The translations under genes were made by a program, and so were the position numbers. From Anaeramoeba ignava BMAN (Eukaryota > Protista > Anaeramoebae), in assembly GCA_028826165.1 (NCBI GenBank), contig JAPDFW010000055.1, positions 124,001-188,000 on the forward strand: a stretch of 64,000 bases of DNA. The letters run 5' to 3'. Within the stretch, counting starts at the first letter, position 1, and every line of letters begins with the position of its first letter. The notes beneath the pieces were generated by a model. It was not told the origin of the DNA. It saw nothing but the letters and a program-made list of their open reading frames with translations, and ran no database searches. Positions 1-64,000 of the stretch are shown here, one piece after another.

Positions 1-240
1 ATATTTAATATTTTAAATCAATTTAATATTTAATATTTAATATTTTAATCAATTTAATCAATTTAATCAATTAAATCAATTTAATATTTAATCAATTTAA
101 TCAATTTAATCAATTTAATATTTAATCAATTTAATCAATTTAAATCAATTTAATCAATTTAATCAATTTAAATCAATATTTAAATCAATATTTAAATCAA
201 TTTAATATTTAATATTTAATCAATTTAATATTTTATTTAT
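1..240. repeat. (TTTAATCAA)n-like AT satellite, probably the end of an intron of an upstream gene
   Basis: Degenerate 9-10 bp repeat ending at ...ttattag (247), followed by a short possible terminal exon (IVSNQKSGMLL*). Confidence 0.5.
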
Positions 241-391
241 TTATTAGATTGTTAGTAACCAAAAAAGTGGAATGCTTTTATGATTTTATTTGTTTTTTTT
301 TTTGGATTTTTTTTTTGAAAATCATTTTTTTGAAAATCATTTTTTTGAAAATCATTTTTTTCTTTTTATATTTTTTTATATAAACAAAAAA

Positions 392-2810
392 ATGCAAAAC
401 AATATTTTTCCTTTTTCTTTTTTACTTCCAAAAATTGAAGAAAGAAAAACTAATTCAATTCAAGATCTTCTTGTTGTATTTGAAGAAAATTATAAAAGGA
501 ATTTTTTTACACTTTCAAAAAAAAAAGGAATTTTTAAAGAAAATTTTGTTTTTATTTTTAAAACAAATGAAGAAGAACAAAATTTAATTGAAAATTTTAT
601 TCAAGGAAAAGAAAAGGAAAAATTATTTGAATTTAAATCTCAAAAATTTTTCAAAATGAAAAAGAAAATTAAAAGAAAATTTAAATTTGAAAAATTAAAC
701 TTTGAAAATAAAATGAAAATGAAAATGAAAATGAAAATCAAAATCAAAATCAAAATCAAAATCAAAATGAAAAATGAAAATAAAAATTGAAAATGAAAAT
801 GAAAATCAAAATCAAAATCAAAATCAAAATCAAAATCAAAATCAAAATCAAATTCAAAATCAAAATTTAAATGAAAATCAAAATGAAAATCAAAATGAAA
901 ATCAAAATCAATTTCAAAATCAAAATGAAAATCAAAATGAAAATGAAAATGAAAATCAAAATGAAAATCAAAATCAAAATGAAAATCAAAATCAAAATCA
1001 AAATCAAAATCAAAATCAAAATCAAAATCAAAATCAAAATCAAAATCAAAATCAAAATCAAAATCAAAATGAAAATCAAAATCAAAATCAAAATCAAAAT
1101 CAAAATCAAAATCAAAATCAAAATCAAAATCAAAATCAAAATCAAAATCAAAATCAAAATCAAAATCAAAATCAAAATCAAAATCAAAATCAAAATATAA
1201 ATCAAAATCAAAATCAAAATCAAAATCAAAATCAAAATGAAAATCAAAATCAAAATCAAAATGAAAATGAAAATCAAAATCAAAATCAAAATCAAAATCA
1301 AAATCAAAATCAAAATCAAAATCAAAATCAAAATCAAAATCAAAATCAAAATGAAAATGAAAATGAAAATGAAAATCAAAATCAAAATGAAAATCAAAAT
1401 CAAAATCAAAATCAAAATCAAAATCAAAATCAAAATCAAAATCAAAATGAAAATCAAAATCAAAATCAAAATCAAAATCAAAATGAAATTGAAAATGAAA
1501 ATGAAAATGAAATTCAAATTCAAAATGAAAATCAAAATCAAAATCAAAATGAAAATCAAAATGAAAATCAAAATCAATTTCAAAATCAAAATGAAAATAA
1601 AGATGAAAATGAAAATGAAAATGAAAATGAAAATGAAAATCAAAATGAAATTGAAAATCAAAAATTTTCAAAATCAAAAATCAAAATCAAAATCAAAATT
1701 TCGGAGAAATGAAAATCAAAATCAAATTTCAAAATCAAAATTAAAATGAAAATTCAAAACCAAATCAAAATCAAAAAAATCAAATTCAAAATGAAAATGA
1801 AAATGAAATTTTCAAAAAAAAATCAAAATCAAAATCAAATTGAAAATGAAAAAAAATTCAAAATGAATCAATCAAAATTTCATCATTTTATTTTAAATGA
1901 AAATTTCAAAATAAAAATATCTTGAAAGATTATAAAAAAATTCAATCAAAAATTTAAATTCTTAACTTTTCATGAAATTTCCCAAATTGATGAAATTTTC
2001 CAAAAATTTAATCAAAATCAAATTGAAAATAAAAATTTAAGTGAATCAATCTTTCATCATTTTATTTATGAAGATTTAATAAAATATCTTGAAAGAGAAA
2101 ATGAACCAGAAAATCAAAAATTTATTGAAACTTTCCAAAAAATTAAATTTTTACAAAAATATTCAGAAAAACAATTTAAAATCAATGAAGAAAAGAAGAA
2201 AGTAATAGAAGATAATTTACAGAAATTAAATCAAATAAAAACTCCATTAGGAAAAATTGAATTGATTGAAAAAATACTTTCTAATTTTTTGAAGAATTTT
2301 GAAGAAAAAAAAAAAGATTCAAGATTGCTTTGTTTTATAGGTTTAATTGGATGTTCAAATATCAAAAATATTCAAACAAATTTAAAATATATTGTTCTTT
2401 TTTGCGATCTTTCACAAAATCCAAAATATTTACCATTAAAAGAAGAAATTGAAATGATTTTAAATTTGGATCAAAATTTTCAAAATCCAAAATTTTCAAA
2501 AGAAATTCGAGCTGAATTTCTTGTTCGTAATTTAAATGAAAATTTACAAAGAAAGGAATACAGAAATAAAAACACAATCTCTTATGCTTTTGAAATTTCT
2601 GATTTTGATACTTTTCAAGAAGATTTAGAAAAAGAAAATGATAAAGAAAAAAATGATAAAGAAATTGAAAATGATATTTTGAATAAAATTTCTCCATTTG
2701 ATTTTCAAGAAGTTTTTGAAGAAATTATGGAAACTTTTAAAGATTTTGAAGGAGAAATAAAAACAGAAGAAGAATTAAAAGAAGAATTAAAAAATTTGAT
2801 TAAATTTTAA
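392..2810 (+). CDS. VPS9-domain (Rab5 GEF-like) protein with a long poly-NQ/NE tract; frameshifted in the repeat (likely assembly errors)
   Basis: ATG at 392 (MQNNIFPF...); C-terminal LQKLNQIKTPLGKIELIEKI...D.RLL.FIGLIG.SNIKNIQTNLKYIVLF matches the VPS9 helical pattern. Confidence 0.65.
712..1860 (+). repeat. (AAAATC/AAAATG)n hexamer microsatellite encoding NQ/NE dipeptides
   Basis: Directly visible ~1.1 kb hexamer array inside the VPS9 gene. Confidence 0.95.
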
Positions 2811-2943
2811 AGACGAAAAGAGAATTATTTTTTTTGTTATTTAAATTCTTCTTTTTTGAAATAAAATTTTTTTAAAAGAAAAAGAAAAGAAACGAATTAA
2901 AAGAATATTTGATTTGAAAGAAGGAAATGAAAGGGAAAAAGAA

Positions 2944-5900
2944 TTAGTCAATAAAAGTACTGCAAATATTTTTAACTTCATGTCTTATTGTTGCAATATT
3001 TGTTGTTAATTTTGTAAAACGAGGATCATTTCCAAACATAACTTTAATTAATTCTAAAGATCTTGAATAATAAAACATTAATTGAGCAATAACTAATCGA
3101 AGAGCAGCTGATCCATTATTATAATTGCTAAATCCTGTTAAGATTTCTTCATTAATGCTTTTGATAGCGTCTCTCCAATTGTTGGAAAAATTTTGGAGAA
3201 GTTTTTCAATAATTTCTGCTTTAACTAACGGTTCTTTCAATTTTTTTAATGATTTATGAATATTTTGTGATATTGAAAGAGATGGATTTTTTTCATTTTT
3301 TTGGTTTTCTTGAATTTTTTGAATTTGTCTATTTTCTTTAATTTCTTTATTTTCTTTATTTTCTTTAATTTCTTTAATTTCTTGATTTGTTTCAATTTTT
3401 TCATTTGTTTCAATTTTTTCAATTTTTTGATTTTTTTCATTTTTTTGATTTTTTTGATTTTTGTTTCGATGGCTTCTTTTCTTCCTTTTATTTCCCTTCT
3501 TTTCCTTCTCCATATTTTCTGCAATTGCAAATTCAGTTGTTTTTACAAACCTAATCAATTCATCAAAATAATCTCTCAAAATTTCTTCTGAATAAATTGT
3601 TCTTTGTTCTTCTAATAAAATGGTAAATCTTTCTGATTCTTCAGAAACAATTTGGTTCTGTTCCAAAACATTCATGATCAAATCATAATTGTTGATTAAA
3701 AATAAGGCTTGGACTTTCAAGGAATCAAAACTTAAAGCGAATTTGTTTAAAAAATTCTCAATTTCCAAGCGCAAAGTATTAAGAGGCGCAATAATATTTT
3801 CAGATTTGAAAAACTTGTTTAATTTTAAAAGAGAAGTTGTGAATTCAATGTATTTTCTTGTGAGAAAATGCGGAGGAGTTCCGCCAGTGGCTAACTTCAA
3901 ATCCGCTGTTTTTTTTGATTTTTTTGAACTTGTATTCTTTTGGGGAAAAGCAGAATTTTTTCTTGATAATTTTGACATTTCAAAATCAATATTTGTAGAA
4001 AGAGTAGAAGATAAATTTTGAACACTAAGAATATGGTCATCAAAAATAGCACGGAATCGTTGCCAAAGAATAGATTCCAAATTTTGGAAATATTGCTCAA
4101 GAATCGTGTTTTTTTTCTCTTGCATAATTGCACGACTTCTTTGAATAAGTTGAATCATAATAAATATTCCAATTGCATCATAATTAGTGTTAAAATATCG
4201 AGTGAATTCTTCCTGCAAAAATAAAATAGAGTTTGAAAGCACATTTACAGAGATGTGTGCGCTGTTGAAAAATTGGATGCTAAACATCAATTCATTATCA
4301 GCCATTTCTGCTAAAGAGCAATTAATGCTGCTGAAGATGTCCTCGTAGTTGTGTTTGATTTTTTTTTGGATCGAATCCTTAATGTTTATTGTTTGCGGCT
4401 TTTGTTTTAAAATTTCAGCCCGCACTCCAAGCGTAAATACATTAGTGTACATCTTCGAACTCTTTACATTTTTTGAGACGTTTTTCTTTCCAAGAAGATC
4501 ATTGCTTGTTGCCGATTGTTTGATGATCTTTTTGGACGATCTTGTGTAGGATTTGAAATATTCTTGGTAATTTTTGCCAATTATTTCCGTGTATAAATTG
4601 CAAAGTTCTTCGTAGATTTGCTTGGAATAAGCCTTGATAAACCGCGCGAATTCTGAATACTTTGAAATTAGTTCTTGTTTAAGTGAATCATGATTTTGTT
4701 GCGGTTTTTTAAAGAGTTGGAATTTTCTTTCCAAAAAAATTTTCAATCTTTCTGATGATTTTTGGCAAACTTCCCTTAATTTAGGGATACTTTCATTTAT
4801 AGAAACCACATTTGTTTGGGAATGGTGTGTTTCTTGTGTTTGATTATTGTTGTTATCCTGTTGCATTTCAATTGGTTTTGGAGTGAGAGTATTTTCATTT
4901 TTTTGGTTGAAATTTTTTTGGTAAAAAAGAAAGTTCATTTTATTATCCAAAATCTTCAAAAGCTGAATATAATTTTGGTCGATTTCATCATAAAGAATTT
5001 TGGAGATTAAATTTTCTGAAATTTCTACATTTTGGATAAAGTTTGTTAATTTTGCTTCTATTTTTCTTCTGTTGACTAATTGCACATTCATTGACATGCT
5101 TTCTTCTTGAAGTGTTTTAATTTCTGATGAAATGGATCCTAAATTGATTTGAAATCCGTTGAGCATGATTTCCATTTTTGAAAGAATTGAATCGCATTCT
5201 TTGATTTCTTGAAATAATTTTGCTGTGTTATCTGCTTGGTTCATGTAATCATCTATTGATTGTATTTCTATTTCGCGAAGTTCGTTTTCCATTTGTTTTG
5301 AGTATTTTCTGAGGTCTACTCCTTTTTCCAATGCGTTTTTAACTAGTGGTTCTTGTTGGAATTTAGTGATATCGTCTTTTATTTTCAAAATGAATTTTCA
5401 AAATGAAATAAATTTTAATTTTAAAATGAATTTTCAAAATGAATTTTAATTTTAATTTGAATTTGAATTTGAATTCTAATTTTAATTTTTTAATTTAAAT
5501 TTCAATTTTAATTTCAATTTTAATTTCTAATTTTAATTCTAATTTTAATTTTAATTTTAATTTTAATTTTAATTTTAATTTTAATTTTAATTTTAATTTT
5601 AATTTTAATTTTAAAATGAATTTTCAAAATGAATTTTAATTTTAATTTTAATTTTAATTTTAATTTTAATTTTAATTTTAATTTTTTTAAATTTTAATTT
5701 TAATTTTAATTTTAATTTTAATTTTAATTTTAATTTTAATTTTAATTTTAATTTTAATTTTAATTTTAATTTTAATTTTAATTTTAATTTTAATTTTAAT
5801 TTTAATTTTAATTTTTAATTTTAATATTAATTTTAATATTAATTTTAATTTTAAATTTTAATTTTAATTTTAATTTTAATTTTAATTTTAATTTTAATTT

Positions 5901-6390
5901 TAATTTTAATTTTAATTTTAATTTTAATTTTAATTTTAATTTTAATTTTTAATTTTAAATTTTAATAATTTTAATTTAAATTTCAAAATAGATTTCATGT
6001 AATTGTTAAAAAAAATTTACCATCCATTTCATCAAAACAAATATCTTGTGTTGTAATATTAAGATTTTCAAAATTAAAATCTTCAAAATTTTCCATAATT
6101 GATTTTTCATTTGAATTTTTTATAATTAAATTTGAATCATAATCAATTCTTTTCTTTTGATTTGAAATGTTTGAATCTTTTTGAAATAGAATTTGTTTGT
6201 CTTTTTCAAGTTTTTCATCATCACTATCGATATTATTATTTTGATTTAAATTTTGATTTTTTTGATTTTTTTGATTTTTTTGATTTTTTTCATTTAAATT
6301 TTCATTTTTTGAAAGATTTCCAAATAAAGCATTTCTTTGTTCTTCAATTAATTCATTATCCATTTCAATATCCAAATTATTATCAGACAT
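2944..6390 (-). CDS. VPS52: GARP/EARP complex subunit Vps52; exons 6390-6021 and 5375-2944, intron 5376-6020 filled with (AAAATT)n
   Basis: LVKNALEKGVDLRKYSKQMENELREIE..SIDDY..CDSILSKMEIMLNGFQINLGSISSEIKTLQE, PHFLTRKYIEF and FLINNYD motifs; GT..AG splice restores the frame (EMD|DDITKF). Confidence 0.95.
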
Positions 6391-6506
6391 TTTTTCTTTT
6401 AAAATAAAAAATAAAATAAAAAAGGAAAAAAATGAAAAAAATAAATTTAATTTAATTAATTTTTTTTTTAAAACAAAAACAAAAACAAAAACAAAAAAAA
6501 AATTAA

Positions 6507-8269
6507 TTAAATTTTTGAATTAATTAATTGAGCTTCCCAAAAAATTGATTGAGATTTAGAATCTGCAGCTGTTGTAATCATTACAATTGTGTTTGCTTTC
6601 AATTCTTTTGAGATTTGCTTGTCATAAACTTTCTTTAACATTTTTGTTGCTTGATTACTTATTGACCAAATGTGTAATATTTGTCTTTTAAATTTTGGAA
6701 ACTGAACGTTTTTATTTGAGCAAATTACTCCATAAAGTTTTTTTTCAAGTAATCTTTTAGCATCTTCTTCTTCAAAATCTGAACCTGGTGGAAATTTCAT
6801 TGCTCGTGTTACACTAACTCCAAGATTAACTCCTTTGATTGAAACTACATAATCTGTAATTTTACCTTCAGGATAATATCTAATTTCCTATTTATTTAAA
6901 ATTTATATTTAAATTTAATTAATTAAATATAAAAATTTTTTTTCCGATTTTTAAAAATATTTAAATTTATATTTATATTTATTTTATATTTATATTTATA
7001 TTTAATATTTATATTTATATTTATATTTATATTTATATTTATATTTATATTTATATTTATATTTATATTTATTATATAATTATATTTATATTTATATTTA
7101 TATTTATATTTATATTTATTTATTATTTATATTTATATTTATATTTATATTTATATTTATATTTATATTTATATTTATATTTATATTTATATTTATATTT
7201 ATATTTATATTTATATTTATATTTATATTTATATTTATATTTATATATTTTATAATATTTATATTTATATTTATATTTATATTTATATTTATATTTATAT
7301 TTATATTTTTTTTATATTTTATATTTATATTTATATTTAAATTTATATTTATATTTATATTTATATTTTTATATTTATATTTTGATTTATATATTTTACA
7401 TATTTTTATATTTATTTTTAAAAGTTTTTTTATTTTAAAGATATTTTCAAAACTTCAAAAGACATATATTCACTTTATATTTTGATTTATAAGTTTATAT
7501 ATTTACAGCATGTGCTTAAAAAAGTTTTATTTTAAAAGAATTTTTCAAAGCTTCAAAAAGACATAAATTAAATAATAAAAATAAATAAAATAAATAAAAT
7601 AAATAAAATGAAAAATTATTAATAAAATTATTTTTCCGAATTTTAATTTTAATTTTCAAAATGAATTTTAATTATTTTAATTATAAAAATAAATACCCTT
7701 CAGAAAGTGCAATTCTCCCAAGACGTTTGAAAGGCTTAAACACATTATAATGAGCAAAAGGGGAACGCCGCTGACTCTTCTCAATAAAACGAGGAGAAAT
7801 TTTTTGGGAAGAAGAAAATTGAATCAAAAGAAACGAATGATGGACAAGAGTATTTTTGGCAACAAATTGGACAACACCTGAGCGCTTTGGGGTAATCTTT
7901 GCCCTTGGATTTATTTGCTTTGGATAAACTACTTTCCCCGCTGAGCGAGGATATTTCACTTGTACTTTCGAGTTCGGAAATGATTGTTGTCGGTTGTTTT
8001 CCGTTATTTTTGGATCTTTCCCGAATACAATATCTTCCTTTATTTTCTCTTGGTTTCCAAACAAAATACTCTTTTCGAGAATCGCGAACCAACGATCGCA
8101 GATGATAATGCCGGCGTTGCAAGGAACAAATATGCGTCGTTGTGCTTGTAATTGTCGTTGTCGTTGTCGTGTTGTTGTTGTTGAGAATAATCGAATTTGA
8201 CATTGATGTAATTCTGTTGTTTCGTTTGCTTCGGTACATTGATTTGTTATTTTGTTTTGACATTGACAT
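6507..8269 (-). CDS. AAC4-like protein (Dictyostelium AAC-rich mRNA clone AAC4 family); clean last exon 6887-6507, upstream exons look error-ridden
   Basis: [54 protein letters not shown] is typical of this family; degenerate MSFE(A/V)LK exon relics at ~7425-7465 and ~7520-7565; 5' exon 7698-8269 is frameshifted. Confidence 0.65.
6960..7400. repeat. (TTTATA)n intronic microsatellite
   Basis: Directly visible hexamer array. Confidence 0.9.
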
Positions 8270-8459
8270 TTTTTTGTTGTAAGTTTTTAATTTAATTTAA
8301 TTTAATTTTAAAAAATTGAGAATTAAATAATAAAATAAAAAATAAAATAATAATAAATTTGTTTTTTTTTCAAAAGAAAAAATGATCAAAATATTTTTCC
8401 TTTTTAATTTGTTTTTATTGAAATACGTCATTTACTCAAGTTTACTAATTTTTTTCCCA

Positions 8460-10175
8460 TTCATTTTATATTTAAAATATTTTATTAATTTTATATTAAT
8501 TTTTAAATAATAATTAATAAATAATTTATTTATAAATATTATTTATTTCTTATTTTAAAAACAATCTAAATAAATAATAAATAATTTATATTAAATTTCA
8601 TGTTTATTTTATATTTAAAATATTTTATTAATTTTATATTAATTTATAAATAATAATTAATAAATAGTTTATTTATAAATATTATTTATTTCTTATTTTA
8701 AATATAATCTAAATAAATAATAAATAATTTATATTAAATTTCATGTTTATTTTATATTTAAAATATTTTATTAATTTTATATTAATTTTTAATTCATAAT
8801 TAATAAATAATTTATTTATAAATATTATTTATTTCTTATTTTAAAAATATAATCTAAATAAATAATAAATAATTTATATTAAATTTTATGTTTATTTTAT
8901 ATTTAAAATATTTTATTAATTTTATATTAATTTTTAATTCATAATTAATAAATAATTTATTTATAAATATTATTTATTTCTTATTTTAAATATAATCTAA
9001 ATAAATAATAAATAATTTATATTAAATTTCATATTCATTTTATATTTAAAATATTTTATTAATTTTATATTAATTTTTAAATAATAATTAATAAATAATT
9101 TATTTATAAATATTATTTATTTCTTATTTTAAAAAATAATATAAATAAATAATAAATAATTTATATTAAAATTTCATGTTTATTTTATATTTAAAATATT
9201 TTATTAATTTTATATTAATTTTTAAATAATAATTAATAAATAATTTATTTATAAATATTATTTATTTCTTATTTTAAAAATAATCTAAATAAATAATAAA
9301 TAATTTATATTAAATTTTATGTTTATTTTATTATTTAAAATATTTTATTAATTTTATATTAATTTTCTAAATAATAATTAATAAATAATTTATTTATAAA
9401 TATTATTTATTTTTATTTTAAATAAAACCAAAAATTATTTTTCATTTTTTTTTTTTTAAAATTTTCATTTTTCATTTTTCTAAATTTTGTTCTTGATTTT
9501 TTTTTTTTAAAAAAAAACTTAAATTTAAATTTTTATTTTTAGAAAATGTTTATTTTATAGAAAAATATTTTATTATTTTATAACTAAAAAAATTAAAAAT
9601 AAAATTTATAAATATTATTTAATTTATTTTTAAAAAATATTAAATAAAAATAAATTTATTTAAATTTCAAAAATTTTCTTATTAAAATGCTGATTATTTT
9701 TTTAAATTTCTAAATAATAATTAATAAATAATTTATTTATAAATAAATTTTATTTCTTATTTTAAAAATAATATAAATAAATAATAAATAATTTATATTA
9801 AATATTTTATGTTTATTTTATATTTAAAAATATTTTATTAATTTTATATTTAATTTCTAATTCATAATTAATAAATAATTTGTTTTTAATATTATTTCTT
9901 ATTTTTAAATACAATCTAAATAAATAATAAATAATTTATATTAAATTTCATGTTCAATTTAATTATTTAATATAATTAAAATTAATAAATAATTTATTTT
10001 AAATATTATTTATTTCTTATTTAAAAAAAAATATAAATAAATAATAAATAATTTATATTAAATTTCATGTTTATTTTCTTATTTAAAATATTTTATTAAT
10101 TTTATATTAATTTATAATTCATAATTAATAAATAATTTATTTATAAATATTATTTATTTCTTATTTTAAATACAA
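8460..10175. repeat. ~144 bp AT-rich minisatellite (about 10 copies, interrupted at ~9420-9700)
   Basis: TT(C/T)AT(G/A)TT anchor recurs at ~8598, 8741, 8885, 9029, 9174, 9318 and again from ~9800 to 10070. Confidence 0.9.
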
Positions 10176-10293
10176 AACCAAAAAATTATTTTTTTTCTTT
10201 TTTTTTTTCTTTTTTTCATTTTCATTTTTTTTCATTTTCTTTTTGTTCTTGATTTTCTTTTTAAAACTTTAATTTAATTTTTCTTTTTAGAAA

Positions 10294-13046
10294 ATGGTAG
10301 AGAAAAAAAAATATTTATTATTTTATAACAAAAACAAAAGCAAAATTGATTAAATTTATTAAATGAAAATTTTATAAAAATAGAAATTTAAATTTTGTGG
10401 AGGACTTGATGCACCTGATTGGCTTCTTGCTGAAATTATGACTCTTTCCAAAATGGTTTTTATTGATTTCTACAACAAAATTTAATACACAATTTATTAC
10501 AAAATTTATTACAAAATTTAATACAATATTTATTTATATATTTAATACAAAATTTAATATAATATTTATTTATATATTTAATATAATATTTAATATAATA
10601 TTTAATATAAAATTTAATATAAAATTTAATACAAAATTTAATACAATATTTAATATAATATTTAATACAATATTTAATATAAAATTTAATATAAAATTTA
10701 ATATAAAATTTAATATAATATTTAATACAAAATTTAATATAATATTTATTTATATATTTAATATAAAATTTAATATAAAATTTAATATAAAATTTAATAC
10801 AATATTTAATATAAAATTTAATATAAAATTTAATACACAAATTTAATATAAAATTTAATACAAAATTTAAAACAAAATTTAATATAATATTTAATATAAT
10901 ATTTAATATAAAATTTAATATAAAATTTAATATAAAATTTAATATAATATTTAATATAAATTTAATATAAAATTTAATATAAAATTTAATAATATTTAAT
11001 ATAATATTTAATATAATATTTAATATAATATTTAATATAATATTTAATATAATATTTAATATAATATTTAATATAATATTTAATATAATATTTAATATAA
11101 TATTTAATATAATATTTAATATAATATTTAATATAAATATTTAATATAATATTTAATATAATATTTAATATAATATTTAATATAAAATTTAATACAATAT
11201 TTAATATAAAATTTAATATAAAATTTAATATAATATTTAATATAAAATTTAATATAATATTTAATTAAATAATAATTAATTTAATATTTTAATATAATAT
11301 TTAATATAATATTTAATATAATATTTAATATAATATTTAATATAAAATTTAATATAATATTTAATATAATATTTAATATAATATTTTAATAATATTTAAT
11401 AAAATTATTTATAAAATATTTATATTTATAATATTTAATATAATATTTAATATAATATTTAATATAATATTTAATATAAAATTTAATATAATATTTAATA
11501 TTTAATATAAAATTTAATATAATATTTAATATAAATTTAATATAAAATTTAATATAATATTTAATATAAAATTTAATATAATATTTAATATAAAATTTAA
11601 TATAAAATTTAATATATTTAATATAATATTTAATATAATATTTAATAATATAATATTTAATATAAAATTTAATATAATATTTAATATAATATTTAATATA
11701 ATATTTAATATAATATTTAATATAATATTTAATATAATATTTAATATAATATTTAATATAATATTTAATATAATATTTAATATAATATTTAATATAATAT
11801 TTAATATAAAATTTAATATAATATTTAATATAAAATTTAATATAAAATTTAATATAAAATTTAAAACAAAATTTAAAACAAAATTTAATATAAAATTTAA
11901 AAGTCTTCTGTTAAAATGAAACTACTTTGTGTTGAAGTAATTCATAGAATATTAAAACAAGATACTTCATATGAAAAAATTACAAAAATGACATCAAATC
12001 TTGAAAGTATTAACAAAAAAAAAACGGAAAATAAATCATTTTATTCATTGAGTTGTTTATATTTTTTGATTTTTAGATGAAAGTGATGTTAAAGGAGCAG
12101 TTGCTGCTCTTCATTTTATTCTTTCAAGTTCAGCAAAATTTGATGTTGAACCAAATATTGTTTCAACTGAATTACAACAATTAGGTTTACCAAAAGGTAG
12201 TTTTCAAATCAATATCAATTTAAATCAAAAATATTTAAATCAAAAATATTTAAATCAAAAATATTTAAATCAAAAATATTTAAATCAAATATATTTAAAT
12301 CAAAAATATTTAAATCAAAAATATTTAAATCAATATCAATTTAAATCAATAATATTTATATCAAATATATTTAAATCAAAAATATTTAAATCAAAAATAT
12401 TTAAATCAAATATATTTAAATCAAAAATATTTAAATCAAAAATATTTATATTAAATATATTTAAATCAAAAATATTTAAATTAAATATGAAAAAATAAAT
12501 TTATAGAACATTGTGAATCATTAATTAGACCATACAGAGAACAAAAAGAAGCTATTCAAGCAAAATTTGTTGAAGAAAGTTTAAGATGTATTTTAATTTT
12601 AAATTTAATTTTAAATTTAAATTTAATTTTAATTTTAATTTTAATTTGGATTTTGATTTTAAATTTAATTTTAATTTTTAAATTTAATTTTAATTTTAAA
12701 TTTAATTTTAATTTTAATTTTAATTTTAATTTTAATTTTAATTTTAATTTTAATTTTAATTTTAATTTTAATTTTAATTTTAATTTTAATTTTAATTTTA
12801 ATTTTAATTTTGAAAAATAAATTAGTAACAAAAGTTAAAAATGTTGAATGGAGAAGTGATTATATCATTTCAGCAAATAAAACAGAAGTTCAAAAACCAG
12901 TTATTCAATTAAAATTAGATTTGACAGATTTTTCAGAAAATTCTCAAAACACAAAAAAAATTTCTTTTGAAATTAATGATGAAAAATTCAAATTATTATT
13001 AAATGATTTAAATGAAGCAAAAGATTTAATGAAGAAATTTCAATAG
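10294..13046 (+). CDS. COMMD4: COMM domain protein 4; exons 10294-10296, 10384-10455, 11904-12006, 12077-12196, 12507-12587, 12826-13046 (600 nt, 199 aa)
   Basis: [66 protein letters not shown]; all five GT-AG introns keep the frame. Confidence 0.95.
10470..11900. repeat. 12-bp (ATATTTAATATA)-type satellite filling COMMD4 intron 2
   Basis: Directly visible. Confidence 0.9.
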
Positions 13047-13229
13047 AAAAGAAATTCATTCAATTAAAAGAAAAAACAAACAAACAAACAAACTCAATTT
13101 AATTCAATTTGAAATTGATGAAAAATTAAGAAAAAAAAATATTCTTTTTCTTTTCAAAAAAAATTAAAAAATAAAAAATCGGAAAAAATCATTTTCATTT
13201 TTTTCTTTCATTCAATTTGAATTTTAAAT

Positions 13230-14448
13230 ATGATTTCAATATTTCAAATTATCTTTTCTATTCTTTACTTTATTGTTTTTAAAATTTATAGATTGATTCA
13301 TTTATTGCATTGCAAATATATTTTTTTAAACGAATTCATTTCATCAATTATTCATCCATTTAAAAATTTAAAAACAATTGAAAAAGATACACTTTGTTTA
13401 AATAAAAAACCAAATCATATTGCGTTTGTTTTAGAAATTCCAAAGAATAAAAAAAACTTGAAGAAAATTATTAATCATTTGGGGATTATTCTTGTTTGGT
13501 GTGTTGGATTTGGAATTAAATATATAACCGTTTATGATTCAGAAGGAATTTTGAAACAAATTCCTCAAAAAATTGTTGATTCTTTTTCAACTTATTTTCT
13601 TAAGAATTCAAATCAAAATTTGAAAATTTCTGGTTATGGAGCCTTTAAAATTCCTGAAAAAATTATTCAAAATTTGCAAAAAAATTCCAAGAAAAAATCT
13701 TCTCAAAAAAAATCTTTGGATTCTTCTTTAAAAAGTGTTATTTTTGATGTTTTAGAATCACCAGAAATGCAAGATGAAAAAAATAATGAGATGAGAAATT
13801 CTTCAACAAATTTTGAAAAATTTGATTTTGTTGTTTCCATTCTTTCAGAAGAAAATGGGAAAAAAGAATTGATTAAATTGACAAAAATATTTGGAGAAAA
13901 AATCAAGAAGAAAATGATGAGTTCTGAAGATATTACTGTTGATTTGATTGAAGAGAATTTGTGGTCATCTTTAGGAAAGCCTGATCCTGATCTTGTTTTG
14001 AAGTTTGGAAGTGTTGAGAATTTGGATGGGTTTTTACCTTGGCAAATTCGGCTTTCTGAGATTATGTATTTTTAATATTTAATTTAATATTTAATATTTA
14101 ATTTATTATTTAATATTTAATTTTGGATATTTAATATTTATTTTTATTATGGATATTTAATATTTATTTTGGATATTTAATATTTATTTTTTAATATTTA
14201 ATATTTAATATTTATTTTGGATATTTAATATTTATTTAATATTTATTATTTAATTTAATATTTAATATTTATTTTATTATTTAATATTTAATATTTATTA
14301 TTTAATATTTAATATTTATTATTTAATATTTATTTTGGATATTTAATATTTATTTAGGTTTTTAGGAAATCTTGAAACTTTAAAATATATCCGATTTTTT
14401 AGATCATTAAAAAGATTTGCAAAAACTCAACAAAGATTGGGAAAATAA
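13230..14448 (+). CDS. NUS1: cis-prenyltransferase complex subunit NUS1/Nogo-B receptor; exons 13230-14065 and 14358-14448
   Basis: N-terminal TM, KPNHIAFV, ITVYDSEGILK, PDPDLVLKFG..GFLPWQIRLSEI; spliced C-terminus ends TQQRLGK (RxG motif). Confidence 0.93.
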
Positions 14449-14481
14449 ATTCAAAAAAAAAGAAGAAAGAAAAGTTTTATT

Positions 14482-15681
14482 TTAATTTTTTGAATTTTTT
14501 GGATTTTTTGAATTTTTTGCAATAAAAGGAAAAAACGGATTTTTCTTTTTATGAAGAGAAGCAATTAAATAACCAACAGCAGCACCAGTCAATCCACTAA
14601 AGAGGAAGTTATGGGGACGATTTCCATGGGAATTAAAAGTAAGACCAGTAGCAGCACCAGCAAGAACATGATTAAGCATATCATCTTGTTGTCTCAAATA
14701 AAAGAGAAAACCAGTAAAAATATAATACATTCCAGCCATTCCAGCAAATCGATTTGATAATATAAGACTGTGTTCTGTAACTGAATTTAGGAAGTAATTT
14801 ACTCCCACTTTTTGATTCATTTCTCCTAATTTTCCTATTGATTTTATTCCCCCAATTATTGCTCCTGTTCCGATTCCTATTAAATATCCCCATCCAATAT
14901 TTGCAAATATTTCGTTGGGATTTATGGAAAGTCCTCCATATCCTATTCCAACTCCATAATATCTTTCATTTGGTCTGTAAGCAATGTTTTTGAATGTCTT
15001 ATTTTTTTTTAATTTTTAAATTGAAATTCATTTTGAAAATTAAAATTGATTTTGAAATTAAAATTCATTTTGAAATTCATTTTGAAATTAAAATTAAAAT
15101 TCATTTTTAAATCAAAATTCATTTTATAATTAAAATTGATTTTGATTTTGAAATTAAAATTAAAATTAAAATTTTAAAATTAAAATTCATTTTTTTATAA
15201 TTCAAAATTAAAATTGATTTTGAAATTCATTTTATAATTAAAATTGATTTTGAAATTAAAATTAAAATTAAAATTAAAATTAAAATTAAAATTAAAATTA
15301 AAATTAAAATTAAAATTAAAATTAAAATTAAAATTAAAATTGAAATTCATTTTTAAATTAAAATTCATTTTATAATTAAAATTGATTTTATAATTAAAAT
15401 TGATTTTGAAATTCATTTTATAATTAAAATTCATTTTGATAATTGAAATTCATTTTATAATTAAAATTCATTTTGATAATTAAAATTGATTTTATAATTA
15501 AAATTCTTTTTGAAATTATATAAGAAAATACAGAAAAAGGTGAAGAACTTTTTTCAATTTGTGGAGTGGAATAATAATTCATTGGTTTAGGAATAAGAAA
15601 ACCAAGTTTTTTTGTAACAAAATGTGTGTCTTTTTCTTTTTCTTTTTCATCTTTATCTTTATTTTTTAAATTTGATTTCAT
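14482..15681 (-). CDS. TIM23: Tim17/22/23-family inner-membrane translocase, Tim23-like; exons 15681-15532 and 14997-14482
   Basis: IGWGYLIGIGTGAIIGG..VNYFLNSVT....SNRFAG..LRQQDDMLNHVLAGAATGLTF; N-terminal hydrophilic extension. Confidence 0.8.
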
Positions 15682-15772
15682 TTTATTTTAAACAATATTT
15701 CTAAAAAAAAAGAAAAGAAAAAAATGAAAAAAAATAATTTCAAAAAAAAAAATTTTTTTTAAAGAAAATTAA

Positions 15773-17137
15773 TCAAAAAAATTGAGATTTTTCAAAAGAA
15801 TTAATCAAATCAAGATCATTAACATTTTTAGAAGAATTTGAAATTAAATTTTTTTTAGAATTTGACAAGAATTTTTTGATGTTATTAGTTTTATTCTTGA
15901 TTAATCCAATTTGAGTATTATATTGAGTATTATATTTTAAAAGTAAATCTTTAATCTCATGAATTTCTTTTTCCAAATGATTAATTTTACGTTCTAATTG
16001 TTCTAAACGAACTTCAATGGAACAAGTTCTTGCTTCAAGTTTTAAATTCAAAAATTTGAATTGCTTTTCAAAATTTTCAATGATTTTTTGGATTGAATTT
16101 TGATAAAAAAGCATTTTTTTAAGTTCTTTTTTAAGTGAAGCTGAATTTGATAGTGAATTATCACTTGATGAATAATAAAAATCTTGATTTAATGAGTTTT
16201 GATTGGATTGTTTTTGAAATTGATCGAATTTAACCTGATGTGCTTTTAATAATTCTTTTTTTTTATGTAAATGCTTTGGTCTTAATTTTTGGTTTAGATT
16301 TTGACTTTTATTTTGAAATTGATTTTGATTTTGATTTTGAAATTGATTTATATTTTGAAATTGATTTATATTTTGAAATTGATTTTGATTTTGATTTAGA
16401 TTTAGATTTTGACTTTTATTTTGACTTTTATTTTGATTTTGATTTTGATTTTGATTTTGATTTTGATTTTGATTTTGATTTTGATTTTGAAATTGATTTA
16501 TATTTTGATTTTGATTTTGATTTTGATTTTGATTTTGATTTTGATTTTGATTTTGATTTTGATTTTGATTTTGATTTTGATTTTGATTTTGATTTTGATT
16601 TTGATTTTGATTTTGATTTTGATTTTGATTTTGATTTTGATTTTGATTTTGAAATTGATTTTGAAATTGATTTTGAAATTGATTTTGAAATTGATTTAGA
16701 TTTTGATTTAGATTTTGATTTTGATTTTGGAATTGATTTTTATTTTGAAATTGAAATTGAAATTGTTTGCTCTTTTTTAGCTTATATATTTTTCGACATT
16801 CAATAATCATTTTAATAACAAACTCCATTTTTTCAATTATAAAATCTTTTGTGAAAAATTGTTTCCTTGATACTTTTGGTTTCAAATTAAATTTAAAAGC
16901 AAGTTTGTAAATTTCTTTAATAAATTCAAAATCGTTATTTTTATTTTCAAATTTTAAATTTTCTTTTTCAAAATATTTTTTAAGTGTTGATGATGTTTTA
17001 TATATTAAATGTTGAAAAATTGAAATGAAAATTTGATAATTTCCTTCTAAAATTTCATTTTGTTCAATTTTATTTGGAAAAGAAATGTTTTGAACTTCTT
17101 TTTGAAGATTTTGATAAAGAAAATGAAAAAAATTCAT
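15773..17137 (-). CDS. CEP44: CEP44-like centrosomal protein with a central poly-NQ tract and C-terminal coiled coil
   Basis: N-terminal domain NDFEFIKEIYKLAFKFNLKPKVSRKQFFTKDFIIEKMEFV resembles CEP44 [38 protein letters not shown]; first ATG at 17137. Confidence 0.75.
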   Translation of the reverse strand: MNFFHFLYQNLQKEVQNISFPNKIEQNEILEGNYQIFISIFQHLIYKTSSTLKKYFEKENLKFENKNNDFEFIKEIYKLAFKFNLKPKVSRKQFFTKDFIIEKMEFVIKMIIECRKIYKLKKSKQFQFQFQNKNQFQNQNQNLNQNLNQFQNQFQNQFQNQFQNQNQNQNQNQNQNQNQNQNQNQNQNQNQNQNQNQNQNQNQNQNQNQNQNINQFQNQNQNQNQNQNQNQNQNQNKSQNKSQNLNLNQNQNQFQNINQFQNINQFQNQNQNQFQNKSQNLNQKLRPKHLHKKKELLKAHQVKFDQFQKQSNQNSLNQDFYYSSSDNSLSNSASLKKELKKMLFYQNSIQKIIENFEKQFKFLNLKLEARTCSIEVRLEQLERKINHLEKEIHEIKDLLLKYNTQYNTQIGLIKNKTNNIKKFLSNSKKNLISNSSKNVNDLDLINSFEKSQFF

Positions 17138-17325
17138 GTTTGTCAAAAAAATAAAAATCAAAAATAAAAAAAATAAAAAATGAAAAATGAAAAAATTGTT
17201 TTGATTTTTTTGATTTAATTTGAAATGAAGTTGAAAAAGTCTTGTTTGTTAAAAAAAATTTTGAAAGAAAAATTGAAAGAAAAATTTGTTTTTATTTAAA
17301 ATTTTTTTTTTTGCTTTTTTGGAAA

Positions 17326-17580
17326 TTAATATTTCTTTTTCAATTCTTCAACTAAATCAATATATTGTTTCATTGCATCATCTTTTGATGTTCCTTTAAA
17401 AGAATTCCAACTATCCCATTTAGCTCTTTCTTTTGGACTAAAAACTCCTGGTTTTGAAGTATTTACATCTCCAACAACAACTTGTTTGTAAAGTCCATAA
17501 AGTTTTAATAATTCTTTATCAGTTGGTTTTTTTGGTAATTTTTTTACTTCTTCAGCTGCTGTTTTAAATTGTTCTTCCAT
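17326..17580 (-). CDS. ACBP: Acyl-CoA-binding protein
   Basis: 84 aa with [12 protein letters not shown]....[21 protein letters not shown]. Confidence 0.97.
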
Positions 17581-17686
17581 TTGAATTGTTTTAAAATGAA
17601 AAATGAAAAATGAAAAATGAAAAATGAAAAATGAAAAATAAAAAAAGAAAAAAGAATAAATAAAGAATTAAAAATTAAATTAAATT

Positions 17687-17806
17687 GGATTCGGCCATAT
17701 CCAATCAAATACTCCAGGACACATTCCGAACCCTGAAGATAAATGATTGAGAGCTAAGTGAGTTAGTTGGATGGGGAACCGCCAGCGAAAACTTAGTGTT
17801 GAATCC
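17687..17806 (+). rRNA. 5S rRNA, copy 1
   Basis: 120 nt; helix I GGATTCGGC/GTTGAATCC, GGCCATA, CCGAAC..GAAGATAA, GGATGGGGAACCGCC (box C-like), then an oligo-T Pol III terminator. Confidence 0.93.
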
Positions 17807-17950
17807 TTTTTTTTTTTTGATTTATTTTTTTATTCCACTTTTTTATTTTTATTTTATTCCACTTTTATTTTTATTTTTTATTCCACTTTTTTATTTTTAT
17901 TTTTATTTATTTTTTATTTTATTTTTATTTGATTTATCTTCTTTTTAAAA

Positions 17951-18315
17951 ATAAAAACATTTCTCAATATAATTTACTTCTCATTATTATTATTAATTTT
18001 GGAAATTTATATTGTTTTTTCTTTTCTTTAAATTATAAAATCTTTTTCATTTTCATTTTCATTTTCATTTAAATAAATTCTTTTCATTTTTTTATTTAAA
18101 TTTATAATTTCTTTAATTTCAAAATATAATTTTGGATTTATTATTCTGTTTGAATAAATAATTTTCAAATATTTGATTTTTATTTTGAATTTGAATTTGA
18201 TTTAATCAATATTTTAATATTAATTTATTATGAAATTTAATTATTTCTTCATTTTCTTGTTTTAAATGAAATAATATTACAAAATTCTTTTTATTTTAAA
18301 ATAATTTAATCAAAT
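17951..18315 (-). pseudogene. Decayed fragment of the BTB half of an RCC1-BTB gene
   Basis: Collinear with 38254-38650 (e.g. CTTCTCATTA..GGAAATTTATATTG, GGATTTATTATTCTGTTTGAATAAAT, TTTAAATGAAAT..ACAAAATTCTTTT), with indels. Confidence 0.85.
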
Positions 18316-18472
18316 TAAATCAAAATCAAAAAAGAAAAAGAAGAATTGAATTGAATTGAATTGAATTGAATTGAATTGAAAATTTATTTTTGTTTTTGAA
18401 ATGATTTTATTATTTTTGTTTTTGTTTTTGAATTTTTGGAAAAAGAAAAGAGAAAGAAAAAAGAAATTGGAA

Positions 18473-21200
18473 TTAAAGATCTAAATCAGTATGAAGTTCT
18501 TTTTCTTTAATAATTTGTTTAATAATTTGATGTTTTCTTTTTTTCTTTTTGAATAAAATAATTCCAATAATTATCATTAAAATAACAATAATTGGAATAA
18601 TTATTCCAATAGTTATTGTTGTTGTTTTTGTTGAATTATCAGTTTTTTGACATGGTTCACATGGTTCATAAGGAGATAATGTTGTAATTGATGTTGTTGA
18701 ATTAATTCCTGAATATTCATTATTTGAACAATTTAAATCAGATGATGAATAAACTGAAATTTCATAATATTCTTCTCCTTGTAATCCTGAAGTAATTGAA
18801 TAATGAGGAATGAAATTTGTTAAACAAATTGATGTTGAATTATAAGTAAATGAATATCCTTTTAATCCATTTGATAAAATTAATGAGTTCCAAGTACAAA
18901 CAAATCCATTAATTAATGATATGCAATTTAATGAAGTAATATTTCCTAATTTAGCTTTTGTTGAAATAATTGAACTAGGTAATCCTAAATATGGTGTTTC
19001 ACAATTTAAATCAATACATCCTCGAATTGAAATATTATATTCAACATTTCCTGATATTCCACTTATTATTCCAATTATTTCATTTCCACTTAAATCAAGA
19101 GATGTGAATTTTTGCCAATTTGTTTCATTATCAAGTGAAATTGAATAATTTTTTGCATTTGTTAATTTTGTGAAATTAAATTCAATTTCTTCAATTTTGG
19201 AAATTGTTTCATAAATTATTGGAGATGTTAAATTATCAGTTTTAATTGAAATTGATGAAATATATCCACATTTATCATTTGAATTACATGATGATATATT
19301 GATTTGATATTCTTGATTTGGGAATTGAGCTGTAAATTGTTGATTTGATGAAGTTGGTTGATAATTTCCTGAATCATTTTGATAAATTGATTGATAAGTA
19401 AAATTATAATAAAATGGAATTGAACAATTAATTGGTTGATTCCAAGTGCAATTAATATCAACTAAATTTGAAATTGAACATGAAATATTTGTAATTTCTC
19501 CAAATATTAATGAAATTGATGATTCAACAATTTCTCCTTTATCATCTACTTCACATTCTTGTGTTCTACATCCACAAATTGAAATATTATAATAATTTTC
19601 ACATTCAAAATTATTCCAAAGATAATCAAGTGAAGAATTATCAACTGAAATGAAAGATATTAAATCAGGTTGAGATTGAATGAGATAAGAAAGATTATAA
19701 TGATTAAGATGAGCAATTCCTTCATTGATCTGTACATTTGGATAATTCCAAGTAACATTAATTGAATAATTTGAAGGATTTGATAAATGAAAATCTTTTA
19801 CAGAATCAATTTTTGTTGTTAAATTAATGAAAGAAGAAGATTCACCACATTTCATTGATTCTAAATCACAAGATTTGATTTGAATTGAATAATATTCATT
19901 TCCAGTAATATTATCATAAAATGAAGAATTGAATAATTGATAATAAACATTTTCATCTTCAAGAATTGGAGAATCAATATCAATCCAATCATATCCATAA
20001 TTAATTTGATATTTCAAAGTTCTGAAAAATTCAATTTTATCCCAATAACAATCAAATGATGAAAATAAAGATGAACAATTAAGAATATTAACTTGAGGAA
20101 TTAAATTAGCTTCATAAACAAATGCTTGATTTGCATTTGGAGCTCCAATAGCAGTAAAATTCTCATAAATTGAAACAGAAAATCCAAAATTTGAAGCTGA
20201 TTTACTCAAAATTTGTTCTTGATTCCAATTTGTTCCATTATATCTGTAAATAAATACTTGATTTGCACCATAAGTTCCAATAACAATAACATCTTCATAA
20301 ATTGAAACACTCCGTCCAAAATTTGAAACTGAAGGTTCATTCAAAATTTGTTCTTGATTAAAATTTGTTCCATTATATCTGTAAATAAATACTTGTTTTG
20401 CACCATAAGCTCCAATAACAATAACATCTTCATAAATTGAAACTCAAAATTTGTTCTTGAATCCAAATTGCTCCATTATATCTGTAAATAAATGCTTGTT
20501 TTGAACCATAAGCACCAATAACAATAACATCTTCATAAATTGAAACAGAATATCCAAAATATGAAGCTGATTCAATCAAAATTTGTTCTTGATTCCAATT
20601 TGCTCCATTATATCTGTAAATAAATACTTGTTTTGCATTATTAGTACCAATAACAATAACATCTTCATAAATTGAAACAGGAAATCCAAAATTTGAAACT
20701 GATTCACTCAAAATTTGTTCTTGAATACAAATTGCTCCATTATATCTGTAAATAAATGCTTGATTTACACCAGGAGCACCAATAACAATAACATCTTCAT
20801 AAATTGAAACAGAATATCCAAAATATGTAGCTGATTCAATCAAAATTTGTTCAAGATCAAAATTTGTTCCATTATATCTGTAAATAAATGCTTGTTTTGC
20901 ATAAGGAGATCCAATAACAAGAACATCTTCATAAATTGAAACACTAACTCCAAAATATGAAGCTGCTGGACCTGAAAATTGATCTAATAAATTCCAAATC
21001 CAAGCTTCATTTGGAGTAGAATAATATCTTGTTGTTTCTGTTAATAATCTTGTTGTTTCTAATTCTTGAATTATTGATGATGGAATTATTGATGATGAAA
21101 TTGATTTTTGGTTATTTTGATTTGATTGAATTAAGAAAATATTGATAATTAAGAAAAAGGAAAAGGAAAAGGAAAAGAAAAGGAATTGATTTGATTTCAT
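18473..21200 (-). CDS. Type I membrane protein: signal peptide, 7 FG-GAP-like blades (integrin-alpha-like propeller), ~4-5 FN3-like domains, TM, short basic tail; copy A, frameshifting deletion at ~20440
   Basis: 44-45 aa repeats FG.SVSIYED....GAP; FN3 patterns (INVTW..P..HYNLSY; Y.ISI); TM ITIGIIIPIIVILMIIIGIILF followed by KKKKRK. Confidence 0.85.
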
Positions 21201-21238
21201 TTTTGTTTTGTTTTGTTTTTTTTGGATTGTTTTTTTTG

Positions 21239-21431
21239 CTATTTTTTATTTAATTAAGAAAAATAAATAATAAATAAAATAAGTTTATTTTATGTTTTTA
21301 TTTTTTTTTTTTTTTGTTTATTTTATGTTTATTTTATGTTTTTTATTTTGTTTATTTTATGTTTATTTTATGTTTTTGTTTTTTTGTGTTTTTTTTTTTT
21401 TATTAAAAAAATTATTTTTGCTTTTTCTTAC
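21239..21431 (-). other. Predicted 5'-UTR intron of FG-GAP gene copy A (copy B: 25211-25395)
   Basis: GTAAGA donor and AATAG acceptor conserved in both copies; a TTTTCATT initiator-like motif lies ~30 nt upstream of the donor. Confidence 0.55.
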
Positions 21432-21668
21432 TTTTTGTTGAGAGAAAGAAAAAGAAAGAAAAATGAAAAAGAAAAAAAATGAATTACTTTTTTTATTTGT
21501 AATTAAATATTTATTTAAATTAATTAATAAAAATAAATAAAATAAATAAAGAATTAAAAAAATAATTTAAATTGGATTAAATTAAATTAGATCTTATTTA
21601 TTTAAAAATAATTAAAATAAAATAAAAAGAAAAAAGAATAAATAAAGAATTAAAAATTAAATTAAATT

Positions 21669-21788
21669 GGATTCGGCCATATCCAATCAAATACTCCAGG
21701 ACACATTCCGAACCCTGAAGATAAATGATTGAGAGCTAAGTGAGTTAGTTGGATGGGGAACCGCCAGCGAAAACTTAGTGTTGAATCC
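21669..21788 (+). rRNA. 5S rRNA, copy 2
   Basis: Same sequence as copy 1, followed by oligo-T. Confidence 0.93.
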
Positions 21789-21886
21789 TTTTTTTTTTGA
21801 TTTATTTTTTTATTCCACTTTTTTATTTTTTATTTTTTTATTCCACTTTTTTCTTTTTATTTTTATTTAATTTATCTTCTTTTTAA

Positions 21887-22227
21887 AGATAAAAACATTC
21901 CTCAATATAATTTACTTCTCATTATTAATATTAATTTAGGAAATTTATATTGTTTTTTCTTTTCTTTAAATTATAAAATCTTTTTTATTTTCATTTTCAT
22001 TTTCATTTTCATTTTTTTATTTAAATTTATAATTTATTTAATTTCAAAATATAATTTTGGATTTATTATTCTGTTTGAATAAATCATTTCAAATATTTGA
22101 TTTTGAATTTGATTTAATCAATATTTTAATATTAATTTATTATGAAATTTAATTATTTCTTTATTTTCTTGTTTTAAATGAAATATTATTACAAAATTCT
22201 TTTTATTTTAAAATAATTTAATCAAAT
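21887..22227 (-). pseudogene. Decayed RCC1-BTB (BTB-half) fragment, second copy
   Basis: GATAAAAACATTCCTCAATATAATTTACTTCTCATTATTAATATTAATTTAGGAAATTTATATTG nearly matches the sequence from 38254 on. Confidence 0.87.
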
Positions 22228-22415
22228 TAAATCAAATAAAAAAAGGAGAATTGAATTGAATTAAGAATTGAATTGAATTGAATTGAATTGAATCAAAATG
22301 AATTGAAAATGTTATTTTTTTATTATTTTTTTTTTGTTTTTGAATTTTTGGAAAAAGAAAAGAAAAGAAAAGAAAAGAGAAATTGGAATTTGGAAATGAA
22401 ATTGGGAAATTGGAA

Positions 22416-25172
22416 TTAAAGATCTAAATCAGTATGAAGTTCTTTTTCTTTAATAATTTGTTTAACAATTTGATGTTTTCTTTTTTTCTTTTTGAATAAA
22501 ATAATTCCAATAATGATTATTGAAATAACAATAATTGGAATAATTATTCCAATAGTTATTGTTGTTGTTTTTGTTGAATTATCAGTTTTTTGACATGGTT
22601 CACATGGTTCATAAGGAGATAATGTTGTAATTGATGTTGTTGAATTAATTCCTGAATATTCATTAAATGAACAATTTAAATCAGATGATTGAATAAACTG
22701 AAATTTCATAATATTCTTCTCCTTTTAATCCTGAAGTAATTGAATAATAAGGTGCTAGTAAATTTGTTAAACAAACTGATGTCGAATTATAAGTAAATGA
22801 ATATCCTTTTAATCCATTTGATAAAATTAATGGATTCCAAGTACAAACAAATCCATTAATTAATGAATTACAATTTAATGAAGAAATATTTCCTAATTTA
22901 GCTTTTGTTGAAATAATTGAACTAGGTAATCCTAAATATGGTGTTTCACAATTTAAATCAATACATCCTCGAATTGAAATATTATATTCAACATTTCCTG
23001 ATATTCCACTTATTATTCCAATTATTTCATTTTCACTTAAATCAAGAGATGTGAATTTTTGCCAATTTGTTTTATTATCAAGTGAAATTGAATAATTTTT
23101 TGCATTTATTAATTTTGTGAAATTAAATTCAATTTCTTCAATTTTGGAAATTGTTTCATAAATTATTGGAGATGATAAATTATCAGTTTTAATTGAAATT
23201 GATGAAATATATCCACATTTATCATTTGAATTACATGATGATATATTGATTTGATATTCTTGATTTGGGAATTGAGCTGTAAATTGTTGATTTGATGAAG
23301 TTGGTTGATAATTTCCTGAATCATTTTGATAAATTGATTGATAAGTAAAATTATAATAAAATGGAATTGAACAATTAATTGATTGATTCCAAGTGCAATT
23401 AATATCAACTAAATTTGAAATTGAACATGAAATATTTGTAATTTCTCCAAATATTAATGAAATTGATGATTCAACAATTTCTCCTTTATCATCTACTTCA
23501 CATTCTTGTGTTCTACATCCACAAATTGAAATATTATAATCATTTTCACATTCAAAATTATTCCAAAGATAATAAAGTGAAGAATTATCAACTGAAATGA
23601 AAGATATTAAATCAGGTTGAGATTGATTAAGATAAGAAAGATTATAATGATTAAGATGAGCAATTCCTTCATTGATCTGTACATTTGGATAATTCCAAGT
23701 AACATTAATTGAATAATTTGAAGGATTTGATAATTGAAAATCTTTTACAGAATCAATTTTTGTTGTTAAATTAATAAAAGAAGAAGATTCACCACATTTC
23801 ATTGTTGCATTATCACAAGTTCTGATTTGAATTGAATAATATTCATTTCCAGTAATATTATCATAAAATGAAGAATTAAATAATTGATAATAAACATTCT
23901 CATCTTCAAGAATTGAAGAATCAATATCAATCCAATCATATCCATAATTAATTTGATATTTCAAAGTTGAAGGAAATTCAATTTTATTCCAATAACAATC
24001 AAATGATGAAAATAAAGATGAACAATTAAGAATATTAACTTGAGGAATTAAATTAGCTTCATAAACAAATGCTTGATTTGCAAGAGGAGCTCCAATAGCA
24101 GTAAAATTCTCATAAATTGAAACAGAAAATCCAAAATATGAATATGAAAGTCCATTCAAATTTTGTTCTTTATTCCAATTTGTTCCATTATATCTGTAAA
24201 TAAATACTTGATTTGCATAATAAGCACCAATAACAATAACATCTTCATAAATTGAAACAGAAAATCCAAAATATGTAGCTGATTCACTCAAAATTTGTTC
24301 TTGATTCCAATTTGTTCCATTATATCTGTAAATAAATGCTTGATTTGCAAAATTAGTTCCAATAACAATAACATCTTCATAAATTGAAACAGAATATCCA
24401 AAATATGAAGCTGAAGGTTCACTCAAAATTTGTTCTTGAATCCAATTTGTTCCATTATATCTGTAAATAAATGCTTGTTTTGCACCATAAGCACCAATAA
24501 CAATAACATCTTCATAAATTGAAACAGAATATCCAAAATATGAAGCTGATTCACTCAAAATTTGTTCTTGATTCCAATTTGTTCCATTATATCTGTAAAT
24601 AAATGCTTGTTTTGCATTATTAGCACCAATAACAATAACATCTTCATAAACTGAAACACTAACTCCAAAAAATGTGAAGCTGAAGGTTCACTCAAAATTT
24701 GTTCTTTATTACAATCAGTTCCATTATATCTGTAAATAAATGCTTGATTTGCACCATAAGTTCCAATAACAATAACATCTTCATAAATTGAAACAGAATA
24801 TCCAAAATATGAAACTGATTCAATCAAAATTTGTTCTTGATTCCAATTTGTTCCATTATATCTGTAAATAAATGCTTGTTTTGCAGTATAAGTTCCAATA
24901 ACAATAACATCTTCATAAATTGAAACACTCCATCCAAACCATCCTGAACCTGAAAATTGATCTAATAAATTCCAAATCCAAGCTTCATCTGGAGTAGAAT
25001 AATATCTTGTTGTTTCTGTTAATAATCTTGTTGTTTCTATTTCTTGAATTATTGATGATGGAATTATTGATGATGAAATTGATTTTTGATTATTTTGATT
25101 TGATTGAATTAAGAAAATATTGATAATTAAGAAAAAGAAAAAGGAAAAGAAAAAGAATTGATTTGATTTCAT
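22416..25172 (-). CDS. FG-GAP propeller/FN3/TM surface protein, copy B; frameshifts at ~24670 (homopolymer) and ~22690 (+1 nt)
   Basis: Paralog of 18473-21200 with near-identical signal peptide, FN3 stalk and tail, and 7 blades. Confidence 0.85.
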
Positions 25173-25624
25173 TTTTGTTTTGTTTTGTTTTTTTTGGATT
25201 GTTTTTTTTGCTATTTTTTATTTAATTAAGAAAAATAAATAATAAATAAAATAAGTTTATTTTGTGTTTTTGTGTTTTTATTTTGTTTTTTTGTGTGTTT
25301 TATTTTATGTTTATTTTATGTTTATTTTATGTTTATTTTATGTTTTTTTTGTTTTTTATTTTGTAAAAAATTATTTTTGCTTTTTTTTTTCTTACTTTTT
25401 TTTGTTGAAGAAAGAAAAAAGAATGAAAAAAAAAAATGAATTACTTTTTTTATTTGTAATTAAATATTTATTTAAATTAATTAATAAAAATAAATAAAAT
25501 AAAAAAAGAATTAAAAAAATAATTTAAATTGGATTAAATTAAATTAGATCTTATTTATTTAAAAATAATTAAAATAAATAAAAGAAAAAAAGAATAAATA
25601 AAGAATTAAAAATTAAATTAAATT

Positions 25625-25744
25625 GGATTCGGCCATATCCAATCAAATACTCCAGGACACATTCCGAACCCTGAAGATAAATGATTGAGAGCTAAGTGAG
25701 TTAGTTGGATGGGGAACCGCCAGCGAAAACTTAGTGTTGAATCC
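25625..25744 (+). rRNA. 5S rRNA, copy 3
   Basis: Same sequence as copies 1 and 2, followed by oligo-T. Confidence 0.93.
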
Positions 25745-25814
25745 TTTTTTTTTTTGATTTATTTTTTTATTCCACTTTTTTCTTATTTTTATTCCACTTT
25801 TATTTTTTTTTTTT

Positions 25815-27450
25815 ATTTAATTTGATTTGATTTAATTTAATTTAATTTGATTTTAATTTTATTTAATTTAATTTGATTTGATTTAATTTAATTTAATTTG
25901 ATTTAATTTGATTTAATTTAATTTGATTTGATTTGATTTAATTTAATTTGATTTAATTTAATTTAATTTGATTTAATTTAATTTAATTTGATTTAATTTA
26001 ATTTAATTTAATTTAATTTAATTTAATTTAATTTGATTTAATTTGATTTGATTTAATTTAATTTAATTTAATTTGATTTAATTTGATTTAATTTGATTTG
26101 ATTTGATTTGAATTTGATTTAATTTAATTTAATTTAATTTAATTTAATTTAATTTAATTTAATTTAATTTAATTTAATTTAATTTAATTTAATTTGATTT
26201 AATTTAATTTAATTTATTTAATTTAATTTAATTTAATTTAATTTAATTTAATTTAATTTAATTTAATTTAATTTGATTTAATTTAATTTAATTTGATTTA
26301 ATTTAATTTAATTTAATTTAATTTAATTTAATTTAATTTAATTTAATTTAATTTAATTTAATTTGATTTAATTTGATTTGATTTGATTTAATTTAATTTA
26401 ATTTGATTTAATTTGATTTAATTTGATTTGATTTAATTTGATTTAATTTGATTTGATTTGATTTAATTTGATTTAATTTGATTTGATTTAATTTAATTTG
26501 ATTTGATTTAATTTAATTTAATTTAATTTGATTTAATTTAATTTAATTTAATTTGATTTAATTTGATTTAATTTGATTTAATTTAATTTAATTTAATTTA
26601 ATTTAATTTAATTTAATTTTATTTTTGATTTAATTTAATTTGATTTGATTTAATTTAATTTAATTTAATTTTAATTTGATTTGATTTAATTTGATTTAAT
26701 TTGATTTAATTTAATTTAATTTGATTTAATTTTTTATTTTTTAATTTAATTTTTAATTTTAATTTAATTTGATTTAATTTAATTTGATTTGATTTGATTT
26801 AATTTAATTTAATTTGATTTAATTTAATTTGATTTGATTTGATTTAATTTGATTTAATTTAATTTAATTTGATTTGATTTAATTTGATTTAATTTGATTT
26901 AATTTAATTTGATTTAATTTGATTTAATTTAATTTAATTTGATTTAATTTAATTTGATTTAATTTAATTTAATTTAATTTGATTTAATTTGATTTAATTT
27001 AATTTGATTTAATTTGATTTAATTTAATTTGATTTAATTTGATTTAATTTGATTTAATTTGATTTGATTTAATTTAATTTAATTTGATTTAATTTGATTT
27101 GATTTAATTTAATTTGATTTAATTTGATTTAATTTGATTTAATTTGATTTAATTTGATTTAATTTAATTTAATTTGATTTGATTTAATTTAATTTAATTT
27201 GATTTGATTTAATTTGATTTGATTTGATTTAATTTAATTTAATTTGATTTAATTTAATTTAATTTGATTTGATTTAATTTAATTTGATTTAATTTGATTT
27301 AATTTAATTTGATTTGATTTAATTTGATTTAATTTGATTTAATTTGATTTAATTTGATTTAATTTTATTTAATTTGATTTAATTTGATTTAATTTGATTT
27401 AATTTGATTTAATTTAATTTGATTTAATTTAATTTAATTTGATTTGATTT
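25815..27450. repeat. (ATTTA/ATTTG)n pentamer satellite, ~1.6 kb, intergenic
   Basis: Directly visible. Confidence 0.95.
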
Positions 27451-27577
27451 TATTCTTAATTTTATTATGTTTTATTTTGGATTAAAAGAAATATAAATAA
27501 ATCATTTTTCATTTCATTTCATTTTATTTGAGTTATTTTTTTGAAAAAATTATTTTATTTTTTTTTTTAATTTCTTG

Positions 27578-30500
27578 TCAAAACAAATTAAAATGATCCA
27601 AATTTCGAATTAATTGATAAATTATTTTTGAAATTTCTTCAAAATCATCAGTTTTAGGAAGAATTAATTCATTATTAAAAATATTAATAATTTCAAATTT
27701 AGAAAAATAATGATTTTTAAACTGTTGAATTTTAATATATAATTTTGGACGAATGGAACTTGTTGAACCAGTAACAACTTGAATAAATTTTGCTCGTTCT
27801 TCAATTTCCAAATTTTTCAAAACATCCCAAAAAAACTTAATCTCTTTTGAATCTTCTTTCAAAATTGCCTTTTCTTTTAAATCCTCAATTTTAATCAACG
27901 GAATTCCACAAATTAATAATTCAAGCTCGTTTGGCGTGAATATCTTCAGTAATCTAATAGGAAATATTGTGTTGATCCCATTAACAATCGAGTTGATTTG
28001 TCTTTGAATCATTTTGGAAAGAAAATATTCAGTTGCCAAATTAACAAACTTCATTTTCTTCTCTTTTTTAACTGGAACATTTCTTCCATTTGAAATCAAA
28101 TCAATAACTTCATTTTGATATTCGATTGAGAAAGTTTTGCCAAATTTTTGGTCTTCGTTGTCTTCATTTTCACTCAAATATTTCCTAATCTTCTCAAAAA
28201 TATCGAAATATCCAAATTGCAAATCTGAATAAGAAATTTGTTGTCTAATTAAATTTTTATAAAAAGGAAGTGAAAAATGGATCGGGATGCAAATTTCTTC
28301 ATAAATCGCCTTTCCAATAATCTCTCCAATGAAATGAAAATGTTCGAAATAATTGTGAATTTTGGAGCTTTGCGGATCTATATGGAAAATATCAGGTTTT
28401 TTTTGTATTGAAGAGAACAAATTCTGTTTTTGATCAACAAAACTTCTTGTTAATTCAATAAACCATTCCTTTTTCAAAGTATCCAAATTCTTGGCTTTTT
28501 CTCCCAAAAATTGCACTTGAATATCCATGATTCTGAGCTTGTTTTGCGACTTGTTTCTGATCTGAAGAAGAGAATCTTTAAATATCTCTTTTCTTCTTAC
28601 CGAAATATTCAAAATACTAATTTTTCCCTTTTTTTGGTTATCAAGCATTTGTCTGAAATAACGTTTTTTATTCTCAAAAGTAAGTAAATCAGGTATTTCT
28701 GTTAAAACTTTGAAAGAACTATTAAGAAGATCTAAATGAGAATAAACAATTGTGTTCAAAACTTTGCAGTTTGTTTTCGCAAAATCAACAACTATTGATT
28801 CATCGTTAGAAATTTTTTCGTTTCCATGAAGAATGAAAAAAGAACTAACAAGAGGAATCAATACATTTGTTAAACTTGTTTTGCTTTTGCTCTTTTTTTT
28901 CTTGATTTTTGGTGTTTGTTCTTGTATTTTTTTATTTTTTTGATTTGGCTTGTTTTTCGTTTGTCTTCTGAATGAATGTTTAAAACTAACTTTTTCTTTT
29001 ATTACCAAATCATTGTTATCCTGTTTTTCATGAATTGAAAGTATCAATTCAAGACAATTATTCAGAACATCCCACAAATCCTTGAATTGGAATGTTGATT
29101 TCTGAGAAATGAGTAAATTTTCAATTTGATAAGAATTTAAAGTTTTTAAATCTGTTTGAATTAAATGGAGAAAATTGGTGTTTTTCAAAATGTAAGTTTT
29201 CGAAAATTTCGCAATATCTTGAAGTTGGTTTTCCTTCTCAAAAATTTTACTCAAATCCTTTTGATACAAACACAAATCCTTCCAAACATGTTTAGCAATT
29301 TTCAAAGTGATAAAGATCAAACGATCCGAAATCTGCTCTTGATTTTCGGGATTCAAAAACAATTTTTCGACAATAGAAAGTGCAAGAGAGAAAGATTGTT
29401 CTGGGAAGTTATCTCTTAAGAGAATATTGATAAATGCTGTTGAAATATCTTGTGAAATTGTTGGTATTGGGAATTCATGTGAGATTTTATATTGCGAAAG
29501 AATTTTGGAAAGTATTGTTAGCAATTTAACAACAGATACTTCTCGATTTAATCCAAATGTTCTTATTGAAAACAATTTGAGAAGACATTCAAATATGAAG
29601 TTGTGTTTTGATAAGTCCTGATTTGTAGTGTCATCTGAAATTTCAATCTTTTCAGTAAGTAAATATTCGCAAACACTTGAATGTTTAGTTAACGGTTGAA
29701 TAATATCAAGAACTCGATTAATAAGCGCAACGGAAATTGCGTTTGAATTTGCATTTTCAAGTGGAGATTTTGTTTTAATTTCACCCGATTTTTGTGCTGT
29801 TTGATTTTTGTTTGAATCTGTTTCAGAAACTGCAAGCATGTATCCAAAATACTTGAAAAATCTTTTCAAACTGAAATCTTTATTTGGCTCTTTTTTAGAA
29901 CTATATTCCGTTTCTTTTGAATACCAACTCTCATCAAGTTTAATAGAAGAGCATCCCAAAGGAGCCAATATGTATTCAAGTAAATTCTTTCTTGATTCGC
30001 GATGTCGACACAAATGATCCAAAATTTGGGTTAAATCTGTGATGAAATATAAGGAAGATTCTTCAGGAAGAACAATAAGATTAACAAGTGTTTGAATTTC
30101 ATCTTGAGAAATCAATGCAGGTTCCATATTCATTTCAACTTGTTCATTTGACAGCAAGAGTTTGAGAACATCAATATTAGTATGAATTGTATTTTCGAAA
30201 TTCTTGATTTTCTCAAGATCAAGATCTTCGTCTTGTTCGGGTTTCAATTGACCCATGAAACTATATGGAAGAAGTGAAATGAAATTTTCATCTCCAGTTT
30301 TGTAAATCTCAGCAACAATTTCTTTGCTGACATCAAGAGGAAGATCCTCAAGAAATGATTCAAATGAACTCAAATTTTCAAACTCATCATCATCAACATT
30401 ATCAGCGTTATCAAATTCAGTTTCATAATCATCATCTTTGAGCTGATTGTCTTTGTTTTCATTCTCTTTCACTTCTTCTTGTCTTGAAAGTTTAGTTAGA

Positions 30501-33500
30501 TAAAAATATACCAGTTTGTTTCTTAATCCTGTTGATAATTTTGTTAAAAGTAAAATATAAACCTCATCAATATTCATTTCTCGAAGTTTGCTTATAAATT
30601 GGTTCTCTGTATCTTTCTTTGTTAAATGGGGTTGTTTTTGTGAATGAGGTTTTTCTGTAAATGCATCATTTTGTAATTTGTTTAAAATGGGTTTTTTCAT
30701 CATTTTTGCTAATTTTACAAAATCAGGAATTTCTTGTAAATTTGTTTGAGAAGATATTTGAGTGGGTTTTATTTTCTCTTTATTCATTTCATTTTCAGGA
30801 GAAAAAGCTTGAACTTCCCAAATAATTTGGTTTCCAAACAAGTTTTGCAAATGGAAAGAATTCAAATTATTGAATTTGGAATTGATTTTAGCTTTCCAAT
30901 CAATTCCTGAATTTTGGTTTCCTGATTCTGATTGTTGAGGCATGATTTGGTTTCCAGATGTTTGTTGAATTGGATATATAGTCTCGATAGATTCTCTTTC
31001 ATTTTCTTTTTCATCTCCATCAACATCATTATCATCAATAGAAATATTCTCATTTAAATTCGCATTTTGTTCTTCATATTTCATCAACGGAGATGCTATT
31101 ATTTGCATGCTCCATTCTTCTGTGTCAATATGCTGATTCTTTATATTTGTTATGGTTTTTCTTAAGTTTATTGGTGATTCTGTTTTTGTTGTTTGTGATG
31201 AAACTTGGTTTGCATTATAAGGTAAGAATTCTGGATTGTAAATTTTGGAAATGTAAGGATGAACAAATGAGAGTAAATATTTGCGTCTTTTTCTCGTGTG
31301 TTTTTTGAGCTTTTGTCTTCTTTTATTAACATAATTTGGTGAATTTTTTTGATTTCCCAAAAAATTTCCAAAATCAATTCCAAATTGATGACTTAAAGGC
31401 TCAAATAATTCAATAAGTCCAATATCAACCTCTCTTCCTTGCTTGGATAATTCAATAAGTTCCAAAACAGAGTGTTCAATTACTTCCAAGATTTCCTCTA
31501 TTCTTTGGTTTGTAGATGTTCTGTCTTGATATTGAGTAAAATCCTTCTGATGATCCTCTTTGATCTTCTTTTTTTCTTCTCTTGCCTTTTGTCTTTTCAA
31601 AAGAATTCTTAAATGAGGTGAAGTAAAAACCTGAACAAACAATTCCAAAAGACTCAAATGGGAATAAATAAATTCAGAAGCATGAGGATGATTTAAATCA
31701 AGTTTCTTCAAAAAGGAAAGGATATTTTTAGTAATCTGATTCCCAAAAGAAATGAAAAACAACCTAAAAATAATGGAATTAAGAAAATGAGGTTTTTGCA
31801 AGTTTCTTGTTGTGATTTGGTGGAAATCAATAAGAGCTAAAATTAAATCAACCAAAGGAAGCACTTTTGTGAAAAGATCCTCTTGATCCAATTTTTCTTC
31901 AGATAATTTATTCAGAGTTCCAACTAATTCAAGCAATCCTTCCCAAACTTCATTGTGAGAATCTTCTGATGAAAGAAGAACAACAAGATCAATAGCAGCA
32001 AATGAAGTGGATTGATCAAATAATTTAATTGGAAGAAGATGATTTATAACAAATGATAAAAAAGACTTGTTTCCAATTTTGGAATCAAGAATAATTTTCC
32101 CAAAATTCTCGTATGATTGAGTAAATTCAAGGAGAAGAAGAAGAATCACTTCAGGACAAAGTATATCTTTACTTTCCTTTCTTCACTTTATTCTCCACAT
32201 TCTCTTTCCGTTTGATTTTTTCTTTAACTTGTGATTCAAGTGAAAGAGATAATAAAGAAACAATTTCTTCTGCAAAAACCTTTGTTTTCTCATCTTCGTC
32301 TTCATCTTCATCTTCATCATTTTTCTGTTTGATTTCGTCTTTTTTCTCGTTAATAAGTTTGATTTGATAATTATTTGATGGATCTCTTCTTGTGTGTAAG
32401 CGACAAACACTTGAAATTGATTTAATGAATAAATTTGGATCTCTTGAAATGAATTTCGAATAATGTTTGATAAATGTAATTAAATCAACTCGAGGCTGTT
32501 TTGTCTCATCAGCTCCAGTTTTTTTGGCTAATTCAGGGAATGTTGCTTTGATTTCTTGTATTATTGCCGTTTTAAATGTGATTGGATCTTCAACAACATT
32601 ACGTAGTATTGAATTTACAAGTAATGCATATCCTCGGAAAAAATTATTCTTGCTCTTTTTGATTTGAATTAAGTGTTCCAATCCTTTCATTTCTGCAAAA
32701 AGTGATGCGCAATGGAAATATGTTGTTAATTTAGAAATGAATCTCAGAAGTGCTTCAAGCCCATAAGAATCTGATTTGATTTGCAAAAGTTTGACTGAAA
32801 ATTCTGTAAATTTTTTAAGATGATCATCAACTTTATCAAATTCCTGATAAACAAGAATTTCTGTATGTTCTTCAGTTTTGTTTTTCAAAGATCGTTTAAC
32901 AAGTTCTGAATAATAATTTCTTTTGGATTTTGAAGGTAGAATATTATCAAGTAAGAGTATAGTAAGAGTAAGAAATGGATTCCAAATATTTTGATTTATT
33001 AAAGCTTTTTCTTTATAATCCAAAAATTTGCTGATAATTTCTTCTAATGTTGGTATGATTTGATGCTTGAAAACAATAGATAATAATTGTTTTTGATTAT
33101 TAAATATTGATGATGTTGTTGTTGTTGATGTTGTTTTTGTTGTTGGACTTGTTTGTGGATAAAATTCTTGATAAGCAATATTTTTTTTGATTTTTAATTG
33201 AGATGCTTTTGGAGGTTTTTCTTGAGGAATTAGCAACATAGTTAGCACTCCCATTAAATTATTAATCTTCTCAGGAAAAGGTTGAATTTGGATTGTTTTT
33301 TGTACTCTTTCATGTATTTGTGATACAACCATTTCAAGATAACTGAATTGATTCTCATTAGAATTTGATTGTGAATTTGGTTGTCTTTTAAGCTGTTTTT
33401 TAATGATACTTATAATTTCCTTCTCAATTTCTTGCGGTTTTCTTGCCTCAAGAATATCAAGTAATCGAGGAACAAGTTCCTTTTCAATTGGTTGAATTAA

Positions 33501-36500
33501 TTTGATAATTTCTTTTCTTAAAGTTCTAACAGTTATATCACTTTTATGGATTTCCATTGATGTATCCATTTTAATTTGAGAAATATTTTGTTCTTGTTGA
33601 TCTTGATTTGTTTGTTGTTTTTGATGTTTTTTCTTTGCAAATGTTGTGTGAAGTTCCTCAATTTTAGTGTTTATTATTAAAAGCATTTTCTTAATGAAAT
33701 TTAATGGACCAAATTTAAGTTTTGGATCTTCCCATTTTTTAATAACAACTTCTTTAAGAATTTTGGATTGTAATCTATACAAAAATTTATATTTACGGAA
33801 ACTTTTGGATTTGTTGCTAAAAGTAAATGATACTAAGCATTTTGTAATTGGAGATGATAAAAATTTATGAATTGAAGAAATTGTATGAATCAAAATTGCA
33901 AGTTTTTCAAGTGCAATTCCAAATAATTTAGATTTCATTGTAAAATTATTTTCATTTTCATTTTCATTTATATTTTCAGTAAGATTTTGGAAAAGTTTTA
34001 AAATTAAATCAATCGTTCCATTTTGATCAAGAAGAACAACAAGAATTGTGTTTAAAGAATCGAAATGTTTTGCCTTTGTTGAAGAAATTTCTGTTAGAAT
34101 CAAAGATTGGAATCTATGCGTAAATCTAATAATATAACGCAATTCAGAAATTGTAAGCATACTGAAATTTTCTTGTTGTTTTTTATCAATAAAACTTTTC
34201 AAAGAAATTAACAATGTTTTGGAAATTGTTTCTGCGAGTAAAACAACAGAAAGAGAAGATGATTGATTTTTTTGTTTGTTGTTATTAGAAAGAAGAGAAG
34301 CAAGAATGATGTAATTGATTTCTTGATAAATTCCAACAAGATAATGGCTAATTTCTCTTCTTAAATGGTTGATTATGGATTGTTTTGGATCTTCAATTTC
34401 TTTTTCAATTTCTTTTTCCTTTTTCTTCTCTTCTTCTTCTTTTTCTTCTCTTCTTGATTCTTGCCATTCAATTTCATTAAGAAATTCTCCAAAATATTCA
34501 ACAAGATTAAGAGCTTTTGGAGAGCTCCATTGTGTTAATAATTTTTCAGGAGAACTTTCATCTTCAATTTCATTAAGTGAAGTTTTCAAAACAAAATCTG
34601 AAAGAAGTTTAACAAAACTGTATATTGTTTGGGCTGTTTGGATTGTTTCAATGTTTTTGAAATATTCCTTTTTTCCTTTAAGCTTTCTGAAATGGGAAAC
34701 TGTAATTGTAATCAAAGATTGGGTGAATTGAGACATGTTCATTGCGCTGATAATTTGGAACATTTTATTAAGTGATAATGCTGCTGTTGAATCATAAAAA
34801 GTATTCGGAAGAGCTGGTGAAGTGAATATTTTCAAACAAGTTTCAATTCCTTTTTTGTTGATAAAACAGTTCATATTTTGAACTGAAGAAAGAAATCTCT
34901 CCAAAAATCTTGCAATATTATCAACAAAACAACAAAAAGTAGATTCAGTTGAATCATCTTGAATTTTTGGATCATTTTCACTTAATTCAGTTGTTTTTTG
35001 CAAACAAATTCCTTCAATCATACCGATAATCATATCGATAATATCCTCAAGCAAATTTGGTAAATGTCTTACTAAAATCTCGAATTCTTGACCAAGTTCA
35101 CTTGCAACTCTTTTACTCATAATTGGGATATATTGAGGTTTAATAAGAAGTGATAATATGGGTTTGTAAATTTTGCTTCTGTTTATAAAAGAGGCTCCAC
35201 TAGTTATTGTTGATAATTTTGTAACTGTTTTTGAAATTATCGAGACACTTGATGCTGAATTTGGAACTGAAATGTTCATGATTTTGCACATTAGTTTTAA
35301 TACTCTTGATTTATTTATCAAAGACATGTATTCCTCATTGGAAGCAATAATTCCAAGTAGATCACAAGTTCGTGAAAATAAATTTGGTATTTTGAGACAT
35401 AGATATTCTTTCTGGAAAACTCTTTTGATGGTATCTATTATGGGCTTCATTTCCAATTTGTTTGTTGATTTATTATCATTATCACTTGTAACAAGTTGTC
35501 CAATCAATCTAAATGAACTTATTAATACTTTGATTTTTCTATGTGAAATGAATGATTGTTCATCTAGTGATTCTTCTGTGAAAAATTCCAAATCAAAATC
35601 CACTCTTTCAAGCAGTGATTGAATTTCATTTTGTTCTTGGAAATATTGCAATGCTCTTATATTGTGTTTTATTAAATTGCTCCATAATTCAAGAAGATAA
35701 AAAATTGTATGCAAACTTTGTGAATTTCTATCCTTTAATAATATCAATGTGCATGTAATCCATGATTTATCTCCTGCATACAATGATCCTCCAATTTGAC
35801 TTTTGCTGATTGTTTGAAGGAATTTCATTAAATGTCTTATAAACTGGACATCAAACATTGGTGTTTCATATTTTTCCATTGCATTTTCAACAATTCCAGA
35901 AATGTATTTTTTATCAAATTGTGGATTTTCAACTAAAATGTTTCCTTTTTCTAAAATTTCTTCTTGGAAATAAGAATGTGTATACATTGAATTTAATGTT
36001 TCCATAACTAATACTTTAAATTCCTAAATAAAATAAGTAAATTTTTTTTTTAAAAAAATGAATTCATTTTCCAAAACAAATTATTTTTTTTTTAATTTAA
36101 TAATCTACTTCATCAATTTGTTTTTCTGTTGTTATAACTTCAATTAATTGTTCAACAAGATCAGGTTCTCTTTTTTTAATTTCTTTTATAAATGTATTAT
36201 TTTTAGGTCCTAATTCAAAAAAAGTTCTTAAAGAAACTAATCTAATTTTTGCTAAATTTTTAATATTTAAAGGTCCATTTTGGAAAATGAGGAATCTTTG
36301 ATATTTTGAGTAAATAACATGTAATAATTGTTCTGGAAGATGATATTTATCCATTAAATTTTTTAATTCATTTTCCACATTTTCCCATTTAAAGAAGTTA
36401 ATTTTAATTTCTTTTAAATCTTCTTTTTTCGGTTTAAGTTTTCTTTTATTTTCTTTTAAAAGTTGTTGATTTATTAAAAAATGGAATTCGATATATTTAG

Positions 36501-37378
36501 CTTGTTCTAAAATCTAATATAAATTTTAAATAAATTTTAATTGAATTTTAAATTTTAAATAAATTTTAATTGAATTTTAAATAAATTTTAATTGAATTTT
36601 AAATAAATTTCTGGAAATCTACTTTTGGATCAATTTCGGATTTTTCATCCAAATTTGCACATTCAAGAAAAGTAAGTTTATGAACATCTGAATCAAACAA
36701 CCAAGATTGAGAATAAGAAAAAACAATAGAAAAAATTTGCCATTCCCAAAGTTCATAAAAAGTTTTTTGTTTTGAACCAATAAAAGCTTGATTTGAACCA
36801 GATGGAGAAACTCTTGAATATAAAACTTGTAATAATTCTAAAGCTGGTCTAAGATAAACTCCTCCAATTTCAAGTAAACTTTTGATATAATTTTCTGAAT
36901 TATATAAATTTATTGTATCATTTGAATTTTTTAATAAATTTTTCGAAAATAAAAGAATGCTTATTATTAATTTTTCATTAAATTCTTTCGAATTTTTTAA
37001 ATTTTCCGTTAATGAATTTGATATTTTTTCTTTTTCAAGAATTTCATCAAATTTATTAAAAACATCTGCCCATCTAATTAAATCAATTTTCTTTTTATAA
37101 AAATAATTGATAAATTTGTTTAAAAGTAAAATTTTTATTTCTTTTATTTATTTTACATTATAAAAGATCCTTTTACTATTTTTAATTAAAATTTCATATA
37201 ATTCTTCATTAGTTTTTGTTGATAAAATTAAATCCATAACTTCTTTTTGTCTTGAAGACTTTTTTTTTTAATAAATAAAAAAATTTTAATTTTAATTTTT
37301 AATTTTAATTTTAATTTAAATTTTTTAATTTTTTACAATAGGAGGTGTATATTTTGTAATTTGAGCTTTAATTTTCAT
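27578..37378 (-). CDS. HUWE1/Tom1/UPL1-like giant HECT protein (~3150 aa); exons 37378-37337, 37258-37157, 37090-36623, 36513-36109, 36023-27578 with one +1 frameshift at ~32170-32180; HECT catalytic Cys absent
   Basis: N-terminal KIDLIRWADVFNKFDEIL (HUWE1 ARM/DUF908-like); ILRNVVEDP..RDPNLF; LLTFENKKRYF, HFIGEIIGKAIY, IFTPNELELLICG, FFWDVL, RAKFIQVVTGS HECT motifs. Confidence 0.88.
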
Positions 37379-37764
37379 TTTAAAATTAAATTTTTTTTTT
37401 TTAAATTTTGAAATTTTAATTTATCTTAAATTATTTAAAAAAAAAAAGAAAAAGAAAAAAAATGAAAAAAAAAAAAATGAAAAAAAAACTTTTTTTGCTT
37501 TTTTTAATTAATAAAAAAATTTTTTTTTTCTCCTTTTTTTTATTTTTAATTTTCTTTTTATTGAAAACTTTAAATTATTAATTCCATAATATTTTTAAAA
37601 TTTAGAAATTATTTAATAATAAAATATTTATAATTCTCTTATTTAAATCAATATTCAAAATTTATTTTCATCTTTTTAAATTTTTTTCAATTTTTTTATT
37701 ATTTTAAAAATTTGGAATAATTTTTTAAAAACAATTAGAAAGTGGATTTTTTATTATTAATTAA

Positions 37765-38030
37765 ATTTTAATTTTAATTTTAATTTTAATTTTAATTTTA
37801 ATTTTAATTTTAATTTTAATTTTAATTTTAATTTTAATTTTAATTTTAATTTTAATTTTAATTTTAAATTTAATTTTAATTTTAATTTTAATTTTAATTT
37901 TAATTTTAATTTTAATTTTAATTTTTAATTAATAATTTTAATTTTAATTTTAATTTTAATTTTAATTTTAATTTTAATTTTAATTTTAATTTTAATTTTA
38001 ATTTTAATTTTAATTTTATTTTTAATTTTA
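37765..38030. repeat. (TTTTAA)n microsatellite; a second one at 41720-41940 separates RCC1-BTB copies
   Basis: Directly visible. Confidence 0.9.
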
Positions 38031-38033
38031 AAT

Positions 38034-39800
38034 TTAATTATTAAATTTATTAATTAATAAATCAAATAAATTTGGATTTGTTTGATTTAATTGAAAATAA
38101 TCAATTCCTCTTTCTAATTCATCAATTATTTCTTGTGTAATTTCAATTTCATCTTTAATTTGATTTGAATAAATCCAATATTCAAATATTTGGAATGATT
38201 TATTACTTAATTCACTATAATCTGTAACTTTATTAGAAGTATCTTCTGTTACAGATAAAAACATTCCTCGATATAATTCACTTCTCATTATTAATATTAA
38301 TTTAGGAAATTTATATTGTTTTTCTTTTCTTTCAATAATAAAATCTTTTTCATTTTCATTTAAATAAATTCTTTTCATTGTTTCTTCAATTTTTTCATTG
38401 GAATTTATAATTTCTTTAATTTCATAATATAACTTTGGATTTATTATTCTGTTTGAATAAATCATTTCAAATATTTGATTTGATTCTTTAATTGATTTAT
38501 TTGAAATAATTTCTTGAAGTTTTTCAATTTCAATTTCATTTTGATTTAATCTATATTTCAATATTAATTTATGAGCTTCAATTATTTCTCCATTTTCTGT
38601 TTTAAATGAAATATCACAAAATTCTTTTCTTCTAAATAATTTTATCAAATCTTCTTCAAGATTGGAAAAAGGAGAAAGGAAAGGAGAATAATAAAGAAAT
38701 GATGAATACAAATTGCCACAAGAAATATGATAATTGGAAATATCTTCATTAAATCTTAATTTAGGAAGTTCAGTTTGAATTGGAATTCTTTGATTATTTG
38801 TATTTCCAGTTCCTAATTGACCATGTTCATTATTCCCAAATCCAATTAATTTTGAATTGGATGTTAAAATCAAATTATGGAAATACCCAACAGAAAAATC
38901 AAGAATATTATAATCATTTTCAAATAAAGATGATTTGATTTCAGTAAATTCATAAGTGTTTTCTTCATCTTTGCCAAGTCCATTATATTGATATCTTCCA
39001 CATGAATAAAGTTTTCTTTTTGGATTTTCATTTTCTTTTTCAATTAACATTAATGAATTATAATGTCCACATTGAATATCAATTATTTTACCTTTTGGAA
39101 TATTTTGGATTTTGGTTAATTTTTTGATCATTGTTTCTTTTTTTCTTGATTCACCTAATCCAATTTGACCATTATAGTTAAATCCGCATCCAAATAATTC
39201 TTGATTTGAATTTAAAAGAAAAAAATGATAAGAACAATTTCCTGAAAATATTTTAGAAACATTTTTCATCATTAAAATTGGTTTTTCTGTTTTTTCAAGT
39301 GTTTTAGAATCAAAACCAAGTTGACCATATTCATTTGAACCAATTCCATAAGCATTTTGATTTGAAGTTAATAAATAAATTTGTTCAGCACCAGAAACAA
39401 TATCTTTAATTATTCTATCATTTGTATCTTCAATTAATGATGAAATATTGATAAATTCATTTGGATTTTTTGAATTAATATAGTTTCCTTTTGCAAATAC
39501 ATTTCCTTCTATTGTTAAAATAGCTTCATTTGAAAAACCAACAGTTACTTTTTGAATATTTTCTTCAATTTGGATTTTTTGAGGTTTTTGATTTGAACTT
39601 CTTAAATATTCTATTGCTTTTCCATTTTTAAAAAGGAAAATTGTTGAAAAACCTCCTGATGAAATTTGTTTAATTTGCTTTTCATTTTCATTTTCATTTT
39701 CATTTTCAAATTTAAATTGAATTGGTTTTGTTATTTTATCTGATTCATTTTTAATAAGTTTTGGATATTGATTTGAACCAAAAAATAAACAATCATTCAT
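38034..39800 (-). CDS. RCC1-repeat propeller + BTB/POZ protein (putative Cullin-3 adaptor), intact copy
   Basis: RCC1 motifs G.N.YGQLG and .G..H..ILT; BTB start FCDISF....IEAHKLILKYR and a second BTB-like YKFPKLILIMRSELYRGMF. Confidence 0.9.
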   Translation of the reverse strand: MNDCLFFGSNQYPKLIKNESDKITKPIQFKFENENENENEKQIKQISSGGFSTIFLFKNGKAIEYLRSSNQKPQKIQIEENIQKVTVGFSNEAILTIEGNVFAKGNYINSKNPNEFINISSLIEDTNDRIIKDIVSGAEQIYLLTSNQNAYGIGSNEYGQLGFDSKTLEKTEKPILMMKNVSKIFSGNCSYHFFLLNSNQELFGCGFNYNGQIGLGESRKKETMIKKLTKIQNIPKGKIIDIQCGHYNSLMLIEKENENPKRKLYSCGRYQYNGLGKDEENTYEFTEIKSSLFENDYNILDFSVGYFHNLILTSNSKLIGFGNNEHGQLGTGNTNNQRIPIQTELPKLRFNEDISNYHISCGNLYSSFLYYSPFLSPFSNLEEDLIKLFRRKEFCDISFKTENGEIIEAHKLILKYRLNQNEIEIEKLQEIISNKSIKESNQIFEMIYSNRIINPKLYYEIKEIINSNEKIEETMKRIYLNENEKDFIIERKEKQYKFPKLILIMRSELYRGMFLSVTEDTSNKVTDYSELSNKSFQIFEYWIYSNQIKDEIEITQEIIDELERGIDYFQLNQTNPNLFDLLINKFNN

Positions 39801-39877
39801 TTTCGAAAAGAAAAAAATGAAAAAAATGAAAAATGATTTTTTAAATTTGAATTTTAATTTTAATTTTAATTTTGATT

Positions 39878-41640
39878 TTAATTTTGATTATTAAATTTGT
39901 TAATTAATAAATCAAATAAATTTGGATTTGTTTGATTTAATTGAAAATAATCAATTCCTCTTTCTAATTCATCAATTATTTCTTGTGTAATTTCAATTTC
40001 ATCTTTAATTTGATTTGAATAAATCCAATATTCAAATATTTGAAATGATTTATTACTTAATTCACTATAATCTGTAACTTTATTAGAAGTATCTTCTGTA
40101 ACAGATAAAAACATTCCTCGATATAATTCACTTCTCATTATTAATATTAATTTAGGAAATTTATATTGTTTTTCTTTTCTTTCAATTATAAAATCTTTTT
40201 CATTTTCATTTTCATTTAAATAAATTCTTTTCATTGTTTCTTCTATTTTTTCATTGGAATTTATAATTTCTTTAATTTCTGAATATAATTTTGGATTTAT
40301 TATTCTGTTTGAATAAATCATTTCAAATATTTGATTTGATTCTTTAATTGATTTTTTTGAAATAATTTCTTGAAGTTTTTCAATTTGATTTTGATCTTGA
40401 TTTAATCTATATTTTAATATTAATTTATGAGCTTCAATTATTTCTCCATTTTCTGTTTTAAATGAAATATCACAAAATTCTTTTCTTCTAAATAATTTTA
40501 TCAAATCTTCTTCAAGATTGGAAAAAGGAGAAAGGAGAGGAGAATAATAAAGAAATGATTTATTTGCTCCACAATAAACATGATAATTAGAAATATTTTC
40601 ATTAAATCTTAATTCAGGAAGTTTAATTTGAATTGGAATTAATTGATTTTCTTTATCTTCAATTGTTAATTGACCAAATTTATTTCTTCCAAATCCAATT
40701 AATTTTGAATTAGAAGTTAAAATCAAAGTATGAGAATAACCAATAGAAAAATCAAGAATATATCATCATTTTCAAATAAAGATGATTTGATTTCAGTAAA
40801 TTCTTTGATAGTTTCGCTAAGTCCATTATATTCATATCTTCCACATGAATAAAGTTTTCTTTTTGTGTTTTCATTTTCATCTTCAATCAATATTATTGAA
40901 TGAAAATTTCCACATTGAATATCAATTATTTTGCCTTTTGGAATATTTTGGATTTTGGTTAATTTTTTGATCATTGTTTCTTTGATTGATTCACCTAATC
41001 CAAGTTGACCATAATTGTTATATCCGCATCCAAATAATTCTTGATTTGAATTTAAAAGAATAACACCTCTTGATGAATTTCCTGAAAATATTTTAGAAAC
41101 ATTTTTCATCATTAAAATTGGTTTTTCTGTTTTTTCAAGTGTTTTAGAATCTAAACCAAGTTGACCATAATAATTAGAACCAATTCCATAAGCATTTCGT
41201 TTTGAAGTTAATAAATAAATTTGTTCAGCACCAGAAACAATATCTTGAATTATTCTATCATTTGGATCTTTAATTAATGATGAAATATTGATAAATTGAT
41301 TTGGATTTTTTGGATTAATATCTTTCCCTTTTGCAAATACATTTCCTTCTATTGTTAAAATAGCTTCATTTTGCCGACCAACAGTTACTTTTTGAATATT
41401 TTCTTCAATTTGGATTTTTTCAGGATTGTGTTCTAAATCATTTTCATTTGAATATTTTATTGCTTTTCCATTTTCAAAAAGGAAAATTGTTGAAAAACCT
41501 CCTGATGAAATTTGTTTAATTTGTTTTTCATTTTCATTTTCATTTTCAAATTTAAATTGAATTGGTTTTTTTATTTTATTTGATTCATTTATTAAAATAA
41601 TTGGATCTGTGTTTTGACCAAAAAATAAACAATCATTCAT
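39878..41640 (-). CDS. RCC1-BTB paralog with a 1-nt deletion frameshift at ~40760
   Basis: ORFs 40723-41640 and 39878-40726 join into a full-length paralog. Confidence 0.85.
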
Positions 41641-41937
41641 TTTCTTTTTTAAAAAGAAAAATTGAAAAATGAAAATTTTGCAAAAATTTTTGAAAAATTT
41701 TAAAATTTTAATTTTTTTAATTTTAATAATTTTAATTTTAATTTTAATTTTAATTTTAATTTTAATTTTAATTTTAATTTTAATTTTAATTTTAATTTTA
41801 ATTTTAATTTTAATTTTAATTTTAATTTTAATTTTAATTTTAATTTTAATTTTTAATTTTTAATTTTAATTTTAATTTTAATTTTAATTTTAATTTTAAT
41901 TTTAATTTTAATTTTAATTTTAATTTTAATTTTAATT

Positions 41938-43708
41938 TTAATTATTAAATTTATTAATTAATAAATCAAATAAATTTGGATTTGTTTGATTTAATTGAAA
42001 ATAATCAATTCCAATTTTAAATTCATTAATTATTTCTTGTGTAATTTCAATTTCATCTTTAATTTGATTTGAATAAATCCAATATTCAAATATTTGAAAT
42101 GATTTATTACTTAATTCACTATAATCTGTAACTTTATTAGAAGTATCTTCTGTTACAGATAAAAACATTCCTCGATATAATTCACTTCTCATTATTAATA
42201 TTAATTTTGGAAATTTATATTGTTTTTCTTTTCTTTCAATTATAAAATCTTTTTCATTTTCATTTTCATTTTCATTTAAATAAATTCTTTTCATTGTTTC
42301 TTCAATTTTTTCATTTGAATTTATAATTTCTTTAATTTCAGAATATAATTTTGGATTTATTATTCTGTTTGAATAAATCATTTCAAATATTTGATTTGAT
42401 TCTTTAATTGATTTTTTTGAAATAATTTCTTGAAGTTTTTCAATTTGATTTTGATTTTGATTTAATCTATATTTTAATATTAATTTATGAGCTTCAATTA
42501 TTTCTCCATTTTCTGTTTTAAATGAAATATCACAAAATTCTTTTCTTCTAAATAATTTTATCAAATCTTCTTCAAGATTGGAGAAAGGAGAAAGAAAAAG
42601 AGAATAATAAATAAATGATTTGTTAGTGCCACAAGAAAGATGATAATTGGAAATATTTTCATTAAATCTTAATTCAGGAAGTTCAATTTGAATTGGAATT
42701 GGTTGATAATTTGTATCTCCAGTTCCTAATTGACCATAATTTATTTCTTCCAAATACAATTAGTTTAGAATTAGATGTTAAAATCAAAGTATGAAAATAT
42801 CCAACAGAAATATCAAGAATAATATTATCATTTTCAAATAAAGATGATTTGATTTCAGTAAATTCTTTTGTATTTTGATTTTTGCCAAATCCATTATATT
42901 CATAAATTCCACATGAATAAAGTTTTCTTTTTGGATTTTCATTTCCTTTTTCATTTTCAATCAACATTATTGAATGAAAAATTCCACATTTAATATCAAT
43001 TATTTTACCTTTTGGAATATTTTGGATTTTGGTTAATTTATGTATTTTTGTTTCTTTTCTTGATTCTTCTAATCCAAGTTGATCATTATAATTAGATCCG
43101 CATCCAAATAATTCTTGATTTGAATTTAAAAGAAAAACATGAGAAGAACAATTTCCTGAAAATATTTTAGAAACATTTTTCATCATTAAAATTGGTTTTT
43201 CTGTTTCTTCAAATATTTCATAATCAAAACCAAGTTGACAATATTGATTTGAACCAATTCCATAAGCATTTTGATTTGAAGTTAATAAATAAACTGAATT
43301 GTATCCGCAAACAATATCTTGAATTATTCTATCATTTGTATCTTCAATTAATGATGAAATATTGATAAATTGATTTGGATTTTCTGGATTAATATATTTT
43401 CCTTTTGAAAATAGATTTCCTTCTATTGTTAAAATAGCTTCATTTGAACAACCAACAGTTACTTTTTGAATATTTTCTTCAATTTGGATTTTTTGAGGAT
43501 TTGGTTTTGAATCTCTTAAATATTCTATTGCTTTTCCATTTTCAAAAAGGAAAATTGTTGAAAATTCTCCTGAAAAAATTTGTTTAATTTCATTTTCATT
43601 TTCATTTTCATTTTCAAATTTAAATTGAATTGGTTTTGTTATTTTATCTGGTTCATTTTTGATAAGTTTTGGATTTCGATTTGAACCAAAAAATAAACAA
43701 TCATTCAT
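41938..43708 (-). CDS. RCC1-BTB paralog with a 1-nt insertion frameshift at ~42740
   Basis: ORFs 42683-43708 and 41938-42759 join into a full-length paralog. Confidence 0.85.
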
Positions 43709-43821
43709 TTTCTTTTTTTAAATTTAAAATTTTAATTTTTTTAAAAAGAAAAAAAAATGAAAAAAAATTTTTTTTATTTTTTCATTTTAAATTTTGATTT
43801 TAAAAAAAATTAAATAATAAA

Positions 43822-46800
43822 ATGCAATCAAAAGATATTGAACAATTTGATTCTTTAACATTTCAATGTTTCAGATCACAAAATACACAAACCAGAAAAG
43901 AAGCAGAAGAAAAACTTGAATCATTATCAAATTCAATTGAGTTCATTTCAATAAGTTTAACAATTTTACAAGAAACAACATCTAAATATTCACAAATTTA
44001 CATTTCAAATAAAATCACAAATTTACTAACTGATTATTGGGAAAATTTCCAAAATTTACAAATAAATAATGTATTTGAAATTTTAGTTAAAATTCTTACT
44101 GAAAAAAATCTTGAAATTGAAGCTGAAAAATCAATTATTAAAACTATTGCTAGAATTATAAAATTGAATTGGGATTTGAAATCAAATTCTTCTCTATTTG
44201 CGAAAAAAATTCACCAAATTTGTTTCCAATATTCAAAACCACAAATTTCAAAATTATCAATAATTCAACTTCATTTGATTGGATTTAAAATTTATATTGA
44301 AATGATATTCCAATTCTCAAATATAATTTCTCAAAAGGAGCCTTTTATACTTTATAAACTAAGATCAATATCCTTCAGAGATCATGAATTGATTTCACTT
44401 CTCCAAAGATCTCTGACATATTTATCATTATATAAACCCAAAATACAAAATCAAGATGATCCAAGATTCCAAAACCCTTTATTATTTGGAAACACAGTTA
44501 GAAGTGATGTTAATCCTTATATTGATTTTGATTTTTCTAAATTACCAAATTCTGAGCAAGAACAAAGGGCTTTTAAACTAAGGATTGTTTGTATTGAATT
44601 AGCCTTTGCTTGTTTTTCTTTTGATTTTTCAACCCCATCTTATTTCGATCAGAATAATATCAATACCAAAAAAAATTCTGAGAATTATATTCCCTTCCCA
44701 GATTCATGGAAATATCTTTTTGAAAAGGAGGAAATGATTAGATTGCTTTTTGATTATTATTTTATATATCCAATCCAATTGGGAAGTAAAATTCTTGAAA
44801 TGTTATATTTATTTGCCAGTTCAAAAAGTACTTTATTCTCAAATTCAGAAAAAAGGGATATTTTTTTTGAGGAAATTATTTTTGGAGTTTCTGGGGTTTT
44901 GGAATCAAAAAAGGGAATTGAAAACATTGATAATTTCCATCAACTTTCTCGTTTATTAGTCAAAATTGCTGTATCTTATACATCCATTTCCACACTTGAA
45001 ATATTCCCCAAGTTTTTCAATTTGGTTTCTGAATTCATCTTGGCAACTCTTCAATATTGCAACCAAAACATAAATAGTTATATTGACGATTATCAAAATG
45101 GAACTGATAATCTTATTGAGTTTTGGATAGAAATTTGTATGTCAATTTTTTCCGTAAACCCAAGATTAGTAGATGATTCTATCCAGCCCGATTTCAACAA
45201 GGACGGATTTATGCAAACAATACAAACAATATTTGAATCATATTTAAACCTGATTGTGATTGCTGTTTATCATCAATTTGAATCAGGGAATTTATCAGGA
45301 GATGAGTCTTGGATTTTGGATTCAATGCTGATTGTGAAAATTCAGCTTGCCTCAAAATTAGCAGGATCAAATCCTTCAGGTTGCTTCAATTCCTTGATCT
45401 CTTTATATAATTCTACTTGTGAAAAATTCAATAATTTCATTTCAAATCCAAATGATAAAAATAATTTTTCATCCAATTCTCAAGATATTCAAATGGAAAA
45501 TTCTCTTACTTTTTCTGATCCAAGTTTCCAAATTGCTTTATTGGATTTAGTAATAACATATTCTCTTTTAGATTCAGTTTTTGTTATTATGAATAAGGAA
45601 AGAAAAGCTATTATTGCCAAATTATCTTCATCTATCATTAATTTCCATATTTCTCTTGATCAACTAACTAATTCTCAACAAAGTTTGTCAAACTCTTTTG
45701 CTTGGATTGAACTCAGTTTCCTTCATTTCTTACAAAAAGTCAATTTTGATTATATTCATTTCTCTGATTCAATGATTACAATGCAGGAAACTGAAATTGA
45801 AAATGAAAAAGACCAAAAATACCAAATTATCATTGAGAAAATTATCAAGAATTTAGTTTTTTGGAATCAATCAAGAAGAATCATTTCTGAATCTTTATCT
45901 TTATTGAAAAAAATATTTTCATCAAATAGTTTTACATATCTCCCTTCAAAACCTCAAATTTTAGAAACACTCGTTTCAAGCTTGGCAAATAATTCATTCA
46001 CTTTTTTGTATTCTTATCAAAATTCAAGATTCAGAAAATCTTTTATCAGAATCATTTCTTCTTCTTTATTTATAAACAATGAAATCAACAATTTGCAAGA
46101 TTCAATCAAGAATTTAATTTCTCATTTTGAAACTCAATTTAATCATCTCAATCAAATCATCAATTCATTAAATCCAAATAATATTGATTCTAATATTGAT
46201 TTAGATTTGCCGTTTATTGGATTTGCAAATGATTTAAGAGGATTATTATCATCTTTGAATTCCAAAAAATTCTTTTCAATGTTTTTTGAATGGTTTTATC
46301 CAAAATATTCAAATATTCTCAATAACGCAACAAACTTATTATTCCAAAACCCAAATTCATTCAATACACTTTTACAATTTTGGGATGAATTATCAAATAA
46401 TCGATTTGGAAGAATAACTTTTGATCGATTTTCTTTTACAAATATCACAATTTTCAAACAAGTTGGCAAAATTATATCTTCTTATTTCCAACATCTCCAA
46501 AAACAAGAACCTTATAAAATTGGTGTTCCAGTTTGTGAATTACAACCTGAAGATATTGACAAAATTCGAACTCAATTCAAAACAATTTCAATTTGTCATT
46601 CAATTTTATCTCATTGTTTATCATTTGGATTTGTTCAATTTGGAGCTTTTATTTATTATCAAGATGAATTACCTAAGAATTTAATTATATTTGGAATTTT
46701 GATGATGAATTATATTGATCCTCAATTTTGGAAAATCTTCCCGAAATTCACTTATAAATTTTATGAATTTGTTGAAACAATAACTTCTATTCATTTGGAA

Positions 46801-47310
46801 ACTATTGTTGAATTGGATACTAATAATTTTGTTGAATTTATTGAAAAAATCAAGAATGGATTAGAAAGTGAAGATAAAGTAATTTCTCCAAAATGTTGTT
46901 CTTCTTTAGATTCCATTTTATCATACATTATTCTCAATTCTGAAAATCAAAAAAATCTTTCCAAAATTAATACTCTTGAGCTTTTTAATCAACATTTCAA
47001 TTCAAAACCTGAAATCATTCATCAATTTTTCCAAATAATTATTGAAAAATTAATTTATGGAGATTATTATTTTCATTGGTTTCTTTCTCGTCCGTTATTT
47101 TGTTTAATTTTAGCAAATGAACAATTTTTCAATGATTTTAAAAAAAATTACATTTCAAATTTAAACGAAAATGAACAAGAAAAAATAACTGTGATTTTTA
47201 ATGATTTATTTAAAGGAGTTGAGAAGAATTTAGAACCAAAAAATAGAGATCAATTTTCCAAAAATGTACTTTCATTTATTGAATCAATCAAAAAATTAGG
47301 GAAAATTTAG
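43822..47310 (+). CDS. XPO7: Exportin-7/RanBP16-17 family karyopherin
   Basis: Importin-beta N-terminal domain (TRKEAEEKLE); NFHQLSRLL, DLRGL..MFFEWFYP, WFLSRPLFCLILANE..GVEKNLEPKNRDQF. Confidence 0.9.
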   Translation: MQSKDIEQFDSLTFQCFRSQNTQTRKEAEEKLESLSNSIEFISISLTILQETTSKYSQIYISNKITNLLTDYWENFQNLQINNVFEILVKILTEKNLEIEAEKSIIKTIARIIKLNWDLKSNSSLFAKKIHQICFQYSKPQISKLSIIQLHLIGFKIYIEMIFQFSNIISQKEPFILYKLRSISFRDHELISLLQRSLTYLSLYKPKIQNQDDPRFQNPLLFGNTVRSDVNPYIDFDFSKLPNSEQEQRAFKLRIVCIELAFACFSFDFSTPSYFDQNNINTKKNSENYIPFPDSWKYLFEKEEMIRLLFDYYFIYPIQLGSKILEMLYLFASSKSTLFSNSEKRDIFFEEIIFGVSGVLESKKGIENIDNFHQLSRLLVKIAVSYTSISTLEIFPKFFNLVSEFILATLQYCNQNINSYIDDYQNGTDNLIEFWIEICMSIFSVNPRLVDDSIQPDFNKDGFMQTIQTIFESYLNLIVIAVYHQFESGNLSGDESWILDSMLIVKIQLASKLAGSNPSGCFNSLISLYNSTCEKFNNFISNPNDKNNFSSNSQDIQMENSLTFSDPSFQIALLDLVITYSLLDSVFVIMNKERKAIIAKLSSSIINFHISLDQLTNSQQSLSNSFAWIELSFLHFLQKVNFDYIHFSDSMITMQETEIENEKDQKYQIIIEKIIKNLVFWNQSRRIISESLSLLKKIFSSNSFTYLPSKPQILETLVSSLANNSFTFLYSYQNSRFRKSFIRIISSSLFINNEINNLQDSIKNLISHFETQFNHLNQIINSLNPNNIDSNIDLDLPFIGFANDLRGLLSSLNSKKFFSMFFEWFYPKYSNILNNATNLLFQNPNSFNTLLQFWDELSNNRFGRITFDRFSFTNITIFKQVGKIISSYFQHLQKQEPYKIGVPVCELQPEDIDKIRTQFKTISICHSILSHCLSFGFVQFGAFIYYQDELPKNLIIFGILMMNYIDPQFWKIFPKFTYKFYEFVETITSIHLETIVELDTNNFVEFIEKIKNGLESEDKVISPKCCSSLDSILSYIILNSENQKNLSKINTLELFNQHFNSKPEIIHQFFQIIIEKLIYGDYYFHWFLSRPLFCLILANEQFFNDFKKNYISNLNENEQEKITVIFNDLFKGVEKNLEPKNRDQFSKNVLSFIESIKKLGKI

Positions 47311-47323
47311 AAGTAATCAATTT

Positions 47324-49470
47324 TTACCAAGAAACACTTTGATAATTTTTAAAGTATCTTCCAAAATAATTTACTCCAGTGTTTATACCAATAAAAATAG
47401 GGTCTAAAATCCGATTACAACTTTCAATATAATCAAATCCAATTCCTGTTTGTTTTCCAATTTCTTTTTTTTTTATTAAACAACTTGGATCAACACAATT
47501 CATATAAATTTTTGATTTTTCATAATCTTCAGCAGAAGTTTTAATTATCATGTTTAAAGAAGCTTTAGACATATTAATATGAGGAGTTTTTTCATTAACT
47601 TTTTGTTCATAAAATTTGCCTTCTTTTGTGGAAACATTAATAATATAATTTGCTTGATCTTGAGAGTTCATTAATCTTTTTAGTTTCTTAATAAAAATGA
47701 AAGGAGCTAATGTGTTTATTGCATGAGCTTCAAGGAGAGAAGATGTTGTAATTTCATGAACTGAAGAAATTATGACTTGATTATTAAGATTATTAATAAT
47801 ATCTTTTTTTTTAATTTCTATTAATTCTTCTCCATTTTCTTCTTGTATAATTAATTTATCATCATTTTCATTTTGATTTTCAAATTGATTTTGATTTTGA
47901 TTTTTATTTTTATTTTGATTTTGATTTTGATTTTCATTTTGATTTTCATTTTGATTTTTGATTTTCATTTTGATTTTGATTTTGATTTTGATTTTGATTT
48001 TGATTTTGATTTTGATTTTCGTTTTCATTTTCATTTGAAATTAATTTAATTTCATATTGTGATTCATTTTCTTGTTTTGTGAATGAATTTTCAACAAATT
48101 TTTTAAAATTAGTTTTATAATCTTTCAAAAGAATTTGAATTTCATTTTGGAAATTTGAAATATCATAATCATTTTCAAATTCATTTTGGAAAGAAACTTT
48201 TTGGTTTGCATTATTAATCAAAATATCCAATTTTTTTAATTTAACTTGAACAAGATAATCACAAAACATTTCCACTTTTTTTAAATCTCTAAAATCCATT
48301 TCTCCATAAATATTTAATCTATTTTTCCAAATATGGAAATCATTTTGAGTAACAAAACGAAGAGCAGCATCATTAGCAAATCTAGTAGTTAAATAAACAG
48401 TTGCACCATTTCTAAGTAATTTTAAACAACATTCAAAACCAGCTTTAATTCTTCCTCCTGTTACAAGTGCAATTTTTCCATTTAAATCACATTTTAAATT
48501 ACGTTTTGAATAACATATTTTATCACAATTTGAACAAAGTAATAATTTATAAAAAGGGTTTTGGAATTTTTGGAAATTCTTTTTACAAATTCTACATTTA
48601 TAATTTTGATTTAAATTTTGATTTAAATTTTGATTTAAATTTTCATTTAAATTTTCATTTAAATTTTCATTTAAATTTTGATTTAAATTTTCATTTAAAT
48701 TTTGATTTAAATTTTCATTTAAATTTTGATTTAAATTTTCATTTAAATTTTGATTTAAATTTTCTTTTAAATTTTGATTTAAATTTTGATTTAAATTTTG
48801 ATTTAAATTTTGATTTAAATTTTCATTTAAATTTTGATTTAAATTTTGATTTAAATTTTCATTTAAATTTTGATTTAAATTTTGATTTAAATTTTGATTT
48901 AAATTTTGATTTAAATTTTGATTTAAATTTTGATTTAAATTTTGATTTAAATTTTCATTTAAATTTTGATTTAAATTTTGATTTAAATTTTGATTTAAAT
49001 TTTCATTTAAATTTTGATTTAAATTTTCATTTAAATTTTGATTTAAATTTTTGATTTAAATTTTCATTTAAATTTTGATTTAAATTTTCATTTAAATTTT
49101 CATTTAAATTTTGATTTAAATTTTCATTTAAATTTTCATTTAAATTTTCATTTAAATTTTCATTTAAATTTTCATTTAAAATTTAATTTAAATTCTCATT
49201 GGAATTCATTAATTTATCAAAAAATTTTTGTTGATTTCTTGCTTGTTTAACTAATTGTGTTTTCCTTAATTTAATTCTTTCTTCATTTTGTTTATCAATT
49301 TCTTCTTTAATAAAAGAATAAAAAAGTTTTTTTCCTAATAAAAGTATTTCTTTATTCTTTTCTTCTTCTAAAAGTTTTTTTTCAGTAAAACAAGCAAGAG
49401 TTTTTGCACAAATTTCAAAATCACTTTCTTTTCTTTTCTTATTATTTTTCTTCTTATTATTATTTTTCAT
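47324..49470 (-). CDS. Atypical short-chain dehydrogenase/reductase with an N-terminal CxxC..CxxC motif; interrupted by NLNQ/NLNE and NQ repeats with frameshifts
   Basis: CRICKK..LCSNCDK..KRNLKCDLNGKIALVTGGRIKAGF..LLRNGATVYLTTRF (48300-48600), LDILINNANQ, INVSTKEGKF, PHINMSKASLNM, MNCVDP. Confidence 0.85.
48600..49190. repeat. 12-bp (TTTT(G/C)ATTTAAA)n repeat, coding NLNQ/NLNE on the minus strand
   Basis: Directly visible; no GT donor at its border. Confidence 0.9.
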
Positions 49471-49524
49471 TTTAAAAAAAGAAAAAAAATGAAAAAAAAT
49501 GAAAAATAAAAAATTTATTTTTTT

Positions 49525-52500
49525 CTATTTAATTTTAAAATTGTATTGATTTGATTCAATTTTTAAACTTATTATTGAAGAATTTGTCCAAAATAATTCA
49601 ATATTTTTAAATCTATCTATTTTTCTATTAATTTTTTGATTTAAAAGAGAAGAGAAATCAGGTGTTTGAATTGATTTAAATAAATTTGTTAATTTTTTTA
49701 ATTTTTTGGAAAATGTAGAATTTTTAATTTTCCAAATTAAAAGTAATTTATCATCTAAAGAAAAAGATGCAAATAATTTTCCATTTGGTGAAAATGAAAC
49801 ATTTGTAATATTTGATTTATGATATGAAATCAATGGTTCAATTTTGGAATTATTCAAATCATAAAAAATCACTTTTGATTCAGTTCCAATTAAAATTTTT
49901 CTAATTTCTTGATGATAAGCAAAAATTTGATAAGTATTTGATAATAAATGAAATATTTCCTCAATTTTTAATAAATTATCTGAGTTTGAAGATCCTTCAA
50001 TAGGAAAAATTTGAAGAGTAATTTCAACAATTTTGAAAATATAATCTGTAAATATAATTGGTTTTTTGGAAACAATTTCAAAAATTACTGATAATATTTT
50101 CTCAAATTGAATTTTTGTAAATTGATTTTTTTGTATTTCATTTTTCAGTGTTAATAAAATTAATCCAGGTTCTAAAAATCCTATTGAAAATAATATTGAA
50201 CGAGATGTTGTAAAAAATATTTCATTTTTCTCAATCAAAACGTATTGGAAAACAAAGCCAATAAATTGATCAATATTCGGGATATATTGCTTAAATGATG
50301 AGAATTGAGTTGTTATTAATTCAATCGCAATTAATCCTTGAATTTCCTTTTTTTGAACCAATTTGATTAAATTGGAAACTATTTTGGATTGGAATGATTT
50401 TTCAACATGATTTGAACAATATAAACAAAGAACTCCCAATAAAAGTAAATTATTAGCCTTCAATGTTTTTGTTGATGATATTTGAACATTTTGTCGCCAT
50501 TTAGAAGTTAATTTAATAATTTTTTTGGCTTCAATTTGATTACTTATATATTGAAGAATTGATCGAGATGATTGTTGAATATCCTCATTTGAATGCATCC
50601 AATATTTGAATAAATTTTCAAATATTGATATTAAATGTTGATTGTTCATTTCTTGAATCATTTTTTCAATATAATTTAATGCCATTTGTGTACCAAGAAT
50701 TTGATATTTTTTTTTCGGTAATTTTGCTAATGACATTCCAAATGATACAGACAAAAGTGATACTATTGATGCAAACATTGGATTGTTTTTCTTTAAATTA
50801 TCTAAGCTTGATTCTTCTTGTGATATAAAAAGTGTCAAAGTATTTGAATTACCAACTAATCCAAACTCAATATTTTGTTCTTGATTATTTGGATTTTTCT
50901 TTAATGATTTTTCAAAAATATTCATGTTATCAAGTTCAATAAAATATTCTATTAATTGAAATTTATTTTTCAATACTTTTCCTTGTTTGAGTCTTCTTAT
51001 CATTGTTTCTAAAAATAAAACAATATCTAAAAGTATTATATTATTATATCCAGATCCAATTTGAGAAAAGGATAAAAAATTGAGATTTTTTTGGAATGTT
51101 TTTCTTTGTTCTAAAACAAATTGGTTTTGTTTTTCATTTCTTGTATAAACTAAATAATTTTGTGGATATTTAACAAATGATGATAAATAAAATTGATTTT
51201 GATTTTCAATCACTCTATCAAGTTTCCCTTTTCTCAAATTCCAAAAATATAATAAACAATTTTCAAATTCAACTCCTAAATTTAATGATGATTTTTCCCA
51301 ATAAATTTTAACAATTTTTGAATTCTTTGAATGGCCTAAAATGTGAAATATTTGATTTTTCAAAGGATCACAAATTGAAACAACATTATCTTCATCAATA
51401 AATAAAAGCAAATTTTGATTTTTTGAAGGTTGGATTATATATTTAATAAGTGCAATATGATGTGAAAATGTTGCAATTTTAATTTTTTTGGTAAGATCCC
51501 AAACACATATTATGTAATCTTTTGAAACTGATATTAAATAATATTCTGATTTGTTTTTATTGAGGAATTCTGCTACAAATAAAGTGATGATTCTATCGGA
51601 ATGATCTCCAATAAATTTAATTGGTTTTGATGAACTTAAAGGGAAATATTTAACAGTAATTTCTCCGTTTGAATATCCATTAATTATTAAAATTTGATTT
51701 TGGGATTCTTTTTCGAAGAATAAAGTTGAAGTGATAAATGGATCTTTTTTTCTTTCATTTTCATTTTCATTTATATTTTTTGATAAAGAAGTAATATTGA
51801 TTTTTTTGGGATAAAATTGATTAACTTCTTGAATAATTTGTTCCCATTTCCAAAGAGAAATTGAACCAGATGAATCACCTGAAATTATAAATTTAGAATT
51901 GTAATTCGCAAATATTGTTGATTCTCCATTTTCTAACTTTTGATTTAAAATTGCTAAAATTGATGGAGAATTTAAATTTTCAAAAAAATTAAAAGAAATT
52001 TGTTTATGGGGAATATTGCTAGATATATTTGGTTCAGTTTTGGATTTCTTCATTTTAAGCAAATTACTATCATTTGATTTTCTAGTATTCTTGGTTTTGA
52101 TTGATTTTGATGATAAATCAGCTTTCAAAAATGCTTGAGAAAGTGAAATTAAATTTTCTTTTTCTAATTTTGGAATTTGATAAATAAAACATTTTCCATA
52201 ACGAGTAAAAGCAACAATATGAAAAGAATCTAAAAAATAAGCATCTTTCCAGAATTCGTTTTTGAGACAATTAATTGTATAATAAATTTTAACACCTTTG
52301 CAATCATATATTTGAATAAATAAATCACTAACAACTAAAAACAATTCTTCATTTGGAGAAAAAGTTGATGAAATTATATTTTCAATAGAAATTGTAACTC
52401 TTCTTAATAGAAATTGATCTGAATTTTGATTTTGATTATCATTTGAATTTGGATCAAATTTCCAAAAACATAATTTTCCATCATTTCCTAAAGAAATCAT

Positions 52501-53158
52501 TAAAGTATCTTTTTTTTGTAATTAAAAAATTTAAATATTTTTTTTAAAATATAAAAACAATTATTTTGTTTTGTTTACATTCATTAACTTGAAATGAAGA
52601 TAAATAAACACTTGAAATCCATGTATCATGACCATATAAAACTTGAATAACTTGAGATTTTTCAATATCAAAAATTTCAATTATATTACTTTCTCCAACA
52701 GCAACAAATTTGAATAAATGATTTGGGATTTGTTTTATTATTTTAGGAGAACAAGAAAGTAAATTTGGGAATAATTTCAAGCATAATCCATCTTTAAATT
52801 TCCAAATTGCAACAAATCCATCAATTGAAACTTGAAAAATTTTTTTTTAAAAATACACATAAATAATTTTATATAAATTTTATATAAATAAATAATTATA
52901 TAAATAAAAAGTACCAGTAATAAATGATTTTTCAGAAAAATAAATAATTTCTATAATTGAAGTTATTTTTGAATTATGAGCTAATAAAAACATTTTTTTA
53001 ATAAATTGATTTTTAAAAAATTTCCATAAAATAACATTTCCATTTAAATCTCCTGTAATAAGATGAATAGAATTTTTAGATAATAATAAAGAAGAGATTG
53101 AATAAGAAAAAGAATTTAAATTTTTCCATAATAATAATTTAATTTTTGAATTTTCCAT
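49525..53158 (-). CDS. WDR7: WDR7/WDR72 (Rabconnectin-3 beta)-like WD40 protein; exons 53158-52915, 52830-52579, 52508-49525
   Basis: LLLW..ISSLLLS..LITGDLNGNVILW..MFLLAHNSKITSI resembles the WDR7 N-terminus; two N-terminal WD clusters, helical region, C-terminal VSFSPNGKLFASFSLDD. Confidence 0.75.
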
Positions 53159-53254
53159 TTTAACTAAAAAAATAAAAAATAAAAATATAAATAAAAAAAA
53201 AATGAAAAAATGAAATTTCATTTTTTTCCTTTTTTTAAAAAAATATTTATAAAA

Positions 53255-54092
<838 letters not shown>

Positions 54093-54179
54093 TAAATAAA
54101 ACGAAAAAATTTTTTTTTTTTTTCATTTTTTTCCTTTCTTTTTTTTTTTAAAAATATTTCAATTAATTTTCTATTAAAA

Positions 54180-57100
54180 ATGTGTGCAGAAAAAATTGAT
54201 AAAGATGGTCAACTTTATAAAGTTATCGTTATTGGTTCATTTGCTTGTGGAAAAACAAGTATTATAAAAAGATTTACTGAAGGAGTTTTTACACCAAATT
54301 ATAAAATTGTAATTAAGAAAATTATTTATAAAATTATTTATAAAATTATTTATATAATTAAATATAAAATTATTTATAAAATTATTTATAAAATTAAATA
54401 TAAAATTATTTATAAAATTAATTATAAAATTATTTATAAAATTATTTATAAAATTATTTATAAAATTAAATATAAAATTATATATAAAATTATTTATAAA
54501 ATTATTTATAAAATTATTTATAAAATTATTTATAAAATTATTTATAAAATTAAATATAAAATTATTTATAAAATTATTTATAAAATTATTTATAAAATTA
54601 TTTATAAAATTATTTATAAAATTATTTATAAAATTATTTATAAAATTATTTATAAATTATTTATAAAATTATTTATAAAATTATTTATAAAATTAAATAT
54701 AAAATTATTTATAAAATTAATTATAAAATTATTTATAAAATTATTTATAAATTATTTATTAAATTATTTATAAAATTATTTATAAAATTAATTATAAAAT
54801 TATTTATAAAATTATTTATAAAATTATTTATAAAATTAATTATTAAATTATTTATAAAATTATTTATAAAATTATTTATAAAATTATTTATAAAATTAAT
54901 TATAAAATTATTTATAAAATTATTTATAAAATTATTTATAAAATTATTTATAAAATTAATTATAAAATTAATTATAAAATTATTTATAAAATTATTTATA
55001 AAATTAATTATAAAAATTATTTATAAAATTAATTATAAAATTATTTATAAAATTAATTATAAAATTATTTATAAAATTAAATATAAAATTATTTATAAAA
55101 TTATTTATAAAATTAAATTATTTATAAAATTAAATATAAAATTATTTATAAAATTATTTATAAAATTATTTATAAAATTATTTATAAAATTATTTATAAA
55201 ATTAATTATAAAATTATTTATTAAATTATTTATAAAATTATTTATAAAATTAAATATAAAATTAAATATAAAATTAAATATAAAATTAAATATAAAATTA
55301 TTTATAAAATTAAATATAAAATTATTTATAAAATTATTTATAAAATTAATTATAAAATTAATTATAAAATTAATTATAAAATTATTTATAAAATTATTTA
55401 TAAAATTAATTATAAAATTATTTATAAAATTATTTATAAAATTATTTATAAAATTATTTATAAAATTATTTATAAAATTAAATATAAAATTAATTATAAA
55501 ATTATTTATAAAATTATTTATAAAATTATTTATAAAATTATTTATAAAATTATTTATAAAATTAAATATAAAATTATTTATAAAATTATTTATAAAATTA
55601 TTTATAAAATTATTTATAAAATTATTTATAAAATTATTTATAAAATTATTTATAAAATTAAATATAAAATTATTTATAAAATTAAATATAAAATTATATA
55701 TAAAATTATTTATTAAATTATTTATTAAATTATTTATAAAATTATTTATAAAATTATTTATAAAATTATTTATTAAATTATTTATTAAATTATTTATAAA
55801 ATTATTTATAAAATTATTTATTAAATTATTTATAAAATTAAATATAAAATTATTTATAAAATTAATTATAAAATTATTTATAAAATTAATTATAAAATTA
55901 AATATAAAATTATTTATAAAATTATTTATAAAATTATTTATAAAATTATTTATTAAATTAAATATAAAATTAAATATAAAATTATTTATAAAATTATATA
56001 TAAAATTATTTATAAAATTATTTATAAAATTATTTATAAAATTATTTATAAAATTATTTATAAAATTATTTATAAAATTAAATATAAAATTATTTATAAA
56101 ATTAAATATAAAATTATATATAAAATTAAATATAAAATTAATTATAAAATTATATATAAAATTAAATATAAAATTAATTATAAAATTAAATATGAAATTA
56201 TTTATAAAATTATTTATAAAATTATTTATAAAATTATTTATAAAATTATTTATAAAATTATTTATAAAATTATTTATAAAATTATTTATTAAATTAAATA
56301 TTAAATTAAATATTAAATTATTTATAGAATTAAATATAAAATTAAATATAAAATTAATTATAAAAATTATTTATAAAATTAATTATAAAATTATTTATAA
56401 AATTAATTATAAAATTATTTATAAAATTATTTATAAAATTAATTATAAAATTAATTATAAAATTATTTATTAAATTATTTATAAAATTATTTATAAAATT
56501 ATTTATAAAATTAATTATTAAATTATTTATAAAATTATTTATAAAATTATTTATAAAATTAAATATAAAATTAATTATAAAATTATTTATAAAATTATTT
56601 ATAAAATTATTTATAAAATTATTTATAAAATTAATTATAAAATTATTTATTAAATTATTTATAAAATTAAATATAAAATTATTTATAAAATTAATTATAA
56701 AATTATTTATAAAAATTAAATATAAAATTATTTATAAAATTATATATAAAATTATTTATAAAATTAAATATAAAATTAAATATAAAATTATTTATAAAAT
56801 TATTTATAAAATTATTTATAAAATTATTTATAAAATTATTTATAAAATTAAATATAAAATTATTTATTAAATTAAATATAAAATTATTTATAAAATTATT
56901 TATAAAATTATTTATAAAATTATTTATAAAATTATTTATAAAATTATTTATAAAATTATTTATAAAATTATTTATTAAATTATTTATAAAATTATTTATA
57001 AAATTATTTATAAAATTATTTATAAAATTAAATATAAAATTATTTATAAAATTATTTATAAAATTATTTATAAAATTATTTATAAAATTATTTATTAAAT

Positions 57101-58786
57101 TATTTATAAAATTATATATAAAATTAAATATAAAATTATTTATAAAATTATATATAAAATTAAATATAAAATTATTTATAAAATTATATATAAAATTAAA
57201 TATAAAATTATTTATAAAATTATATATAAAATTAAATATAAAATTATTTATAAAATTATATATAAAATTATATATAAAATTATTTATAAATTTAATTATA
57301 AAATTGAAAAGACAATTGGTGTTGATTTTGCAGAAGCACAACTTACAAAAAATGGAAAAGAAATTACACTTCAATTATGGGATATTGCAGGTCATGAAAG
57401 ATTTGGAGCAATGACTAGAACATATTATAAAGAATCTTCAGCAGCAATTATAGTATTTGATTTAACTCGAGAAATGACACTTCATGAAGCAAAAAAAGTT
57501 TAATTTTCTTTTTAATTTTTCCAAAAAAAAATATTCAAATATAATTTTAATATTTATTTTGATTGATTTAATTTTATTTTAATTATTTATTTATTTAGTG
57601 GAGAGATGATGTTATGGATAAAGTTTTATTACCAAATAATGAACATGTTCCAATGATTTTATTAGCAAATAAAGTTATATCTCTTATTCCTCTTTTAATT
57701 TTTTAATTTTAATTAAAACATGATCCAAAAATTTTTTTAAAACAATATTTAATAGTGTGATCTTGAAAATCAACAAATTGAAGATGAACAAATTAATGAA
57801 TTTGCTGAAACTGAAGGATTTTTTAAATGGTTTATAAATTAAATTTCTTTTTCCAAAAAAAAACAACAAATTTATCAAAAAATTTTCTTTTATTATTTTT
57901 TTTATAAAAAAAAAGGTTTAAAACTTCAGCAAAAGATAATATTGGAATTGGTAAATTCAAGATGAAATTATTTATGAAATTATTTATAAAATTATTTATA
58001 AAATTAAATATAAAATTATTTATAAAATTATTTATAAAATTATTTATAAAATTAATTATAAAATTATTTATAAAATTATTTATTAAATTAAATATAAAAT
58101 TATTTATAAAATTATTAATAAAATTAAATATAAAATTAAATATAAAATTATTTATAAAATTATTTATAAAATTATTTATAAAATTATTTATAAAATTAAA
58201 TATAAAATTATTTATAAAATTATTTTATAAAATTATTAATAAAATTATTTATAAAATTAATTATAAAAATTATTTATAAAATTATTAATAAAATTAAATA
58301 TAAAATTCAAGATGAAATTATTTATAAAATTAAATATAAAATTAAATATAAAATTATTTATAAAATTATTTATAAAATTATTTATAAAATTAAATATAAA
58401 ATTATTTATTAAATTAAATATAAAATTAAATATAAAATTAAATATAAAATTAATTATAAAATTAATTATAAAATTATTTATAAAATTATTTATAAAATTA
58501 TTTATAAAATTATTTATAAAATTAAATATAAAATTAAATATAAAATTATTTATAAAATTATTTATAAAATTATTTATAAAATTATTTATAAAATTAATTA
58601 TAAAATTATTTATAAAATTAATTATAAAATTATAAAGATAATGCAATGAATTCTCTTGTTGATAAATTAATTGAACTTTCAATTGAAGCAAGAAAACCAA
58701 AAGAAAAAGATACAATCCAAATTCAAGATACAAGTTTAACTGATCAAAAAAATGAAAAAAAAAATCAAAAAACAGGATGTTGTTGA
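54180..58786 (+). CDS. RAB32: Rab32/38/29-family GTPase; exons 54180-54308, 57312-57497, 57599-57673, 57756-57829, 57916-57950, 58638-58786
   Basis: GSFACGKTS, YKITIGVDF, WDIAGHERFG (WDIAG family signature), LLANKCD, TSAK, C-terminal CC prenylation motif; all introns GT-AG and in frame. Confidence 0.9.
54320..57300. repeat. 12-bp (TATAAAATTATT)n satellite filling the 3003-nt Rab32 intron 1; the same unit fills intron 5 (57960-58630)
   Basis: Directly visible. Confidence 0.95.
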
Positions 58787-59426
58787 TTAAAAATACATTT
58801 TATCTTTCTTTCAATTTTCTTCTTTTTATCATTTTTTTAAATGAATTAAAATCATTCTTTTAAAAACAAAAAAAAAAACATACAAAAAAAAATCAATTAC
58901 AAAAAATAATTTCAAAATTAAAAAATTAATCAATTTTTAATTAATTACAAAAAACAAAACAAAACAAAACAAAACTTCTTTAAAAATCATTCTTTTTTTT
59001 TTTCAAATTTTCTTTTCTTTTCTTTTCTTTTTTTTCTCAATGAAGAAAAAAATTGATTTGAAATTTTTTATTTTTTAGAAATAATTTTTTATTTAATTCC
59101 ACTTTTTTTATTTCTTTTCTTTTATTTCTTCTTTCATTGATTTTGAGTTTATTTTTATAAATGAGGAAAAAATCAAAAAGAAAGTTGAGTTTTTTTTTTC
59201 TTTTTTTTTTGATTAAAATTATTTTAAAAAAAAAAAAAAAAAAAAAAGTGGAATAAAAAAAGTGGAATAAAAAAAATTATTTCAAATAAATAAAAAAAAT
59301 AAAAAATTAAAGATAACAAAATGATAGAATGGAAATCTGAGAGAAAAAATCAAAAAGAAAAAAGAGAAAAAATAATCAAAAAAAAAAATCAAAAAAAATT
59401 TTTTCATTTTTTTTTTTCGAATTTGA

Positions 59427-61585
59427 ATGAGATTTGGTTCTATTGCTCAAATTTCTCATAAAGATAAAGTTCTTGGAACTGTTTCAGCTTTAAGTTCAAA
59501 TTCTTGGCAATTATTTCTTTTAAGTTCTCTTTATTTTTTATGTTGTATTTTTGGTTTTTTTGAATTATATCGAATTTTTAAAACATCTTATAAAAAGTAA
59601 AAAGAAATTTAATTAATTTAAAATGAATGAAAGTAATAAATATTTATTTATTTTTTAAATTTAAAGCAAAATAAAAAGCAAAAATAGTAAAAAATTAAAC
59701 TCAAAAATTTTCTTTTTTCGAGTTTCAATAATTTCAGTTACTTTTTGGTTATCTTTACAAAGAGCTTTATTAAATCTTATTCAACCAACAAATTTTATTT
59801 ATAAAAGCAATTATTTAATCAATTTATTTTATCTCAGATTACCTTTATATTTACAATTTTTAGAGTGACGAATCAAAAATCAAAATCAAAATTCAATTAA
59901 AATTCAATTAAAATTCAATCCAATTCAAAATTAAATTAAAATTAAATCAAAATCAAATCAAAATCAAATCAAATTAAATTAAATCAAAATTAAATCAAAA
60001 TCAAATCAAAATCAAATTAAAATCAAAATCAAATTCAAATCAAATTCAATTCAAAATTAAATCAAATTAAATTAAATTAAAATCAAAATTAAATTAAATC
60101 AAAATCAAATTAAATCAAAATCAAAATCAAAATCAAAATTAAATCAAAATTAAATCAAATTCAAAATCAAAATCAAAATCAAAAATCAAAATCAAAATCA
60201 AATTTAAAATCAAAAAAATCAAAATCAAATCAAAATTAAATTAAATTCAATTAAAATCCAAATCAAATCAAAAATCAAATTAAAATTAAATCAAATCAAA
60301 TCAAAATCAAAATCAAAATCAATTAAATCAATTTAAATCAAATCAAATTAAATCAAAATTAAATCAAATCAAATCAAAATTAAATCAAAACAAATCAAAA
60401 TCAAATAAAATCAAATCAAATTAAAATCAAATTTAAATCAAATCAAATAAAATCAAATCAAATCAAATCAAAATCAAAATCAAATTAAATCAAATCAAAT
60501 CAATTCAAAATTCAATTTAAATCAAAATTAAATCAAATCAAAATTCAATTAAAATCAAATCAAATCAAATCAAATCAAATTAAATTAAATTTAAATCAAA
60601 TTTAAATTTAAATCAAATCAAATCAAAATTAAATTAAAATTAAATCAAAATTAAATTCAATCAAATTTAAATCAAATCAAATTTAAATCAAATTTAAATT
60701 TAAATCAAATCAAATCAAAATCAAAATCAAAATCAAAATTAAAATTAAATCAAAATCAAAATTAAATCAAATTTAAATCAAATCAAAATTAAATCAAAAT
60801 CAAAATTAAATCAAATTCAAATTCAAATTAAATCAAATCAAATTCAATTTAAATCAAAATCAAATCAAAATCAAAATCAAAATCAAAATCAAATTAAATC
60901 AAAATCAAATTAAAATTAAAATTAAAATAGTTTGGTTCTGTGTATTTGGTTTATGTCAGCTCTTTTATATTCATATTACGAACAAGATCAACGTTTAAGT
61001 AAATTAGTTACACCTTTATTCACAGTTTTAATTGTTATAACATTTATACTTAATTTAGTAGCATGTGTTATTGATCCAGAAAATCAAGTTTTTAATTTTG
61101 TTTTTCATGGTTCAACTTTTACTTTATTAGTTATTCTTTTGACTTTTTTTGGAACGAAAATTTACAGAATTTTAATTCAATTCAATTTAAAATCAAAAAC
61201 AAGACTTAGAGCAAAAACATTCATGAATTTAGTTATTGTTATTAGTTCTTTGTTTATAATTCGCTCTATTTATGATATTGCAAATGCTGTTGATAATTCA
61301 ATTCCAAATTGGATAATGGATAATGATAAAAGATTTTTATTGATTCATCTTCTTTTTTATTTCTTTTTTGAAATTTTAATGATTGTTTTTTTAATTTCAA
61401 TGATTCATTGGAATATTTCAAAAGAAAAACAATATTCTCATCAAAAAGATATTTTAAAAGAAAATTTAAAACAAAAACAATCTTTATTACCAAATTATTC
61501 AGAAGATAATTTAACAACTGGTGATGAAATTTTTAGTGATTTTGATGATTTATCAAATGATTTATCAAATGATAAAAAATTTTGA
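59427..61585 (+). CDS. GPR137/THH1-TOM1-like multi-TM membrane protein (340 aa); exons 59427-59596, 59667-59864, 60931-61585
   Basis: About 7 hydrophobic helices; RLPLYLQF, LFIIRSIYD and FFEIL motifs; acidic tail with an SLL dileucine-like signal; splicing yields an open frame. Confidence 0.65.
59875..60925. repeat. (AAAT(C/T))n / (AAAATC)n degenerate intronic satellite
   Basis: Directly visible. Confidence 0.9.
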
Positions 61586-61983
61586 ATTATTTTCTTTTTT
61601 ATAATCAATTTTTAATTGAAAACTTGTTGTTTTATTGTTTTGTTTTTTGTTTTTTGATTTTTGATTTTTGATTTTTGATTTTGAAAAAAAAAAGTGGAAT
61701 TTTCTTTTTCTTCCTCTTTTTTTTTTCTTTCTTTCTTTCTTTCTTTTCAACAAATAAATTAGTTTTCAATTTATTGATAATTAAAAAACTGTCAAAAATG
61801 ATTAATTTGTTTTAATTATTTTAGAAAGAAAAAAAATGGAAAAGAAAAAGAGAAAGAAAGAAAAGAATCATTTTCTCAATCATTTCTTTTCATTTCTTTT
61901 TATTTCTTTTTTCTGAATTTGATTTTGAATTGATTTTGATTTTGATTCTGAATTTGATTTTGAATTTGATTTTGATTTTGATT

Positions 61984-63825
61984 CTATTTATCAAAATTAC
62001 CCGAAATATAATTCCAAAGTTCTGGATTAAGATGAGATAATCTCTCTTTATTAACAAGAATAACAGGTTGATTGATAAATTCCTTTTTTGGAAAATAAAT
62101 TTGATGATTGGTGATATAAACATAAAATTGATTTTCTGGAAGTTTGTCTTTTTCTGTTGAAAGTTTCATATTAGTTAAATTAGAATAATATTCAATAATT
62201 GTTTGGTTTTCATATTCTTTAATTGTTTTTGTAAATAATGGATCTATTTTAGGAGAATGATTTGGATAATATTCTGGAGAAATTTGGATATAAAACAACT
62301 GTTTGTTTAATGAATAAATGATAAAATCAACAACAGGATGATCTCCAAAACATCGAATCAAAGTTCCTGGATTTAATTGTTTGATTTTCTCATTTTTGTT
62401 TTGTAAAATTTGAGAAGAAACTCCAATATGAAATGAGTTGTGAGATCTAAGATTTCCTGCTAAATCAACATTTGGCAAATCAATAAAAGTTAAAAAACCA
62501 GAATAAAAGATACTACCAACATATAATCCAAGTGAATAGAATCTTATTTCATAAAATAAAGTGAGAAGTTCAATAATTTGTGGAAATTCTCGATATATAT
62601 ATTCTGAAATTGCTTCAAATACCCATTCACAAATTGGTGAAAATCCAATTTTAGAATATCCTTGAAATAATCCAGCAACTTTCCAAATTTTTGGTAAATC
62701 ACCAACAGATTTGTTTAAAAATACTCTTTTGATGAAAGCCAATGCATTACGATCTTTATATAATTTTTGTGATTTTCTTTGTTCTATTTTTTGGAACACT
62801 TTCCAAACAATTTCTTGATAATGATTCTTTGTTTTTTGTTTTGCATCTTCAAGCCAATTAATTTGTTCATTTCTGTTTTGAAAAGCAATACTGATAAAAA
62901 AAAGAACTCTTGGAACTCTTCCAGTAATTTTTTCAAGATCTTGTTTAGGAAAATCATTGGGTAATTTCTTTAATGATTTGTAATTTTCTAAAATAGATTC
63001 AAATTCTTCTTCATTATAAACGTAAACTTCTCTATAAATAATGGGAAAATCCAATACATCAAATTTCCCGAAAGTTTGGAATTTAGAACTTATAGCCATA
63101 AGTAAAAATACATTTGAATTTGTGTAAAAATTTTTGAACTTATTTAAAAAATGTTTTTTTGGAGGTTTTTCATTCCATAAAGCATTCCATTCATCAACAA
63201 TAATTAATTTATGATATTCTTTAAATGAACCAGTCTTTAAAGCATAAATCACTTGTTTACATTTCTCAATAAGAAATTTCTTTTGATCTTCTGTGAGTAA
63301 ATTTGTTGATAAACTAATATTAAGATCATTTCTTTCCTTTTCAGAAAGTGAATCAAAAAACCATGTTCCATATCTATTCCATATATCTTTCAGAATTTGT
63401 TTTGCAGCTTCAAATTCTTCCATTTTTAAAAGTTCTTCAGTATTTGGAATATATAATACTATCCAATTTTTTAAATATGAGAAAAAAATTGCAGAATGAA
63501 AAAGAATGAATGATTTTCCAGCTCCTGATGATCCAATTAATATTGATTCTCCTCGTCCATTATTCTTGATTTTTTTGATTAATATTTGAGTTTGTTGTCT
63601 TATCAAAATTGGAAATAAATTTTCTTCTTTTTCACAATCAGAAAAAACATGAGGAAACATTGTAAATCTGTTTTGATCAATTAATACAACTTTATTTCTA
63701 TTTTTCTTTTTAATATGTTCCAAAATATTAATTTGTGTAATTTTTTCATTTTTAAATTGATTTTGTTGATTTTTAAATTGATTTAGTTGATTTTGTTGAT
63801 TATTTTTTTCAAATTTATTTTCCAT
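61984..63825 (-). CDS. P-loop NTPase + C-terminal PD-(D/E)xK-like nuclease (Crinkler/RHS-type NTPase-REase architecture)
   Basis: Walker A GSSGAGKS, Walker B LIIVDEWN, ITGRVPR motif; C-terminal HPVVDFIIY...LFYIQIS; intronless, 613 aa. Confidence 0.7.
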   Translation of the reverse strand: MENKFEKNNQQNQLNQFKNQQNQFKNEKITQINILEHIKKKNRNKVVLIDQNRFTMFPHVFSDCEKEENLFPILIRQQTQILIKKIKNNGRGESILIGSSGAGKSFILFHSAIFFSYLKNWIVLYIPNTEELLKMEEFEAAKQILKDIWNRYGTWFFDSLSEKERNDLNISLSTNLLTEDQKKFLIEKCKQVIYALKTGSFKEYHKLIIVDEWNALWNEKPPKKHFLNKFKNFYTNSNVFLLMAISSKFQTFGKFDVLDFPIIYREVYVYNEEEFESILENYKSLKKLPNDFPKQDLEKITGRVPRVLFFISIAFQNRNEQINWLEDAKQKTKNHYQEIVWKVFQKIEQRKSQKLYKDRNALAFIKRVFLNKSVGDLPKIWKVAGLFQGYSKIGFSPICEWVFEAISEYIYREFPQIIELLTLFYEIRFYSLGLYVGSIFYSGFLTFIDLPNVDLAGNLRSHNSFHIGVSSQILQNKNEKIKQLNPGTLIRCFGDHPVVDFIIYSLNKQLFYIQISPEYYPNHSPKIDPLFTKTIKEYENQTIIEYYSNLTNMKLSTEKDKLPENQFYVYITNHQIYFPKKEFINQPVILVNKERLSHLNPELWNYISGNFDK

Positions 63826-64000
63826 AAATTTAGTTTTAAATCAAAAAAAAATTTGAAAAATGAAAAATGAAAAATTTGATCAAATTTTCTTAAATAATAT
63901 TTGATTATTTTTAATAATATCAATTTATTAATACTAATAAATACTTTTTTAAAATCATTTCTTAATTAATTTTATTAATTTATTTTTATAAATTATTATT

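Follow-up and report, generated by a model that had tools for sequence, protein, structure and literature searches.

Three 5S rRNA genes on the forward strand are embedded in a short tandem array within the window, the 64,000-nucleotide stretch of the Anaeramoeba ignava genome analyzed here, which carries the locus denoted C56. The Rfam model RF00001 detects three full-length matches in the window and six in the whole assembly (cut-off for 5S, 38 bits; the matches span model positions 1-120). The three window genes are letter-for-letter identical, and alignment of all six assembled copies shows no differences across 121 nucleotides. The preliminary description had correctly placed three identical genes in the window with periods of 3982 and 3956 bp, but had given their length as 120 nt, where Rfam gives 121. 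Each gene is preceded by a 45-nt core that is presumed, judging from the sequence, to be a Pol III upstream promoter; over the 166 nt that comprise the 5S gene and this core, the six genomic copies differ by 0-2 mismatches. Directly 3' of every 5S gene, the alignment shows a Pol III terminator T-run of 8-12 T. With the full model match, the core and the T-run, the six genes are candidate functional Pol III genes. The motif TTATTCCACTTTT, which is repeated in the downstream flank, was considered as a 5S-specific element and rejected because it recurs throughout the genome, in 2878 exact copies.

In the public record, the 5S genes of the window are unannotated and their antisense strand is translated as the last exon of M0811_05251 and M0811_05252, so that the record needs correction. 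A search for other mis-annotated 5S loci, with the 41-aa artefactual antisense-5S exon as the query, returned only the two window proteins.

The array consists of two units of ~3.98 kb, with a mutual identity of ~92%, followed by a third 5S cassette of 310 bp (Table 1). Self-BLAST aligns 17627-20443 with 21606-24390 at 92.0% identity and 20442-21873 with 24421-25823 at 91.6%. Accordingly, the shared 5S flanks, previously thought to cover only ~45 bp upstream and ~50 bp downstream, extend much further: the entire ~4-kb spacer is duplicated. The array begins ~45-55 bp upstream of 5S copy 1 and ends ~85-125 bp downstream of copy 3. The ATG of the gene for an acyl-CoA-binding protein (ACBP) is 95 bp away from 5S copy 1. 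It is flanked by unique sequence on both sides, and both of its ends abut microsatellites. Both ends also coincide with the edges of the conserved 5S cassette, which random breakpoints would not predict.

Table 1 Features of the 5S-receptor array and its neighbours in the window
Feature	Position	Strand	Evidence or remark
ACBP gene, 87 aa	17330-17592	-	Pfam ACBP, E 3.6e-32; unique left neighbour of the array
Repeat unit 1 (5S cassette, BTB relic, FG-GAP gene 1, spacer)	17627-21605		Self-BLAST, 92% to unit 2
Conserved 45-nt upstream core, copy 1 (presumed promoter)	17642-17686	+	Invariant or nearly invariant columns in six-copy alignment
5S rRNA gene, copy 1	17687-17807	+	RF00001, 80.1 bits, full length
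T-run of 5S copy 1, Pol III terminator	17807-17818	+	Sequence and alignment
Downstream flank of 5S copy 1	17819-17947	+	2-3 copies of TTATTCCACTTTT
BTB relic, unit 1 (C-terminal part of RCC1-BTB gene)	17952-18310	-	tblastn of P0046; abuts 5S cassette
FG-GAP/FN3/TM gene, copy 1	18473-21200	-	Broken by 29-bp deletion near 20443
Repeat unit 2	21606-25560		Self-BLAST
45-nt upstream core, copy 2	21624-21668		Same block as copy 1
5S rRNA gene, copy 2	21669-21789	+	RF00001, 80.1 bits, full length
Downstream flank of 5S copy 2	21790-21883		Equivalent to flank of copy 1
BTB relic, unit 2	21884-22228	-	tblastn of P0046
FG-GAP/FN3/TM gene, copy 2	22575-25172	-	Two small indels
Partial third unit (5S cassette only), 310 bp	25561-25870		91.7% match to 17627-17936
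45-nt upstream core, copy 3	25580-25624		Same block as copy 1
5S rRNA gene, copy 3	25625-25745	+	RF00001, 80.1 bits, full length
Downstream flank of 5S copy 3	25746-25810		Equivalent to flank of copy 1
(TTTAA)n microsatellite, ~327 copies	25811-27454		TRF; right array border
HECT gene	27578-32149		HECT domain; right of microsatellite

According to the preliminary description, each spacer holds an antisense gene with FG-GAP repeats, an FN3 domain and a transmembrane (TM) segment. FG-GAP_2 repeats are indeed present in both (E 1e-23 and 8e-25), but both copies are frame-broken and their fn3 matches, at 19.7 and 23.1 bits, remain under the Pfam cut-off of 25; in the paralog P0046, fn3 scores 47.8 bits. 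Copy 1 reads as two ORFs, of 256-271 and 623-656 aa, that lie in different frames; the second is in frame with the TM segment and tail. In copy 2, the frame is disturbed twice, by a +2 indel in a T-run near 24672 and by one of +1 at 22690, just ahead of the TM segment; these small indels could be uncorrected nanopore errors. Hydropathy of the intact paralog P0001 indicates a signal peptide and one C-terminal TM segment. The partners of the 5S genes appear, from their sequences, to belong to a large family of type I membrane proteins, specific to this lineage, with a signal peptide, FG-GAP repeats, FN3 and a TM segment.

Linkage of 5S genes and the receptor family across the assembly

The six 5S genes of the 42.8-Mb assembly are located at three loci, the window (C56), C87 and C77; none was found on the rDNA contigs. 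All six adjoin members of the FG-GAP/FN3/TM family, and five of them are arranged head-to-head with a family paralog at a distance of 420-570 bp, across two receptor subclades. In the window, 5S copies 2 and 3 are head-to-head with FG-GAP genes 1 (~425-470 bp to its ATG) and 2, respectively, and copy 1 faces the small ACBP gene head-to-head and FG-GAP gene 1 tail-to-tail. The C87 locus comprises at least two units, both with intact receptor copies (919 and ~960 aa). Its contig starts inside a 5S cassette, so the array length and the number of 5S genes in the assembly are lower bounds. With regard to a subtelomeric location of the family, no telomere repeat was seen at the C77 end.

The receptor family is far larger than its 5S-linked part. 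It includes at least 71 paralogs, many of these in tandem arrays without 5S, and the ~80 annotated family proteins are all from A. ignava. Only five of the at least 71 paralogs are linked to 5S genes, leaving at least 66 that are not. The neighbour count proposed in the preliminary description reads differently from the two sides: every assembled 5S gene adjoins the family, but none of the 33 paralogs examined at 20 other loci is accompanied by a 5S gene, a 5S relic, a tRNA or any other Rfam RNA. Neither the 24 ten-kb paralog loci nor the window contain a tRNA or an Rfam RNA other than 5S, and an element targeting Pol III genes, or transposon cargo, was rejected as the origin of the linkage since there is no tRNA or other small-RNA gene near the paralogs. 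The linkage between 5S genes and the receptor family is real and non-random. An independent association at C77 would hardly be expected by chance, since less than 1% of the genome is taken up by the family genes and their flanks and the C77 pair shows the same head-to-head geometry.

The cross-species search did not find an orthologue of the HECT neighbour. The search with CEP44 yielded mostly low-complexity matches and one plausible homologue, P0126 (GCA_027625915.1, 23% GC); there is no 5S gene within 10 kb of P0126, which is uninformative given that the CEP44 homology amounts to only 24% identity.

Sequence divergence and the relic/cassette junction

The 5S-linked genes of C56 and C87, four in all, form a single clade (SH-aLRT 97), whereas the 5S-linked paralog at C77 belongs to a separate supported clade (96) and lacks the BTB relic. 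Descent of the three loci from a single ancestor would thus require subsequent copying of the gene without 5S, or gene conversion. Coding sequences diverge by 2.6-4.3% within the C56/C87 clade and by 6.6-9.3% between this clade and C77. Divergence is fastest in the spacer between the 5S gene and the receptor ATG (9-34%), except for the two C87 units, whose spacers differ by 0.6%. Beyond the 5S cassette, the spacers of C77 and C56/C87 are AT-rich and of low complexity, so that their BLAST comparison cannot be interpreted. The dN/dS is 0.8-1.35, in line with decay of the receptor genes; values near 1 are also observed between paralogs without 5S, for example, genes 1 and 2 of C77.

The order in which an FG-GAP gene is followed by an RCC1-BTB gene is common at other loci. 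In units 1 and 2 of C56 and in C87, the BTB relic stops beside the cassette at the same residue (~aa 1369-1371 of P0046). In the terminal C87 unit, the relic runs on to aa 1424, and there is no 5S gene. The common relic/cassette junction and the terminal unit devoid of 5S point to a plain tandem duplication with the 5S gene inside the unit, rather than to a 5S-5S crossover.

Origin of the repeat units

The array is probably the product of short tandem segmental duplication of a ~4-kb unit that carries a conserved 5S gene, the latter not being the engine of the family expansion. In the presumable ancestral arrangement, the 5S gene would have been head-to-head with an FG-GAP gene, ~0.5 kb upstream of it, with an RCC1-BTB gene as the downstream neighbour. 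One non-homologous tandem duplication would then have fused the decayed BTB relic, at an internal point, with the downstream cassette edge, producing the junction that the units share. Subsequently, unequal crossover across the whole 4-kb unit could have altered the copy number, and a piece consisting of two units and one cassette would have been placed between the ACBP and HECT genes. For unequal crossover, the duplicated 4 kb, with 92% identity, are much more suitable than a gene of 121 nt. The identity of the 5S genes would be maintained by purifying selection, gene conversion or both. Given that the 5S sequence stays identical while its surroundings drift and the receptor copies in the window decay, the 5S gene appears to be a passenger and, possibly, a dosage beneficiary of duplication in a duplication-prone gene family.

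The preliminary description proposed that 5S direct repeats serve as anchors that expand and reshuffle the receptor family. On the scale of the family, this proposal is unsupported, considering the 20 loci without 5S and the plain-duplication junction; locally, the bounds of the C56 array do fit integration or ectopic exchange through 5S cassettes. Under this scenario, which is possible if doubtful, one or two units left an array, either as an excised circle or by ectopic exchange, and entered a solitary 5S gene resident between ACBP and HECT through recombination inside the ~170-300-bp cassette, yielding 5S-X-5S(-X-5S). The array bounds match the cassette exactly, the cassette core is identical across the loci and would provide the homology tract, and in C87, the 5S-adjacent spacer is less diverged than the coding sequence (0.6% vs 2.6%), suggestive of recent conversion around the 5S gene. 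Furthermore, the relic/cassette junction, which has its origin in a tandem array, is already present in the C56 units, implying that this locus received an already repeated segment. However, the microsatellites at both ends may be what created the boundaries, or may have erased them, the downstream flank consists in part of the genome-wide motif repeat, and no more than one such event can be inferred. The remaining family members have spread without 5S. It is rather unlikely that the few 5S genes double, more generally, as portable recombination handles that move and multiply receptor genes between 5S loci via circles or ectopic exchange, a process by which all 5S genes would end up paired head-to-head with members of one receptor family.

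Selection for 5S dosage could drive amplification of the unit, with the receptor gene carried along and decaying. This reading overlaps with passenger duplication and is compatible with it. The scarcity of 5S genes in the assembly, with none on the rDNA contigs, and the perfect conservation of 5S next to frame-broken window receptors with dN/dS of ~1 would agree with a dosage effect; as the driver, it seems unlikely because both C87 receptor copies are intact, dN/dS is near 1 for paralogs without 5S as well (C77 genes 1 and 2), and six is a lower bound on the 5S copy number. Functional pairing, in which a divergent Pol III 5S gene acts as an insulator, a nucleolar tether or a shared upstream element for the receptor gene, could account for the recurrent head-to-head geometry at five of the six 5S genes in two receptor subclades. 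It is very unlikely, though, given that the great majority of the paralogs lack 5S, that copy 1 faces the unrelated ACBP gene, that the spacer between 5S and the receptor ATG is the fastest to diverge, and that the receptor copies next to the window 5S genes are broken. An assembly artefact has to be considered as well because the assembly is based on R9 nanopore reads and ABruijn (PMC11550330), the C87 contig breaks off within the repeat, and small indels are present. This explanation is most improbable: the units diverge by ~8%, through many substitutions and indels, a second contig (C87) shows this architecture with a divergence of its own, and unique flanks border the C56 array on both sides. 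Passenger duplication is the preferred reading.

Relation to known 5S arrangements

Dispersed, low-copy 5S genes occur in small genomes of other protists and of fungi. Plasmodium falciparum, for example, has three copies in a cluster, and those of Schizosaccharomyces pombe are dispersed. As in these organisms, the A. ignava genes are few, lie outside the rDNA unit and possess their own upstream element and T-run; the difference is that here every copy adjoins one protein family and three to five copies are in unit repeats. A classical separate 5S rDNA array, in which tens to thousands of units each consist of a 5S gene and a short non-transcribed spacer, is different as well, the unit here being ~4 kb long with a protein gene, and only six 5S copies being assembled.

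5S rRNA genes are also carried in repeat units of multigene families with housekeeping functions. The array resembles linkage of the Drouin & de Sa type in that a 5S gene is located inside each tandem unit of another gene family (two units and a cassette in C56, at least two units in C87). It is similar also in the homogeneity of 5S, with 0 differences in 121 nt compared to 2.6-9.3% in the coding sequences and 9-34% in the between-locus spacers, a pattern of concerted or purifying evolution. In contrast to that type, the partner is not a housekeeping repeat but a lineage-specific family of apparent type I membrane proteins that evolve fast, the linkage does not hold in most partner units (5 of at least 71 genes, with 33 at 20 loci lacking 5S), and the arrays are tiny as assembled, with 2-3 units. 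In the literature searched, there is no report of 5S linked to such a surface-protein partner, which is no proof of absence.

In the 'SRS + unit + SRS' model, tandem amplification proceeds by unequal sister-chromatid exchange between short flanking repeats (PMC8831618). The 5S-X-5S-X-5S layout resembles a unit between short direct repeats; unlike in that model, two pre-existing 5S repeats were apparently not used in the first duplication, as indicated by the shared relic/cassette junction and by the terminal C87 unit, which has no 5S. Cassandra TRIMs and 5S-derived SINEs similarly have a 5S sequence repeated along with non-5S DNA, but the genes in A. ignava are complete, identical and the only ones in the assembly, and no LTR structure or dispersal is seen among the six cassettes at three loci.

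In this little-studied anaerobic metamonad, the partner of 5S is a fast-evolving, species-specific surface-protein family. The locus seems to represent an early stage in which a dispersed Pol III gene turns tandem by hitch-hiking, with the founding junction still readable. The set of six 5S copies at three loci is small and tractable enough to help distinguish purifying selection from gene conversion. If 5S genes do serve as recombination handles, the number of 5S copies would evolve jointly with the local receptor repertoire.

Layout of the 5S-receptor array and the 5S genes of the genome

On contig C56, of which the window covers 124001-188000, three 5S rRNA genes of identical sequence alternate with two FG-GAP/FN3/TM receptor genes, and both the 5S coordinates and the periods (3982 and 3956 bp) given in the preliminary description are correct by Rfam hits and self-comparison. 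Within the window, identity is 92.0% between 17627-20443 and 21606-24390, and 91.6% between 20442-21873 and 24421-25823. Thus, the entire interval is duplicated and, together with a partial third copy around the last 5S, the layout is two units of ~3.98 kb and an additional 5S cassette (the 5S gene with its conserved flanks). At the left border, the ACBP gene and the first 5S are separated by a heptanucleotide microsatellite; a HECT ligase gene lies to the right, beyond the (TTTAA)n microsatellite.

An Rfam search of the whole assembly (42.8 Mb, 147 contigs; R9 nanopore and Illumina reads, ABruijn; PMC11550330) identified six 5S genes, three in the window, two on contig C87 and one on C77, and a DNA search with the cassette recovered the same six along with a short 5' fragment adjoining the C77 copy. 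All six are identical over 121 nt, are preceded by 45 nt that are invariant or nearly so, and are followed by a run of 8-12 T. Because C87 begins within a cassette, the contig end truncates this array, and the 5S copy number is a lower bound. The same Rfam search found no 5S on the contigs carrying SSU rDNA (C25, C26 and C32). The SSU rRNA gene (~2.27 kb) is complete only at C26:17366-19631 and partial at C25:73472-74235 and C32:11542-12304, suggesting that the assembly has collapsed or fragmented the rDNA. Just upstream of real 5S genes there are short partial copies, in tandem, of the upstream core together with the initial 5-25 nt of the 5S; they resemble remnants of the promoter and 5' end produced by slippage.

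Features of the 5S-linked loci (window positions unless a contig or locus is named)
Feature	Location	Strand	Basis or remark
ACBP gene	17330-17592	-	Pfam E 3.6e-32; left border of array
5S rRNA copy 1	17687-17807	+	Rfam 80.1 bits (cut-off 38), full-length
5S rRNA copy 2	21669-21789	+	Rfam 80.1 bits (cut-off 38), full-length
5S rRNA copy 3	25625-25745	+	Rfam 80.1 bits (cut-off 38), full-length
Partial third copy around last 5S	25561-25870		310 bp; self-comparison
(TTTAA)n microsatellite	25811-27454		~327 copies, 1.64 kb; right border, directly after last cassette
5S rRNA	C87:18-138		Rfam
5S rRNA	C87:4158-4278		Rfam
5S rRNA	C77:404593-404713		Rfam
BTB relic, unit 1	17952-18310
BTB relic, unit 2	21884-22228
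BTB relic, C87	C87 3713-4065
Mis-annotated exon regions	17683-17805, 21674-21787, 25633-25743		antisense of 5S genes
TTTATTCCACTTTT sites	17830-17890, 21810-21850, 25767-25801, 59244-59270
Partial core/5S copies, C77	L011 5764-5983 (C77:404764-404983)
Partial core/5S copies, C87	L007 227-264, 4364-4401
Partial core/5S copies, window	~90 nt upstream of 5S copies 2 and 3

The receptor family and its association with 5S

Intact FG-GAP paralogs are intronless genes for proteins of ~900-970 aa. Each protein starts with a signal peptide, carries several FG-GAP_2 repeats of 44 aa as well as FN3 domains, and has a single TM segment around residue 865-890 and a short, basic tail. The genome search revealed at least 71 paralogs, which are distributed over more than 30 contigs and frequently form tandem arrays. 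A protein search with the spacer gene gave ~80 annotated matches, all from A. ignava; outside this species, the only matches are FG-GAP proteins from bacteria or metagenomes, over only ~30% of the query. The dN/dS values among family members (0.8-1.35) are compatible with relaxed or diversifying evolution. Both window genes are broken, gene 1 by a 29-bp deletion near 20443, which a base-calling error is unlikely to explain, and gene 2 by two small indels, +2 in a T-run near 24672 and +1 at 22690, immediately ahead of the TM segment, both of which could be such errors. The public models M0811_05251 and M0811_05252 span these frame breaks, and their last exon, of 41 aa, translates the antisense strand of the 5S gene, an annotation artefact; the 5S genes appear unannotated in the same record, and the genome paper mentions neither 5S nor the FG-GAP family (PMC11550330).

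In five of the six cases, the 5S gene is head-to-head with an FG-GAP gene, at 420-570 bp from 5S to ATG; the leftmost window copy instead faces the ACBP gene at 95 bp. On C77, the single 5S borders an array of three FG-GAP genes on its 5' side, and the other two genes of this array lack 5S. Among 20 further ten-kb loci holding 33 paralogs, we detected neither a 5S, even with relaxed BLAST settings, nor the cassette, so there is no general association of 5S with this family. These 20 loci also yielded no tRNA, the 15 that were scanned with Rfam yielded no RNA, and the window contains no tRNA, which rules out a family riding on a Pol III-targeting mobile element. The C77 pairing is hard to attribute to chance because FG-GAP genes and their flanks make up less than 1% of the genome, as inferred from the paralog count, and the other loci share its geometry. 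An old head-to-head pair of 5S and FG-GAP gene, from which 5S-less copies budded off, can account for it.

Origin of the repeat unit and possible exchange at the cassettes

Each FG-GAP stop codon is separated from the next cassette by a decayed C-terminal BTB fragment of an RCC1-BTB protein, corresponding to aa 1239-1371 of P0046, a public model that fuses FG-GAP and RCC1-BTB. The same-strand order FG-GAP then RCC1-BTB is common elsewhere (paralog loci L017, L024 and L035), and three intact RCC1-BTB genes stand in tandem in the window at 38034-43708 (minus strand). RCC1-BTB genes are interspersed with FG-GAP paralogs at these three loci and at L019. In all internal units, the relic ends at ~aa 1369-1371, exactly at the start of the downstream flank of the cassette; in the last C87 unit, after which there is no 5S, it reaches its natural end at aa 1424. 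This arrangement follows an A-[B-C]-[B-C]-D pattern, as produced by simple tandem duplication. Since the new C|B junction connects the relic with the edge of the cassette, the 5S lay inside the duplicated segment rather than at a crossover point, and the identity of this junction on C56 and C87 indicates that both arrays come from one founding event. The protein tree agrees: the four 5S-linked genes of C56 and C87 form one clade (SH-aLRT 97), and the C77 gene belongs to a different supported clade (96), with four genes lacking 5S. The proposal that 5S direct repeats served as anchors for expansion of the whole receptor family accordingly fails, on this junction as well as on the 33 paralogs without 5S.

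The core (45 nt plus 5S) differs at 0-2 of 166 nt between any two loci. In the C-terminal CDS, mismatch is 2.6-4.3% within the C56/C87 clade and 6.6-9.3% against C77; in the 5S-to-ATG spacer, it is 9% within C56, 21-25% between C56 and C87, and 25-34% against C77. Such a near-invariant core amid diverged CDS and spacer implies strong constraint on the 5S and/or conversion. The spacers of the two C87 units (L007 184-708 and 4324-4869) differ by 0.6% (3/517), the adjoining CDS by 2.6% and the relics by 3.0%; the low spacer value beside that of the CDS points to recent conversion in a tract around the 5S, or else to a CDS that changes faster.

The C56 array starts ~45-55 bp upstream of one 5S and ends ~85-125 bp downstream of another, bounds that are exactly those of the cassette conserved on C56, C87 and C77. 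Ends at cassette edges are to be expected if an excised unit circle integrated, or ectopic exchange took place, at a resident solitary 5S, but not from random breakpoints. However, microsatellites form both borders, the downstream flank consists of the motif TTATTCCACTTTT, with 2878 exact genome copies against one for the reversed control, and only one such event can be inferred. We consider a real contribution of recombination between cassettes rather unlikely. Exchange mediated by 5S finds no place as a family-wide mechanism and retains some support from the ends of this single array. The 14-mer TTTATTCCACTTTT occurs with the same counts, mostly in clustered intergenic arrays with periods of ~48-165 bp, and is an abundant motif-bearing minisatellite.

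Comparison with other 5S-linked repeats

5S is known to be linked to 35S rDNA, histone, snRNA and spliced-leader repeats (Drouin & de Sa 1995, cited in PMC3692318), and tandem amplification of a unit between short repeats has been modelled (PMC8831618). In A. ignava, by contrast, the partner is a variable surface-protein family, a linkage for which our literature search found no other case. The 5S-receptor structure is real and can be interpreted, and its mechanism is for the most part ordinary. We moderately favor hitch-hiking combined with common descent, whereby segmental duplication would multiply a conserved 5S gene along with a neighboring, locally decaying receptor gene. What is unusual is that every assembled 5S has a neighbor from the same family.

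Follow-up and report, generated by a model that had tools for sequence, protein, structure and literature searches.

Layout of the two genes and their frame breaks

Do two tandem genes of Anaeramoeba ignava BMAN, which are nearly identical except in short loops of a β-propeller, belong to a family of diversifying recognition or adhesion receptors, as an initial annotation of the locus had proposed? The genes, A and B, lie on the minus strand of a 64,000-nucleotide window (the whole stretch that was analysed: contig JAPDFW010000055.1, positions 124,001–188,000 of the forward strand, assembly GCA_028826165.1). In each, a signal peptide precedes seven FG-GAP_2 blades, and five FN3-like domains then lead to a membrane span and a short tail. 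Positions below are those of the window.

18473–21200, minus: gene A, receptor copy, frame-broken, two ORFs
20430–21200, minus: A ORF 1, signal peptide and blades 1–4
18473–20344, minus: A ORF 2, blades 5–7, stalk, membrane span, and tail; its frame opens just after a TGA, at about 20440
21123–21200, minus: A predicted signal peptide, a hydrophobic N-terminus of ~26 residues, read from the sequence without a predictor
20093–20966, minus: A propeller, seven FG-GAP_2 blades; FG motifs start at 20954, 20822, 20690, 20558, 20320, and 20188, that of blade 5 being deleted
20430–20446, minus: A break, 29 nt missing relative to a normal blade junction (gap at about 20445)
18650–20092, minus: A stalk, five FN3-like β-sandwich domains, 24 N-x-S/T sequons, 21 Cys
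18473–18610, minus: A membrane span (18551–18610) and tail, including the stop codon
22416–25172, minus: gene B, receptor copy, two frame breaks, three ORFs (24555–25172, 22681–24558, 22416–22709)
about 25101–25172, minus: B predicted signal peptide, read in the same way
24040–24950, minus: B propeller, seven FG-GAP_2 blades; FG motifs start at 24938, 24806, about 24667 (at the break), 24537, 24402, 24270, and 24135
24667–24672, minus: B break 1, a T6 run immediately preceding the blade-3 FG, with different reading frames upstream and downstream
22688–22692 (about 22690), minus: B break 2, a single base more than in A, within the last stalk domain
21669–21789, plus: 5S rRNA gene between A and B
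17687–17807 and 25625–25745: two further 5S rRNA genes

The 5S rRNA genes are the setting of the ~3.97-kb tandem unit. The blades of 44–45 residues, seven per gene, that the initial annotation described are borne out by the sequence and by Pfam, in which FG-GAP_2 (PF14312) matches the four ORF pieces of A and B with 82.8, 35.2, 87.2, and 45.9 bits (gathering cut-off 23 bits). An AF2 model of the propeller of L003, the closest intact paralog (91% identical to B), is confident (pLDDT 89, pTM 0.85) and predicts 28 strands, i.e. seven blades of four, with the N-terminal strand closing blade 7. The stalk model (pLDDT 90.5) predicts five FN3-like sandwiches whose best structural matches are fibronectin FN3 7–10, gp130, and OSMR; Pfam gives weak matches for EpoR_lig-bind and fn3. 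After the membrane span of A come a basic stretch and then a short tail, which has a conserved acidic motif at its end.

Both copies are frame-broken, which the initial annotation had missed. In A, the missing 29 nt correspond to the 4-1 loop and the beginning of strand 1 in blade 5; without them the end of blade 4 is fused straight onto strand 1 of blade 5 and the frame shifts into a TGA (20430–20432). Break 2 of B moves the membrane span and tail into another frame. The breaks mark either pseudogenes or assembly errors, and A and B as assembled are probably decaying family members; error in assembly or polishing is a realistic source of the B breaks, at somewhat below an even chance, and a less likely one of the deletion in A.

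Loop variation, selection, and blade exchange

The family to which A and B belong has at least 70 loci of the full-length type in the A. ignava genome and 87 annotated proteins. An open frame of at least 813 residues is kept at 58 of the 70 loci, and about 12 have short open frames. A and B are probably the two youngest members of this germline family of type I membrane proteins. Protein searches returned 100%-identical entries under the name Anaeramoeba ignava. Searches with the whole protein and with the stalk returned, outside A. ignava, only prokaryotic FG-GAP_2 propellers at 22–35% identity, and in them the family was absent from the sister species A. flamelloides; on the evidence of these sequence searches the family is restricted to one species. 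In the prokaryotic proteins (P0082–P0101), the sole sequence relatives outside A. ignava, the match covers the propeller only, which is joined to other partner domains (dockerin, cadherin-like, Por secretion tail) without an FN3 stalk of the A. ignava type or the eukaryotic layout of signal, membrane span, and tail. The propeller head may have been acquired by lateral transfer. As candidates for transfer, the Anaeramoeba genome paper lists three FG-GAP proteins of A. ignava but none of A. flamelloides; it sought host-symbiont recognition factors only among such candidates, and the propeller family is not described there.

Variation is concentrated at three spots per blade, namely three residues before FG, one after FG, and three to four (up to seven) after IG, as the initial annotation had noticed between A and B and as holds in 30 other, intact paralogs, a set apart from the genes that defined the spots. 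In these 30, every blade has its entropy peaks at the three spots, and the stalk hardly varies. When A is compared with B, the loop codons diverge at 26.4% of bases (34 changes are replacement and 3 silent), the remainder of the propeller at 5.1%, and the stalk at 3.0% (32 replacement, 10 silent); the signal/N-terminal part (2.3%) and the membrane span with tail (2.4%) are likewise nearly identical, also in agreement with the earlier reading. At loop codon positions 1 and 2 the variability is 0.1–0.57 (mostly 0.3–0.57); at position 3 it is 0.04–0.13 (0.38 at the post-FG codon), with a column-specific base kept. The proposed Tyr/Asn/Gly/Trp bias needs amending to Tyr/Ser/Ala/Gly (Ala 20%, Tyr 15%, Ser 13%, Gly 8%): Asn (5.6%) and Trp (2.3%) are infrequent overall, Trp being the second commonest residue at the post-FG position.

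In the fold model the variable spots correspond to the 4-1 loops, the 2-3 loops, and the first residue of strand 1, and would share one face of the propeller rather than being scattered, a face assigned from strand topology and not from model coordinates. The chain is predicted to leave the propeller after strand 3 of blade 7, on the opposite face, where the 3-4 loop is also moderately variable (pN 0.13).

Maximum-likelihood estimates for the 30 paralogs (GY94+F3X4, fixed FastTree topology) give ω = 2.86 for the loop spots, significantly above 1 (lnL −3635.7 versus −3653.0 at ω = 1; LRT 34.5), with the caveat that the loop partition is saturated (tree length 48) and the family recombines; for the scaffold ω is 0.62, and for the stalk 0.26. 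In 15 independent nearest pairs the loop spots carry 753 replacement and 51 silent changes (pN 0.46, pS 0.105, binomial p = 6 × 10^−37), and the stalk has pN 0.043 and pS 0.060. By element, pN/pS is 5.1 for the 4-1 loop, 4.9 for the 2-3 loop, 0.37 for the 1-2 turn, and 0.48 for strand 3; such NG86 ratios are inflated in this genome of 80% A+T, as seen in the stalk (0.71 by counting versus 0.26 by ML). Selection for amino-acid change probably acts on the outward face of the propeller, the scaffold and stalk remaining near constant.

The initial annotation suggested that loop variants are mixed and matched by gene conversion. Variants do recur across blade positions (34 pre-FG variants are present at least twice, and 24 of these are found at more than one position), but the loop combination is unique in 172 of 180 blades, so that the recurring variants are the commonest short motifs and may recur by chance. 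The data point instead to exchange at the level of blades, since blades 2–6 lack positional identity, blade number ranges from 2 to 8 across the family (counts of 2, 4, 6, and 8 were seen), and whole blades are swapped. Near-identical blades are found at different positions; L034 and L035 differ by a swap of blades 3 and 4; and in 52 of 90 cases the best-matching blade in the nearest-stalk partner sits at another position. Scaffold base distances are 0.110 for different blades of one gene, 0.118 for the same position in different genes, and 0.133 for different positions in different genes. The propeller scaffold exceeds the stalk 1.57-fold in silent divergence (p = 4.5 × 10^−6), and the history of the propeller is uncoupled from that of the stalk. 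A PHI-type test found incompatibility without distance dependence in the propeller (p = 0.30) and only a modest signal in the stalk (p = 0.013); given the null result in the propeller, conversion tracts fall short of formal proof.

Could the loops simply drift under relaxed constraint, with a scaffold that is conserved and homogenised by concerted evolution, and with neither selection nor a recognition repertoire? Propeller loops tolerate change, ω is made uncertain by saturation, recombination, and A+T bias, and the ratio of replacement to silent changes in the A/B stalk is near neutral. However, drift predicts ω of about 1, not 2.86 (2ΔlnL = 34.5), and it fits poorly with loop codons whose third positions are almost fixed and column-specific while the first and second vary by 30–57%. 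Silent divergence in the loops resembles that of the scaffold (0.092), yet their replacement divergence is several-fold higher, and gene conversion would wipe out neutral loop differences along with those of the scaffold; we regard drift alone as improbable. The initial annotation had itself raised polishing artefacts, by which copy differences or mosaic blades would reflect collapsed or cross-polished paralogs. The assembly was made with ABruijn from R9 nanopore reads and polished with Racon, Nanopolish, and two rounds of Pilon (PMC11550330), and short-read polishing of a multicopy family by Pilon could falsely homogenise scaffolds and stalks. The B breaks are 1–2-base indels, one of them in the T6 run, and the roughly 12 loci with short open frames fit the same cause. 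Errors would not strike codon positions 1 and 2 of the same 8–11 codons in each of seven blades, most loci keep long open frames despite their loop differences, and long reads span entire genes. Since 30 intact genes, spread over many contigs, show the same pattern, polishing artefacts cannot explain the loop variation; such error is plausible for the frame breaks only, and as an account of the family's diversity it is very unlikely.

The same molecules might not be receptors for bacteria but serve another role, either in self/non-self or mating-type recognition, like Dictyostelium TgrB1/C1, or as a variable surface coat that evades viruses, predators, or toxins docking on it. All of these roles are compatible with diversifying selection on an exposed face, and a rapid arms race or a recognition code peculiar to the species would agree with the absence of the family from A. 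flamelloides. About 80 paralogs would be unusual for allorecognition, which as a rule depends on a small number of highly polymorphic loci, and no partner-ligand gene pair was seen beside A and B, whose neighbours are 5S genes and unrelated ORFs only; these roles seem to us unlikely, though less so than drift. Programmed or somatic diversification, by diversity-generating-retroelement mutagenesis or by cassette assembly as in lamprey VLRs, is resembled at first sight by loop-restricted variation on a constant scaffold, and is the least credible of the alternatives. Every variant is a complete germline gene with its own promoter-side signal peptide, and an incomplete germline gene flanked by cassettes was not seen within the window. 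Variability is not adenine-specific (G 0.34, C 0.27, T 0.27, A 0.32), and we reject a retroelement target on the grounds of this equality over the four consensus bases and of the ordinary germline genes.

Comparison with known propeller and recognition systems

The description of the proteins as integrin-alpha-like holds at the level of fold and Pfam clan. Integrin alpha likewise has a seven-bladed FG-GAP-type head, a β-sandwich leg, a single membrane span, and a short tail, and Foldseek aligns the model with it at TM-scores of 0.65–0.71 and 15–18% identity, WD40 propellers matching equally well. The integrin ligand face, as Springer reportedly described in 1997, is likewise formed by the 4-1 and 2-3 loops. 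In contrast, the A. ignava propeller belongs to PF14312 and that of integrin alpha to PF01839; the Ca-binding DxDxDGxxD hairpins, which integrins carry in the 1-2 loops of their last three or four blades, are lacking, the 1-2 connections being two-residue turns in all blades; thigh and calf legs (Integrin_alpha2, PF08441) give no Pfam match in A or B, where the leg consists of the five FN3-like domains; and GFFKR after the membrane span is replaced by a Lys/Arg run. On the lack of Ca-binding loops, thigh/calf legs, and GFFKR we reject identity with integrins. Integrin beta (PF00362) has no match in the A. ignava genome, a result that the all-prokaryotic control genomes could equally give. The stalk model matches the FN3 strings of fibronectin and of tall cytokine receptors (gp130, LIFR, OSMR); with these the stalk shares only 10–15% identity, it has no WSXWS motif, the tail lacks a kinase-binding box, and the putative ligand-binding head is the propeller.

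The closest analogue in mechanism is the HNWD/NWD family of Podospora anserina (het-d, het-e, het-r) (Paoletti et al., 2007, PMC1805685; Chevanne et al., 2010, PMC2873952; Dyrka et al., 2014, PMC4986451). In both, near-identical DNA repeats are exchanged within and between members, repeat number varies, and positive diversifying selection acts on a small number of positions in each repeat, which lie on the propeller's interaction face. The A. ignava genes show the similar repeats across positions and genes that mark concerted evolution of this type, and their elevated ω falls on few positions per repeat, in the 4-1 and 2-3 loops. The HNWD family has about 10 members, all cytosolic and of the NOD-like receptor type (NACHT plus WD40), to which RIP adds mutations, whereas the A. 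ignava family uses the FG-GAP_2 repeat in a type I membrane protein on an FN3 stalk, with ~80 members in a metamonad-related amoeba; the two have no sequence relationship. The Pfam search of A and B returned no NACHT match, and with a signal peptide, FN3 stalk, and membrane span the family works like HNWD without belonging to it. Exposed positions of repeat or Ig-like ectodomains also diversify under selection, sometimes with conversion-like exchange, in TgrB1/TgrC1, lamprey VLRs, and the LRRs of plant hypervariable NLRs, which differ from the A. ignava family in being an IPT/TIG-fold polymorphic ligand-receptor pair, somatically assembled LRR proteins, and cytosolic LRR proteins, respectively.

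A putative repertoire of surface receptors

Taken as a whole, the observations are probably best explained by a fast-evolving family of propeller surface receptors found in A. ignava only. Its architecture, fold, site of variation, ω above 1, blade exchange, and restriction to one species we count as demonstrated. The five-domain stalk would hold the propeller away from the membrane, leaving it on the face with the conserved 1-2 and 3-4 loops, and each of the seven blades would contribute its 4-1 and 2-3 loops and the first residue of its strand 1 to the outward face. The repertoire would be made and kept by tandem duplication with gene loss, and by blade-sized exchange within and between genes through unequal crossing-over or gene conversion, which would erase positional identity, alter blade number, and uncouple the history of the propeller from that of the stalk. 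The proteins may thus form a panel of surface receptors or adhesins with differing binding specificities, most plausibly for bacterial surfaces, either of prey or of the Desulfobacter symbiont, and the short conserved tail may couple them to uptake or sorting. The diversifying receptor first proposed gains from the family-level ω and the clustering on one face; the window copies are frame-broken and maybe dead, and the prey, symbiont, or self role is inferred.

Anaeramoeba is a model for an anaerobic eukaryote that captures bacteria and keeps them in a symbiosome open to the outside, and the ~80 species-specific surface proteins with a fast-evolving outward face are concrete candidates for prey or symbiont recognition. 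With the fungal WD40 NLRs as the first, they would be the second independent example of a β-propeller that is diversified as a binding platform by repeat exchange and positive selection; here the platform lies at the cell surface and is made from a different repeat family. It is conceivable, though improbable, that blade-sized conversion among the ~500 genomic blades continually makes new heads within clonal lineages, and that any one cell perhaps expresses only a subset of the genes. A free-living protist would then possess an "anticipatory" receptor repertoire for bacteria, and the repertoire of A. ignava could decide which bacteria are eaten and which, like the Desulfobacter symbiont, are kept in the symbiosome.

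Layout and divergence of genes A and B

Genes A and B lie in tandem in the A. ignava genome (42.8 Mb, roughly 20% G+C), where the window is C56:124001-188000, and alternate with 5S rRNA genes on the opposite strand, in a unit of one receptor copy plus one 5S gene of ~3.97 kb. Public protein records that match paralogs elsewhere in the genome at 100% identity carry the name Anaeramoeba ignava, which rejects the dictyostelid origin suggested by the G+C content.

Features of the receptor/5S rRNA array (window positions)
17687-17807, plus, 5S rRNA gene
18473-21200, minus, gene A
18476-18505, minus, conserved tail end of A
21669-21789, plus, 5S rRNA gene
22416-25172, minus, gene B
22419-22448, minus, conserved tail end of B
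25625-25745, plus, 5S rRNA gene

An A+T-rich spacer, which includes window positions 21490-21568, separates gene A from the 5S gene. 5S genes also stand beside the closest paralogs on contig C87 (L003:18-138 and 4158-4278) and at one further family locus (L019:259-379), and no adjoining 5S gene was found in 17 other family loci scanned.

As read from their sequences, A and B each start with a hydrophobic N-terminal signal and a short linker, followed by seven repeats of 44-45 residues, which match the Pfam blade repeat FG-GAP_2 (PF14312) well over the cut-off, a stalk of ~480 residues in which Cys and N-glycosylation sequons are abundant, a single membrane span, and a tail of ~40 residues with a Lys/Arg run at its start and a conserved acidic motif at its end. 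In most paralogs an acidic, Leu/Ile-containing motif is conserved in the last ~10 tail residues and the mid-tail is variable; the motif is a possible signal for sorting or for binding an adaptor.

The two copies differ most at three places in each blade (the loop spots): before the FG motif, at the residue after FG, and after the IG motif. Base divergence between A and B is 26.4% in the loop-spot codons (34 replacement and 3 silent differences), 5.1% in the remaining propeller (36 and 4), 3.0% in the stalk (32 and 10), 2.3% in the signal and N-terminal part (4 and 1), and 2.4% in the membrane span and tail (3 and 1). The blade count, near-identical cores and three variable spots described in the initial annotation are real in both copies, but it overlooked that neither has a single open frame as assembled. 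In A, 29 nt are absent at ~20445, so that blade 4 runs from its end directly into strand 1 of blade 5, after which a TGA follows; B carries a frame shift within a T6 run (24667-24672) and a second at ~22690, caused by one extra base. Since the contigs come from early nanopore sequencing and assembly with Pilon polishing (PMC11550330), the 1-2-base indels of B may be assembly errors, an origin that is less likely for the 29-nt deletion of A. A and B are the youngest pair of the family, and both are broken as assembled.

Position of the loop spots and selection on them

The propeller was modelled on L003, the closest intact paralog (91% identical to B), using a 43-row alignment. The model (pLDDT 89, pTM 0.85) has 28 strands arranged as seven four-stranded blades, and Foldseek matched it about equally to integrin alpha and WD40 propellers (TM 0.65-0.71). 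Strand 1 of each blade runs from the residue after FG and is followed by a two-residue 1-2 turn, strand 2 closing with IG, a four-residue 2-3 loop, strand 3, the 3-4 loop (NGxx), strand 4, and a 4-1 loop closing with FG. When the sequence is placed on the model strands, the loop spots before FG, after FG and after IG correspond to the 4-1 loop, the residue that opens strand 1, and the 2-3 loop, respectively. Because propeller blade topology is antiparallel, all three are predicted to share one face of the propeller. Once past strand 3 of blade 7, the chain exits on the other face, which would direct the variable face away from the stalk, the faces being assigned here by strand topology. The stalk model of A (window 18650-20092; pLDDT 90.5) comprises five beta-sandwiches, with fibronectin FN3 7-10 and the ectodomains of gp130, OSMR and LIFR as best matches. 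The integrin label originally attached to these genes can be set aside, as the three defining integrin features tested are all absent. A search of the genome for an integrin beta subunit (PF00362), with prokaryotic genomes as its only controls, gave no match.

Selection was analyzed in 30 intact seven-blade paralogs, none of which had served to define the loop spots; the 30 were taken from 48 gene models, and 19 further paralog loci are outside the codon analyses. In every blade, amino-acid entropy is maximal at the three loop spots, and the stalk is nearly invariant. Maximum-likelihood estimation (GY94+F3X4 on fixed FastTree topologies) gave omega 2.86 for the loop spots (49 codons; lnL −3635.7 versus −3653.0 at omega = 1; 2dlnL = 34.5), 0.62 for the propeller minus loop spots (246 codons; 2dlnL = 36.6 against omega = 1), and 0.26 for the stalk (464 codons). 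Counting inflates omega in this genome (stalk 0.71 counted versus 0.26 by maximum likelihood), and the likelihood figures are therefore preferred. Among 15 independent nearest pairs, the loop spots carry 753 replacement and 51 silent differences (pN 0.46, pS 0.105), compared with pN 0.043 and pS 0.060 in the stalk. By structural element, pN/pS is 5.1 for the 4-1 loop, 4.9 for the 2-3 loop, 2.2 for the post-FG residue, 0.37 for the 1-2 turn, 0.88 for strand 2, 0.48 for strand 3 and 0.96 for strand 4; strand 1 scores high because the codon for its Ser at register +3 alternates between TCN and AGY. Moderate variability (pN 0.13) is also seen in the 3-4 loop, which lies on the opposite face.

The codons themselves provide an argument that is independent of any model. 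Variability at loop codon positions 1 and 2 is 0.1-0.57 (mostly 0.3-0.57), whereas at position 3 it is only 0.04-0.13 (0.38 in the post-FG codon), with a column-specific third base, A at −2 and +18 and T elsewhere. With the first two positions variable and the third nearly fixed, the loop codons have undergone many amino-acid replacements with little silent change. Adenine-directed (DGR-like) mutagenesis is ruled out as their source, since variability is equal for all four consensus bases. At the level of the family, the original proposal of a diversifying receptor withstands the refuting checks named with it: the variable sites fall, by topology, on one face and are not scattered, and their omega exceeds 1.

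Exchange of blades

Blades 2-6 share one common consensus, and only blade 1 stands apart in the scaffold comparison. Scaffold base distances are 0.110 among the blades within a gene, 0.118 at one blade position across genes, and 0.133 in all other comparisons, and whole blades at different positions can be only 3-6 of 123 bases apart (e.g. L040 blades 2 and 6). Gene pairs with 1% stalk difference show no diagonal of matching blades in their propellers; in 52 of 90 cases a blade has its best match at a different position of the partner gene. In the tandem neighbors L034 and L035 (G000:C35:324900-333500), whose stalks are 0.9% apart, blades 3 and 4 are swapped in order: off-diagonal comparisons differ at 6 and 8 bases, on-diagonal ones at 13. 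Silent divergence in the propeller scaffold is 1.57 times that in the stalk (p 4.5e-6). Together with the differing blade counts of some members, listed below, these observations show that the history of the propeller is not that of the stalk and that segments the size of a blade are moved.

Open family members with other blade counts
L002, G000:C87:4249-8973, 8 blades, 961 residues
L010, G000:C109:129232-134091, 4 blades, 770 residues
L048, G000:C38:8800-13500, 2 blades, 695 residues

Two or four blades alone cannot close a normal seven-blade propeller, and L010 and L048 are thus deletion products or assembly collapses.

Exchange at the level of single loops, or from a small reshuffled set of cassettes, is a different matter. 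The initial annotation proposed mix-and-match of loop variants by gene conversion, but the loop combination is unique in 172 of 180 blades, which leaves that proposal unsupported, and nothing points to a small pool of cassettes. Mutual information among the three loop spots is slightly over that of shuffles (z 2.9-8.7). A PHI-type test for recombination gave a weak positive signal in the stalk (p 0.013); for the propeller, where 49% of site pairs are incompatible, it gave p 0.30 and did not confirm tracts.

The Ser at register +3 (after FG-x) is conserved in all family members; its codon is TCN in some blades and AGY in others (e.g. window 24660-24650 versus 24530-24520). A TCN/AGY switch takes two base changes, and the split distinguishes two ancient lineages of blades, today found side by side.

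The family and its proposed role

A six-frame search identified 70 full-length-type family loci in the A. ignava genome, 58 of them with open frames of at least 813 residues, and many in tandem clusters (contigs C75, C68, C77, C87, C49, C38, C15 and C121). Public protein sets contain 87 members, every one of them from A. ignava; searches with the whole protein and with the stalk by itself gave no match in those of A. flamelloides, for which annotated genomes are available from the same project, or of any other eukaryote. Outside A. ignava only prokaryotic FG-GAP_2 propellers match, at 22-35% identity. The family is not described in the genome paper, which names just three FG-GAP proteins, as lateral-transfer candidates. 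Several members are long, at 1205-1303 residues (L026, L030 and L037 on contigs C116 and C45; annotated proteins P0002, P0003, P0018 and P0022), presumably through extra stalk domains. The annotated protein P0049 (1424 residues) has additional BTB and RCC1 Pfam matches and may be a gene model merged with a neighboring RCC1-BTB gene.

By mechanism, the closest known system is found in Podospora anserina, in the HNWD family of WD40 proteins, where propeller repeats evolve in concert and diversifying selection acts on four interaction-face positions of each repeat (PMC1805685; PMC2873952; PMC4986451). The A. ignava family differs from it in repeat type, in being membrane proteins, in family size and in host lineage.

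The initial interpretation is partly supported overall. We propose that A and B form part of a germline-encoded set of type I surface proteins, in which a glycosylated stalk of five FN3 domains would present the propeller, each of the seven blades contributing its 4-1 loop, its 2-3 loop and one pore-lining residue to the outward face. Selection would drive the outward faces of paralogs apart, and tandem duplication, gene loss and blade exchange would supply and reshuffle the variants. Roles in allorecognition or as an escape coat are possible. The family is more readily viewed as receptors or adhesins of differing specificity, for which bacterial surfaces are the most plausible targets, since the host is a bacterivorous amoeba that houses a Desulfobacter symbiont.
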